Below are positions 1-64,000 of a DNA stretch of 64,000 nucleotides, one piece after another; within the stretch, counting starts at the first letter, position 1, and the number at the start of each line of letters is the position of its first letter. Location: contig OY782781.1 of the NCBI GenBank assembly GCA_963678315.1, positions 2,304,001 through 2,368,000 of the forward strand. Reading direction: 5' to 3'. Both the position numbers and the translations under genes were made by a program. This stretch comes from Candidatus Cloacimonadales bacterium (GTDB lineage Bacteria; Cloacimonadota; Cloacimonadia; Cloacimonadales; JAFGVF01). The notes below the pieces were generated by a model that saw nothing but the letters and a program-made list of their open reading frames with translations, had not been told where the DNA came from and searched no databases.

Positions 1-445
1 CTTGCCTTAGAGCTTCAAACAGTATAATAGCAACACTATTTGATAGATTTATTGAGCGGATATCAGAAGTCATAGGAATTGTTATATTATAATCTTTATA
101 CTGATTTAATATGTCTTCTGGTATACCTCTTGATTCAGGTCCAAACATAAAAGCATCACCTTCTTTATATTCCAATGAAGTATATTTTTGTTCCGTTTTA
201 GTTGTACAATAATATATGTTTATGTCAGGGTATTTATCCATAAAATCTTCTAATGACTCGTGCATGAATATTTTCAATTTATCCCAATAATCTAAACCTG
301 CTCTTTTGACTAACTTATCAGTAAGCATAAATCTCATTGGTTTTATTATGTGCAATTCTAGATTTGCACCTACGCATATTCTTCCTATATTTCCTGTATT
401 ACTCGGTATTTCTGGCTGATATAAAACTACTTTGAATTTACTCAT
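1..445 (-). CDS. trmL: tRNA (cytidine/uridine(34)-2'-O)-methyltransferase, SPOUT family (3' end runs off the window)
   Basis: Not in the ORF track. Manual translation from ATG at 445 gives MSKFKVVLYQPEIPSNTGNIGRICVG...KRAGLDYWD...RSINLSNSVAIILFEALRQ, the TrmL signature motifs. Confidence 0.93.
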   Translation of the reverse strand, partial: MSKFKVVLYQPEIPSNTGNIGRICVGANLELHIIKPMRFMLTDKLVKRAGLDYWDKLKIFMHESLEDFMDKYPDINIYYCTTKTEQKYTSLEYKEGDAFMFGPESRGIPEDILNQYKDYNITIPMTSDIRSINLSNSVAIILFEALRQ

Positions 446-1499
446 TATATCCTCTTCTGTATTTTTTCCAATATTCTATCCAGTCAGCTAGATGCTTATC
501 AACAACCCATTGTTTGACTTTTGAATTAACATATTTATCAGGGAAGTTTAATCTTCTAAAAGATTCATGACGCTTAGCACTTGCATTTACTGGGTAATGC
601 TTTGTAGCAGTAGAAATTGCTTCTTGAATCTCGGTTTTGTGTAAAAAGACTAGAAACTTTTCACATGAATCCTGTTTCTTAGTGTGTTTTGTAATTCCAG
701 CAGAATGGATTATTTTGAAAGAACCTTCAGGAAAATACTTAAACTTCAACAGATTATTTCCATTATCAAGTTTTAATACTTCACTAATCGAAGTATAAAT
801 TAATCTGTTAGGCTTTTCCAGAAAATGCTTTATAGCTTCATTTTCATTTGATTTAATCTTATCAATACTGCTTTTAATCATCTTAAAACAGGATGAATAG
901 CCATGAAATTTAAATATTCCCACAATATTCAAAAAGCTAGCTCTTCCAATTTCTGTATCTATTGCATCACAAAGGATTAACTTGTCATAGAACTTCTCTA
1001 ATTGAAGCTCAGCAAATGATATTGGGAAATCTAGACTATCTTTTGTTTTACCAATCAGAGTTAAGAAGCTAAATTCATAGGGCAATAGGTTTTTATGCCT
1101 TGGAATCTTGTTATCGCTTCTGACTTTACTGAAATAGAAGTTACCTATATTTTGGAACATGTCCAAACTATCAATTTCTGTTACAAAGACATTTGATAAT
1201 CCTAATACAAGATCAGGGTAATTATGATAATCAACTTCTGCTAAACAATCGATAAGCTCTTTTTTACTTCCCCCGTTTTCCCATATTAATTTTATCTCTG
1301 AATCTTCGAGAAAAGACTGGCTTAAAGAATTACTAAGACTAGTTTCAAAAAAGTCATCCGTTGCTAAAATATATAAAGAATCTTTAGCTACTATATTATT
1401 GTTCTTATGGTTTTCTTTAGGTTTCTTATTTTTATCACTTTCAGAATTACATGCTATTAATAAGATAGAAAGACAAAATAAAGCAAATATTCGTTTCAT
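438..1499 (-). CDS. ABC transporter substrate-binding lipoprotein, divergent thiamine-binding (TbpA/ThiB)-like
   Basis: Lipobox LIAC. Segments PDLVLGL, LLPYEFSFL, FPEGSFKIIHSAGI and FLVFLHKTEIQ...YPVN resemble class II SBPs of the thiamine/iron type. No cognate permease is adjacent. Confidence 0.6.
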   Translation of the reverse strand: MKRIFALFCLSILLIACNSESDKNKKPKENHKNNNIVAKDSLYILATDDFFETSLSNSLSQSFLEDSEIKLIWENGGSKKELIDCLAEVDYHNYPDLVLGLSNVFVTEIDSLDMFQNIGNFYFSKVRSDNKIPRHKNLLPYEFSFLTLIGKTKDSLDFPISFAELQLEKFYDKLILCDAIDTEIGRASFLNIVGIFKFHGYSSCFKMIKSSIDKIKSNENEAIKHFLEKPNRLIYTSISEVLKLDNGNNLLKFKYFPEGSFKIIHSAGITKHTKKQDSCEKFLVFLHKTEIQEAISTATKHYPVNASAKRHESFRRLNFPDKYVNSKVKQWVVDKHLADWIEYWKKYRRGYNE

Positions 1500-1502
1500 A
1501 AT

Positions 1503-2243
1503 TTATAGTCCAAATAGTATCCAAGCAACAACAAAATCAAGAACCAATATCATAATGGAGGAATAAACAACTGTACGTGTGCTTGAATTACCGACACCTT
1601 CAGATCCATTGGTAGTCCTACTTCCTTCAAAGCATGCAATAGAAGTTATAGTAAAACCGAAAGCTAGTGCTTTTACAAGTCCACCTACTACATCAGATAA
1701 GGTAAAATAATTCTGCATATTTGAAAAGAATGTATAAAATGATATTTTGTATTTAGCAACAGAGAAAAGGTATCCCGAAGTTATACCAACAATCATAGAG
1801 AATATGGTTAGGATTGGGACCATAATTGAACCGGCAATAACTCTAGGCATATATAAAAAGTTATATGGGTTTACAGCCATAGATTCCATAGCATCTATTT
1901 GTTCTGACACCTTCATAGTCCCTATTTCTGCTGTTAAAGCAGCCCCTATTTTACCTGTTAAAACTAGAGCAGTAAGAACTGGAGCAAGTTCTACAACTAC
2001 AGATTTTTCTACTAATACCCCAAGATAACTTAGAGGAATTCTACCTTTAGTCTGATAAATTGCTTGTAATGCAGTTACAAATCCTGTAAACGTTGATGTA
2101 ATGATAATAAGTCCTAAAGATTCAATACCTATTTTCTTGCATATCTTTAGGAAATAGAATCTTCTTTTAAAAATCCTATGAATCTGAGAAAAAACTTTCC
2201 CAACAAAAATAATATATTGTCCCAGTCTAACAAAAAAGTTCAT
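1503..2243 (-). CDS. mlaE: MlaE-family ABC transporter permease
   Basis: ELAPVLTALVLTGKIGAALTAEIGTMKVSEQIDA and GSEGVGNSSTRTVV motifs; multiple hydrophobic helices. Confidence 0.9.
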   Translation of the reverse strand: MNFFVRLGQYIIFVGKVFSQIHRIFKRRFYFLKICKKIGIESLGLIIITSTFTGFVTALQAIYQTKGRIPLSYLGVLVEKSVVVELAPVLTALVLTGKIGAALTAEIGTMKVSEQIDAMESMAVNPYNFLYMPRVIAGSIMVPILTIFSMIVGITSGYLFSVAKYKISFYTFFSNMQNYFTLSDVVGGLVKALAFGFTITSIACFEGSRTTNGSEGVGNSSTRTVVYSSIMILVLDFVVAWILFGL

Positions 2244-3598
2244 TAAACCTCAATATTAGAAGGGGCATTCATTTCTAGATTTCTGAAAGCTGTTAAGTGT
2301 GGAATAAAGGCAAGTTTAACTGTTCCAACAGCACCATGACGGTTTTTACCGATAATCACTTCAGCAATACCTTTATCAGCAGAATCTTCGTGATAGTATT
2401 CATCACGGTAAATGAACATTACAAGATCGGCATCCTGTTCAATTGCACCTGATTCACGTAAATCCGATAGCTTTGGTCTTTTATCTTCACGAGATTCTAA
2501 ACCACGATTTAACTGAGATAAAGCGACAACTGGAACTTCTAATTCTTTAGCAAGAATTTTCAATGCACGAGATATTTCAGCAATTTCTTGTTGTCGGTTA
2601 TCTTTGAAACGCTGAGAAGACATCAATTGAAGATAGTCAATAAGAATCAAGTCTAAGCCCTTTGTCTCTGCTTTTAGCCTTCTTAGTTTAGCTCTCATTT
2701 CTAAGGGACCGTTAGTACCAGAATCATCTATAAATAAATCTTTTTCAGAAAGAGTCATTGCGTAGTTGGTGACCCTTGTCATCTTTTCTTCAGTCATTCC
2801 AAAACCTTTAATCATAGCATCCATAGGAACTTCTGAAGCTGAGGCTAAAATACGTATAAGCAATTCTTCATTTGCCATCTCCATTGTAAAAATAGCAACT
2901 TTCTTATTATGGTGCATAACGCTGTTAAAAGCCATATTTAATGCTAAGGCTGTCTTACCCATAGCAGGTCTTGCTGCAAGAATAATCAATTGACCAGGTC
3001 TGAAACCACCTGTCATCTTATCTAGATCATGGTAACCAGAAGATATACCTGTCACTGCAGTACGAGAAGATGCAACTTCATGAATGTTATCAAGGGTTGA
3101 ATTCATTAAGTCTCCAATCTTAGAGAAATAATCAGAATTCTTATTATTGGTAACATCATAAATCATTTGTTCAGCGTGGTCAATTATCTCAGATACTTCT
3201 CCTTGACCATTATAGCAATTCTCAATAATTGAATTGGAAGTAACAATCAACTCACGAAGAATAGCCTTCTCTGTAATAATCTTAATATGATATTCTAAGT
3301 TTGCAGTAGAGAGTACAACATCAGATATTTCATTTATATAGGCAACACCACCTATTTTATCTATTTTATCTGAACGTTTTAGCTGGTCAGTAATAGTTAC
3401 AAGGTCTATCTCGATACTATTTTTATATAATTCCTTCATAGCCTGAAAGATTGTCTTATGGGCAGTACGATAGAAGTACTTATCATCTAAATCGGTAATA
3501 GCTTGAGAAGCAGCAACGTTATCAAGCATCATAGCACTTAACACTGCTGCTTCAGCATTAATATCATAAGGTAATGAACGATCTGTATCAAAAGCCAT
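2243..3598 (-). CDS. dnaB: Replicative DNA helicase
   Basis: AARPAMGKT Walker A, IDYLQL, LSQLNR, DLRESGAIEQDAD, KNRHG. Confidence 0.98.
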   Translation of the reverse strand: MAFDTDRSLPYDINAEAAVLSAMMLDNVAASQAITDLDDKYFYRTAHKTIFQAMKELYKNSIEIDLVTITDQLKRSDKIDKIGGVAYINEISDVVLSTANLEYHIKIITEKAILRELIVTSNSIIENCYNGQGEVSEIIDHAEQMIYDVTNNKNSDYFSKIGDLMNSTLDNIHEVASSRTAVTGISSGYHDLDKMTGGFRPGQLIILAARPAMGKTALALNMAFNSVMHHNKKVAIFTMEMANEELLIRILASASEVPMDAMIKGFGMTEEKMTRVTNYAMTLSEKDLFIDDSGTNGPLEMRAKLRRLKAETKGLDLILIDYLQLMSSQRFKDNRQQEIAEISRALKILAKELEVPVVALSQLNRGLESREDKRPKLSDLRESGAIEQDADLVMFIYRDEYYHEDSADKGIAEVIIGKNRHGAVGTVKLAFIPHLTAFRNLEMNAPSNIEV

Positions 3599-4095
3599 TA
3601 ATTTTCATCCTTGTGTAATTTCTCTTTTAGCGCATCAGCAACTACTTGAGGAACTAGAGTTTTAACATCTCCATTAACAGCAGCGATGTTCCTAACCATA
3701 CTTGATGAAAGATACAAGAATTCGAATCTAGGAACTAAGAAAACTGTTTCGATTTCATTACTCAATTTCTTATTCATCAGAGCAAGTTGGAGCTCATATT
3801 CAAAATCTGATACAGCTCTCAATCCTCTAATCACAATATTGGTTTTATACTCTTTTGCAAAATCCACAACTAATCCTTCAAAAGCAATAGCTTTTGCATT
3901 AGCTATATGAGATATTGCTTTGGAGCAAAGCTCTTCCCTCTTATCAAGAGAGAAAAAAGTCTTTTTATAGTTATCTTTAGCAACAGCCATAATTACTTCA
4001 TCGAACATGGCTGCTGCTTTTTCAACTATATTTATATGACCCAAAGTAACAGGGTCAAATGTTCCAGGATATATAGCTATCTTTTTTTTTATCAT
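3598..4095 (-). CDS. coaD: Pantetheine-phosphate adenylyltransferase
   Basis: YPGTFDPVTLGH, RGLRAVSDFEYE, LSSSMVR. Confidence 0.97.
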   Translation of the reverse strand: MIKKKIAIYPGTFDPVTLGHINIVEKAAAMFDEVIMAVAKDNYKKTFFSLDKREELCSKAISHIANAKAIAFEGLVVDFAKEYKTNIVIRGLRAVSDFEYELQLALMNKKLSNEIETVFLVPRFEFLYLSSSMVRNIAAVNGDVKTLVPQVVADALKEKLHKDEN

Positions 4096-5336
4096 TAACT
4101 AAGAGTTTCCTTTCTTATCTTCTCTAAGTCTTCAACTTCTTTAGGAATGTTAGATGAAAGAACTCTGAAACCATCTTCTGTTACAAGCACATCATCTTCT
4201 ATTCTTACACCAATTGATTCTTCATCAATATAGATACCTGGTTCAATAGTAATCACCATTCCAGGTTCAAGAACAGAAGTTCTAGTTCCTACATCATGAG
4301 TATCTAAGCCTAAATGATGTCCAATACTGTGCATGTAGTATTTTCTAACTTCACTATCTTCTTTTATAAGTCCTAATTTATGACATGATTTAGTAATTAA
4401 TTCCACAGCTTTTTTGTTTAAATCAATGAAGCTAATTCCTGGCTTTATCATTTCAATGAGTTCCTTCTGTGTAGCTAAGACTTCGCTATAAACTTCTTTA
4501 CATCTTGGTTCAAAAGTTTCTCCGATTGGGAATGTTCTTGTTACATCTGCACTGTAGCCATAGCATTCCGCTCCAACATCACAAAGCACCATACAGTTAT
4601 CTGCAATTTGCATTTCATTTTCTATATAATGAAGAGTGGCAGCATTCTTCGCTGATGCTATAATTGGAGTAAAGCCCCAATGTCTAAATCCTTCACTAAG
4701 CATTTCATTATATAACATTGACTCTAACTGAAATTCAAACATGCCAGCTTTAGCATTTTTAAAGATAACATCAAGTCCTTGCCCTGTTATATCAATAGCT
4801 TTTTGTAATTGTTCAATTTCGAATTCATCCTTATACTGACGGAGAGGTCTGACAACTTCAGTTATTTCGCTTATAACAACTTGAGGATTTCTATCTCTTA
4901 GATCTCTAACAAATATTAATCTATCATTAAGGACTTTATCAATTCCTAAGTTTCCATAGTTAACATATAGCTTTTTAATAGCAAACATAGCCATAGAAGT
5001 TGAGAATTCATGGTTAAATTCATCAAGAAATTTAACATTTTCAATTGCTGAAATTTCTGTAGCTTCTTCAGGATACATTTTAGCACCTTCCCAAACTATT
5101 CTCTCAGGAATATTTCTTTCGATAAATAACTTAATGCTTATTTTTCCATTCGACTTTGCTACCAGTAGCTTCGCATTAGGAATTTCTAAACCTGTGAAGT
5201 ATAAGAAATTCTTGTCTTGACTAAATCTATTAACACCAACAGGTTCATTATTTGCAAAAATAAGAACTGCTTCATTATCTTGTAGTTGTTCATTTAAACG
5301 ATCAAATCTTTTTGGTAAAAATTCTCTAATTTCCAT
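4095..5336 (-). CDS. pepP: Xaa-Pro aminopeptidase (M24B)
   Basis: DVGAE, SADVTRT, HSIGHHLGLDTHD, TIEPG, GVRIEDD. Start moved to the ATG at 5336, which follows a GGAGGT RBS. Confidence 0.92.
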   Translation of the reverse strand: MEIREFLPKRFDRLNEQLQDNEAVLIFANNEPVGVNRFSQDKNFLYFTGLEIPNAKLLVAKSNGKISIKLFIERNIPERIVWEGAKMYPEEATEISAIENVKFLDEFNHEFSTSMAMFAIKKLYVNYGNLGIDKVLNDRLIFVRDLRDRNPQVVISEITEVVRPLRQYKDEFEIEQLQKAIDITGQGLDVIFKNAKAGMFEFQLESMLYNEMLSEGFRHWGFTPIIASAKNAATLHYIENEMQIADNCMVLCDVGAECYGYSADVTRTFPIGETFEPRCKEVYSEVLATQKELIEMIKPGISFIDLNKKAVELITKSCHKLGLIKEDSEVRKYYMHSIGHHLGLDTHDVGTRTSVLEPGMVITIEPGIYIDEESIGVRIEDDVLVTEDGFRVLSSNIPKEVEDLEKIRKETLS

Positions 5337-5359
5337 TTGTACCTCCAATTAGTACATAC

Positions 5360-6595
5360 CTATTTATTTTTAATTTTTAATTTTCCATATTCTCCATCAA
5401 AACCGGGAGGATCAAATTTGAACTGACCCTTTTTAACAGCAATGATTGCATACATTGTTTTTAAAGGAATTCTTTTGTCAAGAAGTTCTATAATTTCACT
5501 TTCAGTGCATCCCCATAATGCTATTTCAGTGCCACTTAAGGCAATAATATCCATATAAACCTCTATTACTCTCTTTGAAGTTATACTTTTTAATTCCAGT
5601 GAATAAGCTACTACTTCAATCAATGGTATTAAAGGATAAAATTCTCTTTTAAGAGCTTTTATGTTTTTATCTGCTAGTTGATTAATTCTGTCATAAACTC
5701 CGATTACCATTTTCTTACCGCATATAGGGCATTTATTAATTAATTTATCTTCATCGCTTAAAATATAGTAATCTTTACCAACATGTCGTTTAGAAGCATG
5801 ACCTGTTCTATAATATCTTCCTTCTGCTGGATTAAATTCAGCTGTAAAGTTTACTTTATTTTCTCTGATTGATGTGATAATCTGTTCATAAGATAAGCTA
5901 TCTATATTCAGGTTAGTAAACTCCCTTCCAATCCTGTTCAAAGCAGCGCTATGGCAATCACTATTAGAAATAAGAGTTAAATCAGAAACATAAGGTATCT
6001 GTTCTAACATAGGAGGATCTGCACTTAAACCAGTCTCAACTGCATGTATGTTTGCTAGAAAATCTCCATAAAATTCTTCAATACTTTCTAACATATTCTT
6101 ACAACCTAAAACTCCATCTGGAGTCATAATGTGGGCTGGTATTATCTCTATTCTAGGATCGATATTAGTTATTGCAAATAATCTTTCAACCATCTGTTCT
6201 CTGCTGTCTGATACTATAAATGGCCTGCCAATAGTATTCTTTTGCCCCCAATCATCCATCAACTTAGCCATTTTTTTGATAGATTTAAAATCTGGAAACA
6301 AAATTACATGATGTGCTACAGTCTTGTTCTTATAGCCAGCTAATTTAACTGTGAGGATTATTTCTGTTTGTAAAAGAAAGTTAGATTTATCATTGTTATG
6401 TAATTTATATAAGCCATTGTTTTGGCAAACAAGCTCTTTTTCTAAACAATTATAACGAGCTGGTAACAGAATATCACCTGTAGCAAATACATCAATACCC
6501 TTCATTTTCATAGTAGCTGAGACATCAGTTAATTCAATTTTTCCTACTCCTCCAGCATAACCTGAATGAGAATGTAGATCGACAGAAATATTCAT
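5360..6595 (-). CDS. Endonuclease Q family (PHP domain plus Zn-finger) DNA repair protein
   Basis: DLHSHS, PAHIMTP, ETGLSAD, SNSDCHS, GREF, EGRYYRTGH, CPICG and PGFDGEYG match EndoQ-type PHP proteins. Confidence 0.82.
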   Translation of the reverse strand: MNISVDLHSHSGYAGGVGKIELTDVSATMKMKGIDVFATGDILLPARYNCLEKELVCQNNGLYKLHNNDKSNFLLQTEIILTVKLAGYKNKTVAHHVILFPDFKSIKKMAKLMDDWGQKNTIGRPFIVSDSREQMVERLFAITNIDPRIEIIPAHIMTPDGVLGCKNMLESIEEFYGDFLANIHAVETGLSADPPMLEQIPYVSDLTLISNSDCHSAALNRIGREFTNLNIDSLSYEQIITSIRENKVNFTAEFNPAEGRYYRTGHASKRHVGKDYYILSDEDKLINKCPICGKKMVIGVYDRINQLADKNIKALKREFYPLIPLIEVVAYSLELKSITSKRVIEVYMDIIALSGTEIALWGCTESEIIELLDKRIPLKTMYAIIAVKKGQFKFDPPGFDGEYGKLKIKNK

Positions 6596-6605
6596 TTTTT
6601 CTCCT

Positions 6606-6641
6606 AAAAAAAAGCCTTGAATCCATAAGATTCAAGGCTTT
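6606..6641 (-). terminator. Intrinsic terminator after the 376-aa lipoprotein gene
   Basis: Inverted repeat AAAGCCTTGAATC-CATAA-GATTCAAGGCTTT with a T-tract on the minus strand. Confidence 0.8.
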
Positions 6642-6663
6642 AAATTAATCAAGCTAAAATTAT

Positions 6664-7794
6664 CTAGTTAGCTTCTACTCTTCCTTCAATTTTCTTGAAA
6701 TTAAAGTTACTTTTGTTTTTTAAGTTGTTATGAACACCTTGTTTTTTACCATCTGTTGAATAATCATAATTTGATGTATTAGCAATAGTAATAACTTCTT
6801 CATAAATTTCAGCTTCAAAAGCTTGATCATCAATAATTTTAATGTCATAAGTACCAGGTTCAACAGTCCATGCATAGTTGCTACCAGGAGCAATTGTTCC
6901 AGTCAACCAATCTTGACCCCATTCTGTGTTAGCAGAAGGTGAGATATAAACTTCTGTGATATTGTTTGAAGACATGTTGTTGATTTTTACAACACCACCT
7001 TCAGCTTCAACAGTATATTCATGCATTGCAGCGTAAGAAAAATCAAACTGTTCGGTTTTGTTAAATATAAAGTAACCAGATAATTGTAAATCTACATCAT
7101 CTTCATAAGAATCATCAATTACAGTTACAGTGAAGTCATCACTTGTACCAATAGTTTGGCTTGGATTATTATCAACTTTAAATGTAACTAAGCCACCTGA
7201 AGTATTTTTAACACCTAGAGTGCTAACGCCTAAAACTGTTACATCTTCTGTTAAAGCAATGTTATCAAAAGTATAAGTCTCAGAATTATCAAGATTAACT
7301 GTTAATTTATAGTTTCCAGCTGCTTTTAAAACATCAAATTCTTCACCTGCAGCTAAGAAGGCTGTTAAAACATTGTTTCCAAATTCAGATGAACTTGCAA
7401 GATATAAGTATGCTGAATTAATGCTAGCATTAAAATTGTTAACTATATTAACTCTTCCACCATCAGCTGTAATTGTTACATCTAATTCTTCACCTTGTGC
7501 AATTACGTAGGTTCTTTCAATGCTACTATCAAAATAGTCACCACTTACTGTATAGCTATCAGTGATTTCATCAAAATCAGTAAAAGATTCAGCATTATAA
7601 GTTTTTGATGTTGATTCTCCTGCTGCTAATACAAAACTAAAGGTGTAGTCAGGTAAGGTAACCTCAATTTCATGATTAGTTGCGTTAGTAAAAACTGCTT
7701 TAGTCACAACTGCATTATCATCGTCATCGTCTGAACATCCAATCATGAACAATGCCATGATTACAACAAGTCCTAAAATTAGTACTTTTTTCAT
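6664..7794 (-). CDS. Acidic, beta-rich lipoprotein with an internal duplication; function unknown
   Basis: Lipobox MIGC followed by SDDDDD. Two repeats of a GG(R/V)V.I.N...I...Y......(F/W)G...L....(A/P)G...G.Y module. Confidence 0.75.
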   Translation of the reverse strand: MKKVLILGLVVIMALFMIGCSDDDDDNAVVTKAVFTNATNHEIEVTLPDYTFSFVLAAGESTSKTYNAESFTDFDEITDSYTVSGDYFDSSIERTYVIAQGEELDVTITADGGRVNIVNNFNASINSAYLYLASSSEFGNNVLTAFLAAGEEFDVLKAAGNYKLTVNLDNSETYTFDNIALTEDVTVLGVSTLGVKNTSGGLVTFKVDNNPSQTIGTSDDFTVTVIDDSYEDDVDLQLSGYFIFNKTEQFDFSYAAMHEYTVEAEGGVVKINNMSSNNITEVYISPSANTEWGQDWLTGTIAPGSNYAWTVEPGTYDIKIIDDQAFEAEIYEEVITIANTSNYDYSTDGKKQGVHNNLKNKSNFNFKKIEGRVEAN

Positions 7795-7808
7795 AATTAA
7801 CTCCTATT

Positions 7809-8264
7809 TTATATTGTTTTCAAATCATCAATTAAATACTTTTTATCATCTTTAGACGAAATTAACTCAGCTTGTTCCATAGCCTTATTTTTAAACTCAT
7901 CTACTTTTTCAGTATTATTTTTAATAGCATAAGCTCGAGCTATCGATTCATAAGCATAAGCAAGTTCAAATCCTTTTAAATCGTTATCTAAACAGATTTG
8001 CTCATTTCTGAAACCATGTCTTAACGCAGATTCATACATACCAAGCACAGCATAAACTCTAGCTATTTGCCATTCTCCGATTGAGAATTCTTTTGGTCCA
8101 CCAATTTGAAGCCAGTGGTATAAAGAAGCATGAGTCTTATGTATCATTAATAAATCTTCTTCTTCTGTTCGCTCTTCTTTGTCTAACAAAGTCCAAGTCT
8201 CGTTAAATAAATTTACCGCAAAATATTTGTGTATTTTGCTTATATCTTCTTTCTTTTCTGGCAT
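7809..8264 (-). CDS. Conserved hypothetical alpha-helical (TPR-like) protein
   Basis: GGAGG RBS. HASLYHW, EWQIARVY and AYAYESIARAYA give a helical-repeat pattern. Confidence 0.7.
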   Translation of the reverse strand: MPEKKEDISKIHKYFAVNLFNETWTLLDKEERTEEEDLLMIHKTHASLYHWLQIGGPKEFSIGEWQIARVYAVLGMYESALRHGFRNEQICLDNDLKGFELAYAYESIARAYAIKNNTEKVDEFKNKAMEQAELISSKDDKKYLIDDLKTI

Positions 8265-8454
8265 TTTTCCTCCAATACTTTTATATTAAGTCTTTAACAA
8301 ATAATGTCAATTAATTTTTACTTATATTCTGTAAAAATTACAAAATTTACTTGTATAGTAAATCATTTTCTCACTTTTTCTGTATATTCTCTATACATAA
8401 TCCAAGTTGATGGATTAGGCTTTAAAAAATAGTTCATTATTTGGGCAATAAAGG

Positions 8455-8510
8455 CCTTGCTTACTAGCCTCATTGAAAAAGAGCCGTTTTTTCAAGGTGG
8501 CAAGTAAGGA
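8455..8510. repeat. Dispersed palindromic repeat, copy A
   Basis: CTTACTAGCCTCATTGAAAAA-GAGCCGT-TTTTTCAAGGTGGCAAGTAAG; homologous to 33898-33948 and to 61957-62014 (reverse complement). Confidence 0.85.
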
Positions 8511-8761
8511 TGAAGTTTAGTTTTAAAATAGTTTTATAAAAATTAATTTCTTCTGGGACATGCATAAAAAAGTAATTTACTCTTTCCATAATATATTTAA
8601 TCTATTCATTGTTGAATGTTAAATTACTTGCTTTCTTTATCTTGTGTATATTTACTGTATATTGAAAGTTACTAAATAATCTTTTAAAAACTAATAAATA
8701 TTATGTTGACAATTTACTTAAAGCATTAATAATTGGATTGAGTTCAAATATGGAGTGAAAA

Positions 8762-9745
8762 ATGAGCAGAAAATTTGATAAGCGCAAGCGTATATTAGAA
8801 TTTTTAAGAGATTTGCAAGGTAAATGGGCATCAGGTCAAAAAATTGCAGATGAATTAAAAATTAGCAGAAATGGTGTTTCAAAACATGTTAAAATTCTTA
8901 GAGAAATGGGATATGAGATTGAAGCATCTACTAAAAAAGGTTATATGTATTTATCTGAGACAAAGAACTTGAATAAATACGAGATTGAATCAGATGACGA
9001 AGACAGAGTTATCGGTAAACAAGTTTTTTTACATAAGCAAGTAAGATCAACAAATAAAAGAGCTCAAATGATTTCAATGTCAGACGATATACATGAAGGT
9101 ACAGTAATCATAGCAGAACATCAATTATCTGGTCGTGGTAGGAGACGTTCAGTTTGGCCTACATTTGCTAAACAAGGTCTTTACTATTCTGTATTACTAT
9201 ATCCTGATTGTGTAGTCGAACAAACCCCAGGCATAATATTTGCTTTGGCATATTCAATTGTTGAAACAATCAAAGATCTTTATGAATTAGAAGATGTTAA
9301 ACTAGATTTACCTAATTCTATAACAATCAACGGCAAAAAAGTTGGTGGAATTCTTATCGATAATATAACTGAAGTCGAAGATGTTAAAACAACAATAGCT
9401 GGAGTCGGTATCTATACAACATTAGATAGAGAAGATGAGCAGACTCAAGGAAAATATTGCATATCTGACTTTTATAATGGTTTCATAAATAGAAACGACT
9501 TCATGAGCAAGTTGCTAGAAAATTTCGATAAAGAATATAAAATATTTAAAAATCAAGAAAATTTAAAAGAAAACACAGAAAGATGGTCAACCTGTGTTGA
9601 TCAGCTAAATAAAAAAGTTGATTTGATCCTACACCAAAGAACAGGTACTATTCTTGGTATGGATGAAAACTTCAAAATTAAGTTTGAAAACAGAAATGGA
9701 TACGTTGAACGTATTAGATACTACGAAATTGATATCAAACAATAA
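8762..9745 (+). CDS. birA: BirA-like protein (N-terminal wHTH plus biotin-protein ligase domain), atypical active site
   Basis: SGQKIADELKISRNGVSKHVKILREMGYEI HTH, STN, HQLSGRGRR, GKKVGGIL. The KWPND motif is replaced by DLPNS. Confidence 0.8.
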   Translation: MSRKFDKRKRILEFLRDLQGKWASGQKIADELKISRNGVSKHVKILREMGYEIEASTKKGYMYLSETKNLNKYEIESDDEDRVIGKQVFLHKQVRSTNKRAQMISMSDDIHEGTVIIAEHQLSGRGRRRSVWPTFAKQGLYYSVLLYPDCVVEQTPGIIFALAYSIVETIKDLYELEDVKLDLPNSITINGKKVGGILIDNITEVEDVKTTIAGVGIYTTLDREDEQTQGKYCISDFYNGFINRNDFMSKLLENFDKEYKIFKNQENLKENTERWSTCVDQLNKKVDLILHQRTGTILGMDENFKIKFENRNGYVERIRYYEIDIKQ

Positions 9746-9770
9746 ATAGCAAAATATAAGATAATTAGAT

Positions 9771-9810
9771 TAATGAGAAAATGTTGATAAATTTCAATAT
9801 TTTCTCATTA
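9771..9810. terminator. AT-rich hairpin after birA, possible terminator
   Basis: TAATGAGAAAATGTTGA-TAAATT-TCAATATTTTCTCATTA (17-bp stem with one G:U). No clean U-tract. Confidence 0.45.
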
Positions 9811-9953
9811 TATTATAGATATGATAATATAATTTTTTAAGCCTACCTTATTCATATAACTTCTAGAGCTTAGTGCAGATTCATTAGCATATAAGAAGAA
9901 TAGGAGTTTATTTGAGTGCTTAGTTGCTGGGCAAGTTATAATTGAGGTAAAGA

Positions 9954-10664
9954 ATGAGCTTTGTAATTTTAGATACAGAAACAACAGGTTTTGAGAAGAA
10001 CGATAGAATAATTCAATTAGCATTTATTGTGTTCGACGGAATGAATATTGAGCCATTTGAGGCCTTTTGTTCTACAGACACTCCGATTAATTTTTCAGCA
10101 ATGGCTGTTCATCATATTACTCCCGAAATGATAGAAGGAAAACCGAGATTGATAGATACTGAAGAATACCAATTTTTACAAGAACTGAATAGTTCAGATA
10201 ATTATCTTGTAATCCACAATGCTCCTTTTGATCTGGGAATGCTTGCAAAAGAAGGTTTTACTAATAATATGAAATTAATAGATACCTTGAAAGTGACACG
10301 TCATTTAGCACCTTCGCTAGAATCTCATGCTATGCAATATTTAAGATACCATAGAGGATTATATAAAGAAGAGAAAAGTGTTGAAGAAGCATTAGGTATT
10401 TCTATTAAAGCACATGATGCAATGGGAGATATTGTTGTTTTATACCTCCTATTAAAGCGTCTGTTAGAAAGTAAATCCCCTGATGAGTTAGTCGATATTA
10501 CTAGCAAACCTAACTTAAATAATAAAATTAGATTCGGTAAGTATAAAGGCAAGAAAATTTCTGAAATTGCTAAAACAGATAGAGCGTATCTTGAGTGGAT
10601 TATTAACAATTTGCAGGATTTAGATGCAGAAACAAAATATGCTATAGATTACTTCTTACAGTAA
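9954..10664 (+). CDS. DEDDh 3'-5' exonuclease (exodeoxyribonuclease X-like) with C-terminal FGKYKG domain
   Basis: LDTETTG (Exo I), HNAPFD (Exo II), AHDAMGD (Exo III); C-terminal IRFGKYKGK...YLEW. Confidence 0.88.
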   Translation: MSFVILDTETTGFEKNDRIIQLAFIVFDGMNIEPFEAFCSTDTPINFSAMAVHHITPEMIEGKPRLIDTEEYQFLQELNSSDNYLVIHNAPFDLGMLAKEGFTNNMKLIDTLKVTRHLAPSLESHAMQYLRYHRGLYKEEKSVEEALGISIKAHDAMGDIVVLYLLLKRLLESKSPDELVDITSKPNLNNKIRFGKYKGKKISEIAKTDRAYLEWIINNLQDLDAETKYAIDYFLQ

Positions 10665-10739
10665 TAACTTAAATATTGACATATATACGCACTGCGTGTT
10701 TTTGACTTAGTAAAATAAATTCATAAATTTGGAGTTAAA

Positions 10740-12638
10740 ATGTATTTTTCTTTCGATGAAGCAACTGTTCAAAAGCTTAGTAAAGTTTCAAATGATGCCA
10801 GAGCTAGTATTTTAAAGATGACAACATTAGCTATGTCTGGACATCCAGGTGGTTCAATGTCAACAATTGATAGCTTACTAGCAGTCTATGAAGTTGCTAA
10901 TATTAACCCAGAAAACTATAAAGATGATTCTAGAGATTATATCGTTGTAAGTAACGGGCACGTTTCCCCTGCTGTATATTCAGCTCTTTCATACAAAGGC
11001 TTCTTTAATATTGATGATGCAATTTCTCAATTTAGATTAGCTGGTAGTATTTTTGAAGGACACATAGAAAGAACTGTTCCAGGGGTTGAATGGGGTACTG
11101 GAAATTTAGGTCAAGGACTATCAACAGCTTGTGGTTTTGCCTTAGCTTCAAAACTTAAAGAAATAGATAATCAAGTTTATGTATTTATGGGAGACGGCGA
11201 ACAACAAAAAGGTCAAATCAGTGAAGCAAGAAGATTTGCTGTCAAATTTGGACTTTCTAATATTACAGTTATTGTTGATTATAATCAACTTCAAATTTCA
11301 GGAGATATCAAAGAAGTAATGCCTCAAGATATCAGAGACAATTTTATTGCTGATGGTTGGGAAGTTATCGAGATTGATGGACACGACTTTTATGAAATAG
11401 CTAACGCCTTGAATGATGCAAAAGAAAGTGATTCTCCAGTAATGATTTTAGCTAATACTGTAATGGGTAAAAATGTTTCATTTATGGAGAATATTGCAGG
11501 TTATCACGGCGCACCACTAAATGAAGAACAACTAGCTGAAGCATTAAAAGAACTTAATCTAGAAAATAATCTTGAAGAGTTGAAAGAACTTAGAGCTAAT
11601 TTCGTAAGTTCAAAACATCAAAATGTTAATAACTTCATTTCTAAACTAGAAATCCCTCAAGCTATTACTTATCAAGAGAAAACTGATAATCGTTCTGCAT
11701 GGGGAAATGCTCTGGTTAATATCGAAAAAGTAAATAGCAACTCAGAAACTCCAATAGTAGTATTTGACTGTGATTTAGCTGGTTCTGTAAAAACAGCTGG
11801 ATTTGCTAAACAAGCTCCTGAAAGATTCATTCAATCAGGAATTATGGAACATAACACTTCAGTTGTTGCAGGAGCATTATCTACTTGTAACTTCCAAACA
11901 TTCTGGGCTGACTTTGGTGTGTTCGGAATAGATGAAGTATATAATATGCACCGTTTAACTGATATAAATCAAGGTAACTTAAAAGTTGCAGTAACTCACG
12001 TTGGATTAGATGTGGGTGAAGATGGTAAAACTCATCAATGTATCGATTATATTGGTCTTATGCGTAATGTATATGGCTTTGAAGTAATAGTACCTGCTGA
12101 CCCTAATCAAACTGATAGAGCAGTAAGATATATGGCTTCTCAACCTGGTAATGCTGTAATTGCAATGGGACGTTCAAAAATGTCTCCTATAACAGATGCA
12201 AATGGTAACATCGCTTTTGGCAATGATTATACTTTTGAATATGGTAAAGCTGATAAACTACGAGAAGGTTCTGATGGAGCTATTTTTGCTACTGGTACCT
12301 TAGTTTCAAATGCACTTGCTGTTGCAGATGAATTAAAGGAACAAGGAATAAATCTTCAAGTTTGGAACATCTCTTCCCCACTAGCAATTGATATTGATGC
12401 CTTAAAACAAGCTAGCGAAACTAAAAAACTATTTACAGTAGAAGATCATAATGTTTATTCAGGTCTTGGACTTTCTATTGCTGAAGCTTTAGTTGAAAAT
12501 CAATTAACTAGTAAGTTAGTTAAGTTTGGAGTTGAAAATTATGCTATTTCTGGTAAGTCAGATGATGTATTTAAACATTGTGGACTAGATATTTCTTCTC
12601 TCAAACACAGAATACAAAAGGAATTAAATGAAATCTAA
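10740..12638 (+). CDS. tkt: Transketolase (single chain)
   Basis: SGHPGGSMS, SNGH, GNLGQGLS, GDGEQQKG (TPP binding), GEDGKTHQ, VEDH. Confidence 0.92.
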   Translation: MYFSFDEATVQKLSKVSNDARASILKMTTLAMSGHPGGSMSTIDSLLAVYEVANINPENYKDDSRDYIVVSNGHVSPAVYSALSYKGFFNIDDAISQFRLAGSIFEGHIERTVPGVEWGTGNLGQGLSTACGFALASKLKEIDNQVYVFMGDGEQQKGQISEARRFAVKFGLSNITVIVDYNQLQISGDIKEVMPQDIRDNFIADGWEVIEIDGHDFYEIANALNDAKESDSPVMILANTVMGKNVSFMENIAGYHGAPLNEEQLAEALKELNLENNLEELKELRANFVSSKHQNVNNFISKLEIPQAITYQEKTDNRSAWGNALVNIEKVNSNSETPIVVFDCDLAGSVKTAGFAKQAPERFIQSGIMEHNTSVVAGALSTCNFQTFWADFGVFGIDEVYNMHRLTDINQGNLKVAVTHVGLDVGEDGKTHQCIDYIGLMRNVYGFEVIVPADPNQTDRAVRYMASQPGNAVIAMGRSKMSPITDANGNIAFGNDYTFEYGKADKLREGSDGAIFATGTLVSNALAVADELKEQGINLQVWNISSPLAIDIDALKQASETKKLFTVEDHNVYSGLGLSIAEALVENQLTSKLVKFGVENYAISGKSDDVFKHCGLDISSLKHRIQKELNEI

Positions 12639-13551
12639 ATTCGATATAAGGATACCTGTATTATTCCTTATAATTGCTATTTTTGGATGTGGTTCTAGTA
12701 AAACTCTAAAACCTCAAGTAGAAGATAATTTTCCTGAACTTCCAGAAAATATTTTTCAAGTTGCAACTTGGAATATTGAAGCTTTTCCAAAGCAAGGTAC
12801 TTCTACACTTAATATTCTTCAAAATACTATAGAAGATATGAGTTTTGATATAATTGCAGTTCAAGAGATTAATGACACAGATGAGCTAGAAGTTCTAGAT
12901 AATATGTTGAATGATTACTCCTGTATTGCGAGTTACCCTCATTCACCCAATAGTGAATATTATAATCCTGTAGTTGGTTATATTATTAATGATAATACAG
13001 TAACTGTAAATAGATCTTATAAGATATTTACACAAGATAGTAGACTGTTTCCTAGAACACCGTATCTTATTGATTTAGTTTGGAATGACCAAGAGATAAC
13101 TATAATCAATTTACATTTAAAGGCCTCTGGTGATAATATTATTGATTATAATGACGAATGGGATGAGGAATTACGTAGATTACAAGCACTTGATACATTG
13201 CACGATTACATCGAAAATGAATTAGCTGATCGTAATGTTATTGTTGTTGGCGATATGAATGATGAAATTCAAGATAGTAATGCAACAAATGTCTTTACAA
13301 GTTTTATAAATGATAGTAATTATGTATTTGCTGATGATGCTATGGTTCAAGATATAGATAACTATTCTTATCCGGGTTGGCCATCACATTTAGATCATAT
13401 TATTTTGAGTAATGAATTACATGATGAGTTTAATAATGAAAATTCTGATTGCTATACGATAAAAATTGATAATATTATAAATGGATATGAAAGCCTGGTT
13501 TCTGATCATAGACCAGTATTACTAAACCTATACTTTAATATGGAGAAATAA
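12628..13551 (+). CDS. Exonuclease/endonuclease/phosphatase (EEP, DNase I-like) lipoprotein
   Basis: Lipobox IFGC; TWNIE, AVQEI, LHLKA, VGDMND, LDHI and SDHRPV catalytic motifs. Confidence 0.88.
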   Translation: MKSKFDIRIPVLFLIIAIFGCGSSKTLKPQVEDNFPELPENIFQVATWNIEAFPKQGTSTLNILQNTIEDMSFDIIAVQEINDTDELEVLDNMLNDYSCIASYPHSPNSEYYNPVVGYIINDNTVTVNRSYKIFTQDSRLFPRTPYLIDLVWNDQEITIINLHLKASGDNIIDYNDEWDEELRRLQALDTLHDYIENELADRNVIVVGDMNDEIQDSNATNVFTSFINDSNYVFADDAMVQDIDNYSYPGWPSHLDHIILSNELHDEFNNENSDCYTIKIDNIINGYESLVSDHRPVLLNLYFNMEK

Positions 13552-13910
13552 TGAATAGAAACGTATTAGTAGTAGATGATGACCAATTATTAAGAGAAGT
13601 TGTGGGAGAATACCTAGCAAAAAATGGTTTTAATGTAGAAACTCCTGATACCGCTATCGATGCTTTGCAAGATTTTACTGTCGGTAAATATGACTTAGCA
13701 GTTATCGATTTGGTTATGCCTGATATGGGTGGAATTGAATTGATGGAATCACTAATCTCTAAAGATCCTAACTTAAAGATAGTTATTATGACAGGATATC
13801 CAACTGTAGATAGTGCTTACAAAGCAATGGTAGATGGAGTAGCTGAATACATTATTAAGCCTTTTAGAATGAAAGAATTACTTGAGGTAGTTAATAGCTT
13901 ACTTAACTAA
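13551..13910 (+). CDS. Single-domain response regulator (receiver only)
   Basis: VVDDD, DLVMPDMGG (phospho-Asp), MTG, KPF. Confidence 0.92.
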   Translation: MNRNVLVVDDDQLLREVVGEYLAKNGFNVETPDTAIDALQDFTVGKYDLAVIDLVMPDMGGIELMESLISKDPNLKIVIMTGYPTVDSAYKAMVDGVAEYIIKPFRMKELLEVVNSLLN

Positions 13911-13913
13911 TTA

Positions 13914-14840
13914 ATGAAAATAAGAATTAAATATGTTAAAATATCTGAGATAGGACAATATATTGTTCCAACAAATGTTTTCCTAAATCCAAACTTATTA
14001 AGCTTATTAAATAAGTATTTTAACTATAATATACATTATCTTGTAGCAATTGATGCAGATAGTTCTAACACACTATCTGCTTTTGCTATTTATGAAAAAT
14101 CTATTTTGCGAATAGCTAATATATTCAAACCTCAAATAGTTTATTATCAACCTATAGAATATTATCTACCAGAAAAAAAATGCCCAAACCAGAATGAGTT
14201 AATTAAATTAGACATTCAGAAAAGTTACGCCAAGTACATCTCCAAAAACTATTTGAAAGTACATTTCAATCTAGCACCAGAGAATGATGATGTTCGAGGT
14301 TTCCTTTGGTCTGGTTTAAAGGCTTCCCCTTTCTATACTTACTTATTTGATTTAAAACATTACAGTATTGATAGCTATTTTAAAAAACAACGAACTTCTT
14401 TGCGTAAAGGGATAAGTCAAAATTACTCAATCACAAGCAAACCTATGCTCAAAGATTTCTTTTCTTTATCTGAAAAAACTAAAGAAAGATCTAAGTGGAA
14501 TTTTAATTTTAATGAAGACAAACTTAGTGGATTACTTTATGAATTGATAGAAAAGAAACTTGCAGTGCAATATAATTTCTGTAGCTCAGAAAATAAGCTA
14601 CTTGCAAGTATGATATGTTTGATGGATAAAAATAATAAGATAGTGTATGCATGGCTTAGCACCAGTTCCCCAGATGAAATGTCCAATGGGATTACCCCAT
14701 TCATGTTCCACTCAATAATAGATTATATAAAGAAAGATTATGATTATTTTGACTTATGTGGTGCTAACACTGAAACAATAGCTAGATTTAAAGCTTCCTT
14801 CGGCACAATATTAAAACCATTTTATAGAATTTCAATATAA
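13914..14840 (+). CDS. GNAT/FemAB-like acyl- or aminoacyl-transferase
   Basis: YTY, RTSLRKG, and C-terminal FDLCGANTETIARFKASFG typical of FemAB/GNAT proteins found near polysaccharide loci. Confidence 0.65.
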   Translation: MKIRIKYVKISEIGQYIVPTNVFLNPNLLSLLNKYFNYNIHYLVAIDADSSNTLSAFAIYEKSILRIANIFKPQIVYYQPIEYYLPEKKCPNQNELIKLDIQKSYAKYISKNYLKVHFNLAPENDDVRGFLWSGLKASPFYTYLFDLKHYSIDSYFKKQRTSLRKGISQNYSITSKPMLKDFFSLSEKTKERSKWNFNFNEDKLSGLLYELIEKKLAVQYNFCSSENKLLASMICLMDKNNKIVYAWLSTSSPDEMSNGITPFMFHSIIDYIKKDYDYFDLCGANTETIARFKASFGTILKPFYRISI

Positions 14841-14856
14841 AAAAATTTCCTCAATA

Positions 14857-16452
14857 TTAATTAAGCTTCAATTTCTTTCTCATAAACCCAACTAATTGCT
14901 TCTTCTCCCATGACTCGAAACCAATAAGATAGAAGACAACTAAGAAGATAACAGCTGATATTGAAGAATTTAATAGTATTATCCAAATGTTTGAAGGTGG
15001 TATTAAAAAGTATAATGCTACTGCGATAGTTAAATAAACAGTACCAGCAATATGTGTTTTCAAAATAGATGTTTTGAAGAATTCTTTAAATGATGTTTCA
15101 CAGAATTTTACAGCTATTGGAATATTAAAAACTAGAGCTAATATAACATTCGGAATTAATGTTCCTAATGCTACACCAATTATATTGAAATTAGGATAAT
15201 TATCAAAGTTATAACCAAAATAACCTACAATGTTGTCTAACTTATGGATTAAGTAAACACTTATCACAAAGTTAGCTAAACACTCAATAACTGCAATTTT
15301 TGTAAGCTTCTTTTGTTCATTTGCCATTAATAACATATATACAGATGTTGATCTATAAAATAATAAAACAAACATTGATATTAATAGTATCACAGCCACA
15401 ATAACACCGATAATATCATCTAAATCAAGCCATATATTCAGAAGAGGTTTAACATATACTAACAATGGAATTAAAAATAAAGTAGAAATAACACCCATCA
15501 ATCGAGTAGACTGAATCATTATCTCTGCCATTTTACTTTTATTACCAGCAGCAAATAAAGTAGCAGATACTGGTCCTAAATTATCTAGGAATTGTTTTGA
15601 AAAAGATCTAAAAGTTTCAGCTAATCTTGAAGATATCTGATACACAGCAACCAGAGCAACAGAGCCGAAAATAGATATTACAAGCTGGTCTGTTCTGAAT
15701 ATGATTAAATTAGTAAATGTAATCAAATATGCATACATAGAAAAACTCATTACAGATTTGAGTAATTTCCTATCATAGTATTTCCATCTTATCTGCAAGT
15801 TTGGTAGAAGCTTATGTGAAATTATACCCATTGAGATGGAAGATATAAAATTTGTACCTATAGCTGTCAGAGCCATCCAAATCAAGGGTTTATCCATTTT
15901 GAAGAAATATACAATCAACATCATACCAACAAAATTGAGTACTGAGACAAAAATTTCAACAATATTTCTTAAATGTAAAGCTTGCATACCTCTCAATATC
16001 TCAGTGAAAAAACCAATAGGAAAAACTATCGACGTACCAATTCCGAAGACTAACAAGGCTTTACGATAGTAAGGAAGATTTTCTACATCAAAAGAAAAAA
16101 TATGATCTAAATTAAAAGCCAAAATAACACTTGCAATAATTATTATTACTGAAACAAAACTATAATTAAAGAAAACGGTTGAAACAATTTTATTGAACTT
16201 AAGCCAGTCTTTAGTAACAACAGCTTCTGAAGTATATTTCTGAATAGATGCTCCAAAACCAAAATCTAAAAGAAGAGAATAACCAAAGATAGACCACAAT
16301 AAAGCCCAAAAGCCATAATCAGATTTATCAAGTCCAAGGAATAATATTCTTGTTAAAAATATAGTAATCATCATTCCAATTATTAACTTGCCATAATTGG
16401 ACATGGTATTGATTATCATTCTTTTTCTTAGATTTAAGTTTGCATCATTCAT
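14857..16452 (-). CDS. wzx: Wzx-type polysaccharide flippase (MOP superfamily)
   Basis: Many TM segments; DYGFWAL...LLDFGFG, FRTDQLVIS...VAVYQ. Confidence 0.85.
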   Translation of the reverse strand: MNDANLNLRKRMIINTMSNYGKLIIGMMITIFLTRILFLGLDKSDYGFWALLWSIFGYSLLLDFGFGASIQKYTSEAVVTKDWLKFNKIVSTVFFNYSFVSVIIIIASVILAFNLDHIFSFDVENLPYYRKALLVFGIGTSIVFPIGFFTEILRGMQALHLRNIVEIFVSVLNFVGMMLIVYFFKMDKPLIWMALTAIGTNFISSISMGIISHKLLPNLQIRWKYYDRKLLKSVMSFSMYAYLITFTNLIIFRTDQLVISIFGSVALVAVYQISSRLAETFRSFSKQFLDNLGPVSATLFAAGNKSKMAEIMIQSTRLMGVISTLFLIPLLVYVKPLLNIWLDLDDIIGVIVAVILLISMFVLLFYRSTSVYMLLMANEQKKLTKIAVIECLANFVISVYLIHKLDNIVGYFGYNFDNYPNFNIIGVALGTLIPNVILALVFNIPIAVKFCETSFKEFFKTSILKTHIAGTVYLTIAVALYFLIPPSNIWIILLNSSISAVIFLVVFYLIGFESWEKKQLVGFMRKKLKLN

Positions 16453-17266
16453 CTGTTTTCAAAACCTCATTTCTTTCTTCCATTGTTTTAATATTACGTT
16501 TATCATAATATAACTCAAAAATAACTGACCTACTAGCTTGGTATTCTAAAGGCTGTTCATCTTCATTATATATTAATGATTCACCAAGTGCTTTAGTAAT
16601 TATCCTATCTGACCTAACTCCACGTCTTACAAGATAATTAGCTACTTCTTTAGCTCTATCAAGAGATAGTTTAATATTGTAATCATCACTACCACGAACA
16701 TCTGCTGATCCTACTATATCAATATAAAACTCTCTTTTCTGTTTTAAGAAGCTAGCAAGTAACTTAAGTTTATGTTTTTGATCGGCTCTAATATCAATTT
16801 CATCTAAATCAAAAAATATTGTTGGTGTAGTATAATAATCAATTTTATCAACATAGATTGTATCATGTTCTATCTGGATTATTGGCTCTCTTTTCTTAGG
16901 AGGTTTAATTTTATCATCATCATCATCTTTAAATTCAAAAGCAGGCTTCTCATTCATATATATGGTCATTGTCTCGGGTATTGGAGGACATGATAAAAAT
17001 ATATTTTGAGTAAATTGATTAGGATAAATAGGCACTGCTTTTACGTTAATCATTCTCTTTTCAGAATACATTAAATCTGTTCTAAATGGTGTTTCCCCTA
17101 CTCGTCTTCCATTAATATAAACCATTGCTTCTGTAGGTTCAGAACGAACTAGTATTTCTTGTTTGAATACACCCTTAGGAATATCTATAGACTCTCTGTA
17201 CTTAGTACAGGAAGTTAAAACTATCATAGCAATAAAAAACCACACACTTAACTTAATTACTTTCAA
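16445..17266 (-). CDS. Lipoprotein with PEGA-like domain and OmpA-like peptidoglycan-binding C-terminal domain
   Basis: Start revised to TTG at 17266 after a GAGGT RBS, giving lipobox LTSC. VRSEPTEAMVYINGRRVGETP (PEGA); GSADVRGSDDYNIKLSLDRAKEV (OmpA_C). Confidence 0.85.
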   Translation of the reverse strand: MKVIKLSVWFFIAMIVLTSCTKYRESIDIPKGVFKQEILVRSEPTEAMVYINGRRVGETPFRTDLMYSEKRMINVKAVPIYPNQFTQNIFLSCPPIPETMTIYMNEKPAFEFKDDDDDKIKPPKKREPIIQIEHDTIYVDKIDYYTTPTIFFDLDEIDIRADQKHKLKLLASFLKQKREFYIDIVGSADVRGSDDYNIKLSLDRAKEVANYLVRRGVRSDRIITKALGESLIYNEDEQPLEYQASRSVIFELYYDKRNIKTMEERNEVLKTDE

Positions 17267-17276
17267 AATTACCTCG

Positions 17277-18419
17277 CTAGGATTTACATATTTCCTTAAT
17301 GATATCATGTCTCTTCTTATGTATAACATTAATATCATACTTATCTTTAATTGTGTCAAGACTATTAATTGACATTTTTATTCTAAGCTCTTTATCTTTG
17401 ATAAGAGCTGATAAAGAATCAACCCATTCACTTTGATTATCAGGACTGCATTTAAAGCCATTATATCCATTTATAACAATATCACCAGGTCCGAAACGAT
17501 CTACTGTTACAACAGGAAGTCCCCATGACATAGCCTCGATAGCTACTCTCCCAAATCCCTCTTTGGCTAATGTTGGAAACAAAAAAACATCGTGTTTATC
17601 ATATTCACTATCTAATGGATAAACCATGCCTTTAAAGTGTACTTTATCACTTAAGTTTAGCTTTCTACAACTACTTTTAACTTCATTAACATAGCTTTCA
17701 TCCCCGGAACCATAAACATCTAATGTCCAATTAGTATTGCTTACTTGGCTCAAGGATTCCAAGATAAATTCTAAGCCCTTTAATGGTTCAATTCTACTAG
17801 CATACATTAATCTAACGTTAGCATTATCATTCTTGCTAGAAACTGTCTTATTTATAGCTACACCCCTTGGTATAACATAAACATCTCTAGATAAATGATT
17901 GTTAACAACAATTTCCCTCATCCATTCAGACAATATTACTACTGGATTCAAAACAAGTGTACCTTCTATAAAAGAAGGTATCAACCTCTTTATTATAGAC
18001 TTAATCTTATTAGAGAATCCGCTTCTTTTGTACTTCTCAGGCCAAATATCACCAATATCGAATAAGTGTTTAATACCCATTTTCTTGACTGCTAAGTATG
18101 GAGCTAATGAGATATATTGCTGATTCCAAAAATAAACTATATCTGGTCTAATTTCTTTAAGCAACTCAACCGTTGTATTGTAATTAATTTTTTCTACTCT
18201 GCATTTGTCGAAGTAGGAACCATTGGTATAATCAATGTATTTTAATTGCCTTCTCACATCGTAATTAGGTTCATCTTTGTTACCTTCTTTATAATCCCCT
18301 GCTAGAACAGTAACATCTTCAGAATGATTATAAAGGTAATCAGTCATAGCTTTGCAAGAAAGTTCATACCCACCTTTAAAATAAGGAGGGAAATAATTAC
18401 TAATAACCAATATTTTCAT
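17277..18419 (-). CDS. Glycosyltransferase family 4
   Basis: YFPPYFKGGYE, RIEPLKG, EGFGRVAIEAM (EX7E). Confidence 0.92.
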   Translation of the reverse strand: MKILVISNYFPPYFKGGYELSCKAMTDYLYNHSEDVTVLAGDYKEGNKDEPNYDVRRQLKYIDYTNGSYFDKCRVEKINYNTTVELLKEIRPDIVYFWNQQYISLAPYLAVKKMGIKHLFDIGDIWPEKYKRSGFSNKIKSIIKRLIPSFIEGTLVLNPVVILSEWMREIVVNNHLSRDVYVIPRGVAINKTVSSKNDNANVRLMYASRIEPLKGLEFILESLSQVSNTNWTLDVYGSGDESYVNEVKSSCRKLNLSDKVHFKGMVYPLDSEYDKHDVFLFPTLAKEGFGRVAIEAMSWGLPVVTVDRFGPGDIVINGYNGFKCSPDNQSEWVDSLSALIKDKELRIKMSINSLDTIKDKYDINVIHKKRHDIIKEICKS

Positions 18420-18423
18420 AGAA

Positions 18424-19380
18424 CTAATCCCTAACTTTTGTGTGTAAAGAATGCAAACTAGTAGAAATATTATATTTAAATGATCTATAGCTGTGGCTTA
18501 TGTTTGCTCTTAAGCACTCGTAACTTTTATATTTGGCTTTTAATGAGTTGGGAATTGGAGGTGTTTCGTAACCATGATCTTTACACCATGTTAGAATATT
18601 TTGCAGCAGGTTATAATATTCAAAACTTCTTTTAGTCCAATGAATCCATGGCTTTGGGTTCAATCCAAAATGAGCTATCATTTTATCTTTTTGTACATCG
18701 AATAAGTACTTATCAATTTTAGGAGCTTTGGATGAGAATGCAAATAAGGAATTAAAGACAGATTCATCAGTCATGAAATAGCCTATAGAGTCCTTATTAT
18801 ATACATTAAGTTTATTATCTACAATAACTTTTTCCATTTGTTCTTGCCACATCTTGATAAAATCGAGATTGCTTTTTCTCATCACAAAACAATTTGTTTC
18901 ACAAACTGTGGATATTTGAGACTTGTTAAGGTCATTAACATCCTTTTGCCATATATTGAGAACTTTCTTCGGAATAGTACCAATAGAATCCTTTTTACCA
19001 TAATAATTACGATACACCATAGCATTCTCTTCCATTGACCTAAACCTTATCTGAATAGTATCAGGCTCAACTCTAATTAAATCTGTTACATCACCAGTAG
19101 CCATACAGTCTGAGTCCATCCATGTTATAAGCTCTGTATCTGCAGAATATATAGCATGTGGCTTCATAAGGCAAACACTTTCACCATTACGCTCTTGTTG
19201 ATTAAACACTTTAGTGTTTTCAAATTGCTCTAATAGCTTACACTCTTTTTCTGATAGTTTTATACCTAGGACGTGCTTGTAGCTCTTAACATTGAAGTAA
19301 CATAATGAAGCAACGAGTATGTAAGCTCCCCAAACGTAATTACTATCACATGCTGTAACTATTGTATTTTTAAATTCCAT
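18424..19380 (-). CDS. Probable GT-A fold glycosyltransferase (GT8-like)
   Basis: VTACDSNY...LVASL, WMDSD (DxD), DESVFN, HF...KPW. Confidence 0.65.
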   Translation of the reverse strand: MEFKNTIVTACDSNYVWGAYILVASLCYFNVKSYKHVLGIKLSEKECKLLEQFENTKVFNQQERNGESVCLMKPHAIYSADTELITWMDSDCMATGDVTDLIRVEPDTIQIRFRSMEENAMVYRNYYGKKDSIGTIPKKVLNIWQKDVNDLNKSQISTVCETNCFVMRKSNLDFIKMWQEQMEKVIVDNKLNVYNKDSIGYFMTDESVFNSLFAFSSKAPKIDKYLFDVQKDKMIAHFGLNPKPWIHWTKRSFEYYNLLQNILTWCKDHGYETPPIPNSLKAKYKSYECLRANISHSYRSFKYNISTSLHSLHTKVRD

Positions 19381-19395
19381 AAATATTAATTCCCT

Positions 19396-19806
19396 TTAGT
19401 TTAGCCATGGCATAAAATCAGTCAAATGCTTATCAGGGAAAATGTCTATGCCAATTGTACTTTTTAGAGTATATAAGAATATTAAGAACATTATTAATAA
19501 AAATAGAACCATAACAATATAGGTAAATGTTTTAGCAATAATACTCATAGATCTATCTACATCACCTTTATCTAAGGATTTGAATCCTTCACGAGTATCT
19601 TTACCAAAAATAAAGACTACATACCATTGTTTAAAAAACCAGAATGAAAATCTTATATCTACCATTCCTTTCGATGGAACCGGAGGCAACATTTGCTTTA
19701 ATAATGACTTTAACTGCTGCCTTTGTTCAATATTCAAATTCTCATGAAATTTAGAATTTCCTATTTGCTTTATATCTTTACTTTGTTCATCTGTCGGATT
19801 TCTCAT
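19396..19806 (-). CDS. Small membrane protein of unknown function
   Basis: Probable start MRNPT at 19806, which removes most of the overlap with the upstream gene. VDIRFS...YVVF and a TM helix followed by LYTLKSTIGIDIFP. Confidence 0.6.
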   Translation of the reverse strand: MRNPTDEQSKDIKQIGNSKFHENLNIEQRQQLKSLLKQMLPPVPSKGMVDIRFSFWFFKQWYVVFIFGKDTREGFKSLDKGDVDRSMSIIAKTFTYIVMVLFLLIMFLIFLYTLKSTIGIDIFPDKHLTDFMPWLN

Positions 19807-21151
19807 AAAAACCTTCTTGTAATCTTTTTTTATGCATCCTATCCATTGATGCGATAAGAGCAAAAATTAACATCAACTCGTAAAAGTTGTTTGTCTGTTT
19901 CAGAACCCATTCTAAACCAGATTCTATATATATAGCCAACAAACCGCCAACTAATCCAATACATATAAACTGTTCGTTTTGTCCTCTAAATCTAAACATA
20001 TTAATCAAGTTTAAGAAATAATAGTAGAATAGGAAAACAAAAAAGATAGCTAATGTATGCCAACCACTCTCAGCAGCAATCATAAGATAAATTGTTTCAA
20101 CTAAGCCATTTTTTTCATCTGCATCTTCTACATCATTCATCTCAATATGGGAGCTATAAGGATATGGAGGATTGATAGCTTTACCAAAATTGTTCAAGCC
20201 AACCCCCATGTACATTAGTTTTTTATCACCAGCCATTTTAACTGCAGCTTGAGCTAAGGCAACCCTTACAAGGGCTGACTCTTCTGGAGCTGTTCTAAAT
20301 CTTTCGGATATTGAATCCCATGCTTTGATTAACACCCCCGTACTCATCGCTATTAAAATTAGCGTAACCCCCATCTTTTTCATGGAAAAGCCACTTAGAA
20401 ATGATAAACCTAATATAATTATGATAGCAAATCCAAATAATGCTAACCCGGCTCTCGACAATGTCGATAGAATAGATACAGCTGCCATACCAAATATACC
20501 TAACCAAATTACAAGTTTATCAGTTGGCATATCTTCCTTATTTACTAGATATGAAAAGGTTATTGAACCAAATATAATCATATACATAACTAAAGAGTTC
20601 TGATGAGGAAATGGACCAGCTGTTTGAAATTTACCATCTAAATACTTTTGTTTAAATACTTCATAAAAAACATATATTGAGATTGCAGCAATACCTTTTA
20701 ACAAATCAAAGTATTTTTGAGGTTTATCTAAATAGTTATATGCTGTCCAAAAGAAGAAATACATCCTAAACATTTTCCACAATTCAAACATTGAGAATAA
20801 TGGAAAATCTGCATTTATAATTGATAATGTACTAAGACCTACGTAGGCAAAAAACCATTGTGTACCTACAGGTATTCTATTTCCAGGTGGTTTCCTATGT
20901 ACTACTAATAAGTATATTATCATAGTACATATATCAACCATTCCTATTTCAAAACCTTTTGAGGTTAATCTTTCAGTTTCCCTAGAGACGAAATTTATAT
21001 CTTCCATTCTAGCTGTAAAGAATACCATCAAGAAGAAAATAGCTCTTTCAACTTTTTCGTTCTTGAGAGAAGCAGAGTAACCCATAGGGACTCCAATTCC
21101 CATAACTAGAAAAAATATTACGTATTTAAATGCACTGAGAGCTTCAGTCAT
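19787..21151 (-). CDS. O-antigen ligase / Wzy polymerase-like membrane protein
   Basis: About 12 TM segments; GPFPHQN, TLSRAG, GVGLNNF, YLMIAAESG. Confidence 0.82.
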   Translation of the reverse strand: MTEALSAFKYVIFFLVMGIGVPMGYSASLKNEKVERAIFFLMVFFTARMEDINFVSRETERLTSKGFEIGMVDICTMIIYLLVVHRKPPGNRIPVGTQWFFAYVGLSTLSIINADFPLFSMFELWKMFRMYFFFWTAYNYLDKPQKYFDLLKGIAAISIYVFYEVFKQKYLDGKFQTAGPFPHQNSLVMYMIIFGSITFSYLVNKEDMPTDKLVIWLGIFGMAAVSILSTLSRAGLALFGFAIIIILGLSFLSGFSMKKMGVTLILIAMSTGVLIKAWDSISERFRTAPEESALVRVALAQAAVKMAGDKKLMYMGVGLNNFGKAINPPYPYSSHIEMNDVEDADEKNGLVETIYLMIAAESGWHTLAIFFVFLFYYYFLNLINMFRFRGQNEQFICIGLVGGLLAIYIESGLEWVLKQTNNFYELMLIFALIASMDRMHKKRLQEGFYEKSDR

Positions 21152-21162
21152 GTTGTTTTATC

Positions 21163-22212
21163 TTAATTATTATCTTGTATTATTTCATTAATCAGATAAC
21201 CACTTTGTACTGCTTGTAATGATGGCAATATTTGCTCAATAATTAGGTTCCATTCAGCAATAGGAGTTTTTGGGACAAAGACTATATCATTTGGCTTCAA
21301 TCTAAAGTCCATAATTTCACCTTGATAAATTGCATCTAAATCAATTTTAAACAGTCTTGGATGTTTTAAGTTTCCACGAACAAGATAAACTTTTGAAGTT
21401 TTTGCTGATTCTTTCAAACCTTGAGCAAAAGCAATAATTTGTCCTAGAGTCATGTTTTCTTTGAAAGCAAAATGTCCTTGTTCATTTACTTCTCCTACAA
21501 CATAAACTTCTCTGTTAATAGCAGATGGTAAGTAAATATAATCTCCATCCATTAGTGGTATGTTATGGAGCATATTCCCTTCTTTAATAAGTTTATAAAA
21601 ATCAACAGGTAGAACATCATTATCTCTTATAATAAAAGATCTTTCTAAATCTGCCAGCTCAGTTGAGTTATTTTGAAAATAACCTAAAGCCAAACCACCA
21701 GACTTAGCAATTAAATCTAATATTCTCATTTCACCAGTAATCTTATATTGTTGAGGATAAGTCACTTTACCAAGTATTGTAACATTACCACTATTTATTT
21801 CGTAGGGTACAATCGTTACTTGTGGGTATGCTATGAAATCATTAAGTTTACTTTCTATTAGTGCTTTTGCATCCAACATTGTAAGACCTTCAACTTTAAC
21901 TTCCCCAATTAGTGGAAATGTGATTGCCCCATCTCTTTTAACAATTAATTCTTTAGTATTTAATTCTTCTTCATCATAAACATAGGCATGAAATTTATCA
22001 TCAGGACCTATTCTATATTCAGGCATTTTAACCTTTTGTAACTTACTTAACTCATCAATCGTTTGTTGATCTTCTTTAGCTGCAGTAGTAGTTTCTTCGA
22101 GATATTCAGCAGGTACATCGATATTTTCTTCAATATAACTATCATAAGGATTCTTTGTACAAGAAAATAACAACAACAAAACAGGAATAACTAGTATTTT
22201 TTTTATCTTCAT
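21163..22212 (-). CDS. wza: Polysaccharide export lipoprotein (Wza/OPX) with SLBB repeats
   Basis: Lipobox LFSC; YRIGPDD, DGAITFPLIGEVKVEGLT, VYVVGEV, DIVFVP. Confidence 0.9.
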   Translation of the reverse strand: MKIKKILVIPVLLLLFSCTKNPYDSYIEENIDVPAEYLEETTTAAKEDQQTIDELSKLQKVKMPEYRIGPDDKFHAYVYDEEELNTKELIVKRDGAITFPLIGEVKVEGLTMLDAKALIESKLNDFIAYPQVTIVPYEINSGNVTILGKVTYPQQYKITGEMRILDLIAKSGGLALGYFQNNSTELADLERSFIIRDNDVLPVDFYKLIKEGNMLHNIPLMDGDYIYLPSAINREVYVVGEVNEQGHFAFKENMTLGQIIAFAQGLKESAKTSKVYLVRGNLKHPRLFKIDLDAIYQGEIMDFRLKPNDIVFVPKTPIAEWNLIIEQILPSLQAVQSGYLINEIIQDNN

Positions 22213-22218
22213 ATATAC

Positions 22219-24237
22219 CTACAATAAATCAATGTAATATTCTTTTTCTATGCAGTTAAGAACTCCATATATTCTAGAAACTTGTTTTTCTCTTAAATAG
22301 TTAACCAGATTATAAACATCAACACGAGGAGAATGTTTAAATTTGCTAACTATGATATTAGCATCAGCAGATTTAGCTATAGCATGATATAACTGAATAT
22401 TATACCTTGAAGGGAAAAGTTCCCATATAATAAAATCATAATCTAAGAACAATCCATAAAGCCTATGGAAATCGGAAGCAGAATACATTTTCTTAAATAT
22501 TTGCTCTCCCGACCAGAAATAACATTTATCAAGATTTTCTGATATTTTTTTAATTTCAAAGCGATTATTATCGTCGAGATATGTATTTATTTCATAATCT
22601 TCAATCTCAATTGATAGCTCTTTTATAGCTTCAATAACCATGATTTTCTTAGAGCTAGAAATCATCTTAGTAAATTCATTAGTTACGAATGATTTTCCAG
22701 TTTCTGGAGCAGCGCTTCCTATAGCAATGACTGGTGGTTTTGAGACATCTTCAACTATATCAAAGACATTATCTAAAATGTACTGTAAATTGGAATAGAA
22801 CTTGTTTGGATCTGCTCCTTCTTCAGATTGAATTTCACCAATTAATGGAATACCAATATACTTATCATATTCTAGTCTAGACTTGATTCTATAATCAAAT
22901 AATTCTTTTCCTAAGAAGAATGCAGAAAAAGCAAAGAATATGAATATCCCAACACCTAAAACAACTGTCTTCTTACTCATATTGATAGGATATTCAGGTA
23001 ATGTCGCTTTTTCAAATAATTGAAAGTCATTAGTATTAGTATCTAATGCCATTCTTGATTCGGCAATCCTGCCTTCAATAATTCTTAAAATATCCTTATT
23101 GAGTTCTAATTGTCTTACAAGTTCAATATAATCATCATTTATTGTATTGAATTCTTTAAGTCCGTTTCTTATTTTATTAATTTCTGTTTGGTATTCTTTT
23201 AGGTTAACTCTTGCTGCTTGGAGTTCACCTTCGTATCTTGTTTTATCAACTTGATATGTTTGGATTAAACCATTTGGTCCCCAGCTTGTATTATCTGGAG
23301 GGTCTGCTAATCTATCAGGATTAGCAATACGAGATTTAAGTGTATCAATCTCAGCTTTAACTTTTAAAATCTTAGGATTTTTATCTGTATACCTTGTTAG
23401 CATAAGTTCTAAATCTTTTTGAAGAAGGACAAGTTTCTTTTCGTCTGAATTAGAATAACTCCAGGTTAGCATAACATCTTGAGGTAAATTAGTAATTTTA
23501 TTGTTCAAATCTCTAATCTTAATATTCATCTCATCAGTTTTCATGAGAGTTTCAATCTTTCTAACTTCTAGAAGTTTAAGTTTCTCAAACATTTGATCTC
23601 TTTCTGCGTCAATTTCGATAACATCATACTTCTTTTGAAATTCTAGTATTGCTTCTTCAAGATTTGCTATTTCTTTGAGTCTTTCAGTTCTCTTTTTTGA
23701 ATAGTAGATATTGACGCTATCTGCAGATGAATTTTGTAACAATACACTTGTTTCAATAAATGTTTCACCAAGAACGTTAGCTAATTCAACAGCCATTTCT
23801 GGATCTTCATGAACAACACTAAAAGAAAGAACATTAGATCTATGACCTCTTTGTACGTCAATCATACGTCCAATGTCATTAGGTTCATAACCTTCCATAT
23901 TAAGTTTTTCAATTATACGTTCAAGAATAGGTCTACTTCTTGCTGTCTCTAAAATTGTATTTATATCAAAAGCGTTATAGAGATATGGCATGTCTGTAGG
24001 AGTTGAAATATTCTTCTGCATCCTTATAATACGGCAATTAGCTTTCCATGCTGGTTTTATTTTAATTGAAACTAAAACAGAAACAATCAACATAAGAACA
24101 AATGTGATTATAACAATCCATTTTAAGTTTGCTTTATAAGAGGTTATCAAAACTCTCTTGTCAATAACTAAACCAGATTTGTCTTCTTCCTTTGCTGAAC
24201 CAGGTAAACTATGATCTACTTTTAAATCTTCTGACAT
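22219..24237 (-). CDS. wzc: Wzc/GumC polysaccharide co-polymerase with degenerate tyrosine-kinase domain
   Basis: TM, long coiled coil, TM, then cytoplasmic AAPETGKS Walker A and a GVLN tail. Confidence 0.82.
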   Translation of the reverse strand: MSEDLKVDHSLPGSAKEEDKSGLVIDKRVLITSYKANLKWIVIITFVLMLIVSVLVSIKIKPAWKANCRIIRMQKNISTPTDMPYLYNAFDINTILETARSRPILERIIEKLNMEGYEPNDIGRMIDVQRGHRSNVLSFSVVHEDPEMAVELANVLGETFIETSVLLQNSSADSVNIYYSKKRTERLKEIANLEEAILEFQKKYDVIEIDAERDQMFEKLKLLEVRKIETLMKTDEMNIKIRDLNNKITNLPQDVMLTWSYSNSDEKKLVLLQKDLELMLTRYTDKNPKILKVKAEIDTLKSRIANPDRLADPPDNTSWGPNGLIQTYQVDKTRYEGELQAARVNLKEYQTEINKIRNGLKEFNTINDDYIELVRQLELNKDILRIIEGRIAESRMALDTNTNDFQLFEKATLPEYPINMSKKTVVLGVGIFIFFAFSAFFLGKELFDYRIKSRLEYDKYIGIPLIGEIQSEEGADPNKFYSNLQYILDNVFDIVEDVSKPPVIAIGSAAPETGKSFVTNEFTKMISSSKKIMVIEAIKELSIEIEDYEINTYLDDNNRFEIKKISENLDKCYFWSGEQIFKKMYSASDFHRLYGLFLDYDFIIWELFPSRYNIQLYHAIAKSADANIIVSKFKHSPRVDVYNLVNYLREKQVSRIYGVLNCIEKEYYIDLL

Positions 24238-24248
24238 TCTTGTATTTC

Positions 24249-25385
24249 CTAATTATGCAATTCCCAAGATTTAATGAATTTTTTATATGCATTTTTTAAA
24301 TTTTTATTGTTTTCATTTAAGTCAAGGTAATGAAAGATGTCAATTGTTTTTTTATCAAACAAGAAAAAGGGAAGGACTTGAAACAAAACAAACCTAGGAT
24401 TTAATTTATAGAAGTTCTTCCTTAATATTCCTATTCCATTGTCTCGTATGTTTTTATACATGTTCTTCAACATGCATTCATTTTGTAATTCTTGCTTACA
24501 AACGTTATCAATTTTATTATTATACATCTCAAGATTTAACTCATTTTTTATTTCATTGTTAAATAGGAAGTTATATAATACTTCGTAATCATGTAAAACT
24601 TCTTGATATTCTTCTAAGTAGTTGTTTTTTGTCAAATTAGCTTTATTGGGGTGAAATTTAAAGTTACTTGCAGTTATATAGTTCTTGTATAAGTTTAGTT
24701 TTTTCACCGTTTCATCATCAGCTAAAGACTCATAAATCTCCCTTCTTTTTTTATAAGAGTAGTGAAATTTATCAATCAGGATAAGGTAGGCATCCCCCAT
24801 TGCTAATTGAGCTTTTCTTATATTCCTTAAAACGAATTCACGACTTTCTTGGCTTTCTTCAAATGTATCAAAATGCTCTTTACATAATAGCAAGCCTACT
24901 CCTCTATTCAAGAGTAATCTATAAGCCTCCATGATTGGCATTTTTGTTTTTGTGTAATCAGGAAAATAGTCTTTTATATTTTTATTACCATAAATAACCT
25001 TTAAACCATATTTTAGTTCATACCACATCATCCAATGAGGTGCCTTAGATATTGACTTTACAGTTTGAATCGGTCCCACATCAACATCTATCCCATATTT
25101 AGGAGTGAATTTTCTATGTATTTGAATCATTCTATCCTGGTATATTTTTTTCTTTTTATGACTTATATTTTTTGTTATAACAAATAAATCATAGTCATTA
25201 TATAATGATTCTTTATCCCCCTCGATTAATACGCCCCCTTCCCCACGTCCATAACCTCCGCCAAGAACAAAGGCTACTAAATCTTTAGGATTAATTAGGG
25301 TTAATAATTCTTCCGTAATTTCAGATAACTGTTTATCTATTTCTTGCTCAAGTTTTTTAGACCCATCTAAAGTGTATTGTCCCAT
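24249..25385 (-). CDS. DNA-polymerase-beta superfamily nucleotidyltransferase-like protein of unknown substrate
   Basis: VLGGGYGRGEG...YNDYDLFVI (hG[G/S]..DxD), later DVDV, and a helical C-terminal domain. Confidence 0.7.
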   Translation of the reverse strand: MGQYTLDGSKKLEQEIDKQLSEITEELLTLINPKDLVAFVLGGGYGRGEGGVLIEGDKESLYNDYDLFVITKNISHKKKKIYQDRMIQIHRKFTPKYGIDVDVGPIQTVKSISKAPHWMMWYELKYGLKVIYGNKNIKDYFPDYTKTKMPIMEAYRLLLNRGVGLLLCKEHFDTFEESQESREFVLRNIRKAQLAMGDAYLILIDKFHYSYKKRREIYESLADDETVKKLNLYKNYITASNFKFHPNKANLTKNNYLEEYQEVLHDYEVLYNFLFNNEIKNELNLEMYNNKIDNVCKQELQNECMLKNMYKNIRDNGIGILRKNFYKLNPRFVLFQVLPFFLFDKKTIDIFHYLDLNENNKNLKNAYKKFIKSWELHN

Positions 25386-25387
25386 AA

Positions 25388-25996
25388 TTACCTCAAAAGT
25401 TCGTTTAAATATCCACTTATCATTAGTAGTACTCTATCAAATTTCTTTTCACCTGGAATTATTATATCTGCTTGTTTTTTGGTTGTTTCAATAAAAACTT
25501 CATGCATGGGCTTCACAGTTTCAATATATTGGTGAAGAACCTCTTTCAGGGTAAATCCCCTTTGTTCAATATCTCTATGAATTCTCCTAGCCAGTCTTAA
25601 ATCAGCATCAGTATCTACATATATCTTTAAAGATGCTATTTCAACAAGTTCTTTAAAATATAGAGCAAAAATCCCTTCTAGAATAATAACATCATAGTCA
25701 GGCTCAACACGTATGCCATCAACTCTTTTATGAGTGATAAAATCATAATCAGGGATATTTACAGACTTTCCTGATATCATTTTCCTAACATCTTCAATTA
25801 ATCTATCATTATCAATTGAATTTGGATGGTCAAAATTTATTTCTTTGATTTCATCCTCAGTATAATTACTTAGATCTCTATAATAGTTATCATGTGAAAA
25901 AGTAAAGATTCTAGCATTTTCTAGTACTTTTCTAATCTGATTAGCTATTGTAGTTTTACCAGAACTAGTTCCTCCGCCGATTAAAATTAAATGCAT
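25388..25996 (-). CDS. udk: Uridine kinase
   Basis: GGGTSSGKTT, DNYYRD, NFDHP, EGIF, RLARRIHRD, VKPMH. Confidence 0.92.
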   Translation of the reverse strand: MHLILIGGGTSSGKTTIANQIRKVLENARIFTFSHDNYYRDLSNYTEDEIKEINFDHPNSIDNDRLIEDVRKMISGKSVNIPDYDFITHKRVDGIRVEPDYDVIILEGIFALYFKELVEIASLKIYVDTDADLRLARRIHRDIEQRGFTLKEVLHQYIETVKPMHEVFIETTKKQADIIIPGEKKFDRVLLMISGYLNELLR

Positions 25997-26002
25997 AATA
26001 GC

Positions 26003-27391
26003 TTACCAAAAAAGTCTCATAACTGTTATTTTTATATAGATATATAGATTCTTAAAGAAATTGTGGTTGTTTAGATAATAAAGTTCATGAATCTCTTCAT
26101 CATTACCAAATCCAGGATTAAGACTTTCCCAATAACTATAGACTCCTGGTTTATATACAGACATTGCATTTATTAGTTGAACATGCTTCCTATTCTGCGT
26201 TAGCATCTTATTTCCCACTAATAAAAGTTTTCCTGCCACAACTAAGAAAAGAAAAGGATATTTATCTAAAGAAAATTTCTTAATGAATTTAATTATAGGA
26301 TGTTTTCTTTGCACCTCAAAATCAAAGAACTTTATTAGTTTTTTTGATTTATTGATATAGAATCTATTTACTAGATGTTTTTTATTATGAACAAATATAA
26401 TAAAAGGTAAAACTAGAAGAAATGGTATTGTTTGGATTATAATCTGTATCAATGCTATTAATATCTGAGCTAAATGTTCAAAGCGTGAGACTATTTTATC
26501 TTTACTTGTTCCTGATATTAAAAAGTCATCGGTCATATCAACAATTTCACCACTTAATCCAGAGATTAGAGTATTCTGATAGACAATCTTATTTTTTATT
26601 TCTAGGTCTTTACTAATGAAAGAATTGCTATAAATAATACTTGATTCAATATTAGTTAAAGAATCAACTATAACTCCATCTCCTATAACTGCTTTTCCGC
26701 CTATAGAAGTCATCTCTCCTAATCTAACATTATTACCAATCATAACAGGTGTTTTGATTTTAGCAGATAAAGGATAAGTAACATTCATACCAACATAAGC
26801 TCTTTCTTCGCTACTATAACCTGGTAAGACATAATTAATACAATCATGTTCAATAATCTTCATGGATAGGTTATAGTAATCAGGTATAGAATGTAAATCT
26901 ACGATGTTAAAGAACTTTGATTCTTTTCTTTCTTCTTCTAAACTAAGATTCTTTAACGAAAACCCTTTTCTTAAGTAAGTAATGTTTGCTGAGTTAAGTT
27001 TTGACAAATCTGCTTTGACATCATCGATACTCTCAGAGATTTGCTTTATTACATATTCTAAGAAAAAGAAGCCCGAGAATATTAAAATATCATTATCTTT
27101 GCAGAATGAGTAATTCTTTAAAATAACTTTTTTTATATTATCTTCCGGCTTGGCAATGTTGTAGGAGATTTCTACTCCCCATTTTTTACCATCGCTAAAA
27201 TATTTATTAATTTGCTCAGTTGAAGAATTGCTAACAATCCTAATATCATTGATATTCAGTACAGAACACAGGTCTATCCAGTATTCCAACAAAGGCTTGT
27301 TAACAATTCTCAACAAATAAGGATTCAAATTGGATAGTTTATTAACTACCCAATTTTCATCTTCAATATTAGCATAAATTAAACATTTCAT
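26003..27391 (-). CDS. Fusion: degenerate sugar-1-phosphate nucleotidyltransferase + left-handed beta-helix + degenerate phosphoglycosyl-transferase domain
   Basis: PYLLRIVNKPLL and YFSDGKKWGVEISY (NTP_transferase-like, without GxGTR); hexapeptide-like PVMIGNNVRLG/AVIGDGVIVD; C-terminal SLDKYPFL...GKLLLVG...KPG. Confidence 0.72.
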   Translation of the reverse strand: MKCLIYANIEDENWVVNKLSNLNPYLLRIVNKPLLEYWIDLCSVLNINDIRIVSNSSTEQINKYFSDGKKWGVEISYNIAKPEDNIKKVILKNYSFCKDNDILIFSGFFFLEYVIKQISESIDDVKADLSKLNSANITYLRKGFSLKNLSLEEERKESKFFNIVDLHSIPDYYNLSMKIIEHDCINYVLPGYSSEERAYVGMNVTYPLSAKIKTPVMIGNNVRLGEMTSIGGKAVIGDGVIVDSLTNIESSIIYSNSFISKDLEIKNKIVYQNTLISGLSGEIVDMTDDFLISGTSKDKIVSRFEHLAQILIALIQIIIQTIPFLLVLPFIIFVHNKKHLVNRFYINKSKKLIKFFDFEVQRKHPIIKFIKKFSLDKYPFLFLVVAGKLLLVGNKMLTQNRKHVQLINAMSVYKPGVYSYWESLNPGFGNDEEIHELYYLNNHNFFKNLYIYIKITVMRLFW

Positions 27392-27400
27392 TTTTATCTA

Positions 27401-27736
27401 TCAAACTTCGTAGCTCATTACAGCAGCGTCAACATCATCATATATTTCGAATATTTTATAAGCTCTTGTAATCTCAAATACCATTCTTGGTTTTTCTGAC
27501 ATATTAGCTATCTTAATATCTCCCTCTTTTTCAGAAATAGCTTTTAAACAAGCAACTAAACTTCCTAGACCTGTACTATCAATAAAATCTAATTTACTTA
27601 GATCAAACACAAAATTGATAGTTTGTTCACTATATTCAGTAAACCTATCTTTCATTTCTGTGGCATTGTAAGCGTCTAATCGTCCTGTTACTTGAATTAT
27701 ACCAACACTGTTTTGAAGTTCAAAATTAATATCCAT
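27401..27736 (-). CDS. STAS-domain anti-sigma factor antagonist (SpoIIAA/RsbV/SypA-like)
   Basis: GRLDAYNA, FDLSKLDFIDSTGLG (phosphorylatable Ser), VFEITR; GGAGG RBS. Confidence 0.92.
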   Translation of the reverse strand: MDINFELQNSVGIIQVTGRLDAYNATEMKDRFTEYSEQTINFVFDLSKLDFIDSTGLGSLVACLKAISEKEGDIKIANMSEKPRMVFEITRAYKIFEIYDDVDAAVMSYEV

Positions 27737-27763
27737 AACTCCTCCAAAAATTTATTTTTTTTA

Positions 27764-28477
27764 TTAGTAAGCACCTTTCCCACTAATCACAGCTGGAATT
27801 GTCATTAGTAGTATTTTTATATCTTTCCAGATACTATTTGATTTTATATAAGTCATATCCAATTCTACTTGTTCGTTAAATGGTATATCTGAACGACCTT
27901 TAACTTGCCAAAGGCATGTTATACCTGGCATAACATGCAGTCTTTTTCTATCAACAAGAGTATACTCTGCTACTTCACGTGGCAATGGAGGTCTTGGTCC
28001 AACCAAACTCATATCACCTTTTAAGACATTGAATAGTTGAGGAAGTTCGTCAATACTAAATCTTCTTATAAATCTTCCTGTTTTCGTAACGCGAGGGTCT
28101 TTTTTCATCTTAAAGATGACCCCATCACCTGATTCATTTTGCTCTAACAACTTATCTTTAACCTTGTCAGCATTCATAATCATAGATCTAAATTTGATAA
28201 AACCAAAATGTGTTCCATCTTTACCGACACGAGGAGCAATATAAAAAACAGGACCAGGATCTTCTATATAAATACAAATAGCAGTAATTATAAATATTGG
28301 TGATAGAAGTAATAACATTACAGAAGATATTACAATATCAGTAGTTGCTTTGAATAATTTAACTGCCTTTATAGTGTTATCCCAAATCGCTACTTTCATA
28401 GAAATAGACGATTTACTTCTTTTAGAAGTTAGTTTCATTATCCTGTCAATTCTTTCTTGTCTAATTTTATTATTCAT
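27764..28477 (-). CDS. Priming monotopic phosphoglycosyl transferase (Bac_transf; PglC/WcaJ C-terminal type)
   Basis: KFRSM, DPRVT, SIDELPQLFNVLKGDMSLVGPRP, PGITCLWQV, GAY. Confidence 0.93.
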   Translation of the reverse strand: MNNKIRQERIDRIMKLTSKRSKSSISMKVAIWDNTIKAVKLFKATTDIVISSVMLLLLSPIFIITAICIYIEDPGPVFYIAPRVGKDGTHFGFIKFRSMIMNADKVKDKLLEQNESGDGVIFKMKKDPRVTKTGRFIRRFSIDELPQLFNVLKGDMSLVGPRPPLPREVAEYTLVDRKRLHVMPGITCLWQVKGRSDIPFNEQVELDMTYIKSNSIWKDIKILLMTIPAVISGKGAY

Positions 28478-29790
28478 ATCTTACTTCTCTTTTTTTTCCA
28501 TTTTGAAACTCTATATAAGAAAAGAGGATTACCGATTATGTATCGTCTCCACATTCTTTTTGGTTCTTTATATAGTCGATATAGCCATTCCATACCAATT
28601 TCCCGCATCCACTTGGGTGCTCTATTCATTTGGCCTGAATAAAAGTCAAACAATCCACCAACACCTATTTGAACGTTAGCTTTTAATTTATCGTGATAAT
28701 TAGTTATCCATTTTTCTTGTAAAGGAACTCCGAAAGCCACTAACAATATATCAGCCTTGCTTTCATTTATTTCTTCAACAATCGTCTCACTGTCTTTATC
28801 CCAGTCAAAGTAACCATCTCTACAACCTACAATTTGAAGATTATTATACTTTTGTTCAAGCTTTTTTTTCATTTTTTCAGCAATACCAACTTTTGCACCA
28901 AAGAGGAAAACTTTATATCCTTTTTGTTGAGATAGTTGGCAAACAAAAGGTAGCATATCTGTGCCATTAACATTTTCAATTAATGGGGTTCCTAATTTTT
29001 TACAGGCAATACTAATACCTATACCATCTGGGAAAATATAATCAGCTTTCTCTAGAATTTCAAAGTATTGCTTATCTACATATAGTTTATTCATACAATC
29101 AGGATTAACAAAGAATATTTTTTTTCTTTCCTTTGAAATAATTGTATTGTCAATAATATTAATTGCATCAGCCATGGTTATATTATCGAAATCCATATCA
29201 AAGATTGTCAGCTTCTTTTCATAATGTGCATCTTGATTTCTATATAAAAGTGCTGGAATCGATTTAAGCAATATACTTAGTTTTGTTTTAAAACTGATAT
29301 TTTCTAAATATTCAAGTTCTGTAGATAACAATCCTTCATGAGCTATTTTAGTAGATTCACGTATAAACCACAAACTAAACACACCAGGATTTACAAATTC
29401 TAGGACTTGTTTTAGGTCAGCATTTTCATTTATTTCTTGTTCAGTTATAAAACTATTACCTACAAGTTTTATTTTTTTTATAAGAATAGAAGGTATCAAT
29501 CCAATTCTACTTAGAATCCAATTATCTGAATTGAACAATTTCACATTTATTATCTTACTTTTCTTATATATATTTTCATTCATCAATATCTTTTTCTTGT
29601 ATATCATTTTTCTAACAAACATAGCTAGAAAGATTGGTATATATACAAACAGGTATAATACTATCAAAAGCATTGTCTCTGCAATTTCAAAAGGTAATGC
29701 TATAATCAATAAGAGCATTTTATTTAAAGAACTTTTATTCTCATTTTTAGCAAACTTATCTTTAATTGATTTCAGCTTTTGATTATCCAT
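28474..29790 (-). CDS. WecB/TagA/CpsF glycosyltransferase (GT26) with an N-terminal degenerate phosphoglycosyl-transferase domain
   Basis: FVNPD, PDGIGI, NGTD, GVPLQEKWI, GVGGLFDF, RAPKW...EWLYRL...RRY; N-terminal KIKLVG...NPGVFSLW. Confidence 0.88.
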   Translation of the reverse strand: MDNQKLKSIKDKFAKNENKSSLNKMLLLIIALPFEIAETMLLIVLYLFVYIPIFLAMFVRKMIYKKKILMNENIYKKSKIINVKLFNSDNWILSRIGLIPSILIKKIKLVGNSFITEQEINENADLKQVLEFVNPGVFSLWFIRESTKIAHEGLLSTELEYLENISFKTKLSILLKSIPALLYRNQDAHYEKKLTIFDMDFDNITMADAINIIDNTIISKERKKIFFVNPDCMNKLYVDKQYFEILEKADYIFPDGIGISIACKKLGTPLIENVNGTDMLPFVCQLSQQKGYKVFLFGAKVGIAEKMKKKLEQKYNNLQIVGCRDGYFDWDKDSETIVEEINESKADILLVAFGVPLQEKWITNYHDKLKANVQIGVGGLFDFYSGQMNRAPKWMREIGMEWLYRLYKEPKRMWRRYIIGNPLFLYRVSKWKKKRSKI

Positions 29791-29791
29791 C

Positions 29792-30967
29792 TTAGAACTT
29801 TTCCTTAGCTAAGGTCATTATCTTTTTAATGGAATGCATGAATCTTTCACCATTAAATCTATCTTTAACAAAGTTATAACCATTTAAACCCCATTCAGGT
29901 AAACGTTCATTATGTGAATGAGCATATTCTAAAGCTTTTGCTAAAGCTTCAGGTGTGTGTTTTTTAACAAGAATTCCATTTTCTTCATGCTTCAACCAAT
30001 CAGAAATGCCTCCAACATTGAAAGCGACTACGGCTTTCTTTCTGCTAAATGCTTCAATCCCAATCAAACCGAAAGGTTCTTGCCATCTTGATGGGACTAT
30101 CACTAAATCACATGATTGATAGTATTTTTCTACTTGATCAGTCCACCCCACTAACTCAATCTTATTGTGTAATCCATATAAATTAATCTTATTTTCAAGG
30201 AAATCATAATCATTTCCCGTCCCAACAATTTTAAGATGGTAATCAAATGATAATTCACGGCATGCATCAATCAGCAAATCAACACCTTTACCGCGGATCA
30301 ACTGACCAACAAACAAGAATTGAGCTTTATATTCTTTGTGTTCATTTATAACTTGAGTCTCATTACTAATTTCATGAATCGGAAAAATACGATAAACTGT
30401 ATCCATATCCCATTGATTCTTTTCCAGATTCATTCTCATGTAATTAGATAAAACAATTGTAGCATCAGCATCTTTTATTTCTTTTAGTAAATCAACTTTA
30501 TGCTGAACATTAATAAAGCTATATCCCAACATGCTATCAGGATCTTTTTTTATCATTAATGAACATATCGAGCATATAAATTTACTTTGCGGTAAAGGAC
30601 AGTTAATCCTTTTTATTGGAAAATACTTATGTTTCCTAAAACAATAGAAGTCATGGTCATGAACTGTTACAACAGTAAAAAAGTTCTTATTCAATTCTGA
30701 AAGTAATTCTAAATTACTAATTTTATGTATAAACACAACATCAATATTTAGGTCATTTATCTGTGATATTAATCCACTAAAGTCTTTCTTTTTATGAAAG
30801 ATAATTTCATTGTAGATGTCACCAAAATCGCTTTGCTTATCTACTTTCCGTTCAAATAATCCATATAGTTCCCAGTTATGTTGCTTGAGTAAAGATCCAA
30901 CCTTATGGATATACCTTTCAATTCCCCCAACATAACCGAATATTTCGTTATAAATTAATGCTTTCAT
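29792..30967 (-). CDS. Glycosyltransferase family 4
   Basis: GGIERY, VGQLIRGKG, PSRWQEPFGLIGIEA. Confidence 0.92.
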   Translation of the reverse strand: MKALIYNEIFGYVGGIERYIHKVGSLLKQHNWELYGLFERKVDKQSDFGDIYNEIIFHKKKDFSGLISQINDLNIDVVFIHKISNLELLSELNKNFFTVVTVHDHDFYCFRKHKYFPIKRINCPLPQSKFICSICSLMIKKDPDSMLGYSFINVQHKVDLLKEIKDADATIVLSNYMRMNLEKNQWDMDTVYRIFPIHEISNETQVINEHKEYKAQFLFVGQLIRGKGVDLLIDACRELSFDYHLKIVGTGNDYDFLENKINLYGLHNKIELVGWTDQVEKYYQSCDLVIVPSRWQEPFGLIGIEAFSRKKAVVAFNVGGISDWLKHEENGILVKKHTPEALAKALEYAHSHNERLPEWGLNGYNFVKDRFNGERFMHSIKKIMTLAKEKF

Positions 30968-30970
30968 AAT

Positions 30971-33367
30971 TTATTTAGAGATTTTATCGTACACTCTTAA
31001 GTAAAGATCTGTTAGATATCTATAAGTATATTTTTTCTCTACTAATTCTTTTCCCGTTTGAGCTAATTCAGCTAACTTATCTTTTTCTTTATAAGCCTTA
31101 ATCATTTTTGAAGCACATGTTTTTGAATCTTCTCTTGGGAAGATATATCCATTTTTACCATCAACAACAAGATTAGGATCTACAACATCACTTTGAATAA
31201 CAGGGGTATCGCTAATCCAAGATTCAACAACCACAGCACCTGAATTCATAAATCTAACTGGTATGACATGGATATCACTATATCTTAACCAACCAAGGAC
31301 TTCATCTCTTTCAATCATTCCAGTAAATATGACCCTATCCATTAAGTTATTCTTTCTGATAAATTTTTGCATTTCATCATAAAACTCAGGCTCATAGTCA
31401 AATCTTCCGACAAATACAAGTTTTGAATTTGGAATTTCACTTGCGACCTGCTTAAAAGCTCGGAGAGCAATATCTTGGCCTTTAACATTACATATTCTAC
31501 CCAGAACTAAATAAACGAACTCACTTTCCTTAATATCATATTTTGCTTTAGGATTAATTTTTTGTCCTTTATATTCTTCAAGCAATATTGGAACAGGAGA
31601 ATATTCAACATTTTCGTTGTATTTTTTATAAAAATCAATTTCTTTATTGGAAATAGCAAATATATAATCAAATCTCTTTAAGAAGAATCTTTGTTTAGCT
31701 TTTGGTCGATGGAACCTTAATATGTCTGGATTGATAGAACCTTCCTTCTTAATTATTGATGCATAATCTAAATAATCAAATGATGCTAATACAATAGGAG
31801 TTTTTGATAATTTAGCTGCAAAGAAAGCTAACATATTATTAGGATTTAAAGCTGGAAAAACTTGTACTACATCATAGTGTCCGAACATAATCATTCCAAA
31901 CAAATCAGGACAGAAGGTCTTTGCTTTTTTGTTTGGATATAATTTTTTTCTGTTATAAGTATCCTTAAGTCTATAGACTGTAATACCATCTATGATTTCA
32001 ACTTGGGGTTTATCAATTCTCTTTGGACAAATAACAGTTACATCATTATCTTCAGCAAGCATTCTAGCTTGATAATAAATATTAGTCTCAGCACCACCAA
32101 CTTCAGGATAAAACCTGTTAGTAACAATAGCTATTCTTTTTCCAGTAGTAATCTTCATTTTACCTCCAAGTTTGTCTCTAATTTCACGTTTAGTTTCTTC
32201 ACTTGTGTATTCAATTAAGTTATGAGACACAACCTTTTCATCATAAGATTCTAAACATTTTTTATATAAGTTTTGTCCTAGTTCTTCTAGTTCATCTTCT
32301 TTCTTCAAATAATAGATAATTTTTGGAATCAGTCTTTCAATATCATCTTCTACCACAATCTCTGTATGATTAAAATCAAATCCTTCCGCACCAATATCTG
32401 TAGTTAATACTGGTCTTTTCAAAGCTCCTGCTTCTAAAATTCTAGTTCTAGTTCCTGAAGCAATTCTTATTGGTAACAATACCATCTTAGCACCCTTTAT
32501 ATAGGCATTGATATCATCAACAGGACCAATAATTTTAAAGTATTCATCATCATAATCATAATGCTGTGGCAGTGGATTCTTTCCGACAACCAATATCTTT
32601 AACTTCTTTTCTGATAAAACATACCTTATTACAGGATAAATTTGTTCTGCTAAGACTTCTAAAGCATCATTATTTGCAACTGAATTTAGTGTCCCAAAGA
32701 ATAATATATAATCTTCATCATTGCTAGCTACAGAATCTAATTCAATATTCTTCATCATATTAGGTATGATTTTAAAATTGTTTATCTTGTGTTCAATATT
32801 GTTTCTCTTAAGAACAGAATCTCTTTCAAAGTTATTGGTAAATAAAAAAGTGAAGTCATTTTGAAAAATCTCATTTTCGAATTTGATCAATTTAGTCTTT
32901 TCAAAATAGAAATATTTGTTTCTTATTGAGTGCTTTGTATCCCAATTCATTTGGGCTATTCGTGAGAATAACATATCTACATCAATGACAATTTTAACTT
33001 CAGGCAATATATCACTTGCAACTAAAGCAAGCATACTAGGAGATAAAAATCTTACAAATATAATATCATAGTTGTTTGATCTTAGAATTATTCCAAATTG
33101 TTCTATCTCTACTTTATTAAAATTGTATATTGCTTCTGATTTTGAACCTTCTTGTCTACATGTATTTATGTAAAAAGTTTTACCTTGGCATTGATGGTCA
33201 TTGATTACTTCATTTTCAATATTGTGTCTTTTTATCAACATCAAATCAGTGTCATAATTTTCTTTTAGTATATTCCATAGAAAATTTGACCTATTTTTAT
33301 CTCCACCATGCACACCACTGAAAGGAACATCGATATATAATAGTTTTTTTTTCACTTTTCCCACCAA
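30971..33367 (-). CDS. Tandem double GT4 glycosyltransferase fusion
   Basis: Two GT-B units: GGDKNR...GTRTRILEA, and RFYPEVGGAE...GRICNVKG...SGAVVVES. The true start may be the GTG at 33355. Confidence 0.85.
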   Translation of the reverse strand: MVGKVKKKLLYIDVPFSGVHGGDKNRSNFLWNILKENYDTDLMLIKRHNIENEVINDHQCQGKTFYINTCRQEGSKSEAIYNFNKVEIEQFGIILRSNNYDIIFVRFLSPSMLALVASDILPEVKIVIDVDMLFSRIAQMNWDTKHSIRNKYFYFEKTKLIKFENEIFQNDFTFLFTNNFERDSVLKRNNIEHKINNFKIIPNMMKNIELDSVASNDEDYILFFGTLNSVANNDALEVLAEQIYPVIRYVLSEKKLKILVVGKNPLPQHYDYDDEYFKIIGPVDDINAYIKGAKMVLLPIRIASGTRTRILEAGALKRPVLTTDIGAEGFDFNHTEIVVEDDIERLIPKIIYYLKKEDELEELGQNLYKKCLESYDEKVVSHNLIEYTSEETKREIRDKLGGKMKITTGKRIAIVTNRFYPEVGGAETNIYYQARMLAEDNDVTVICPKRIDKPQVEIIDGITVYRLKDTYNRKKLYPNKKAKTFCPDLFGMIMFGHYDVVQVFPALNPNNMLAFFAAKLSKTPIVLASFDYLDYASIIKKEGSINPDILRFHRPKAKQRFFLKRFDYIFAISNKEIDFYKKYNENVEYSPVPILLEEYKGQKINPKAKYDIKESEFVYLVLGRICNVKGQDIALRAFKQVASEIPNSKLVFVGRFDYEPEFYDEMQKFIRKNNLMDRVIFTGMIERDEVLGWLRYSDIHVIPVRFMNSGAVVVESWISDTPVIQSDVVDPNLVVDGKNGYIFPREDSKTCASKMIKAYKEKDKLAELAQTGKELVEKKYTYRYLTDLYLRVYDKISK

Positions 33368-33430
33368 AAAGAGCTTTATTTTTTTTAAAATTATAACTTC
33401 TTACTATAAGACTTAAACTTTACAATGTTA

Positions 33431-33458
33431 AATATAGTCTATAATAACATTTTATCAA
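33431..33458 (-). promoter_or_regulatory. Candidate sigma70 promoter of the EPS locus
   Basis: Minus strand TTGATA-N16-TATATT, about 65 bp upstream of the first gene. The AT-rich background weakens the call. Confidence 0.35.
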
Positions 33459-33605
33459 GATATTTTTTTTAAAATTAACATATACTCTCTGATGATGAAT
33501 AATATTTGCTCTGAATTTGCTAAAAATGATTAAACCATTTTGCAAGCTTTCAAAAATCCTAATTCATTACAAGGACTCAATTTAAATCATGGCTCATTAA
33601 AGATA

Positions 33606-34066
33606 TGTCCTTACAGGACAAAACCTTTTCTGTAGATACACACGGACCTGTGTATCATGAAGTTCATGAAAATGAACGAAAAAAAACATTTGATAAACGA
33701 TAATAATGCTTATTATCATCTAGACAAACGTCCCTTCGTCTCTACAATAACTATCGGTGGATGCTTACACTCCATCACCATCTAGGTACACAAGCTTCTA
33801 GCTTTGTATCTGCAATTTCACTTATTACTACGTTCTAAGTGAAGCCAGCTATCCGGCAGTAGCCGGACTAAAGGCAAAGCGTTCCCAGTAACTCCATCCT
33901 TACTTGCCACCTTGAAAAAAAGCCGATTTTTCAAGGTGGCAAGTAAGGGTACCGAAAGGTCGGAGGAAATTAATGCTTACACAAAGGGAAGATACTATTT
34001 CAGCATTCCTTATAAAAGCTGATTTTGCAAGCATGGATTGTAACTGACGAAGAATCTTGCTTGCAA
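33606..34066. repeat. Cluster of diverse REP-like hairpins
   Basis: About ten adjacent inverted repeats, e.g. GTAGATACACA-CGGACC-TGTGTATC, rc GTAGAGACGAAGGGACGTTTGTCTA, TCCGGC-AGTA-GCCGGA, TTCACTTA...TAAGTGAA. Confidence 0.6.
33898..33948. repeat. Dispersed palindromic repeat, copy B (perfect 22-bp arms)
   Basis: CCTTACTTGCCACCTTGAAAAA-AAGCCGA-TTTTTCAAGGTGGCAAGTAAGG. Confidence 0.9.
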
Positions 34067-34070
34067 TCCC

Positions 34071-34109
34071 AAAATAAAATAGAGAGTATTGCAGTAACAA
34101 TACTCTCTA
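34071..34109 (-). terminator. Intrinsic terminator for the HMA-like lipoprotein gene
   Basis: TAGAGAGTATTG-CAGTAA-CAATACTCTCTA hairpin followed by TTTTATTTT on the minus strand. Confidence 0.65.
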
Positions 34110-34146
34110 AAACTTTATATAAGCTTTTAAATTTTATACTAGTTTA

Positions 34147-34629
34147 TTAACCTTTCCTAGATTTCTTTTTACTAGTAACTTTGCCTTTTTCCTTTAAGCT
34201 TGCAGTTCTATATCTACAGTTTTCAGGCAATTTCTTATAATCTTCAACTTTTGCCATATACTTTTCATTGTTATATTTTGAGTCAAAACCTTCTTTAACA
34301 ACTGCATGAACAACAAGATTCCAATCAACATTATCAAAAGCAGATACTTCAAGAACTTTTTTCTCCATGTTCCATTCAGCCTTAGTAACTCCAGCAACTG
34401 ATTTAGCTGCTTTTTCTATTAATGATTTAGACATTTCTCCTTTGCCATCAACTTCAAAGCTAGTTGTGATTTGTTTTTTCATTTTTTGTGGTTTCGGTTT
34501 AATCTTATCATTCACTTCTGTAGCTTTCTTTTCAATAGCGTTAGTAACTTCTTTTTCAGATTCTTTCTTTCCATTACAGCCAAGCAATAAGACTGATGCT
34601 AAAGCAAGAGATAGTATTATTTTTTTCAT
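34147..34629 (-). CDS. Lipoprotein with an HMA-like domain lacking the metal-binding cysteines
   Basis: Lipobox LLGC. FEVDGKGEMSKSLIEKAAKSVAGV...GFDS...YKKLPENCRY aligns by eye to Bacteroidetes-type HMA domains (GNCGMCK.RIE...LP.CC.Y). Confidence 0.7.
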   Translation of the reverse strand: MKKIILSLALASVLLLGCNGKKESEKEVTNAIEKKATEVNDKIKPKPQKMKKQITTSFEVDGKGEMSKSLIEKAAKSVAGVTKAEWNMEKKVLEVSAFDNVDWNLVVHAVVKEGFDSKYNNEKYMAKVEDYKKLPENCRYRTASLKEKGKVTSKKKSRKG

Positions 34630-34660
34630 ATCTTCAAATACTCCTTATCAATTTGTATAG

Positions 34661-34689
34661 ATTTTGTGTTTATCATTCTTATATGTCAA
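34661..34689 (-). promoter_or_regulatory. Candidate sigma70 promoter for the HMA-like gene
   Basis: Minus strand TTGACA-N17-CAAAAT. Confidence 0.45.
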
Positions 34690-34728
34690 GATAATTATTA
34701 AATCTTAGTTGAATTTTGGGCATTTTCC

Positions 34729-34757
34729 TTGACAGAAATACTAGTAGCAAATATAAA
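34729..34757 (+). promoter_or_regulatory. Sigma70 promoter of the ribH-nusB operon
   Basis: TTGACA-N17-TATAAA, 31 bp upstream of the ribH ATG. Confidence 0.6.
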
Positions 34758-34788
34758 TTCTCATTATTAATATTAATATGGAGCTGAA

Positions 34789-35253
34789 ATGTATAAAACT
34801 ATTCAAGGTGAACTAACTGTTGAAGATGCAAAATTCTGCATTGTTGTAGCTAGATTCAATGAATTTATTGGTAGTAAATTGTTAGCAGGAGCTATAGATT
34901 GTTTGGTTCGCCATGGTGCTGTTGAAGAAGACATAAGTGTTGTGTGGGTTCCAGGAGCTTTCGAGATACCTTTAACAGCAAAAAAACTTGCAAAAAGAAA
35001 TGAATTCTCTGCAATTATATGCCTAGGAGCAGTTATTAGAGGTGCAACACCTCACTTTGATTATGTTTCAAACGAAGTGGCAAAAGGAATTGGTGTTGTT
35101 GGTTTAGAAACTGAAACTCCTGTTGTTTTTGGTGTTTTGACTACTGATACAATAGAACAAGCAATTGAAAGAGCAGGAACAAAAGCCGGAAATAAAGGTT
35201 GGGATTCTGCTTTAACTGCAATTGAACTCAGCAACCTATATAAAAGGATCTAA
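34789..35253 (+). CDS. ribH: 6,7-dimethyl-8-ribityllumazine synthase
   Basis: [30 protein letters not shown]. Confidence 0.97.
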
Positions 35254-35260
35254 ATAAAAA

Positions 35261-35722
35261 ATGGGAATGAGAAGAAAAGGTAGAGAAATAACTCTACAGG
35301 TGTTGTATTCATTAGATTTTCCTGACAATAAAGATTCAATTGACTCTTATGATGCTTTCAACTATTATCAAGATCAGTTGATTGCTAGATGTTTAGCAGA
35401 AAATGTTAAAATAAACTCCTCTGTATATGAGTTTTCAGAAGAGTTAATTAAGAACACTCTCATTAATATTGAAGAGATTGATAAAATCATTGTAGAACAA
35501 TGTGACAACTGGGACTTTGATAGATTAGCAGTGATAGACAGAAACATTTTAAGAATGGCTACCTATGAAATAATATTCAAGAGAGTACACCCAGCAATCA
35601 TTATTAATGAAGCTATAGAAATTAGTAAGAAATTTAGCACAGAAAAGTCTGGAAAATTCATTAATGGCATCTTAGATTCTATATACAAAAAAGCTAAAGA
35701 GAATTTCGAGGATAATGCTTAA
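35261..35722 (+). CDS. nusB: Transcription antitermination factor NusB
   Basis: RRKGRE, WDFDRLAVIDRNILR, INEAIEISKKF, FINGILD; canonical position after ribH. Confidence 0.96.
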   Translation: MGMRRKGREITLQVLYSLDFPDNKDSIDSYDAFNYYQDQLIARCLAENVKINSSVYEFSEELIKNTLINIEEIDKIIVEQCDNWDFDRLAVIDRNILRMATYEIIFKRVHPAIIINEAIEISKKFSTEKSGKFINGILDSIYKKAKENFEDNA

Positions 35723-36602
35723 GTGTAGTATTGGTATTATTGCCTACAATGAAGAAAAAAATATAGGGCCTTTACTTGATAGAGTTTTATCGGAAAAATA
35801 TGATGAGATTTCTATTGATGAAGTAATTGTAGTATCTAGTGCGTGTACTGACGATACTAACAATATAGTAAGCGATTATATGAAAAAAGATTCTCGCTTA
35901 TCATTAATTACTGAAAGTAAAAGAAATGGTAAATCTTCTGCAATTAATCTCTTCTTGAAAAATTCTACGAATGAGATATTAATCATTGAAAGCGCTGATA
36001 CTATCCCTTACCAGGATACAATCAAAAAGATGGTCCTTCCTTTCAAAGACCCAAAAGTTGGGATGACTGGTGGTCGTCCAGTTCCTGTTAATAGTGAAAA
36101 AACTTTTGCAGGCTATGCAGTTAACTTACTCTGGCGATTGCATCACAAGATGGCATTAATCTCTCCTAAACTTGGAGAAATGATAGCTTTTAGAAGAGTC
36201 TTTGACTCGATTCCTCCTGAATCTGCAGTAGATGAAGCAAGTATAGAAGCTGAAATTGTTAAAAAAGGTCTGATAAAGAAATATATCCCTAATGCAAAAG
36301 TAATGAATAAAGGTCCTGAAGATATAAAAGGATTTATAACTCAAAGAAAAAGAATAGAGGCTGGACATTTGTGGCTAATTAAGAATAATAACTATAAAGT
36401 TGTCTCACAAGAGGCTAATGTTCTTATATCCCTATTCATTTCAGAAATAAAAGCAAGACCACTAAAAATTCATTATACAATAGGAGTAATCCTAGTAGAA
36501 ATCTATTCAAGACTTTTAGGAAAATATGATTTTTACATAAAGAAGACAAACCCTTTCACATGGGAAATTGTTCAATCAACAAAGAACTTAAAGAAGAAAT
36601 AA
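35715..36602 (+). CDS. Glycosyltransferase family 2
   Basis: IIAYNEE, GKSSAIN, SAD, GGRP, QRKR. Confidence 0.88.
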   Translation: MLKCSIGIIAYNEEKNIGPLLDRVLSEKYDEISIDEVIVVSSACTDDTNNIVSDYMKKDSRLSLITESKRNGKSSAINLFLKNSTNEILIIESADTIPYQDTIKKMVLPFKDPKVGMTGGRPVPVNSEKTFAGYAVNLLWRLHHKMALISPKLGEMIAFRRVFDSIPPESAVDEASIEAEIVKKGLIKKYIPNAKVMNKGPEDIKGFITQRKRIEAGHLWLIKNNNYKVVSQEANVLISLFISEIKARPLKIHYTIGVILVEIYSRLLGKYDFYIKKTNPFTWEIVQSTKNLKKK

Positions 36603-36603
36603 A

Positions 36604-37686
36604 ATGTTATCACTTTTACCTAAAATAGTTGGATATAAATTATACAAATATATCGGCTTACCACATATTTTACCAATGAATTATACTGTAAGTTTATTAT
36701 ATGATTGCAATTCTCGATGCTCAACATGTAATATTTGGAAAAAGAAAACAGAAAGATTATCAGTTGAACAATATAAAAAGATATTTAAGAAAGTGGGTAA
36801 ATCACCATATTGGATAACTTTTTCTGGAGGAGAACCATTCTTAAGGAACGATATTGTTGAAGTTATAACTGAGATTTATAAAGTTTCTAAACCTAAAATA
36901 ATTAACATTCCATCAAATGGTATTCTTACTAAGAAGATTGTTGAAAACGTTAAAGCAATAACCCATAATTGCAAGAAAGCTCAGATTGTTATTAACCTAT
37001 CTATTGATGCTATTGGTCCAGATCACGATAAAATTAGAAATGTTCCTGGCAACTATGCAAAAGTTATTGCTACCTACAATAGATTGAAAAGATTAGATGC
37101 AAATAATTTATCAGTAGGAATTCACACAGTAATATCCAACTTTAATGTCAGCAACTTCTCAAACATTGCACGTGAGTTAATGGAAATGAACCCAGATTCT
37201 TATATCACTGAGATTGCTGAAGAACGTGTTGAATTAGACACTATCGGCACTAATATTACCCCAAATATGATTAAATATAAATCTGCAATAGACTTTCTTA
37301 TTCATAGAATCAAGAATGGTAATTACTCAGGACTTCAAAAAATAACAATGGCATTTCGTGTAGAATATTATAACTTAGTTAAAAAAGTATTGAGAGATAA
37401 GACTCAGATTATTCCATGCTATGCAGGTATTGCATCTTGTCAGATATCACCTAATGGAGATGTTTGGTCTTGTTGTATTAAGGCAAAATCATTGGGTAAC
37501 TTAGTAGAAAAGAACTACAATTTTAAGAAGATATGGTTCTCTAGAGAATTTGCTAGAGAAAGAATTTCTATTCATAATAAAGAATGCTATTGCCCATTAG
37601 CTAATGCCTCATATACCAATATGTTAATGGATTTCCCTACATTATGGAGAGTTTTCTATCGTTCTTTTATAAAATGGTGGAGATAG
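36604..37686 (+). CDS. Radical SAM protein with SPASM/twitch domain
   Basis: CNSRCSTC (CX3CX2C), SGGEPF, CYAG...GDVWSCC...CYC. Confidence 0.9.
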   Translation: MLSLLPKIVGYKLYKYIGLPHILPMNYTVSLLYDCNSRCSTCNIWKKKTERLSVEQYKKIFKKVGKSPYWITFSGGEPFLRNDIVEVITEIYKVSKPKIINIPSNGILTKKIVENVKAITHNCKKAQIVINLSIDAIGPDHDKIRNVPGNYAKVIATYNRLKRLDANNLSVGIHTVISNFNVSNFSNIARELMEMNPDSYITEIAEERVELDTIGTNITPNMIKYKSAIDFLIHRIKNGNYSGLQKITMAFRVEYYNLVKKVLRDKTQIIPCYAGIASCQISPNGDVWSCCIKAKSLGNLVEKNYNFKKIWFSREFARERISIHNKECYCPLANASYTNMLMDFPTLWRVFYRSFIKWWR

Positions 37687-37687
37687 C

Positions 37688-38302
37688 TTGATTACTTTAA
37701 GTTCAATCTCATCCTCACATAAAAGTCGCATTGTAAGCACTGATTTTCATCCAACCTGTAAAGATGCCTATTTCTTTATAATTCAATATTTTGAAGAAAG
37801 TCCCGATGTAACAAAAATACTAGGAAAAACACTTGATGACTTCATAAAATTCAAGAACTCTAATCCTAATCCTAGCGACTCTGAGTTAAAGGAATTCTTC
37901 AATACATTGAATTGGGTGGTGGCTAGTCTATTTAATAAAACTACGATTTCCCAGAAAGGACTTTCACTTGCTTATGTTAAAATGAGAAACAACTCCCTAA
38001 AAATAATTAGGTATGGAAGAATCTTATTGGGTATCGAAGACAGTAAAGGCTTTAGGAATATCGGTCCTGAATGGAAGAATCATACTGTTGTATCTTATGA
38101 TGGGCTGAAACTCTTAGGGACAAAATCAGAAGATTTGTATCCGGAATTATATCAAATTGACTTGCAAGGCAAGGGTACATTTGTCTTACTTGATAGCAAT
38201 GGAGCTAATTTATTCATAGAGAATCAGATTAAACTCAAGACATCAGGTCATACACATTTTATACTGAACTATGATGTTTTAAAAACACAAAAGAAAAAGT
38301 AA
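37688..38302 (+). CDS. Hypothetical protein, possibly a degenerate PP2C/PPM-fold protein
   Basis: GLSLAYVKMRNNSLKIIRYGR resembles GTT...GDSR; GTFVLLDSNG resembles GD.LLLCSDG; the catalytic Asp residues are absent. Confidence 0.5.
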   Translation: MITLSSISSSHKSRIVSTDFHPTCKDAYFFIIQYFEESPDVTKILGKTLDDFIKFKNSNPNPSDSELKEFFNTLNWVVASLFNKTTISQKGLSLAYVKMRNNSLKIIRYGRILLGIEDSKGFRNIGPEWKNHTVVSYDGLKLLGTKSEDLYPELYQIDLQGKGTFVLLDSNGANLFIENQIKLKTSGHTHFILNYDVLKTQKKK

Positions 38303-38563
38303 GACTCAAATTTTATTATTTATCAGGATTTTTAATCTAATATTGGACTATTTTTATTACTGGCTATATACCTTTTTTACAACAATTTATTATTTGTAAA
38401 TGTCCTATAAATACTTATTATTAAATAGCAAAATCAATTAGTTAAAAAAATAATCAAAATATTATTAAATATTTCTGGACAAATTAACATAAGATTAAGA
38501 AATGGGCAATGATAGTTTTTAAAGTGTTAGTAAATTACTAAAATATATAATTAATTAGGAGCT

Positions 38564-39997
38564 TTGTCTATGGTTTCACATGAAAACGAAAATTATGCAA
38601 AATTATTAGAGGAATCCTTCAATAACACAGCAGAACCTAAAATGGGTGATGTTGTAGAAGGCGAAATTATTAATATCACAGATTCAAATATCTTTATCAA
38701 TATGAATGGCAAATATGACGCGTATGCAGAAATTGCAGATTATTCTGATAAAGAAGGTAACTTAAAATTTAAAGTAGGCGAACTTTTACGTGGATTTATC
38801 GTTGAGTTTAACAATGACGGCATTAAAATTTCTAAAAGTTTAAGAAAACAATATGCTGATAAAACTCAAGTTAAAAAAGCATTCGATGATAAAATCCCTG
38901 TAGAAGGTAAAGTATTCAAAATAGTGAATGGTGGATATAGTGTTGACGTATTAGGCGTTAGAGCTTTCTGTCCTAAGTCACAAATTGATATCATGCTTAA
39001 AGAAGATTCAGAATACTTAAATAATACTTTTACTTTCTTAGTTACTGAATATGAGGAAAGTGGTAGAAATATTATCGTTTCTCGAAAAACATTATTACGT
39101 AAAGAAGCAGACGAATTACGTAAAGAAGCATTAGCTAATCTGGAACCAAACAAAGTTGTTAAAGGTGTTGTAAGAAGATTAACTGATTTTGGTGCTTTTG
39201 TTGACCTTGGTGGTGTTGAAGGCTTGTTACATGTATCTGAAATTGCATGGGCTCACATCGCTAAGCCATCAGACGCACTTAATGTAAATGAAGAAATTGA
39301 AGTATTAATTCTTGCTATCAATGGTGAGAAAATCTCATTATCAATGAAAGCTCTTCAAGAAAATCCTTTAGATATCGCTATCAAAGAACTTGAAGAAGGA
39401 ATCATTGTTGAATGTAAAGTACTTAGATTACACCCATTTGGTGCTTTCGTAGAAATCATCCCAGGTGTTGAAGGTCTTATCCCTATTTCTGAAATGTCAT
39501 GGGGTAAAAACATTAGACACCCAAAAGAAGTTTTAAAAGAAGGCGATGTAGTTGAAGCTCAAATCTTCAGACTTGATGCAGAAGAAAAGAAAATCAACCT
39601 TTCATTAAAAGCTTTAAAAGAAAACCCTTGGGATAACATTGATGATAAAGTGCAAGTTGATTCAGTTATCACTGGTACAGTAGAAAACAACACTAATTTT
39701 GGTGTATTTGTTACTATCACTGATGGTATTACTGGTTTATTACCTAGATCTAAGATGCCTATGGAATTAAATCCTAAGCAAGGTGAAGAAATCGAACTTA
39801 GAGTTACTTCAATTGATAAAGAATCTAATAGAATCTCTTTAGAACTTAAAGATCAACCTGAAATCGATCAAACTCAAAGACCAAAAAGAGATAACTTCAA
39901 ACCTAACAGACGTCGTGGTGGTAAACAACCTGAATGGAAAAAATGGGCAAGCGACAAACAAGAAGTGCCTGAAGATAACCCATTCAATCAATTATAA
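38564..39997 (+). CDS. rpsA: Ribosomal protein S1 family protein (about 5 S1 domains)
   Basis: GDVVEGEI, TDFGAFVDLGGVEGLLHVSEI, FGAFVEIIPGVEGLIPISE, FGVFV. Confidence 0.85.
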   Translation: MSMVSHENENYAKLLEESFNNTAEPKMGDVVEGEIINITDSNIFINMNGKYDAYAEIADYSDKEGNLKFKVGELLRGFIVEFNNDGIKISKSLRKQYADKTQVKKAFDDKIPVEGKVFKIVNGGYSVDVLGVRAFCPKSQIDIMLKEDSEYLNNTFTFLVTEYEESGRNIIVSRKTLLRKEADELRKEALANLEPNKVVKGVVRRLTDFGAFVDLGGVEGLLHVSEIAWAHIAKPSDALNVNEEIEVLILAINGEKISLSMKALQENPLDIAIKELEEGIIVECKVLRLHPFGAFVEIIPGVEGLIPISEMSWGKNIRHPKEVLKEGDVVEAQIFRLDAEEKKINLSLKALKENPWDNIDDKVQVDSVITGTVENNTNFGVFVTITDGITGLLPRSKMPMELNPKQGEEIELRVTSIDKESNRISLELKDQPEIDQTQRPKRDNFKPNRRRGGKQPEWKKWASDKQEVPEDNPFNQL

Positions 39998-40027
39998 TTG
40001 ACAAAATCAATAGATATATAAAATGTG

Positions 40028-40053
40028 AAGCGGGTATTTATACCCGCTTTCTT
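40028..40053 (+). terminator. Intrinsic terminator after the S1 gene
   Basis: AAGCGGGTA-TTTA-TACCCGCTT followed by TCTT. Confidence 0.7.
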
Positions 40054-40078
40054 ATTATTAAAAATAGTGGAGGAATTA

Positions 40079-41575
40079 ATGCAAGATAACACATCGCAAA
40101 TCCTAAAATTACGCAGAGAAAAACTCCAAAAGATTAAAGACTTAGGTGTAAATCCTTATCCAGTAGAGTCTAATCGTACACATAAAATTATTGAACTTAT
40201 TGAGAACAAAGACCTTTTCGTTGCTGAAGAGAAAGAAGTTGTTATTACAGGTCGCTTAATCGCTATGAGAAGACAAGGCAAAATTGGCTTTGGTAACCTA
40301 GCAGATATGACTGGTAAAATCCAACTTTTTGTTAAGAAAGATGCAGTCGGTGATGAAAACTATGAGCTTTTTAAACTTTGTGATATGGGAGATTTTGTTC
40401 AAGTAACAGGTACTGCTTTTATCACTCAAAGAGGTGAATATTCAGTTAAGGCAACAAATGTTACATTATTAACTAAAAACATTAGACCAGTTCCTACTGT
40501 TAAGGAAAAAGAAGTTGATGGTCAAAAAGTTAGATATGATGAGTTCTCAGATATAGAATTAAGATATAGAAAAAGATATTTAGACCTCCTTCTAAATCCA
40601 GAAAGGAAAGATACTTTTATCTTAAGATCTAATATTATCAGAACTATCAGAAACTACCTAGATTCTTTAGAGTTTATTGAAGTTGAGACTCCTGTTCTTC
40701 AACCTCTGTATGGTGGAGCAAACGCTAGACCTTTCGTTACTCACCATAACACATTAGATATTGACCTATATTTAAGAATTGCTACAGAGCTTTACTTGAA
40801 AAGATTGATAATCGGTGGCTTTGAAAGAGTATATGAAATAGGAAAGAACTTCCGTAATGAAGGAATGGACAAAACTCATAATCCTGAATTTACTGCTATG
40901 GAGCTATACCAAGCATATTCTGATTTGAATGGTATGATGGATATCACTGAAGGTATTATCAAAAAGATTGCTGAAGATGTTTTCCAAAAAGATGTATTTG
41001 AGTTTGATGGTAATGAAATCAATCTAGTAAAACCTTTTAGAAGAGCTTCAATGGCTGACTTAGTTGAAGAATTTTCTGGTTTCTCAGCTCATGATTTAGA
41101 CAAAGATAAAATCGTTGAATTCATGAATGATAAAGAAATTGAAGTTCCAAAAAACGTTGGACCAGGCCAATTACTTGAAGAACTTTTTGAATACTTTGTA
41201 GAGCCAAACCTTATCCAACCTACTTTTGTTACTGACTTCCCTAAAGAAGTTTCTCCATTAGCAAAAGCTAAAGTAGATAACCCAAAATATGTAGAAAGAT
41301 TTGAGTTGTTTATTTGTGGTAATGAATATGGTAATGCATTCTCAGAACTTAATGATCCTCTAGATCAACGTGAAAGACTTGAGGCTCAAGCCAAATTAAG
41401 AGATCTTGGAGATGAGGAAGCTAATGTTGTTGATGAAGATTTCTTAGAATCTTTAGAATATGGAATGCCACCTATGGGCGGTTTAGGAATTGGTATTGAT
41501 AGATTAGTTATGCTTCTTACTAATAACACTTCAATTAAAGAGGTTATCCTCTTCCCTACCATGAAACCTGAATAA
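40079..41575 (+). CDS. lysS: Lysine--tRNA ligase (class II)
   Basis: RYRKRYLDL, GGANARPF, FRNEG..HNPEF, YGMPP.GG.GIGIDRL. Start moved to ATG 40079 after GGAGGA. Confidence 0.97.
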   Translation: MQDNTSQILKLRREKLQKIKDLGVNPYPVESNRTHKIIELIENKDLFVAEEKEVVITGRLIAMRRQGKIGFGNLADMTGKIQLFVKKDAVGDENYELFKLCDMGDFVQVTGTAFITQRGEYSVKATNVTLLTKNIRPVPTVKEKEVDGQKVRYDEFSDIELRYRKRYLDLLLNPERKDTFILRSNIIRTIRNYLDSLEFIEVETPVLQPLYGGANARPFVTHHNTLDIDLYLRIATELYLKRLIIGGFERVYEIGKNFRNEGMDKTHNPEFTAMELYQAYSDLNGMMDITEGIIKKIAEDVFQKDVFEFDGNEINLVKPFRRASMADLVEEFSGFSAHDLDKDKIVEFMNDKEIEVPKNVGPGQLLEELFEYFVEPNLIQPTFVTDFPKEVSPLAKAKVDNPKYVERFELFICGNEYGNAFSELNDPLDQRERLEAQAKLRDLGDEEANVVDEDFLESLEYGMPPMGGLGIGIDRLVMLLTNNTSIKEVILFPTMKPE

Positions 41576-41578
41576 TTA

Positions 41579-42802
41579 ATGAATAAATGTACATACATTA
41601 GTAAAAGATATTTACGAGGTACTAAAGTTAGCTTAGCTGGAAATTACTGGCTAAGCTTGCTTGGTATTATTATCGGCGTTGCCTCACTCTTAATTGTAAT
41701 ATCTTTTATGAATGGCATGAACGACATTGTAATTGATAGATTTCTTTCAACTTACCCCAATATTAATGCATCAGCTGCTAGTTTCCCAGATGATTTTTTA
41801 AATGATGTAAGCAGTAATGAGTTAACTAATGTTCTGTCAAAATCAAATGAGGAAACACTTCTACTACTAGCTTGGAATAAACCCTCACTTGTTATGATGA
41901 AAGGATTAGAGCTTGATAAACTTCAGAACTCAATCCCACTCTTTTCTCCTCTTGATGAGAATAGTGATTCAAAATGTGGACTTTTATATTCTGTCAACCC
42001 CAACAAAGATTTTCCCAAAAATGGCATAATTGTAGGTCGTAACTTTTTATATAATCACCAGCTTACCTTAGGGGAAACACTAACCTTCCACTCTTTACAC
42101 AAGAGTAATTTCTCTTCTATAGGTAAAAGACCTTTTTCTAAAAGCTTTACTCTCGTTGGCGTCTATACAAATTCAATCCCTGAAATTGAAGATAATGTTA
42201 TATTCACTACTTATGATGACCTGTTACCTTTTACCAGCCCATCCACTGAAAACTACAACATATATCTAAACAACAATGAGGACACTAATAAACTTAAAAG
42301 TTATCTAGTAAAGAAATATCCTGAAGTTAATTTTGAAGATTGGAAAGATAGGAATAGAAATTTGTTTAGTGCAATGCAACTAGAAAAGTTAATAATGAAA
42401 GTAGTATTGACATTGATTATTATTTTATCCTCATTTAATCTTTCAGGCATCTTCTTAAAGAAAGTATCACATAAAAAGAAAGAATTAGGAATTTTACTCA
42501 CAATGGGATATACCAAACGTGAGATCACTTATATCTTCTTACTTCAAGGAGCTTATATCGGAGTTTTAGGTATTCTAGTTGGAAATATTCTTGCCTTTGT
42601 ATTATTAACATTGCAGATAAATTTCAACATTGTCCCTTTACCAGAATCATTAAGTGGTCAATTCAGCTCTCTCCCAATCAAAATGGAAGTAACTGAATTC
42701 TTATCTATTTCAGCAATTTCGTTAATTGTTTCTCTTATAAGCTCAATTATCCCAACTATTGAGATTAATAGATTAAATCCTATAGAAATTATCAAGAAAT
42801 AA
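41579..42802 (+). CDS. LolC/E (FtsX/MacB-family) ABC transporter permease
   Basis: GIIIGVASLLIVISFMNG, WKDRNRNLFSAMQLEK, KKKELGIL...G, NPIE. Confidence 0.85.
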   Translation: MNKCTYISKRYLRGTKVSLAGNYWLSLLGIIIGVASLLIVISFMNGMNDIVIDRFLSTYPNINASAASFPDDFLNDVSSNELTNVLSKSNEETLLLLAWNKPSLVMMKGLELDKLQNSIPLFSPLDENSDSKCGLLYSVNPNKDFPKNGIIVGRNFLYNHQLTLGETLTFHSLHKSNFSSIGKRPFSKSFTLVGVYTNSIPEIEDNVIFTTYDDLLPFTSPSTENYNIYLNNNEDTNKLKSYLVKKYPEVNFEDWKDRNRNLFSAMQLEKLIMKVVLTLIIILSSFNLSGIFLKKVSHKKKELGILLTMGYTKREITYIFLLQGAYIGVLGILVGNILAFVLLTLQINFNIVPLPESLSGQFSSLPIKMEVTEFLSISAISLIVSLISSIIPTIEINRLNPIEIIKK

Positions 42803-42846
42803 CATTGTTTTTGTTATATTTTAGTATAGATACATACTTTGTCCCC

Positions 42847-42888
42847 AAGCCCCACCTGCATAAAAACCCGATTTAATGCAGGAGGCTT
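42847..42888. repeat. Hairpin, probable divergent member (copy D) of the dispersed palindrome family
   Basis: CCACCTGCATAAA-AACCCGA-TTTAATGCAGGAGGC, with the same architecture and AA(G/C)CCGA loop as copy B. Confidence 0.5.
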
Positions 42889-43119
42889 TTAAGGCTATAG
42901 TGTGTATTTAGACAGCTTCTAAATGTTTTTTATATAATTTTGGCATACTCTTTTAACATCTATTATACTGCTAAACAATAGCTTTAGGCATATTTCTAAT
43001 ATCAATAAAGCTTATTTAGCAATTTATTTTTTATTCTCTTAGAGAAACTGCTTGAAAAATAACTTGCCAAACAAATCTGACTTACAAATATTGGGAAAAA
43101 AATATCATGGAGTTATACT

Positions 43120-44208
43120 ATGGAAAGAATTCATAATTTTAATGCTGGTCCTTCAGTGTTACCAGAAGAAGTTTTAAGAGATGTTCAAGCTAACTTATTA
43201 AGCTACAAAGGTTATGGCTTGTCAGTAATGGAAATGTCTCACCGCTCAGCTGAATATCAACAAATCATTGATGATGCTACAGCTGCTGTAAAAAGATTAT
43301 ACAACTTAGGTGATGATTACGAAGTTTTATTCTTACAAGGCGGAGCTTCAACTCAATTCTTAATGGTTGCTATGAACTTAATTGCAGATGGTAAAGAAGG
43401 TAACTATATTAATACTGGTACTTGGTCAACAAAAGCTTTAAAAGAAGCTAAGAAAATCGGGAAAGGTATGAATGTTGCAGCGACTTCAGAAGACAATGCA
43501 TTTAGTTATATTCCAAGAGAATTTAACTTATCAGAAAACCCTGCATTCTTACACATTACAACTAATAATACAATCAGAGGAACTGAATATACTTTCGTAC
43601 CTGAAGTTCCTGCAAATGTTCCATTAGTTGCTGATATGTCTTCTAACTTTATGAGCAGACCTTATGATATTAGTAAATTTGATTTAATTTACGCGGGTGC
43701 TCAAAAGAATGTTGGTCCTGCAGGATGTACTGTTGTTATCATCAAAAAGACTTTAGTTGAAAAATTCAATGATAACTTACCTACTATGCTTGATTATAAA
43801 ACTCATATTGAAAAAGGTTCTATGTTTAACACTCCACCTGCTTTTGCAATTTATGTAATTGGTGAAGTTCTTAAATGGATCGAAGATTTCGGTGGCGTAG
43901 CAAAAATTGAAGAGCAAAACATTGCTAAAGCTAAGTTAATTTATGATGCTATTGATAATTCTAATGGCTTCTATAAAGGTGCTGTTTCTGTAAAAGAAGA
44001 TAGATCATTAATGAACATTACATTCACAATGGCTAATGCTGACTTAGAAAAGAAATTCATTGCTGAAGCAAAAGAATTAGGTATGATTGGTCTTAAAGGT
44101 CATAGAAGTGTTGGCGGTTGCCGTGCTTCTGTTTACAACTCATGTCCAGTTGCAAGCTGTATGGCTTTAGCAGACTTTATGAAAAAGTTTCAAGCTGAAA
44201 ATAGTTAA
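43120..44208 (+). CDS. serC: Phosphoserine aminotransferase
   Basis: NFNAGPS, EMSHRS, QGGAS, DMSS, GAQKNVGPAG, NTPP, GHRSVGG.RAS.YN. Confidence 0.97.
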   Translation: MERIHNFNAGPSVLPEEVLRDVQANLLSYKGYGLSVMEMSHRSAEYQQIIDDATAAVKRLYNLGDDYEVLFLQGGASTQFLMVAMNLIADGKEGNYINTGTWSTKALKEAKKIGKGMNVAATSEDNAFSYIPREFNLSENPAFLHITTNNTIRGTEYTFVPEVPANVPLVADMSSNFMSRPYDISKFDLIYAGAQKNVGPAGCTVVIIKKTLVEKFNDNLPTMLDYKTHIEKGSMFNTPPAFAIYVIGEVLKWIEDFGGVAKIEEQNIAKAKLIYDAIDNSNGFYKGAVSVKEDRSLMNITFTMANADLEKKFIAEAKELGMIGLKGHRSVGGCRASVYNSCPVASCMALADFMKKFQAENS

Positions 44209-44224
44209 TCAATAACATATTATT

Positions 44225-44254
44225 AATAGGAAGGGAATTACCCTTCCTATTTTT
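44225..44254 (+). terminator. Intrinsic terminator after serC
   Basis: AATAGGAAGGG-AATTA-CCCTTCCTATT followed by a T-tract. Confidence 0.82.
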
Positions 44255-44285
44255 GTCTAATAGAAATACTAGATAAAGGATTCAA

Positions 44286-44888
44286 ATGCTCTCAATAATA
44301 TTAAAAAATAAAAAAGTAGTCTTAGCCTCAGAATCTCCAAGAAGAAAAGAAATATTTAAAAATGTTGGTATCAACGCTTTACAAATGCCTTCAAATATTG
44401 ATGAACCTAATATAGACATTAGACCACATTTATTAGTAAAACACCATGCAGAAAATAAAGCTAAAGCTGTTGCTAGTCATCTTGATGATAAATGTGTTAT
44501 TATTGGTTCTGATACACTAGTATTCTTCGAAGACAAAGTCTTAGGAAAACCAAAAAACAAATACGAGGCTTATTCACACTTAAGAATGTTATCAGGGAAA
44601 AAGCACTCTGTTTATACAGGTGTAGCGATTATCTACAAGAAGCAACTTGTTTCATTCTATGAAAAGACAATCGTTGAATTTGATGATTTATCAGATAAAG
44701 TAATCGACCAATACATTGAGACTGGAGATTGTTTTGATAAAGCTGGTGGATATGGTATTCAAGGAATTAGCAGTCAATTTATTAAGAAAATTAATGGATG
44801 CTATTTTAATGTGATGGGATTTCCTATTAATAAGTTTGCTAGAGAACTAAAAAAATTACTTATAGAAGTTGATAATGAAAATATTTAA
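44286..44888 (+). CDS. maf: Maf-family nucleoside triphosphate pyrophosphatase
   Basis: LASESPRR, GSDT, LGKP, DKAGGYGIQ, NVMGFP. Confidence 0.93.
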   Translation: MLSIILKNKKVVLASESPRRKEIFKNVGINALQMPSNIDEPNIDIRPHLLVKHHAENKAKAVASHLDDKCVIIGSDTLVFFEDKVLGKPKNKYEAYSHLRMLSGKKHSVYTGVAIIYKKQLVSFYEKTIVEFDDLSDKVIDQYIETGDCFDKAGGYGIQGISSQFIKKINGCYFNVMGFPINKFARELKKLLIEVDNENI

Positions 44889-46353
44889 GAATTGCATAAT
44901 TTATAGTTTAGATCCTTCTAATAATATATATGATTCTGTTTTAGTCGATCAAGGAAAAATCGTTAAATTAAATCTTTCAATTAATGAGATTAATAGTCTA
45001 GACTGTGAGACAATTGATTTAGACGGTTATACGCTTTTCCCTGGGTTTACTGATTCACACACCCACTCTTTCGAAGGTGGATTATACAGTATGGGGGCGA
45101 ATTTATCAGATTGTAGAACTATCGATGAAGTCCTTCAAAAGATTAGTCAATCGCAAGTTATTGGTGGCTACAAATTTGCATATAGTTTAGATGAAAATAG
45201 CTTAAAGGAACACCGATTCCCTAGCAGGGATGAACTCGACAAGGTTTGTCCTAATAATCCTCTATTACTACGCAGAGTTGATGGGCATTCTTGTGTAATA
45301 AACTCAAAAGCAATTGAGATAATTAACTTTAAAAAGAAGCTTAACGATAATTTTAATGGTTTTCTTAATAAAGAACTTAACGATTTAGCTGCACATACTT
45401 TCCACAATACACTCACAGATGAAGCTATTATAAGTGCTTATACAGCTGCTAATAAAATAGCAATAACTAGTGGACTCACGACTGTTCATACTATGATTGG
45501 GGATGCGCAATATAGTTTCAACCACTATCCTTTAATCAAAAATTCTTTGAATAATTTCACCATAGATTTTGAGTTATACCCTCAGTTTTTTGATGTAAAA
45601 AAAGCAGTAGAACATGGTGCAAGTAGAATAGGCGGATGTATACTTGCTGACGGATCATTTGGTTCTTATACTGCAGCTCTATCTCAACCATATAAAAATA
45701 CTGACAACATTGGTTCATTATATCAGAGTGACCAATTTTGGGATGACTTTGTATTAGAAGCCCATAAGAATAACCTTCAAGTAGGAGTTCATTGCATTGG
45801 TGATAGAGCTATAGATCAAATTGCAAGATCTTATGCAAAAGCTCAACAGAAAGCCCCCAAAGACCTAAGACATCAGATAATTCATAACGAATTAATGAGT
45901 GATGATACTTTAAAGTTGATGAAAGAAAATAACATCTCTGCAGTTATGCAACCTATGTTTGATAAGCTTTGGGGTGGTAAAAATGGATTTTATAAGCAAG
46001 TTCTTGGTGAAGAACGAGCATTAGCAACTAACCGATTTAAAACTATCAGCGATTCAGGAATACTATTAACTGGATCTTCTGATTGGTATATAACCACTTT
46101 AAATATCTTAGAACAGCTTGATGCGGCTGTTAACATTCATAATCCAGAGCAAAGACTATCTGTATATGAAGCATTGAAGATTTACACCAATAACTCAGCC
46201 AAACTAGCCCATAATGAAGCTAATAAAGGTTCTATCGAAGTTAATAAAATTGCTGATTTTACTATTCTTAAAAGCGATCCAATCAAGAGAAACACATTTA
46301 AGAACAATCAAATTGTAGGTGTAATCAAATCTGGAGAATTAATATTTGTTTAA
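44875..46353 (+). CDS. Amidohydrolase (YtcJ-like, Amidohydro_3)
   Basis: PGFTDSHTH, DGH, ADGSFGS.TA, VHCIGDRA, GSSD. Confidence 0.88.
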   Translation: MKIFKNCIIYSLDPSNNIYDSVLVDQGKIVKLNLSINEINSLDCETIDLDGYTLFPGFTDSHTHSFEGGLYSMGANLSDCRTIDEVLQKISQSQVIGGYKFAYSLDENSLKEHRFPSRDELDKVCPNNPLLLRRVDGHSCVINSKAIEIINFKKKLNDNFNGFLNKELNDLAAHTFHNTLTDEAIISAYTAANKIAITSGLTTVHTMIGDAQYSFNHYPLIKNSLNNFTIDFELYPQFFDVKKAVEHGASRIGGCILADGSFGSYTAALSQPYKNTDNIGSLYQSDQFWDDFVLEAHKNNLQVGVHCIGDRAIDQIARSYAKAQQKAPKDLRHQIIHNELMSDDTLKLMKENNISAVMQPMFDKLWGGKNGFYKQVLGEERALATNRFKTISDSGILLTGSSDWYITTLNILEQLDAAVNIHNPEQRLSVYEALKIYTNNSAKLAHNEANKGSIEVNKIADFTILKSDPIKRNTFKNNQIVGVIKSGELIFV

Positions 46354-46837
46354 TCAACCAAGAGCTAAGTATCTAATAGATCAAGAAATAGACCTATTTC
46401 CTGAAGCAACTCTACAAGATATATACAAATTATTCTACCAAGCAATCTTTGGAACTTCTCATTTCATAGACTCTAAAGACAAAGCAAAGCAGATGTTAGA
46501 AAACGAGCTTTTAAAATTAGATACAAATGTTTACCCCTTAGAATTAGATATTTCTTATGTTCTGAATATTAAGAGAGTTAGTCTCTACAATATTATACTT
46601 AAGAAAATTTCAACTGATCGATTACTAAATAATTTTATTGCTATGAGTAGTAAAAAGCAAATCTTTACTAATGCTGTTTGGATTAAAGAATGGCAAGAGA
46701 TTAAGCAGTTGACATGTGACCTATACCCTAGTATAACTCAAAATGTTAATGTAGCTATAGATACTAACACCCAGTTACACCATAGTCAACAATATAGGGA
46801 ACACTACCAACCACACTATAGACTAAATGGATTTTAA
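46346..46837 (+). CDS. Conserved hypothetical protein
   Basis: Overlaps the neighbouring genes in operon fashion; P.ATLQDIYKLFYQ...G..H and HHS..YR..Y.PHYR look conserved. Confidence 0.65.
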   Translation: MFNQPRAKYLIDQEIDLFPEATLQDIYKLFYQAIFGTSHFIDSKDKAKQMLENELLKLDTNVYPLELDISYVLNIKRVSLYNIILKKISTDRLLNNFIAMSSKKQIFTNAVWIKEWQEIKQLTCDLYPSITQNVNVAIDTNTQLHHSQQYREHYQPHYRLNGF

Positions 46838-47743
46838 ATGAGAATAGAAAATCATGTTAACCTACTATCTCAAAAATGGAAACAAGAGTATGGGTGTAAA
46901 GTAATAAAAATATGTTTATCAATGGGAATTGAATGCCCCAATAGAAGGAATGGTGGCTGTATATTCTGTCAACCATTATCATTCATTAAGGATAATCCTG
47001 TTGAAAACAAAATACCATTGAAATTACAAATAGAAAGTGCACTTGATTATTCTAAGAAACACAACCATCAAGATGTAAAGTATATAGCTTACTTTCAAGA
47101 TGAAACTTCTACAGCAACTTCTATCGATAATTTGAAAGCAACAATAGACACTATTCTAGAATATAATTGCTTTGAAGAGATAATATTCTCTACTAGACCT
47201 GATTATGTAAATGATCAAGTAATTAGACTCTTTGCAGAGTTTAAAATTAAAATATCAATCGAACTTGGAATTCAAACTATTCATGAAAAATCATTATCTT
47301 TGTTAAACAGAAATCACACACACATTGACACTATTAATGCCTTGGATATATGTTCAAAATATAAAATTCCTGTTGGAGTTCACTTAATTATTGGAATTCC
47401 TAATGAAAAATTAGCTCAAATTTTAGAAACTATTGATTTTGTTAATAATACAACTGTAATAAAAGACATCAAGTTCCACAATTTAGTTATTTACAAAGGA
47501 ACTAAGCTAGCAAGCTTGGCTGATTCTTTTGATTTTATGACTTATGATGAATATATAAATACTTTAGGACAAGTCATATCCCATTTAGATACTAGTAAGA
47601 CTGTTTCAAGACTATTTACATCTAATGTTAATAAAAGTAATCTAGCCATTAACCCTTTTCCTAAATTCAAAACATCTTGGTTAAAAGACCTATGGATATT
47701 GTTGAAAAACAAGAATATTATCCAAGGCTCAAACTTAAAGTAA
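46838..47743 (+). CDS. Radical SAM protein, YhcC/TIGR01212 family
   Basis: CPNR..GGCIFC, YFQ..T, TRPD, ELGIQT, NRNH, HLIIG, KFHNL...GT.L. Confidence 0.85.
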   Translation: MRIENHVNLLSQKWKQEYGCKVIKICLSMGIECPNRRNGGCIFCQPLSFIKDNPVENKIPLKLQIESALDYSKKHNHQDVKYIAYFQDETSTATSIDNLKATIDTILEYNCFEEIIFSTRPDYVNDQVIRLFAEFKIKISIELGIQTIHEKSLSLLNRNHTHIDTINALDICSKYKIPVGVHLIIGIPNEKLAQILETIDFVNNTTVIKDIKFHNLVIYKGTKLASLADSFDFMTYDEYINTLGQVISHLDTSKTVSRLFTSNVNKSNLAINPFPKFKTSWLKDLWILLKNKNIIQGSNLK

Positions 47744-47785
47744 CTAAACAATTTCATTTGTTATGAAATATTATTAATAAATTGC

Positions 47786-47814
47786 TTTACAAACAGAATA
47801 ACTTATTATAAAAT
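47786..47814 (+). promoter_or_regulatory. Candidate sigma70 promoter of the HhH-barrel operon
   Basis: TTTACA-N17-TAAAAT, 41 bp upstream of the ATG. Confidence 0.5.
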
Positions 47815-47855
47815 GTATATAAAACGTAAGAATAATAAAAATAATAGGATACCAT

Positions 47856-50570
47856 ATGAAAAAAAAACTTATTGTATTATTATTTCTAATTGTCTGTTTT
47901 TATGCACAGGCACTTATTGATCTAAACACGGCGTCCTACGAAGAGTTGAAAACTCTTCCGATTACACAGAAACAAGCTAAAGATATCTACGAATATAGAG
48001 AGTTCGTAAGTTTCTTTAAAAGTATTTTTGATTTAAGGAATATTGATTCTGTAGATCAAGAAACTCTACTCGAAATTAGGCCACTTGTTAAAGTCAGCCA
48101 TTATACTGATGTTGACGAAACTGCTCAAAGAAGAGAAGAAATCGGATATCTACTTGAAAGATTAGGTAACAGTGAAGGTTCTTCTGAGGGTATGAATGAC
48201 ATCTGGCAAGATTTCTTAATGTCACCTCAAAATATAAATTCCATGCTTTATGAAGATCTCATTAGTATTCCTAATGTGTCTTCAGTTGACGCTGTTGCTA
48301 TTCTCAATAGAAGAGCAATGGGTGATTCATTAAAGAGTGTTAGAGATATTAGAACATCTCAAGGTATTTCATATTATGGTTATTCAAATTTAAAACACTA
48401 TGTATTCTTTGAAGATCCTAAAGAAAATCGCAGAATGTTTGTAGATTATCAATTTAAAGCTGAATCTCAAAACTTTGAAGATGATGCAATTGACATGTAC
48501 AAGCAACCTATGCTAAGAGATACTTACCAAGTTGATTATGATGATTTAACTGACATCCAAAATGAATATCGACGCAAAGATAATTCTTATTGGGGTTACT
48601 TTAATCTAGGAGCTTACAGCCCTGCTGTTACTAATAAATTAAGAGTTAGATATGGTAATCAATTTAAATTTGGTATGATGAATTATTCAGGTAAATCTCT
48701 ACCATCTATGACTGAACAAGATTGGAATACTGTTCGTGATGATAGCAAATATTATGCAGGTTATGAAGATAGTTTCAGGCTTAATAGTCTAGGTTTAGGT
48801 AATGTATTTATCAAGTCATATCTTGGTAATTACAGAGCAACTTATGGTGAAGGTCTTGTAATGGAAAACACAGACTTCTACTCACCTAGAAAGACAGGAC
48901 ATGGCTTCTCAAAAAGAATCTTGGGTATTACACCAGATCTTTCTAAAACTCAAGAATACGCTCTCAAAGGTGGTGCTGTTGAATTAAAGAATAATTATTT
49001 CACAGCTAGCATGTTCTATTCAAAAGATAAGAAAGATGCATTAGTTTACATGGAAAGAGTTGAAGATGAAGACGGTAATGTTCACTCTGTTCCAGTAAAA
49101 GATGAAAATGGTAACTACAAAGTATTCTCATATATAAACTCAACAGTAAGATTTGATAATGAAGATTTAGCTGAAGCTGAAGTTCACTTAAATAATGAGA
49201 CATCAATAACAGGTCCTACTTATAATGGTGGCACTACTGGTTATAATATTGATTATATAAATCTTGCACCAAGAAGAGATATCATGAATGAAGAGATACT
49301 TGGAACACATTTACAAGTAAATCCATTTATTGGCACTCATATAGGTTTTACTACTTATACAGCTGTTTATGATAATGCCGAATTCATGGTTCCTGAGGGT
49401 CAGGATTTGATTTCATTACTATTAAGAGATGAATCAACTTACGATAAATGGAAACTTCCTAGTAACGAAATCGAAGCTATGTATTCTACAAAAACGGATT
49501 CTTATGACAAAGATTATAGAAGAGTTATTGGTTTTGATGCTGGTACTGTAATTAATAATGTAGCTATTGATGGTGAGTATGCTGAGTTATCAGTTGACGG
49601 CGATGATATGAAACTAGGTGATGATCCTAAAGCTTATATAGCTAAAGCGCATACTCAATACAACAATGTTTATTTCTTAACTCTTTATCGTCATTATGAC
49701 TTAGATTTCGACAATCCTTATTCAAATGCTTTTGCAGAACATAATAGATATGATGATACAGCTTTTGATAAGATTACTTACGGAATGACTAACCCTCTAA
49801 TCTCAGATGTTTACTACAACTCTTCTCAAGCTCAAGCAGAAGAAGGTGTCTACTTTGAGACTAGATATCAGTTCCATAGAAACTTCATTCTTGGTAGAAC
49901 TTATTTAGATATTTGGGAAAGACTTTCAGATGCTAGAAATAGTGTTAGATTCCAAAGTGAACTCGAATACAGAGCTTTCCATCAACTAAGGTTTAAACTT
50001 AAATATAAAAACCAAACAAATAGATATGCTGATGATGCTGATAGAGGTGTTTCTAAAACACAAGAATATACTCTTTCTGCTAGAATGCTTCTATCTAATA
50101 GAGATTACTTAGATATTGAGTATAGATATAACACAGTAAAATCTCCTCCTTATGTATCACTTACTAATCCTGTCCAAGAAGGCGACAACTCTCACGCTCA
50201 AGCTATGACTTTAATGAATGGTGACTATATTGCAGCAAATTATACTCACTACTTCAGCCCTAAGCTAAAAGTACGTGGATCTGTGTGCTTCTGGAATGGT
50301 TATGATTTATCACATTGGGACTGGGAAGATGTTGAACTTGACTTCATGGGAGACAGAGGATTTAAATACTGGTTCTCAATTCAAGATCAAGTATCTGAAA
50401 ATATCTATGTTGCTTTTAAATACAAAAACAAATTTTATCGTACTCAAGAAATGTTTATAAGAAAATATAACAGTACAGATGATCCTTCTCTTGATGGTAT
50501 GCAAACATATTATGACAGAGTAGAGAAAAAAGACCATACATTTAGAATACAAATAGACTATAGATTTTAA
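47856..50570 (+). CDS. Exported protein with two ComEA-type helix-hairpin-helix modules and a predicted C-terminal outer-membrane beta-barrel
   Basis: Signal peptide (AQA); IDLNTASYEELKTLP...AKDIYEYRE...FKSIFDL and QNINSMLYEDLISIPNV...ILNRR; amphipathic aromatic strands; terminal QIDYRF. Confidence 0.8.
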   Translation: MKKKLIVLLFLIVCFYAQALIDLNTASYEELKTLPITQKQAKDIYEYREFVSFFKSIFDLRNIDSVDQETLLEIRPLVKVSHYTDVDETAQRREEIGYLLERLGNSEGSSEGMNDIWQDFLMSPQNINSMLYEDLISIPNVSSVDAVAILNRRAMGDSLKSVRDIRTSQGISYYGYSNLKHYVFFEDPKENRRMFVDYQFKAESQNFEDDAIDMYKQPMLRDTYQVDYDDLTDIQNEYRRKDNSYWGYFNLGAYSPAVTNKLRVRYGNQFKFGMMNYSGKSLPSMTEQDWNTVRDDSKYYAGYEDSFRLNSLGLGNVFIKSYLGNYRATYGEGLVMENTDFYSPRKTGHGFSKRILGITPDLSKTQEYALKGGAVELKNNYFTASMFYSKDKKDALVYMERVEDEDGNVHSVPVKDENGNYKVFSYINSTVRFDNEDLAEAEVHLNNETSITGPTYNGGTTGYNIDYINLAPRRDIMNEEILGTHLQVNPFIGTHIGFTTYTAVYDNAEFMVPEGQDLISLLLRDESTYDKWKLPSNEIEAMYSTKTDSYDKDYRRVIGFDAGTVINNVAIDGEYAELSVDGDDMKLGDDPKAYIAKAHTQYNNVYFLTLYRHYDLDFDNPYSNAFAEHNRYDDTAFDKITYGMTNPLISDVYYNSSQAQAEEGVYFETRYQFHRNFILGRTYLDIWERLSDARNSVRFQSELEYRAFHQLRFKLKYKNQTNRYADDADRGVSKTQEYTLSARMLLSNRDYLDIEYRYNTVKSPPYVSLTNPVQEGDNSHAQAMTLMNGDYIAANYTHYFSPKLKVRGSVCFWNGYDLSHWDWEDVELDFMGDRGFKYWFSIQDQVSENIYVAFKYKNKFYRTQEMFIRKYNSTDDPSLDGMQTYYDRVEKKDHTFRIQIDYRF

Positions 50571-50582
50571 TGGAGGATTGTA

Positions 50583-52034
50583 ATGATAAAGAAGATTCTA
50601 GTTTTATTAATAATATTAATTGTGGGAAGCTTAAGTGCTTATTCGCTTAGTCAATATGCTTACGGAACAAGAGCTCAAGCATTTGACGCTACTTCTTATG
50701 GAATGGCTAATACAGGTGCAGCAGGTTCTAATTCTCCATTAGGCATAGCCTTAAATGCTAACAATCTATTTACCCAAAAAGGAGATATTGGCTTTCAAGT
50801 AAGTTCTTCTGTTCTTAAAAATGAAGAAAAACGTTCATTCCCAATGTACGATTCATTTGATTCTTACTTTAATGAATCAACTTATATTTCTAATGAAAAC
50901 TTGTATTTCAACCTTGGGGTAGCAACTTATGCAAAATATAAATTACAAAGTGATATGTATCTTGGAATGGGTGTTTACTACCAACCTAAATACATTTTTG
51001 ATGCTGACTATTTAGAAGAAGTTAGAAACAATCGTAATTCAGATGATGATGGTTACCCTGAAAAAATAGCAGAGAATAGTATCAACAATGAAGGTTCTCT
51101 TGACGCTTTTGGTTTAGCTTTCGCATACAAGCTTGAAGCAAATGTTCCTTATCTAAAATCACTTGCTCTTGGTGCAAATATAGAGATGTTAGATGGAAAT
51201 GCAGATAATGAAACTGAAGTATTTTGGACTAATTGGGCTCATGAAACAGCTGGTTATGGTAGCTTACCTAACTATAAAAACACTATTTCTAGAGACCTAT
51301 CAGGAATAAATATTCAAGCTAATTTAACTTACGAAATTAACCACAGAACTTCATTCGCTTTTTCTTATACTCCTTCAACAGAGATTGAAGTAGATGGAAC
51401 CTATGAACGCGAGTTATATACTACTTACGAAGATAGCTTACATACTCTAGAGCTTCCTATGTCTTTACAAGATACTGTAATGTCAAACTTCTATATGAAT
51501 AACTACGACTTACCTTCATCAATGAGATTTGCTCTTCAATTCAGACCTAGAAATATCTTAAGAACTGTTATTAACTTTGAAATTGAAGCAGTTAATTGGT
51601 CTGATACTAATGACTTGTTTGATGATGAATTCAATTACTATGTTGGTGCTGAACATCAAATTATTGAAACAGTACCTGTGAGAATTGGTTTTAGCCAAAC
51701 AACTTCTTATATGGTTAGTTTTGAAAGTGATGTAGTTAATGAAGGTACAGCTGATGAAGAAGATGTTGTCTATACCTACGCTACTAGAATTCAAACTCCT
51801 GCAGTTTCTATAGGCTCAGGTTTCGAATTCTCTGAAAAAGTAAGAATGGATCTTGGTCTTAAATATTCTTTCACTGAATACGAGACTTTAGACCTTTTCC
51901 CAGACACTTTCTACGATTATTCTGCTTTATGGCCTAATAGTCATATTGATCTACAAGATAGAGATTGGACTAATCCTGACACTGTAAAAGAAAATACATT
52001 TGATTTAATGATGTCGTTAACTTATGACTTTTAA
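50583..52034 (+). CDS. Outer-membrane beta-barrel, FadL/PorV-like
   Basis: Signal peptide; ATSYGMANTGAA...ALNANNL N-terminal hatch-like motif; alternating strands; terminal SLTYDF. Confidence 0.72.
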   Translation: MIKKILVLLIILIVGSLSAYSLSQYAYGTRAQAFDATSYGMANTGAAGSNSPLGIALNANNLFTQKGDIGFQVSSSVLKNEEKRSFPMYDSFDSYFNESTYISNENLYFNLGVATYAKYKLQSDMYLGMGVYYQPKYIFDADYLEEVRNNRNSDDDGYPEKIAENSINNEGSLDAFGLAFAYKLEANVPYLKSLALGANIEMLDGNADNETEVFWTNWAHETAGYGSLPNYKNTISRDLSGINIQANLTYEINHRTSFAFSYTPSTEIEVDGTYERELYTTYEDSLHTLELPMSLQDTVMSNFYMNNYDLPSSMRFALQFRPRNILRTVINFEIEAVNWSDTNDLFDDEFNYYVGAEHQIIETVPVRIGFSQTTSYMVSFESDVVNEGTADEEDVVYTYATRIQTPAVSIGSGFEFSEKVRMDLGLKYSFTEYETLDLFPDTFYDYSALWPNSHIDLQDRDWTNPDTVKENTFDLMMSLTYDF

Positions 52035-52058
52035 TCAATAACCCAAATGGTGACACAT

Positions 52059-53708
52059 ATGAAGAAAATATATATATTATTTATATTAGTTGCTTTAAGC
52101 TCAATGCTATTCTCTGAGAACCTCAGATTAGACATCATGTTTTCTAACGATGTACATGGTGGCATTGATAGAGATGAAGCGACTTTTATGAACCCAGAGT
52201 TCCCTCCAAAACTTGGAGGAGGAGCATCACATGCAACACTTATCAAGCATGTGAGAAGTCTCAAGAATGAAAACAGAGATAATTTGCTTTTGGATGCTGG
52301 AGACTTTTTCCAAGGTCATCCAGTTGGTACCGTAACTAACGGCAAAGCAGTAATGAAATACTATAATATGATTGGTTATGATGCTTTAACTATTGGTAAC
52401 CATGAATACGATATTCCAGAAGATAAGTTAGTAGAAACTCTTCAATTAGCTGAATTCCCTATTCTTTCCTGTAATATTGTCAATAGACAAACTGGCCAAC
52501 TTGTAGATTATGTTGAGCCATATATTATGGTAGAAAAAATGGGTGTAAGAATTGCTATTATTGGGCTTACAACTGTTGATACAGAGTTAATGAGTTTTCC
52601 TGAAAATATCAAGAATATTGATGTCTTAGACGAAATCGAAACACTTACCAAGTATGTTAAGATAGTTCGTGAAGACGAGAATGCAGATGTTGTTTTAGTG
52701 CTTGGTCACATGGGACTCCCATACGACCCTCAAGAAGCTTATGACAGAAGATACAAGAACGATGAAGTAGTTAAGAAGACCAAATATTATGGATGGGATT
52801 CACAAGAAATTCTACATAATGTTCCAGGTGTTGACCTGTTAATTGGTGGACACATGCATAAAGGTTTTAAAGAACCTTGGATTGACCCTGTTACCCATGG
52901 TATGGCAATCCAAGGATATGCTTTTGGATCTAATCTTGGTTGGTTAACTCTTACTATTGATAAAGATTCAAAGACTGTTTCTGGTTATGAATTACCATCT
53001 CACTATAATGGACTTCTTATAAGTATGTTTGAAGATGAATTCCCATTGGATAAAGAAATTGATGAATTAATCTCAGCAGAAAAGAAGATTGCAGAAAAAG
53101 GTATGGACGATGTAATTGGTATGGCTGAAGTCAGTCTTAATAGAATCAATGTTGATGCTCAATCCTTAATGGGAAACACTGTAGCGGATGCTATGAGACT
53201 AGAAAGTGGAGCTGATTTCTCATTCATTAATCTTGGTGGTATACGTGCTGAAATACAAGCTGGACCTGTAACTTATAGAGATATCTTTTCAGTTATGCCC
53301 TTTGATAATCAATTAATCGCATTTAAATGTGATGGACTCTTCCTAAAGAAGATTATTGAAACTAGAGTTGCCGGTTCAAGACATGGACTAGTTACTTCTG
53401 GTGGAAAAGTTGTCTATTCTAAAGAAAGAGAAGATTTCGATAGAGTTACAACCTTATTGATTAATGGTGAAGAATGGCAACCAAACAAAATATATACTGT
53501 AGCAACTACAGACTTCCTTATGCAAGGTAATGCTGGTCTATCACTCTTAACAAAAGTGAAGGAAGAAAATATTATTCGCATGGAGACAAATCTCAGAGAT
53601 GCAATTGCTAATCATTTCAGAAAACGATCTCCTATTGAAACAGAAATAGATTCACGTTGGAATCGTAATGATAGTTCTACTCCTGAATCATATTTGAAGG
53701 TGGATTAA
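52059..53708 (+). CDS. Exported 5'-nucleotidase / UDP-sugar hydrolase (UshA/CpdB family)
   Basis: Signal peptide; NDVHG, DAGDFFQG, GNHEYD, GHMG, GGHMH, NLGGIR, PFDN. Start at ATG 52059. Confidence 0.92.
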   Translation: MKKIYILFILVALSSMLFSENLRLDIMFSNDVHGGIDRDEATFMNPEFPPKLGGGASHATLIKHVRSLKNENRDNLLLDAGDFFQGHPVGTVTNGKAVMKYYNMIGYDALTIGNHEYDIPEDKLVETLQLAEFPILSCNIVNRQTGQLVDYVEPYIMVEKMGVRIAIIGLTTVDTELMSFPENIKNIDVLDEIETLTKYVKIVREDENADVVLVLGHMGLPYDPQEAYDRRYKNDEVVKKTKYYGWDSQEILHNVPGVDLLIGGHMHKGFKEPWIDPVTHGMAIQGYAFGSNLGWLTLTIDKDSKTVSGYELPSHYNGLLISMFEDEFPLDKEIDELISAEKKIAEKGMDDVIGMAEVSLNRINVDAQSLMGNTVADAMRLESGADFSFINLGGIRAEIQAGPVTYRDIFSVMPFDNQLIAFKCDGLFLKKIIETRVAGSRHGLVTSGGKVVYSKEREDFDRVTTLLINGEEWQPNKIYTVATTDFLMQGNAGLSLLTKVKEENIIRMETNLRDAIANHFRKRSPIETEIDSRWNRNDSSTPESYLKVD

Positions 53709-53712
53709 TCTA

Positions 53713-54390
53713 GTGAATATTCTTGCAATTGATACTTCTAATAATTCAGGAAGTATTGCTCTTCAAATAAACAAAGAAATACGTTTTAGTTGTTTCTTTA
53801 ATATAAAGATTACTCATTCAGAAACTTTAATGCCTGAGATAGCTCGGGCATTGAGCTTCTGTAATCTGAAAGTTAGTGATTTAAACGCTATTGCTATTGC
53901 TATTGGGCCTGGATCATTTACAGGACTTAGAATTGGATTAGCCTCAGCTAAGGGGCTAGCTCTTGCCAATAAGATTCCTATTATAGCAATTTCTTCCCTA
54001 AAGGTTCAAGCAATGAACTTCTACAAATGTTCTAGAGATATTTTGGTAGTTCAAGATGCTAGGATGAAAGAATTATATGTTGCTAAATACGACCAATATT
54101 TGAATGAAGTAATTCCAGCAAAATGTATCAAACCAATCGAGTTTTCAGAATATGCAGATAATAAAACAATAATTTGTGGTACTGCTGTTTCTACTTACAA
54201 AGACACTTTCAATAAAATTGCTAATGCTGAAATCAATGAATTAGCAGAGAAGAATTCACCGAGAGCAGAATCAATGTTTTCAATTATTGAAATTGAACAT
54301 ATTAATCCTGCTTTTGATTTTGATGAAATATCAAAATTAGAACCTTATTATATAAGAAAGTCTCAAGCAGAAATAAATTATAGATTATAA
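53713..54390 (+). CDS. tsaB: tRNA threonylcarbamoyladenosine biosynthesis protein TsaB
   Basis: ILAIDTS, HSE.LMP, GPGSFTGLRIG, DARMKE, EPYYIR. Confidence 0.95.
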   Translation: MNILAIDTSNNSGSIALQINKEIRFSCFFNIKITHSETLMPEIARALSFCNLKVSDLNAIAIAIGPGSFTGLRIGLASAKGLALANKIPIIAISSLKVQAMNFYKCSRDILVVQDARMKELYVAKYDQYLNEVIPAKCIKPIEFSEYADNKTIICGTAVSTYKDTFNKIANAEINELAEKNSPRAESMFSIIEIEHINPAFDFDEISKLEPYYIRKSQAEINYRL

Positions 54391-54445
54391 GCTTGACAAA
54401 TTCTTATAAACTATTTAGTCGATATTATTATATTTTGGAGTTAAT

Positions 54446-55483
54446 ATGTTTTTACAAAGACTTTTTAGTAAATTATCTAATGACATAGCTATAGATTTGG
54501 GGACTGCAAATACCCTTGTATATAAAAAAAACGCTGGTATAGTTATTAACGAACCATCAGTTGTATCACTCAGTTCTGATTCAAAGAAGATTCTTGCAAT
54601 TGGTACTGATGCGAAAGAGATGCTGGGTAAGAATCCAGCTGAAGTTAATGTTATAAAACCATTAAAAGATGGTGTTATTGCTGACTTTCAAGTTACCGAA
54701 ATTATGTTAAGAAACCTTATTCTTAGAGCACAAAAGAATAAATTCCATATAAGACCGAGAGTTATAGTATGTGTCCCTTCTGGAATCACTGAAGTGGAGA
54801 AAAGAGCTGTTAGAGATAGTGCTTTACATGCAGGCTCTCGAGACGTTTATCTTGTTTCAGAACCAATAGCAGCTGCAATAGGTGCAGATTTACAGATACA
54901 AAAACCTTTTGGTAACTTAATTATGGATATAGGTGGTGGAACAAGTGAGATTGCTGTTATTTCATTATCACACATTGTTGTGCACAATTCAATTAGAGTT
55001 GGTGGAGACTCTTTAGATCTTGATATCGTGAATCACCTTAGAAAGAAAAATAACCTGTATGTAGGTATTCAAACTGCAGAGTTAATAAAGAAACGCGTCG
55101 GTTCATGTGTTCCTTTGGAAGAAGAGCTTACAATGAATGTTTCAGGAAGAGATATCGTTAGTGGTTACCCAGTAACTATAACTATAACTTCAGAAGAGAT
55201 AAGAGAAGCAATCAGTGATACTGTTGATATAATGATTGACGCAATCAAGAAACTTTTTGAAAAAACTGCTCCTGAATTGGCATCTGATATTGCTTCCCGA
55301 GGTGTATTCCTTACTGGAGGAGGAGCTCTTCTAAGAGGATTAGATGAAAAGATTAAACAAACTGTTGATTTACCAGTTCATGTAGTTCCAGACCCGCTCA
55401 CATGTGTTGTCAAAGGTTCTGGTAGGATTTTAGATAATATTGAAGAATACAAAGAAGTTCTTATTAAAAAGATTGAAGACTAG
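54446..55483 (+). CDS. mreB: Rod shape-determining protein MreB
   Basis: IDLGTANT, EPSVV, GVIADF, DIGGGTSE, LTGGGALL. Confidence 0.97.
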   Translation: MFLQRLFSKLSNDIAIDLGTANTLVYKKNAGIVINEPSVVSLSSDSKKILAIGTDAKEMLGKNPAEVNVIKPLKDGVIADFQVTEIMLRNLILRAQKNKFHIRPRVIVCVPSGITEVEKRAVRDSALHAGSRDVYLVSEPIAAAIGADLQIQKPFGNLIMDIGGGTSEIAVISLSHIVVHNSIRVGGDSLDLDIVNHLRKKNNLYVGIQTAELIKKRVGSCVPLEEELTMNVSGRDIVSGYPVTITITSEEIREAISDTVDIMIDAIKKLFEKTAPELASDIASRGVFLTGGGALLRGLDEKIKQTVDLPVHVVPDPLTCVVKGSGRILDNIEEYKEVLIKKIED

Positions 55484-55485
55484 CG

Positions 55486-56271
55486 TTGAAAAAATATCCT
55501 GTATTATATTTTGCTTTATTAGTATTATCAATAATTTCTATTTTCGGTTCAAATGATTTACAAATCTTGAAGTCTCAAATGGCTTCAAGATTCATTGTTT
55601 TACCTATGATTGAGACCTTAGACTATTTCAAAACTCTTCAACATAGAGATGCTGAAATTGATTCTTTGAAGGTTAAATTAATTAATGAAAAGCAGCACAA
55701 TGATTTTCTTAATAGTGAAATAATTAAATTAGCTTTAGAATTACGTCTTAAAGATAGTTATTTCACTCAAGTTGATTCCCTAATGAATCAATTTAATTAT
55801 ATTTCGGCAAAGGTAATATCAAACTCTTATGCGGATAACAATAAGATACTAGTTCTTGATAAAGGACTTTTAGATAATATTAAGATTAATGATGCTGTCG
55901 TAAGTACAGAAGGCATTGTTGGTAAAGTTATAGCTGTACAAAGTACTAGCAGTACAGTTTTACCTTTTGTGAATAATAATTCTATGTTCTCAGTTATGAA
56001 TAATAAAAATGTTCAAGGTATTTTGCAAACAGATTTCAATGGCCATGTTAAAATGAGTTTTATTGAAAAGAATTCAGATATAAGTCCTGGAGACACTCTT
56101 TATACATCAAATTTATCAATGATATTTAAAGACTATTATACTCCAGTTGGAAGAGTAGAATCAGTCCAACTTGCAAAAAATGAACTTTACTTAGAAGCTT
56201 CTATTGTTCCTTTTACTGAAGTAAATAACTTAACTACTGTTTTTATTATAAAGAAGAACCCTGATGAGTAG
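55486..56271 (+). CDS. mreC: Rod shape-determining protein MreC
   Basis: TM plus coiled coil, LDKG, GIVGKV, GDTLYTS; synteny. Confidence 0.9.
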   Translation: MKKYPVLYFALLVLSIISIFGSNDLQILKSQMASRFIVLPMIETLDYFKTLQHRDAEIDSLKVKLINEKQHNDFLNSEIIKLALELRLKDSYFTQVDSLMNQFNYISAKVISNSYADNNKILVLDKGLLDNIKINDAVVSTEGIVGKVIAVQSTSSTVLPFVNNNSMFSVMNNKNVQGILQTDFNGHVKMSFIEKNSDISPGDTLYTSNLSMIFKDYYTPVGRVESVQLAKNELYLEASIVPFTEVNNLTTVFIIKKNPDE

Positions 56272-56755
56272 CATAATATTAGTAATTTTAACTTTAGTTT
56301 CATCTTTCTATCAAGCCTTATTCATTAACGAATATACACTAGGAATTTACGTTCCAAACATAGTACTATCATTGTTTATATTCTCTCATCATATTTCAAA
56401 TAAGTACACACATCTGATTACTTTTTTTATCATTGGGCTTGTATTAGACAGTTTAAACCCTATTATGTTCGGGACTAATACTCTGTCATTTATGCTTTTA
56501 ATCAGCTTAAATAATACATTAAAGGCTCATTTTTCTTTAGATTTAGTTGTTAATCGTTTACTTCAGATTTTTGCTATTAATCTAATCTATTATGGATTAT
56601 ATTTTATTAATTATGCAATTAGATTCGAGATAGATTTCATCTCTTCCCTACTTTTCCAACTTCTTGGGATCTTAATCAACTTCGTAATTACTCTTATTCT
56701 CTTTTTCATATTTGACTTAATTATTCATTTAAAACTAGACTTTAATGAAAACTAG
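56264..56755 (+). CDS. mreD: Rod shape-determining protein MreD
   Basis: Hydrophobic; PN, GLVLD, FG motifs; lies between mreC and mrdA. Confidence 0.82.
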   Translation: MSSIILVILTLVSSFYQALFINEYTLGIYVPNIVLSLFIFSHHISNKYTHLITFFIIGLVLDSLNPIMFGTNTLSFMLLISLNNTLKAHFSLDLVVNRLLQIFAINLIYYGLYFINYAIRFEIDFISSLLFQLLGILINFVITLILFFIFDLIIHLKLDFNEN

Positions 56756-58538
56756 TATTTCAACAACATTTGTATTGCGGATAGTAGTTATAACAGCATT
56801 CTGCTTGCTATTATCTTTTTTATTTATCTTACAGATTATCCATGGACAGACATATAAAGAATATGCTGAAAACAATTATGTTCGTAAGCATATTATCAAT
56901 GCTAAACGTGGAGAAATCTTTGATAGAAACGGACAGCCTATTGTTCAAAATTACCCTTCTGTCAATCTAGTAACAATTCCTCAATTCATCAATAACCTAG
57001 ACTCATTAAAGATTTTCTTAAATACTAATTTTTCCATTAGTGATACAGAAGTTGATAGTCTTTTATATGAAGCAAGATTTAGAAGGTATAAGAAGAATAT
57101 ACTAATCGATAACCTCTCTACGGAACAAATTGCAACAATTGCTGAGAATCTTAACTACTACCCTTCATTAAGCTTAGAAATTGGTAATACTAGGAAATAC
57201 CAAATAGCAAATCATTTCACTGGTTATATTGGCAGAATCAATTCCAAAGAGTATAAGAGCTTAAAAAATGAAGGCTACGATTTTAACAGCTATCTTGGCA
57301 AAACCGGCATTGAAAAGCAATATGAATCATATCTAAAAGGTTCCAACGGTATAGGCCTGACCCTAGTAGATGCTAAAGGTAGAGATTTAAAGCTGTTTAC
57401 AGATATTTCTAATAGAGAAGATTTAATATATAAGCCAGCAATTGATGGAATGAACATCAACTTAACACTTGATTTAAACTTGCAGAGTCATGTTGATTCA
57501 CTGTTTAAGGATAACCAGCAAGGTGCAGCTATTGTAATTGATTATAAGACTGGAGAAATATTAGCCTATGTGTCCAAGCCTTCAATGGATCAGAATATCT
57601 TCATGTCGAGAATCAGCCAAGATCAATGGCAGAGTATTCAAGCAGATACTTTAAAACCATTTCTTGATAGAGTAAGCAACGCTAATTATCCTCCAGGATC
57701 TGTTTTTAAGATTGTTTCTTCAGGATTTGGTTTAGATTTCGATTTAGTAAATCGCTGGACTGAGCTTAGCTATTGTGATGGAGGTATGCAAATAGGTGAT
57801 AGATATGTTAAATGCTGGAACCATTATGGTCATGGAAGGTTGAACGTCGTAGAAGCATTAAAATATTCGTGTGATGTTTATTTCTATGATTTATCAATGA
57901 AAATTAACCTTGATGATTTTCGCTACTATGTAAAAGACTGTATGCTAACCCAGAAAACAGGTATTGATTTACCCACTGAAGCAAAAGGTTTTTTCCCTTC
58001 TGAAAAATGGTACAAATCCACCTATGGAAAATACACTTCAATAAAAGGGCACATGGTTATACTTTCTATAGGGCAGGGTGAAGTTTTTGTTACTCCATTA
58101 CAAGTATGTTCTCTGTATGGAGCAGTAGCCAACAATGGAGTATGGAAGAAACCCCATCTATTCAAACAAGCTAGCCGTAATGATGAAAAACTTTTATATG
58201 AGGAAATAGAATCTAATACAAGTGTAGATTTACCTTTTAAAGATTCAACACTTCCAATAATCCAAGAAGGTTTAAGAGCAGTTGTGAACGAGAATGGTGG
58301 AACTGCTAGAATGTTAGATTTTCCAGGAAGACATATTTATGGTAAAACAGGTTCAGCTGAACATAAAAAAGGACGTTTAACTCATGGCTGGTTTGCAGGC
58401 TATGATACAGATACTGGTATTGCTGTGGTTACTTTTAGACAAGAGGCTGGTCATGGAGGAAGTGTCGCTGTTCCTATTGCTAAAGATATTTTTGAATTTT
58501 ACTACAATTACTTAGAGAGCAAAAATGATAAAAAATAA
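56745..58538 (+). CDS. mrdA: Penicillin-binding protein 2
   Basis: RGEIFDRNG, YPPGSVFK (SxxK), SCDVYFY (SxD), GKTGSAE (KTG). Confidence 0.95.
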   Translation: MKTSISTTFVLRIVVITAFCLLLSFLFILQIIHGQTYKEYAENNYVRKHIINAKRGEIFDRNGQPIVQNYPSVNLVTIPQFINNLDSLKIFLNTNFSISDTEVDSLLYEARFRRYKKNILIDNLSTEQIATIAENLNYYPSLSLEIGNTRKYQIANHFTGYIGRINSKEYKSLKNEGYDFNSYLGKTGIEKQYESYLKGSNGIGLTLVDAKGRDLKLFTDISNREDLIYKPAIDGMNINLTLDLNLQSHVDSLFKDNQQGAAIVIDYKTGEILAYVSKPSMDQNIFMSRISQDQWQSIQADTLKPFLDRVSNANYPPGSVFKIVSSGFGLDFDLVNRWTELSYCDGGMQIGDRYVKCWNHYGHGRLNVVEALKYSCDVYFYDLSMKINLDDFRYYVKDCMLTQKTGIDLPTEAKGFFPSEKWYKSTYGKYTSIKGHMVILSIGQGEVFVTPLQVCSLYGAVANNGVWKKPHLFKQASRNDEKLLYEEIESNTSVDLPFKDSTLPIIQEGLRAVVNENGGTARMLDFPGRHIYGKTGSAEHKKGRLTHGWFAGYDTDTGIAVVTFRQEAGHGGSVAVPIAKDIFEFYYNYLESKNDKK

Positions 58539-59736
58539 AAAATTTGATTTACAACTCTTTTTAGCCTGGTTTTTCTTAGTTAGTTTCGGAGTGATATCAA
58601 TATATTCTGCTTCAGTAACAACTTTAGCCGACTATGTAGAAATTAATAATTTTTGGCTTAAGCAATTAGTTTTCTTTATAATAGTTATTCCAGTAATGTA
58701 TTTGGTTCTAAAAATTCCATACTACATAATTGACCATTTAATCATTCCTGGTTATTTATTTTCTATTCTATTACTATTAATTGTTCTATTTACTCCTGAG
58801 ATTAATGGATCACATCGATGGATTAATCTAGGTGGTTTTAATCTTCAACCTTCAGAGTTTGCCAAATTATTGACTATTCTGACGATTGCCAAAACTATCT
58901 CACGACCTCAGTTGTCTGAAATTAAAATTATCACTTACGGTTTACTGGTTAATATTGTACCAGTTGCCTTAATCATGTTAGAACCAGATTTTGGAACTAC
59001 TTTAGTTTTTTGGGTGAGTTTGATTAGTATGTACTTAGCTGCTGGAATTCCTTTTACTTATCTCTTTTTGATGATCTCCCCTATTATAGCTCTAAGTTTA
59101 GTTATTTTATCTCCGATAGCCTCATTAGCATTTATTTGTTTATTTGCTTTTATTCTATACAAGTGGAAATTCAATTGGCTAATTCAATGTTTATCTTTTA
59201 TAAGTAATGTTTTTGCATCTATATTATTCTGGCAAATACTTAAGCCCTATCAGATTTCTAGAATTTTAACCTTTATCGACCCAACAAGAGACCCATTAGG
59301 AGCTGGTTACCAAGTAATCCAAGCTAATATCGCTATCGGGTCAGGAGGTTTGTATGGTAAAGGCTTCTTAAATGGGACTCAAAAGAACTTAGACTTCCTT
59401 CCTGAACATCATACAGACTTCATATTTTCTGTGATTGGTGAAGAAATGGGGTTCATTTTTTCAGCCTTCTTACTCCTACTTTTTTTCTTTTTATTATGGA
59501 GAATAATAAAATCTATTGACAAAATACTTGTTCCTGAGCGTAAAATAGCATCAGTTGGTATTTTTACATATATCTTATTTCAAGTCTTCGTTAATATTGG
59601 TATGAATATCGGTATTGTACCAACTACAGGTGTACCTTTACCTTTTATTAGCTATGGTGGTTCTAATCTAATGATTAATTCATTATCTATTGCTTTTATT
59701 CAAAAATATTTAGTTGAAAAAGGATTTTTAAAATGA
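58525..59736 (+). CDS. rodA: Rod shape-determining SEDS protein RodA
   Basis: RWI..QPSEFAK, EPDFGT, GYQ..Q..IAIGSGG, LPEHHTDFIF, GVPLPFISYGGS. Confidence 0.96.
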   Translation: MIKNKKFDLQLFLAWFFLVSFGVISIYSASVTTLADYVEINNFWLKQLVFFIIVIPVMYLVLKIPYYIIDHLIIPGYLFSILLLLIVLFTPEINGSHRWINLGGFNLQPSEFAKLLTILTIAKTISRPQLSEIKIITYGLLVNIVPVALIMLEPDFGTTLVFWVSLISMYLAAGIPFTYLFLMISPIIALSLVILSPIASLAFICLFAFILYKWKFNWLIQCLSFISNVFASILFWQILKPYQISRILTFIDPTRDPLGAGYQVIQANIAIGSGGLYGKGFLNGTQKNLDFLPEHHTDFIFSVIGEEMGFIFSAFLLLLFFFLLWRIIKSIDKILVPERKIASVGIFTYILFQVFVNIGMNIGIVPTTGVPLPFISYGGSNLMINSLSIAFIQKYLVEKGFLK

Positions 59737-60317
59737 GAATTAAGTTTTATCTTTTATTTGTATTGCTTCTATTACTTCTAGCTTGTGCTAACCAATCTAA
59801 ACTTCAGATTATTGATGCTATTGAAGATCAGAAACCAAATCTAATCTTCAATGGAAGCTTTGAAACTGAGACTGAAATAGTTGATAGTAGTTATCCCGGT
59901 TGGATTTTTGACTATGATAAAGTTGACCAAATAACTACAGATTCAGATAGAGCTAAAGATGGTAACTATTCTCTTAAATTCCTTTACCCAAAAAACGATG
60001 TTCTTATGGTTTCTGATTCTTTTGAAGTGTATCACAGGAATGGTTATGGAATTAAACTATCAGGTTTGTCACTTAATGAAGATATACCTATAGAAGTTAA
60101 GTTTATTACCTTTAATGATTCTGGTGAAATTGTATCTAAGTATGTTTCAAATGCTACTGTTTCTAAAGGCAAGTGGTCTACTTTCTATTTCAAAGCTCAG
60201 TATCTTAAAACTAGTTCTAAATATGCTAGAATCTTTATTAATATCCCTAAGAACAATTCTGTATTGTTTTTAGATGATGTTGCTTGCTATAATATTTTCA
60301 AATTCTTAAAAAAATAA
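59733..60317 (+). CDS. Lipoprotein with a carbohydrate-binding-module-like (CBM4/9, galactose-binding fold) domain
   Basis: Lipobox LLAC; NLIFNGSFE...PGW...AKDGNYSL...LFLDDV. Confidence 0.65.
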   Translation: MRIKFYLLFVLLLLLLACANQSKLQIIDAIEDQKPNLIFNGSFETETEIVDSSYPGWIFDYDKVDQITTDSDRAKDGNYSLKFLYPKNDVLMVSDSFEVYHRNGYGIKLSGLSLNEDIPIEVKFITFNDSGEIVSKYVSNATVSKGKWSTFYFKAQYLKTSSKYARIFINIPKNNSVLFLDDVACYNIFKFLKK

Positions 60318-60345
60318 TGTAACATACACTTTAAAACTCCGTTGT
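60318..60345 (+). promoter_or_regulatory. ECF sigma factor-type promoter for degP/htrA
   Basis: TGTAAC (60318-60323)-N16-CGTT (60340-60343) matches the AAC...CGT ECF consensus, upstream of a gene class commonly under ECF control. Confidence 0.6.
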
Positions 60346-60374
60346 ATTTAAAAAAAGTATAACGGAGTTTTTTT
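60333..60374 (+). terminator. Terminator of the mre operon that also sequesters the degP Shine-Dalgarno
   Basis: AAAACTCCGTTGTATTT...AAGTATAACGGAGTTTT stem (17 bp, two G:U) followed by a T-tract; SD GGAG at 60364-60367 is in the 3' arm. Confidence 0.7.
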
Positions 60375-61823
60375 ATGTCTAGATTAACAAAAAGAAATTT
60401 ACTTAGCTTAGTTTTAGTTGTTTTTAGTGTGTCTTACCTTTTAGCTTCTGCTAGAAGTCCATTTGTCGAGGTAGTCAAACAAAATCGTAATGCTGTTGTA
60501 CAAATAAAAGTTGAAGCAACCATCAAAACTAACAATAACATGTCTCCTTTTGGTAATGACGACTTTTTTAAGTTCTATTTCCCCCAACTTCCAGAAAGTA
60601 GACCTTATGTTTCTTTAGGTAGTGGCTTTATATTTAATTACAACAAGTCTGATAATACAGCCTACATAATGACAAATAACCACGTTGTTGATAAAGGTAA
60701 AGATGGTAAAATAACAGTAACTTTAGCAGATAAAAAAAGCGTTGAAGCTGAGATAGTTGGATTAGACCCTGATACTGATTTAGCTGTTATAAAGATAGAA
60801 GTTCCTGAAAATGAGAAAATAAATACTCTAGAATTTGGTAATTCAGACCAATTAGAGATTGGAGAATGGGCAATTGCTATAGGTAACCCATTTGGTGATA
60901 GTGGTCTTGAAAGAACTGTAACCGTTGGGGTTGTTTCCGCCTTAGGCAGAGCAGGATTTAAATTCGGAAACCAATCTCCAGTATTCCAAGATTTTATTCA
61001 AACTGATGCAGCAATTAATCCAGGTAATAGTGGTGGCCCTCTTTTAGATATAGATGGAAAAGTTATAGGAATCAATGCTGCAATCACTTCAACTAGCGGT
61101 GGAAATGTTGGTATTGGCTTTGCTATTCCTCAGTCTATTGCTGAGAAAGTTGCCAGTGATTTGATGGAATATGGTTATGTTAAGAGAGCATATTTAGGAA
61201 TTATTCCCCAAGAGATTACTGAAGATCTGAGAATTAACCTTGATTTAGTTGACCTTAAAGGTGTCTTAATTGCTAAAGTAGAAGATGATTCTCCAGCTGC
61301 TAAAGCTAAACTAGAGGAAGGTGATGTTATTATTGAGTTAAATGGTGCTAAAGTTCAGAATGTACATAAGTTTAGATCTAAAATAGCTCATACTGATATA
61401 AATTCTCCTATCGATATTACAATAATTCGTAATCATAAAAGAAAACATATAGAAACAAAACTTGATGAGCATCCTAGTTACATCAAGGATAATAATGACA
61501 GTTCAGACAAGCCATCTTTTGAATTAGGCATCGAGGTTGAATCATTAGATAGTGAATTTGCAAGCAAATTCAGAAATTCAATAGATACTGGTGTTATAGT
61601 TAAATCTTTAAGTCCTGGTTCTTATGGACAAGCCTCTTCCCTACAAGTCGGAGATGTAATTCTTGAAGTTAATGGTACAGATATTGAAACTGTAGATGAT
61701 TTTAATCAACAAATAGACAAACTTCTAGCTTCAGATGATGCTGTCATCAAGGTTCTGCTTCGTGTAGCTCTTAAGAATAACAATCGATTTGTTCGATATA
61801 TTGCCTTAAACTTATCAAAATAA
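60375..61823 (+). CDS. degP: DegP/HtrA serine protease with two PDZ domains
   Basis: Signal peptide; LGSGF, TNNHVV, TDLAVIK, QTDAAINPGNSGGPL; two PDZ domains. Confidence 0.93.
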   Translation: MSRLTKRNLLSLVLVVFSVSYLLASARSPFVEVVKQNRNAVVQIKVEATIKTNNNMSPFGNDDFFKFYFPQLPESRPYVSLGSGFIFNYNKSDNTAYIMTNNHVVDKGKDGKITVTLADKKSVEAEIVGLDPDTDLAVIKIEVPENEKINTLEFGNSDQLEIGEWAIAIGNPFGDSGLERTVTVGVVSALGRAGFKFGNQSPVFQDFIQTDAAINPGNSGGPLLDIDGKVIGINAAITSTSGGNVGIGFAIPQSIAEKVASDLMEYGYVKRAYLGIIPQEITEDLRINLDLVDLKGVLIAKVEDDSPAAKAKLEEGDVIIELNGAKVQNVHKFRSKIAHTDINSPIDITIIRNHKRKHIETKLDEHPSYIKDNNDSSDKPSFELGIEVESLDSEFASKFRNSIDTGVIVKSLSPGSYGQASSLQVGDVILEVNGTDIETVDDFNQQIDKLLASDDAVIKVLLRVALKNNNRFVRYIALNLSK

Positions 61824-61837
61824 ATTAATTTATGTAT

Positions 61838-61877
61838 TAGGCATTAACCCCATATAAAGCACAAGGTTAAAGCCTAC
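61838..61877. repeat. REP-like hairpin
   Basis: TAGGCATTAACC...GGTTAAAGCCTAC; the reverse complement starts with GTAG followed by the stem. Confidence 0.4.
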
Positions 61878-61890
61878 AAGCAAACTAGTA

Positions 61891-61927
61891 AGAGAGAATA
61901 TCAGTAATGTTATTCTCTCTTTTTTTT
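61891..61927 (+). terminator. Intrinsic terminator after degP
   Basis: AGAGAGAATA-N10-TATTCTCTCT followed by a T-tract. Confidence 0.82.
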
Positions 61928-61956
61928 GATTCTATAATTTTTGGGACATATAAGGT

Positions 61957-62014
61957 CACCCTTACTTGCCTCTTTGAAAAATCGGCCTTTTTTCAATGAG
62001 ACCCTTAAGGCAGG
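61957..62014. repeat. Dispersed palindromic repeat, copy C (opposite orientation)
   Basis: Reverse complement CCTGCCTTAAGGGTCTCATTGAAAAAAGGCCGATTTTTCAAAGAGGCAAGTAAGGGTG aligns with copies A and B. Confidence 0.85.
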
Positions 62015-62138
62015 AGTTAGACAGTGTTAAGCTTTAATCTTGATTATAATTAATATTTAACCTAAAATAAGTTGACTATAATTTACTTTTAAGTTAATAA
62101 TGTAATTTATCGATAATCACTAAGATTGGAAGGTTATA

Positions 62139-63269
62139 ATGTACTTTAAATGCACTAATTGTGGCAAGACTTATGCTACAGAAAGAATAGAATATTTGTG
62201 TCCTGTATGCTCAAAAGATTGGCTTCCAGGCAAGCAAATGATTGGACAATTAGAGCTGTGTTATACAGACGAAGACTCAGAAAAAATAAAAGACGATTAT
62301 ACTATTGAAGACTTCTTCCCATTTGAAAGTAAAGATTATCTTGATATTCCTGTTGGTAATACTCCATTTTACAAATCAAAAAATTTAAGCAAAAAGTATA
62401 ATTTAGAAGTATTTATTAAGAACGATACAGTTAATCCTACAGCTTCCTATAAAGATAGGGCATCATATATTGTTGCAGCACAAGCAAAGCATTTTAATAT
62501 TAAGCAAATTGTTTGTGCGTCTACAGGTAATGCTGGGAGTTCTTTAGCTGGGATATGTGCTTCTGACAATTTAAGAGCAAAAGTATTTATTCCTGAAAGT
62601 GCACCATTAGGGAAAAGAGCTCAGAATATAGCTTATGATGCAGATTTAACTTTAGTAAACGGGAACTATGATTTAGCTTATCGAGAGTCTTATCAATATT
62701 CATTGAAAAACAAATGCATCAATAGAAATACAGGCTATAACCCATACACGATTGAAGGTAAGAAGACTTGTTCTTTAGAAATTATTCAGCAAAACAATAT
62801 GAAAGTGCCTGATTATGTTGTGGTTCCGGTTGGTGATGGCGTAATAATATCAGGAATTTACAAGGGATTTAAAGACCTTCTAGACCTAAATATTATCGAT
62901 AATCTACCCAAGATTATTGGGATACAAAGTGATAAATCTGATGCTATTTATCGCTATTGGAAAAGTGATACATACACTGTTCTAGAAAATTCAGATACAA
63001 TTGCAGATTCTATTAGTGTAAACAATCCAGCATGTGCTAATCTTGCTTTAAGAGCTATAAGAGAGTCTGATGGCTTTTTCATGTTGGTAAAAGATGAAAA
63101 TATTAAGAAGTTTCAAATAGAGTTTGCAAGCGAAACAGGTATTTTCTGTGAGCCGGCCTCTGCTGTATCAATGCAATTTTTAAAAGAGATTAAAGAATTA
63201 ACAGCTACAACTCAGATTGTCTTAATTATTACAGGGCATGGGTTAAAAGATTATAAATCAGTATTATAA
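62139..63269 (+). CDS. thrC: Threonine synthase-like PLP enzyme (fold type II) with N-terminal Zn ribbon
   Basis: CTNC...CPVC, GNTP, NPTASYKDR (PLP Lys), ASTGNAG, VPVGDG, EPASA, ITGHGLKD. Confidence 0.85.
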   Translation: MYFKCTNCGKTYATERIEYLCPVCSKDWLPGKQMIGQLELCYTDEDSEKIKDDYTIEDFFPFESKDYLDIPVGNTPFYKSKNLSKKYNLEVFIKNDTVNPTASYKDRASYIVAAQAKHFNIKQIVCASTGNAGSSLAGICASDNLRAKVFIPESAPLGKRAQNIAYDADLTLVNGNYDLAYRESYQYSLKNKCINRNTGYNPYTIEGKKTCSLEIIQQNNMKVPDYVVVPVGDGVIISGIYKGFKDLLDLNIIDNLPKIIGIQSDKSDAIYRYWKSDTYTVLENSDTIADSISVNNPACANLALRAIRESDGFFMLVKDENIKKFQIEFASETGIFCEPASAVSMQFLKEIKELTATTQIVLIITGHGLKDYKSVL

Positions 63270-63278
63270 TGAGGATAT

Positions 63279-64000
63279 ATGAAGTTATTAAAGAACTGTA
63301 GAATACTAAATAAGGATGAATTTCAAAATCTAGATATTTTGATTAAAGATGATACTATTGTTAAGGTTGGTGATATTGAAGCTAATTCTAATTATCAAGT
63401 AATTGATGCTGAATACAATTATGTATTACCAGGATTTCTTGATTTTCATGTTCATTTGGAAGATAAAATTAATGGTTTTAATATAAAAGATACTTATGAA
63501 TCTGGCACTAAAAATGCTTTATTGAATGGGATAACTACAATAATGAGTTTCATCACACAAGGAAAGAATGAGACACTTCATCAAGCGATAGATCGTGTAC
63601 ATTCTAAAGCCAAGAATAATCTATGGATTGATGTCGGATGGCATCTAACACCAACTAAATTTGATGAAAAAGCTTATGGTGAGATACAAGAAACAATTGA
63701 TGATGGAGCATGTTCATTCAAGTTCTACACTACCTACAAAGAAGCAGGTATATACTCAAATTATGATGAGATAGAGAGGTTTGCTAGAAGTTTCAGTAAA
63801 GATAATATATTAATGATGGTCCATTGTGAAGATGATGAATCTATAAAGGTTAAAGAATCTCAATTTAATAATGTAACTATTGATAATCTTGCTAAAGTTA
63901 GAACAAAAATCGTAGAAATGAAAGCTGTTAAAAGGATTATGAAAATTGCTAAAAGAACTAATAGCTTCTTTCATATTGCCCATGTTTCTTCCAAAGAAGC
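63279..64000 (+). CDS. Dihydropyrimidinase/hydantoinase-type cyclic amidohydrolase (3' end runs off the window)
   Basis: Not in the ORF track. ATG 63279 after GAGG gives MKLLKNCRI...LPGFLDFHVH...DTYESGT...GITT...SFKFYTTY...VHCED...HIAHVSS. Confidence 0.82.
   Translation, partial: MKLLKNCRILNKDEFQNLDILIKDDTIVKVGDIEANSNYQVIDAEYNYVLPGFLDFHVHLEDKINGFNIKDTYESGTKNALLNGITTIMSFITQGKNETLHQAIDRVHSKAKNNLWIDVGWHLTPTKFDEKAYGEIQETIDDGACSFKFYTTYKEAGIYSNYDEIERFARSFSKDNILMMVHCEDDESIKVKESQFNNVTIDNLAKVRTKIVEMKAVKRIMKIAKRTNSFFHIAHVSSKE

Follow-up and report, generated by a model that had tools for sequence, protein, structure and literature searches.

What function is served by three exported proteins that are encoded side by side in the genome of a Cloacimonadota bacterium? 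In the window, i.e. the 64,000-nucleotide stretch of DNA that was analysed, they occupy adjacent open reading frames (Table 1). Their positions are exactly those of the original prediction, which saw in them a promoter-led, pilus- and TonB-independent system for the uptake and utilisation of nucleic acids. The two intergenic gaps are both 12 nt long and not 12-24 bp as proposed. Promoter-like hexamers are present in the 112-nt gap in front of gene 1, but such sites do not exceed the number obtained from shuffled sequences in the region (43 seen, 45.6 +/- 7.7 expected), so that this site is a candidate promoter only and the view of a promoter-led unit was not sustained. Gene 3 is followed by tsaB at a spacing of only 4 nt, and the neighbours of the trio in this genome are housekeeping genes.

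Table 1. Features of the trio locus and of a possible unlinked partner in the window.
Feature	Position	Strand	Basis
EEP-family lipoprotein, signal peptide ending ...IFGC; possible unlinked partner	12628..13551	+	Homology to in-locus EEP genes of other phyla
Promoter-like hexamers TTTACA-17-TAAAAT	47786..47814	+	Motif match
Gene 1: 904 aa, signal peptide, tandem HhH and predicted outer-membrane barrel of about 24 strands, C-terminal YRF	47856..50570	+	ORF, Pfam, AF2 model, fold searches
HhH module 1, residues 19-78	47910..48089	+	Pfam HHH_3; superposition on ComEA 8dss_B
HhH module 2, residues ~120-185	48213..48410	+	Second NCBIfam comE stretch; tandem alignment to EEPD1 9yi2_A
Predicted barrel domain, residues 193-904, about 24 strands	48432..50567	+	DSSP of AF2 model
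Most conserved loop, residues 329-369, GEGL..NTD..R.TG.GF.KR..G..PDLS	48840..48962	+	Invariant columns; pLDDT about 42
Second long conserved loop, residues 615-661, FDNPY.R.F motif	49698..49838	+	Conserved columns
Gene 2: 483 aa, 14-strand FadL/PorV/BamG-like barrel, C-terminal YDF	50583..52034	+	Structure model, Foldseek
Gene 3: 553 aa, UshA-family 5'-nucleotidase, signal peptide without lipobox	52047..53708	+	Pfam, NCBIfam, alignments

The trio is a real and deeply conserved unit. Gene 1 is present in 112 of 121 Cloacimonadota genomes, and gene 2 lies directly 3' of it in 20/20 cases of a first set and 76/77 of a larger set, with the nucleotidase encoded by gene 3 in 18/20 and in 70/70 loci, respectively. 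The synteny extends to distant relatives from Eisenbacteria, Zixibacteria, Calditrichaeota and Fidelibacterota (76 metagenome loci in 8 clusters at 50% identity), where gene 2 was found in 66 of 67 and the nucleotidase in 53 of 55 cases; the conservation of the neighbourhood, which had been suggested as a check, is thus evident in the phylum and beyond it. The genes flanking the trio are not conserved outside the organism's own family. In a family of six genomes without gene 1 (f12), none of the five tested genomes contains an orthologous nucleotidase and two of these five have only a paralogue at 31% identity.

The N-terminal portion of gene 1's protein consists of ComEA-type HhH modules, as had been proposed. 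The first module matches Pfam HHH_3 (E 1.3e-13, 51 bits, cut-off 27) and superposes on ComEA with a Z-score of 12.3 (64 residues aligned at 34% identity and an rmsd of 1.1 A), the two stretches matched by NCBIfam comE score 44, under the cut-off of 152, and both modules together (residues ~20-187) can be aligned to the HhH tandem in EEPD1 (PDB 9yi2_A, E 1.6e-8). The linker helix in front of the second module is strongly conserved, and module 2 has invariant columns at P124, D145 and A146. ComEA is described as the periplasmic DNA receptor of competence (PMC3879209); the HhH region of gene 1 shares its fold and probably its periplasmic location, but it is fused to an outer-membrane barrel, occurs in tandem as in EEPD1 and has lost part of its hairpin glycines. 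In the alignment, the canonical Gly-x-Gly, which is present in ComEA and EEPD1, is missing from three of the four hairpins (hairpins 1-3), and DNA binding may therefore be weakened or swapped for protein docking.

The C-terminal region of gene 1 is predicted to form a barrel with about 24 long strands between residues 194 and 903, in line with the original prediction. The AF2 model is of only moderate confidence (pLDDT 70.9, pTM 0.69), and fold searches with the barrel retrieved large outer-membrane barrels only. All even-to-odd turns of the model comprise 2-6 residues, and these uniformly short turns, together with the standard topology of outer-membrane proteins, would place the N-terminal domain in the periplasm. 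A Pfam search revealed no Plug or TonB-receptor family. The best structural match is the translocation domain of FimD (Z 14.6, 366 residues, rmsd 5.5 A), and FimD/PapC also have about 24 strands. However, this Z-score is nearly tied with those of unrelated barrels, which points to a shared size class and not to kinship, and gene 1 has no usher Pfam match. Its beta6-beta7 turn does not contain a plug domain, and genes for a chaperone or pilin are absent. Two long conserved loops, the second of which provided the pattern for a motif search, probably occlude the pore, and the most conserved one is a candidate lumen or gating loop. Acidic and basic residues are in balance among the conserved barrel residues, which does not suggest a positive lumen.

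Gene 3 encodes a UshA-family 5'-nucleotidase with a complete set of metal motifs, as originally recognised. Both the Metallophos and the 5_nucleotid_C domain exceed their Pfam cut-offs, and none of the metal or catalytic positions is lost, either in this protein or across the 19 Cloacimonadota sequences aligned. The protein resembles UshA in these domains, its intact site and its signal peptide, but no NCBIfam equivalog cut-off is reached (UshA 196 < 600), and its gene shares an operon with those of two barrels. UshA and other periplasmic 5'-nucleotidases are reported to serve the scavenging of phosphate from extracellular DNA in Vibrio cholerae (PMC4714964). The catalytic set needed for the proposed dephosphorylation of nucleotides is retained by only 21 of 57 relatives outside the phylum, and this step is therefore not universally conserved. 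In relatives the catalytic site has decayed, or the C-terminal domain is swapped for an EEP nuclease; a fusion to an EEP domain is present in 22/57. Separate EEP nuclease genes are located 3' of the trio in 15 of 38 loci outside Cloacimonadota, and none of 80 Cloacimonadota trio loci contains a nuclease gene. Complex prediction of the HhH domain with gene 3 yielded a score of 0.41, compared to 0.00 for the best of three controls; the runs share at least 26% of contacts and the partner pLDDT is at least 85. This contact attains the mark for weak support, as did 116 of the 157 solved complexes and 2 of 215 mismatches; just 18 of the 157 and both mismatches had scores of 0.60 or below. The HhH domain may thus contact the nucleotidase, although weakly supported by this score.

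These data could also be explained by a channel that lets only mononucleotides or short oligonucleotides pass, and in which the HhH domain has lost DNA binding and serves only to keep the nucleotidase where the pore ends. The degenerate hairpin glycines, the weakly predicted contact, the loops that likely narrow the pore and a Cloacimonadota locus with nucleotidase but without nuclease are consistent with such a channel. We nevertheless consider it rather improbable, because 24 strands far exceed known nucleoside channels and because relatives combine the gene 1 barrel with periplasm-type EEP nucleases and an inactive nucleotidase scaffold, which argues that polymer reaches the periplasm.

For gene 2, the model (pLDDT 84, pTM 0.82) shows a FadL-type barrel (Foldseek E 1e-15), with a Pfam Toluene_X score of 23 below the gathering score of 29.7. 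The predicted FadL/PorV-like fold is therefore retained, but gene 2 is more similar to PorV/BamG, which are adaptor barrels of the FCB group, than to a fatty-acid channel. It matches the BamG chains 9hjm_F, 9hiv_F and 9n2d_B (TM up to 0.74) and PorV in 8gl6_F, and an orthologue matches the NCBIfam BamG and PorV families with scores far under the cut-offs (BamG 63.9 < 250), while the protein of the window itself has no NCBIfam BamG match. PorV, which partners SprA in the T9SS, and BamG, which partners BamA in the Bacteroidota BAM, are described as 14-strand FadL-family barrels that work with a larger barrel and anchor surface proteins (PMC12611786); gene 2 has the same architecture, but its large partner is neither SprA nor BamA and it is linked to nucleic-acid enzymes. 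A BAM accessory set that serves general outer-membrane biogenesis without any role for nucleic acids would agree with this BamG-like fold, the near-universal occurrence of gene 1 in the phylum and the housekeeping neighbours in this genome. It is nevertheless very improbable, since the flanks vary outside the own family, all conserved neighbours elsewhere carry nucleic-acid-related domains and the BamG family scores are low or absent.

The likeness to PorV and BamG partly touches the possibility, named in the original prediction as contrary to it, that the barrels are T9SS components. Gene 1 and gene 2 could export nucleic-acid-degrading or DNA-binding proteins, possibly including gene 3, and/or anchor them at the surface, so that DNA is degraded outside, small products enter otherwise and the HhH domain is a periplasmic cargo receptor. 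Outside Cloacimonadota, a small PorV/PorQ-like barrel is encoded directly 5' of gene 1 (59/59), and LTD/OB-fold/DUF5689 proteins with T9SS tails are encoded 5' of the trio (37/37). The genome of the organism itself encodes 126 T9SS-tail matches. Such a secretion role is further favoured by the use of FCB FadL-type barrels as adaptors of larger machines (PMC12611786), by the retention of the gene 3 scaffold where catalysis is lost and by the predicted HhH-gene 3 contact. However, the signal peptide of gene 3 is of the ordinary kind and a T9SS tail is lacking, T9SS already has its own translocon, HhH domains are found on no known secretion translocon, and the HhH tandem finds its best PDB sequence matches in nucleic-acid proteins, namely ComEA and EEPD1, the latter from the EEP nuclease family. 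We therefore regard secretion as unlikely, albeit as the most probable of the alternatives.

The LTD/OB-fold/DUF5689 proteins and EEP nucleases encoded in the operon of other phyla provide an independent context for the proposed nucleic-acid utilisation locus. The extracellular DNase Xds combines the domains LTD, OB and EEP (PMC6746945); the operons of other phyla have this set in common with Xds/ExeM, but there it is split over separate proteins, and it does not occur at the window's locus. In Bacteroidales, DUF5689 corresponds to DdbD, which has been proposed to bind DNA as the partner of a DNA-utilisation transporter (PMC12478041), and this ddbABCDEF locus is the closest known system. According to the same source, it combines an outer-membrane transporter with DUF5689/OB-type DNA-binding surface proteins and secreted or periplasmic nucleases, and follows a PUL-like logic of capture, cutting, import and completion in the periplasm; in other phyla, the HhH barrel is likewise flanked by genes for DUF5689, OB-fold and nuclease proteins. 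DdbC is TonB-dependent and has 22 strands and a plug (PMC12478041), whereas gene 1 has about 24 predicted strands, no Plug or TonB-receptor domain and an N-terminal HhH tandem, so that the HhH barrel and its partner replace the TonB-dependent transporter. In addition, the trio has an obligatory FadL/PorV-like partner and a fixed UshA-type nucleotidase, the nucleases are EEP-type, and the surface proteins carry T9SS tails instead of lipid anchors.

Because ddbCD is related to Riemerella natural-transformation genes (PMC12478041), the trio could also be an entry port that feeds ComEC. It would then correspond to the paired TonB-dependent transporter and DUF5689 protein of Riemerella, and breakdown would be a side activity. 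The genome search that had been suggested revealed, in addition to the T9SS tails, ComEC, one secretin and a separate 213-aa tandem-HhH ComEA-like protein, all encoded elsewhere, in agreement with the absence of ComEC and secretin genes from the window. ComEA-type domains are a hallmark of transformation, but the strict linkage to a nucleotidase or to nucleases that destroy the substrate, and the availability of the secretin and the separate ComEA-like protein for the classical route, make a transformation port quite improbable. An ordinary DNA-uptake route may thus exist in this organism, and pilus independence applies to the locus only. The genome encodes PurH of de novo purine synthesis and a NupC-type nucleoside transporter was not found in it; a dependence on salvage is accordingly not evident.

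The cross-phylum linkage and the nuclease and DNA-binding neighbours elsewhere indicate that the trio is probably a machine for the uptake and breakdown of environmental DNA, which our literature searches did not find described before. We infer that gene 1 acts as a TonB-independent outer-membrane conduit, whose tandem HhH would hang in the periplasm and hold incoming nucleic acid there in the manner of a tethered ComEA ratchet; it might also dock the gene 3 enzyme. Gene 2 would be the PorV/BamG-type partner beside the conduit that anchors surface components, and gene 3 would convert nucleotides to nucleosides and phosphate in the periplasm. In other phyla, T9SS-secreted LTD/OB-fold/DUF5689 proteins on the PorQ-like barrel would capture DNA at the surface and the EEP nucleases of the operon would cut it. 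In Cloacimonadota, the capture and cutting parts would be encoded outside the trio locus. Homologues of these parts are present in the organism's genome, namely an EEP protein that carries a T9SS tail, giant LTD/DUF5689/T9SS-tail proteins and an LTD-OB-like protein that adjoins the PorQ-like barrel, and the EEP-family lipoprotein of the window, which shares 32% identity (E 6e-37) with the in-locus EEP protein at L140:13997-14977, is a possible candidate. Thus, the trio may well represent the Cloacimonadota core of an FCB-wide machine for DNA or oligonucleotide uptake and breakdown, which is the reading we tentatively favour.

The gene for a barrel with an N-terminal helix-hairpin-helix (HhH) tandem (gene 1) forms, together with the genes for a FadL/PorV/BamG-like barrel (gene 2) and an UshA-family 5'-nucleotidase (gene 3), a conserved trio that extends beyond the Cloacimonadota. 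To judge from the source names of close homologues, the organism itself belongs to the Cloacimonadota. Of 121 genomes sampled from this phylum, 112 contain gene 1; those in which it was not found are all six members of one family, whose genomes measure 1.6 Mb, and three others. Among 20 loci from 20 genomes, gene 2 followed gene 1 in every case and gene 3 came directly after it in 18; of the two exceptions, one encodes gene 3 at a distance of 3 kb, and in the other it was missing from the 1.7 kb that remained of the contig. Flanking genes were common only within the window's own family. A further 80 Cloacimonadota loci were taken as the best 80 of a profile search with a 16-sequence alignment (one is labelled Armatimonadota and three uncultured bacterium), and where enough downstream sequence was available, gene 2 was found in 76/77 and gene 3 in 70/70 of them. 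An orthologous nucleotidase was absent from all five tested genomes without gene 1, two of which encode a 31% paralogue; because these five belong to one lineage, they count as one event.

With E ≤ 1e-3 as the limit, an exhaustive search for gene 1 returned 538 representatives, of which 88 reached E ≤ 1e-30; many are 780-890 amino acids long with 30-37% identity. Eisenbacteria, Zixibacteria and Calditrichaeota are among their source names, and Fidelibacterota come in through the Atlas. Both HhH modules and the loop motifs were nearly invariant in 60 diverse members. In 76 metagenome loci, which were collected with a Calditrichaeota-led alignment and fall into 8 clusters at 50% identity and 26 at 70%, gene 1 is followed by a homologue of gene 2 in 66/67 cases and by one of gene 3 in 53/55, the exceptions being loci L178 and L192. 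The conservation of the trio across FCB phyla, which the original prediction had named as a check, is borne out.

In the window, 12 nt separate the genes of the trio at each junction, and the gap 5' of gene 1 is 112 nt. Gene 3 is followed closely by housekeeping genes with which the trio may be co-transcribed in this genome, a single contig of 2.99 Mb; the arrangement is common only to the window's own family (locus L031). The trio had also been described as promoter-led. A promoter-like pair of hexamers does lie upstream, but shuffled sequence would contain such sites just as often (45.6 +/- 7.7 expected, against 43 found), so that this description remains a guess. Between an amidohydrolase gene and an MnmL/YtqA radical-SAM gene lies an ORF of 163 amino acids (46346-46837, plus strand), which matches no Pfam or NCBIfam family and is 41% identical to its counterpart in the same-family genome (L031).

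Features of the trio and of related genes, in window numbering except for the last row, which refers to the contig of the window's own genome (G000:C1)
Feature	Position	Strand	Remark
Gene 1	47856-50570	+	ORF, 904 aa
Gene 2	50583-52034	+	ORF, 483 aa
Gene 3	52047-53708	+	ORF, 553 aa
tsaB, then mreB, mreC, mreD and the PBP2 gene	53713-58538	+	tsaB starts 4 nt past gene 3
Promoter-like hexamers TTTACA-17-TAAAAT	47786-47814		5' of gene 1
EEP-family protein with lipoprotein-type signal peptide (...AIFGC)	12628-13551	+	35 kb upstream of the trio
ComEA-like protein, ComEC and single secretin (listed jointly)	2539101-2539535, 1146146-1146937, 550967-551428	all -	

In other phyla the locus is larger. 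A barrel of about 300 amino acids, which scores below the cut-off of the NCBIfam PorV/PorQ models (38-68 bits, cut-off 90), is encoded directly upstream of gene 1 in 59/59 metagenome loci with room for it. Further upstream, all 37 loci with room encode one or two proteins with Lamin-tail, OB-fold (PF01336), DUF5689 and PKD domains and C-terminal tails of the type IX secretion system (T9SS); genes of the EEP family follow downstream in 15 of 38 loci outside the Cloacimonadota. The set of LTD, OB and EEP domains is that of the extracellular exonuclease Xds of V. cholerae (PMC6746945), and DUF5689 is the domain of DdbD, which is proposed to bind DNA as partner of DdbC, the TonB-dependent transporter of the ddbABCDEF locus in B. 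thetaiotaomicron (PMC12478041). The conserved neighbours in other phyla give the trio a nucleic-acid theme that is independent of the HhH annotation, and the trio probably represents an outer-membrane system related to nucleic acids.

Within the Cloacimonadota, seeds for the small barrel, the LTD-OB protein and the EEP protein matched none of the 80 loci, and a seed for the PKD/DUF5689/T9SS-tail protein matched seven. Homologues of these parts are encoded elsewhere in the window's genome. The best homologue of the small barrel (260607-261464) adjoins an LTD-OB-like protein, and the EEP-family lipoprotein encoded upstream of the trio is 32% identical over 266 amino acids to the product of the EEP gene located after the trio of a Fidelibacterota-like locus, which makes it a candidate nuclease partner encoded at a distance. 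An EEP protein with a T9SS tail is also encoded in this genome.

Viewed more closely, the first of these sites (G000:C1:260607-262890, corresponding to 8605-10882 of locus L207, minus strand) encodes a PorV/PorQ-like barrel of 281 amino acids directly after an LTD-OB-like protein of 473 amino acids with a T9SS-tail-like end, the same pair that other phyla encode upstream of their HhH barrel. Its neighbours are lspA, a gene of the purine-nucleoside-phosphorylase family (PNP_UDP_1), divIVA, thymidine kinase and IS21. Two giant proteins with LTD/DUF5689 repeats and T9SS tails are also encoded in this genome, in frames of 2618 and 1948 amino acids (157942-165795 and 2512522-2518365).

The signal peptide of gene 1 is directly followed by a Pfam HHH_3 domain (PF12836, residues 19-78, E 1.3e-13, 51.2 bits with a cut-off of 27). 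In the AF2 model, HhH module 1 superposes on ComEA (8dss_B) with Z 12.3 and an rmsd of 1.1 Å over 64 residues. The NCBIfam comE model covers gene 1 in two stretches and stays below its cut-off (TIGR01259, 44.2 < 152.35), as does the ComEA model (TIGR00426, 22.4 < 53.1); public annotation of the family reads 'helix-hairpin-helix domain-containing protein' or 'ComEA'. ComEA is a small soluble or membrane-anchored periplasmic protein, whereas gene 1 devotes about 710 of its residues to a barrel. When the tandem is aligned over its whole length, the tandem HhH of the EEP-nuclease-family protein EEPD1 is matched (9yi2_A, E 1.6e-8), and ComEA 8dss more weakly. The N-terminal tandem HhH of EEPD1 is likewise the closest solved sequence relative of the stretch at 47907-48431 (plus strand). 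EEPD1 combines the same tandem with an EEP nuclease domain in one protein, which parallels the pairing of HhH and EEP in the bacterial loci. The alignment also revealed that the Gly-x-Gly of ComEA and EEPD1 is missing from hairpins 1-3, i.e. from three of the four HhH hairpins, so that DNA binding by the tandem appears plausible and is not assured.

The AF2 model of gene 1 (30-sequence alignment, pLDDT 70.9, pTM 0.69) shows about 24 long strands across residues 194-903. According to the DSSP string, the turns after even strands comprise 2-6 residues each and the loops after odd strands are mostly long. Short turns on one side and long loops on the other are the usual pattern of outer-membrane proteins, which would place both termini, and hence the HhH tandem, on the periplasmic side. 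Fold matches of the barrel comprise large barrels only, namely the FimD translocation domain (Z 14.6), PapC, MtrB, SusC, TonB-dependent transporters (TBDTs) and porins. Foldseek and VIA searches returned no specific known relative: ushers, porins, VDAC, MtrB and TBDTs reach almost the same top Z-scores (12-14.6), and LptD, BamA and secretins were not prominent. VIA alignments to TBDTs (Z 11-12.3) start at model residues 94-109, which perhaps puts HhH module 2 near the position of the TBDT plug. The most conserved motifs of the family lie in two long loops, residues 329-369 and 615-661; both are poorly modelled and may form a gate within the lumen. The conserved barrel residues are balanced in charge, which counts against a role in DNA uptake.

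Pfam matches to the Plug, TonB-receptor and usher families were absent from gene 1, and those to Plug and TonB-receptor also from gene 2. An usher reading of gene 1 was set aside, because no Usher match was found and the similarity to FimD is confined to the barrel. For TBDTs, whose 22-strand barrel encloses an N-terminal plug and a TonB box, no Plug match was found, yet HhH module 2 may lie close to where the plug would be; this reading, too, was set aside. BAM-accessory and SprA readings were also considered for the system and set aside.

Gene 2 is modelled as a 14-strand barrel (pLDDT 84, pTM 0.82) with an N-terminal hatch, as in FadL/OMPP1/TodX (FadL 3pgs_A, Foldseek E 1.2e-15). BamG chains from three BAM structures of Bacteroidota match it with TMt 0.74 (9hjm_F), 0.66 (9hiv_F) and 0.67 (9n2d_B), scores that are similar to or better than those of FadL; PorV in a T9SS complex was weaker. 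The Pfam Toluene_X match stays below the gathering score (PF03349, 23 < 29.7), and a precomputed PF03349 match was present in 12 of 42 gene 2 homologues among the matches listed. NCBIfam gave no match for gene 2 of the window at E ≤ 0.1, BamG included (NF053685, cut-off 250 bits). An orthologue from another phylum (locus L141) scored 63.9 bits with the BamG model (below 250), matched PorV_fam and reached only 12 bits with FadL. BamG is described as an essential subunit from the FadL family, which binds BamA and holds a lipoprotein at the surface (PMC12611786). Gene 2 is linked by genomic position to the HhH barrel (66/67 and 76/77 loci). As a canonical FadL is encoded separately in this genome (182 bits), the likeness to BamG and PorV leads us to regard gene 2 as a barrel of the adaptor type and not as a channel for fatty acids. 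These adaptor affinities of the locus barrels would also suit a secretion or attachment system, a less probable alternative to the uptake model, as would the heavy use of T9SS by this genome, in which the C-terminal sorting domain has 126 matches.

Gene 3 passes the Pfam cut-offs of both nucleotidase domains (Metallophos, 54.6 bits; 5_nucleotid_C, 107.7 bits), and its best solved relative is the nucleotidase 3ivd (3ivd_A, E 1e-50), followed by UshA. It misses all NCBIfam equivalog cut-offs tested (UshA, 195.7 < 600; NadN, 128.7 < 436; CpdB) and is therefore a member of the family and not an UshA orthologue. D35, H37, D86, N118, H119, D122, H221, H269 and H271, which we take from UshA to be the metal-ligand and catalytic positions, are present and conserved in 19 aligned Cloacimonadota sequences. 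The N-termini in the inspected alignment resemble ordinary signal peptides without a lipobox, which suggests a periplasmic location.

Outside the Cloacimonadota, the catalytic set is intact in 21 of 57 gene 3 homologues and altered or cut by contig ends in 14. In the other 22, an EEP domain replaces the 5_nucleotid_C half and the metallophosphatase motifs are degenerate, e.g. GNHE has become GLQE. Persistence of the scaffold despite a decayed active site suggests that the protein is a structural subunit, too. The degenerate metallophosphatase-EEP fusion was seen in loci L138, L140, L144-L152, L155-L161, L164, L167, L169 and L195-L201, usually with a second EEP gene after it, and five further loci (L141, L149, L165, L166 and L184) keep the nucleotidase architecture and have lost metal ligands. 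When the HhH tandem and gene 3 were predicted as a complex, the score was 0.41 and the highest among three controls 0.00, a result rated as weak support: 116 of 157 solved complexes attain this mark, as do 2 of 215 mismatches, and scores of up to 0.60 came from only 18 solved complexes and from both mismatches. The runs agreed in at least 26% of contacts, with a partner pLDDT of at least 85.

The system most readily compared is ddbABCDEF, which is required for the depletion of exogenous DNA and is related to transformation genes of Riemerella (PMC12478041). Different from this locus with its TonB-dependent DdbC, neither barrel of the trio has the Pfam signature of such a transporter. The Ddb locus contains its DUF5689/OB-type partner and exported nucleases, whereas both are absent from the trio locus of the window; the partner is encoded elsewhere in this genome and within the locus in relatives of other phyla, where the nuclease role would fall to the EEP genes. 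The original prediction had proposed a DNA receptor fused to its own pore that operates independently of pilus and TonB. A separate tandem-HhH ComEA-like protein of 213 amino acids, ComEC and a single secretin are encoded outside the trio, as are the T9SS-tailed proteins. By these sequence matches, classical DNA-uptake parts exist in this organism, and independence from the pilus is suggested by the locus, not by the genome as a whole.

For the nucleic-acid system, we envisage as the most economical model that DNA would be captured by surface proteins and cut by nucleases, that the fragments would enter the periplasm through the large gene 1 barrel and be retained there by the tethered HhH tandem, and that a periplasmic nuclease and the nucleotidase would complete the breakdown. 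This specific import-and-ratchet mechanism could as easily prove wrong as right. The degenerate HhH hairpins, the lack of a nuclease in the Cloacimonadota locus and the presence of PurH argue against it, as does the lack of a NupC-type nucleoside transporter with PF07662, the one family searched in this 97.9% complete genome. Auxotrophy as a reason for the near-universality of gene 1 was set aside because PurH is present.

More tentatively, and with the balance somewhat against it, the trio may define a new class of outer-membrane nucleic-acid translocon. In such a translocon, a barrel of about 24 strands, independent of TonB and pilus and equipped with a ComEA-type ratchet on its periplasmic side, would work together with PorV/BamG-type adaptors that hold T9SS-delivered DNA-capturing proteins and with a docked periplasmic nuclease or nucleotidase, and this 'DNA utilisome' would be ancestral to several FCB phyla, namely Cloacimonadota, Fidelibacterota, Calditrichota, Zixibacteria and Eisenbacteria. 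DNA-utilisation loci are known; no description of the HhH-barrel/FadL-like/nucleotidase family or locus was found by literature search, which indicates that its transporter architecture has not been described before, even if supplementary tables could still mention the genes.

Sediments, oceans and digesters hold a major pool of phosphorus, nitrogen and carbon in the form of extracellular DNA. To our knowledge, DNA import across the outer membrane has been described for two routes only, the type IV pilus with its secretin and, more recently, TonB-dependent transporters of the Ddb/Riemerella kind. If the model is true, the HhH-barrel family would be a third architecture, which nearly every sampled member of the Cloacimonadota has and which also occurs in uncultured lineages that are abundant in marine and sediment habitats. 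Gene 1 would offer a testable case of a ComEA-type ratchet that is physically fused to its pore. Moreover, the locus suggests that barrels of the PorV/BamG type serve as adaptor modules in FCB outer-membrane machines generally, and the fact that many relatives retain the nucleotidase scaffold with a decayed site points to a structural role for the gene 3 subunit.
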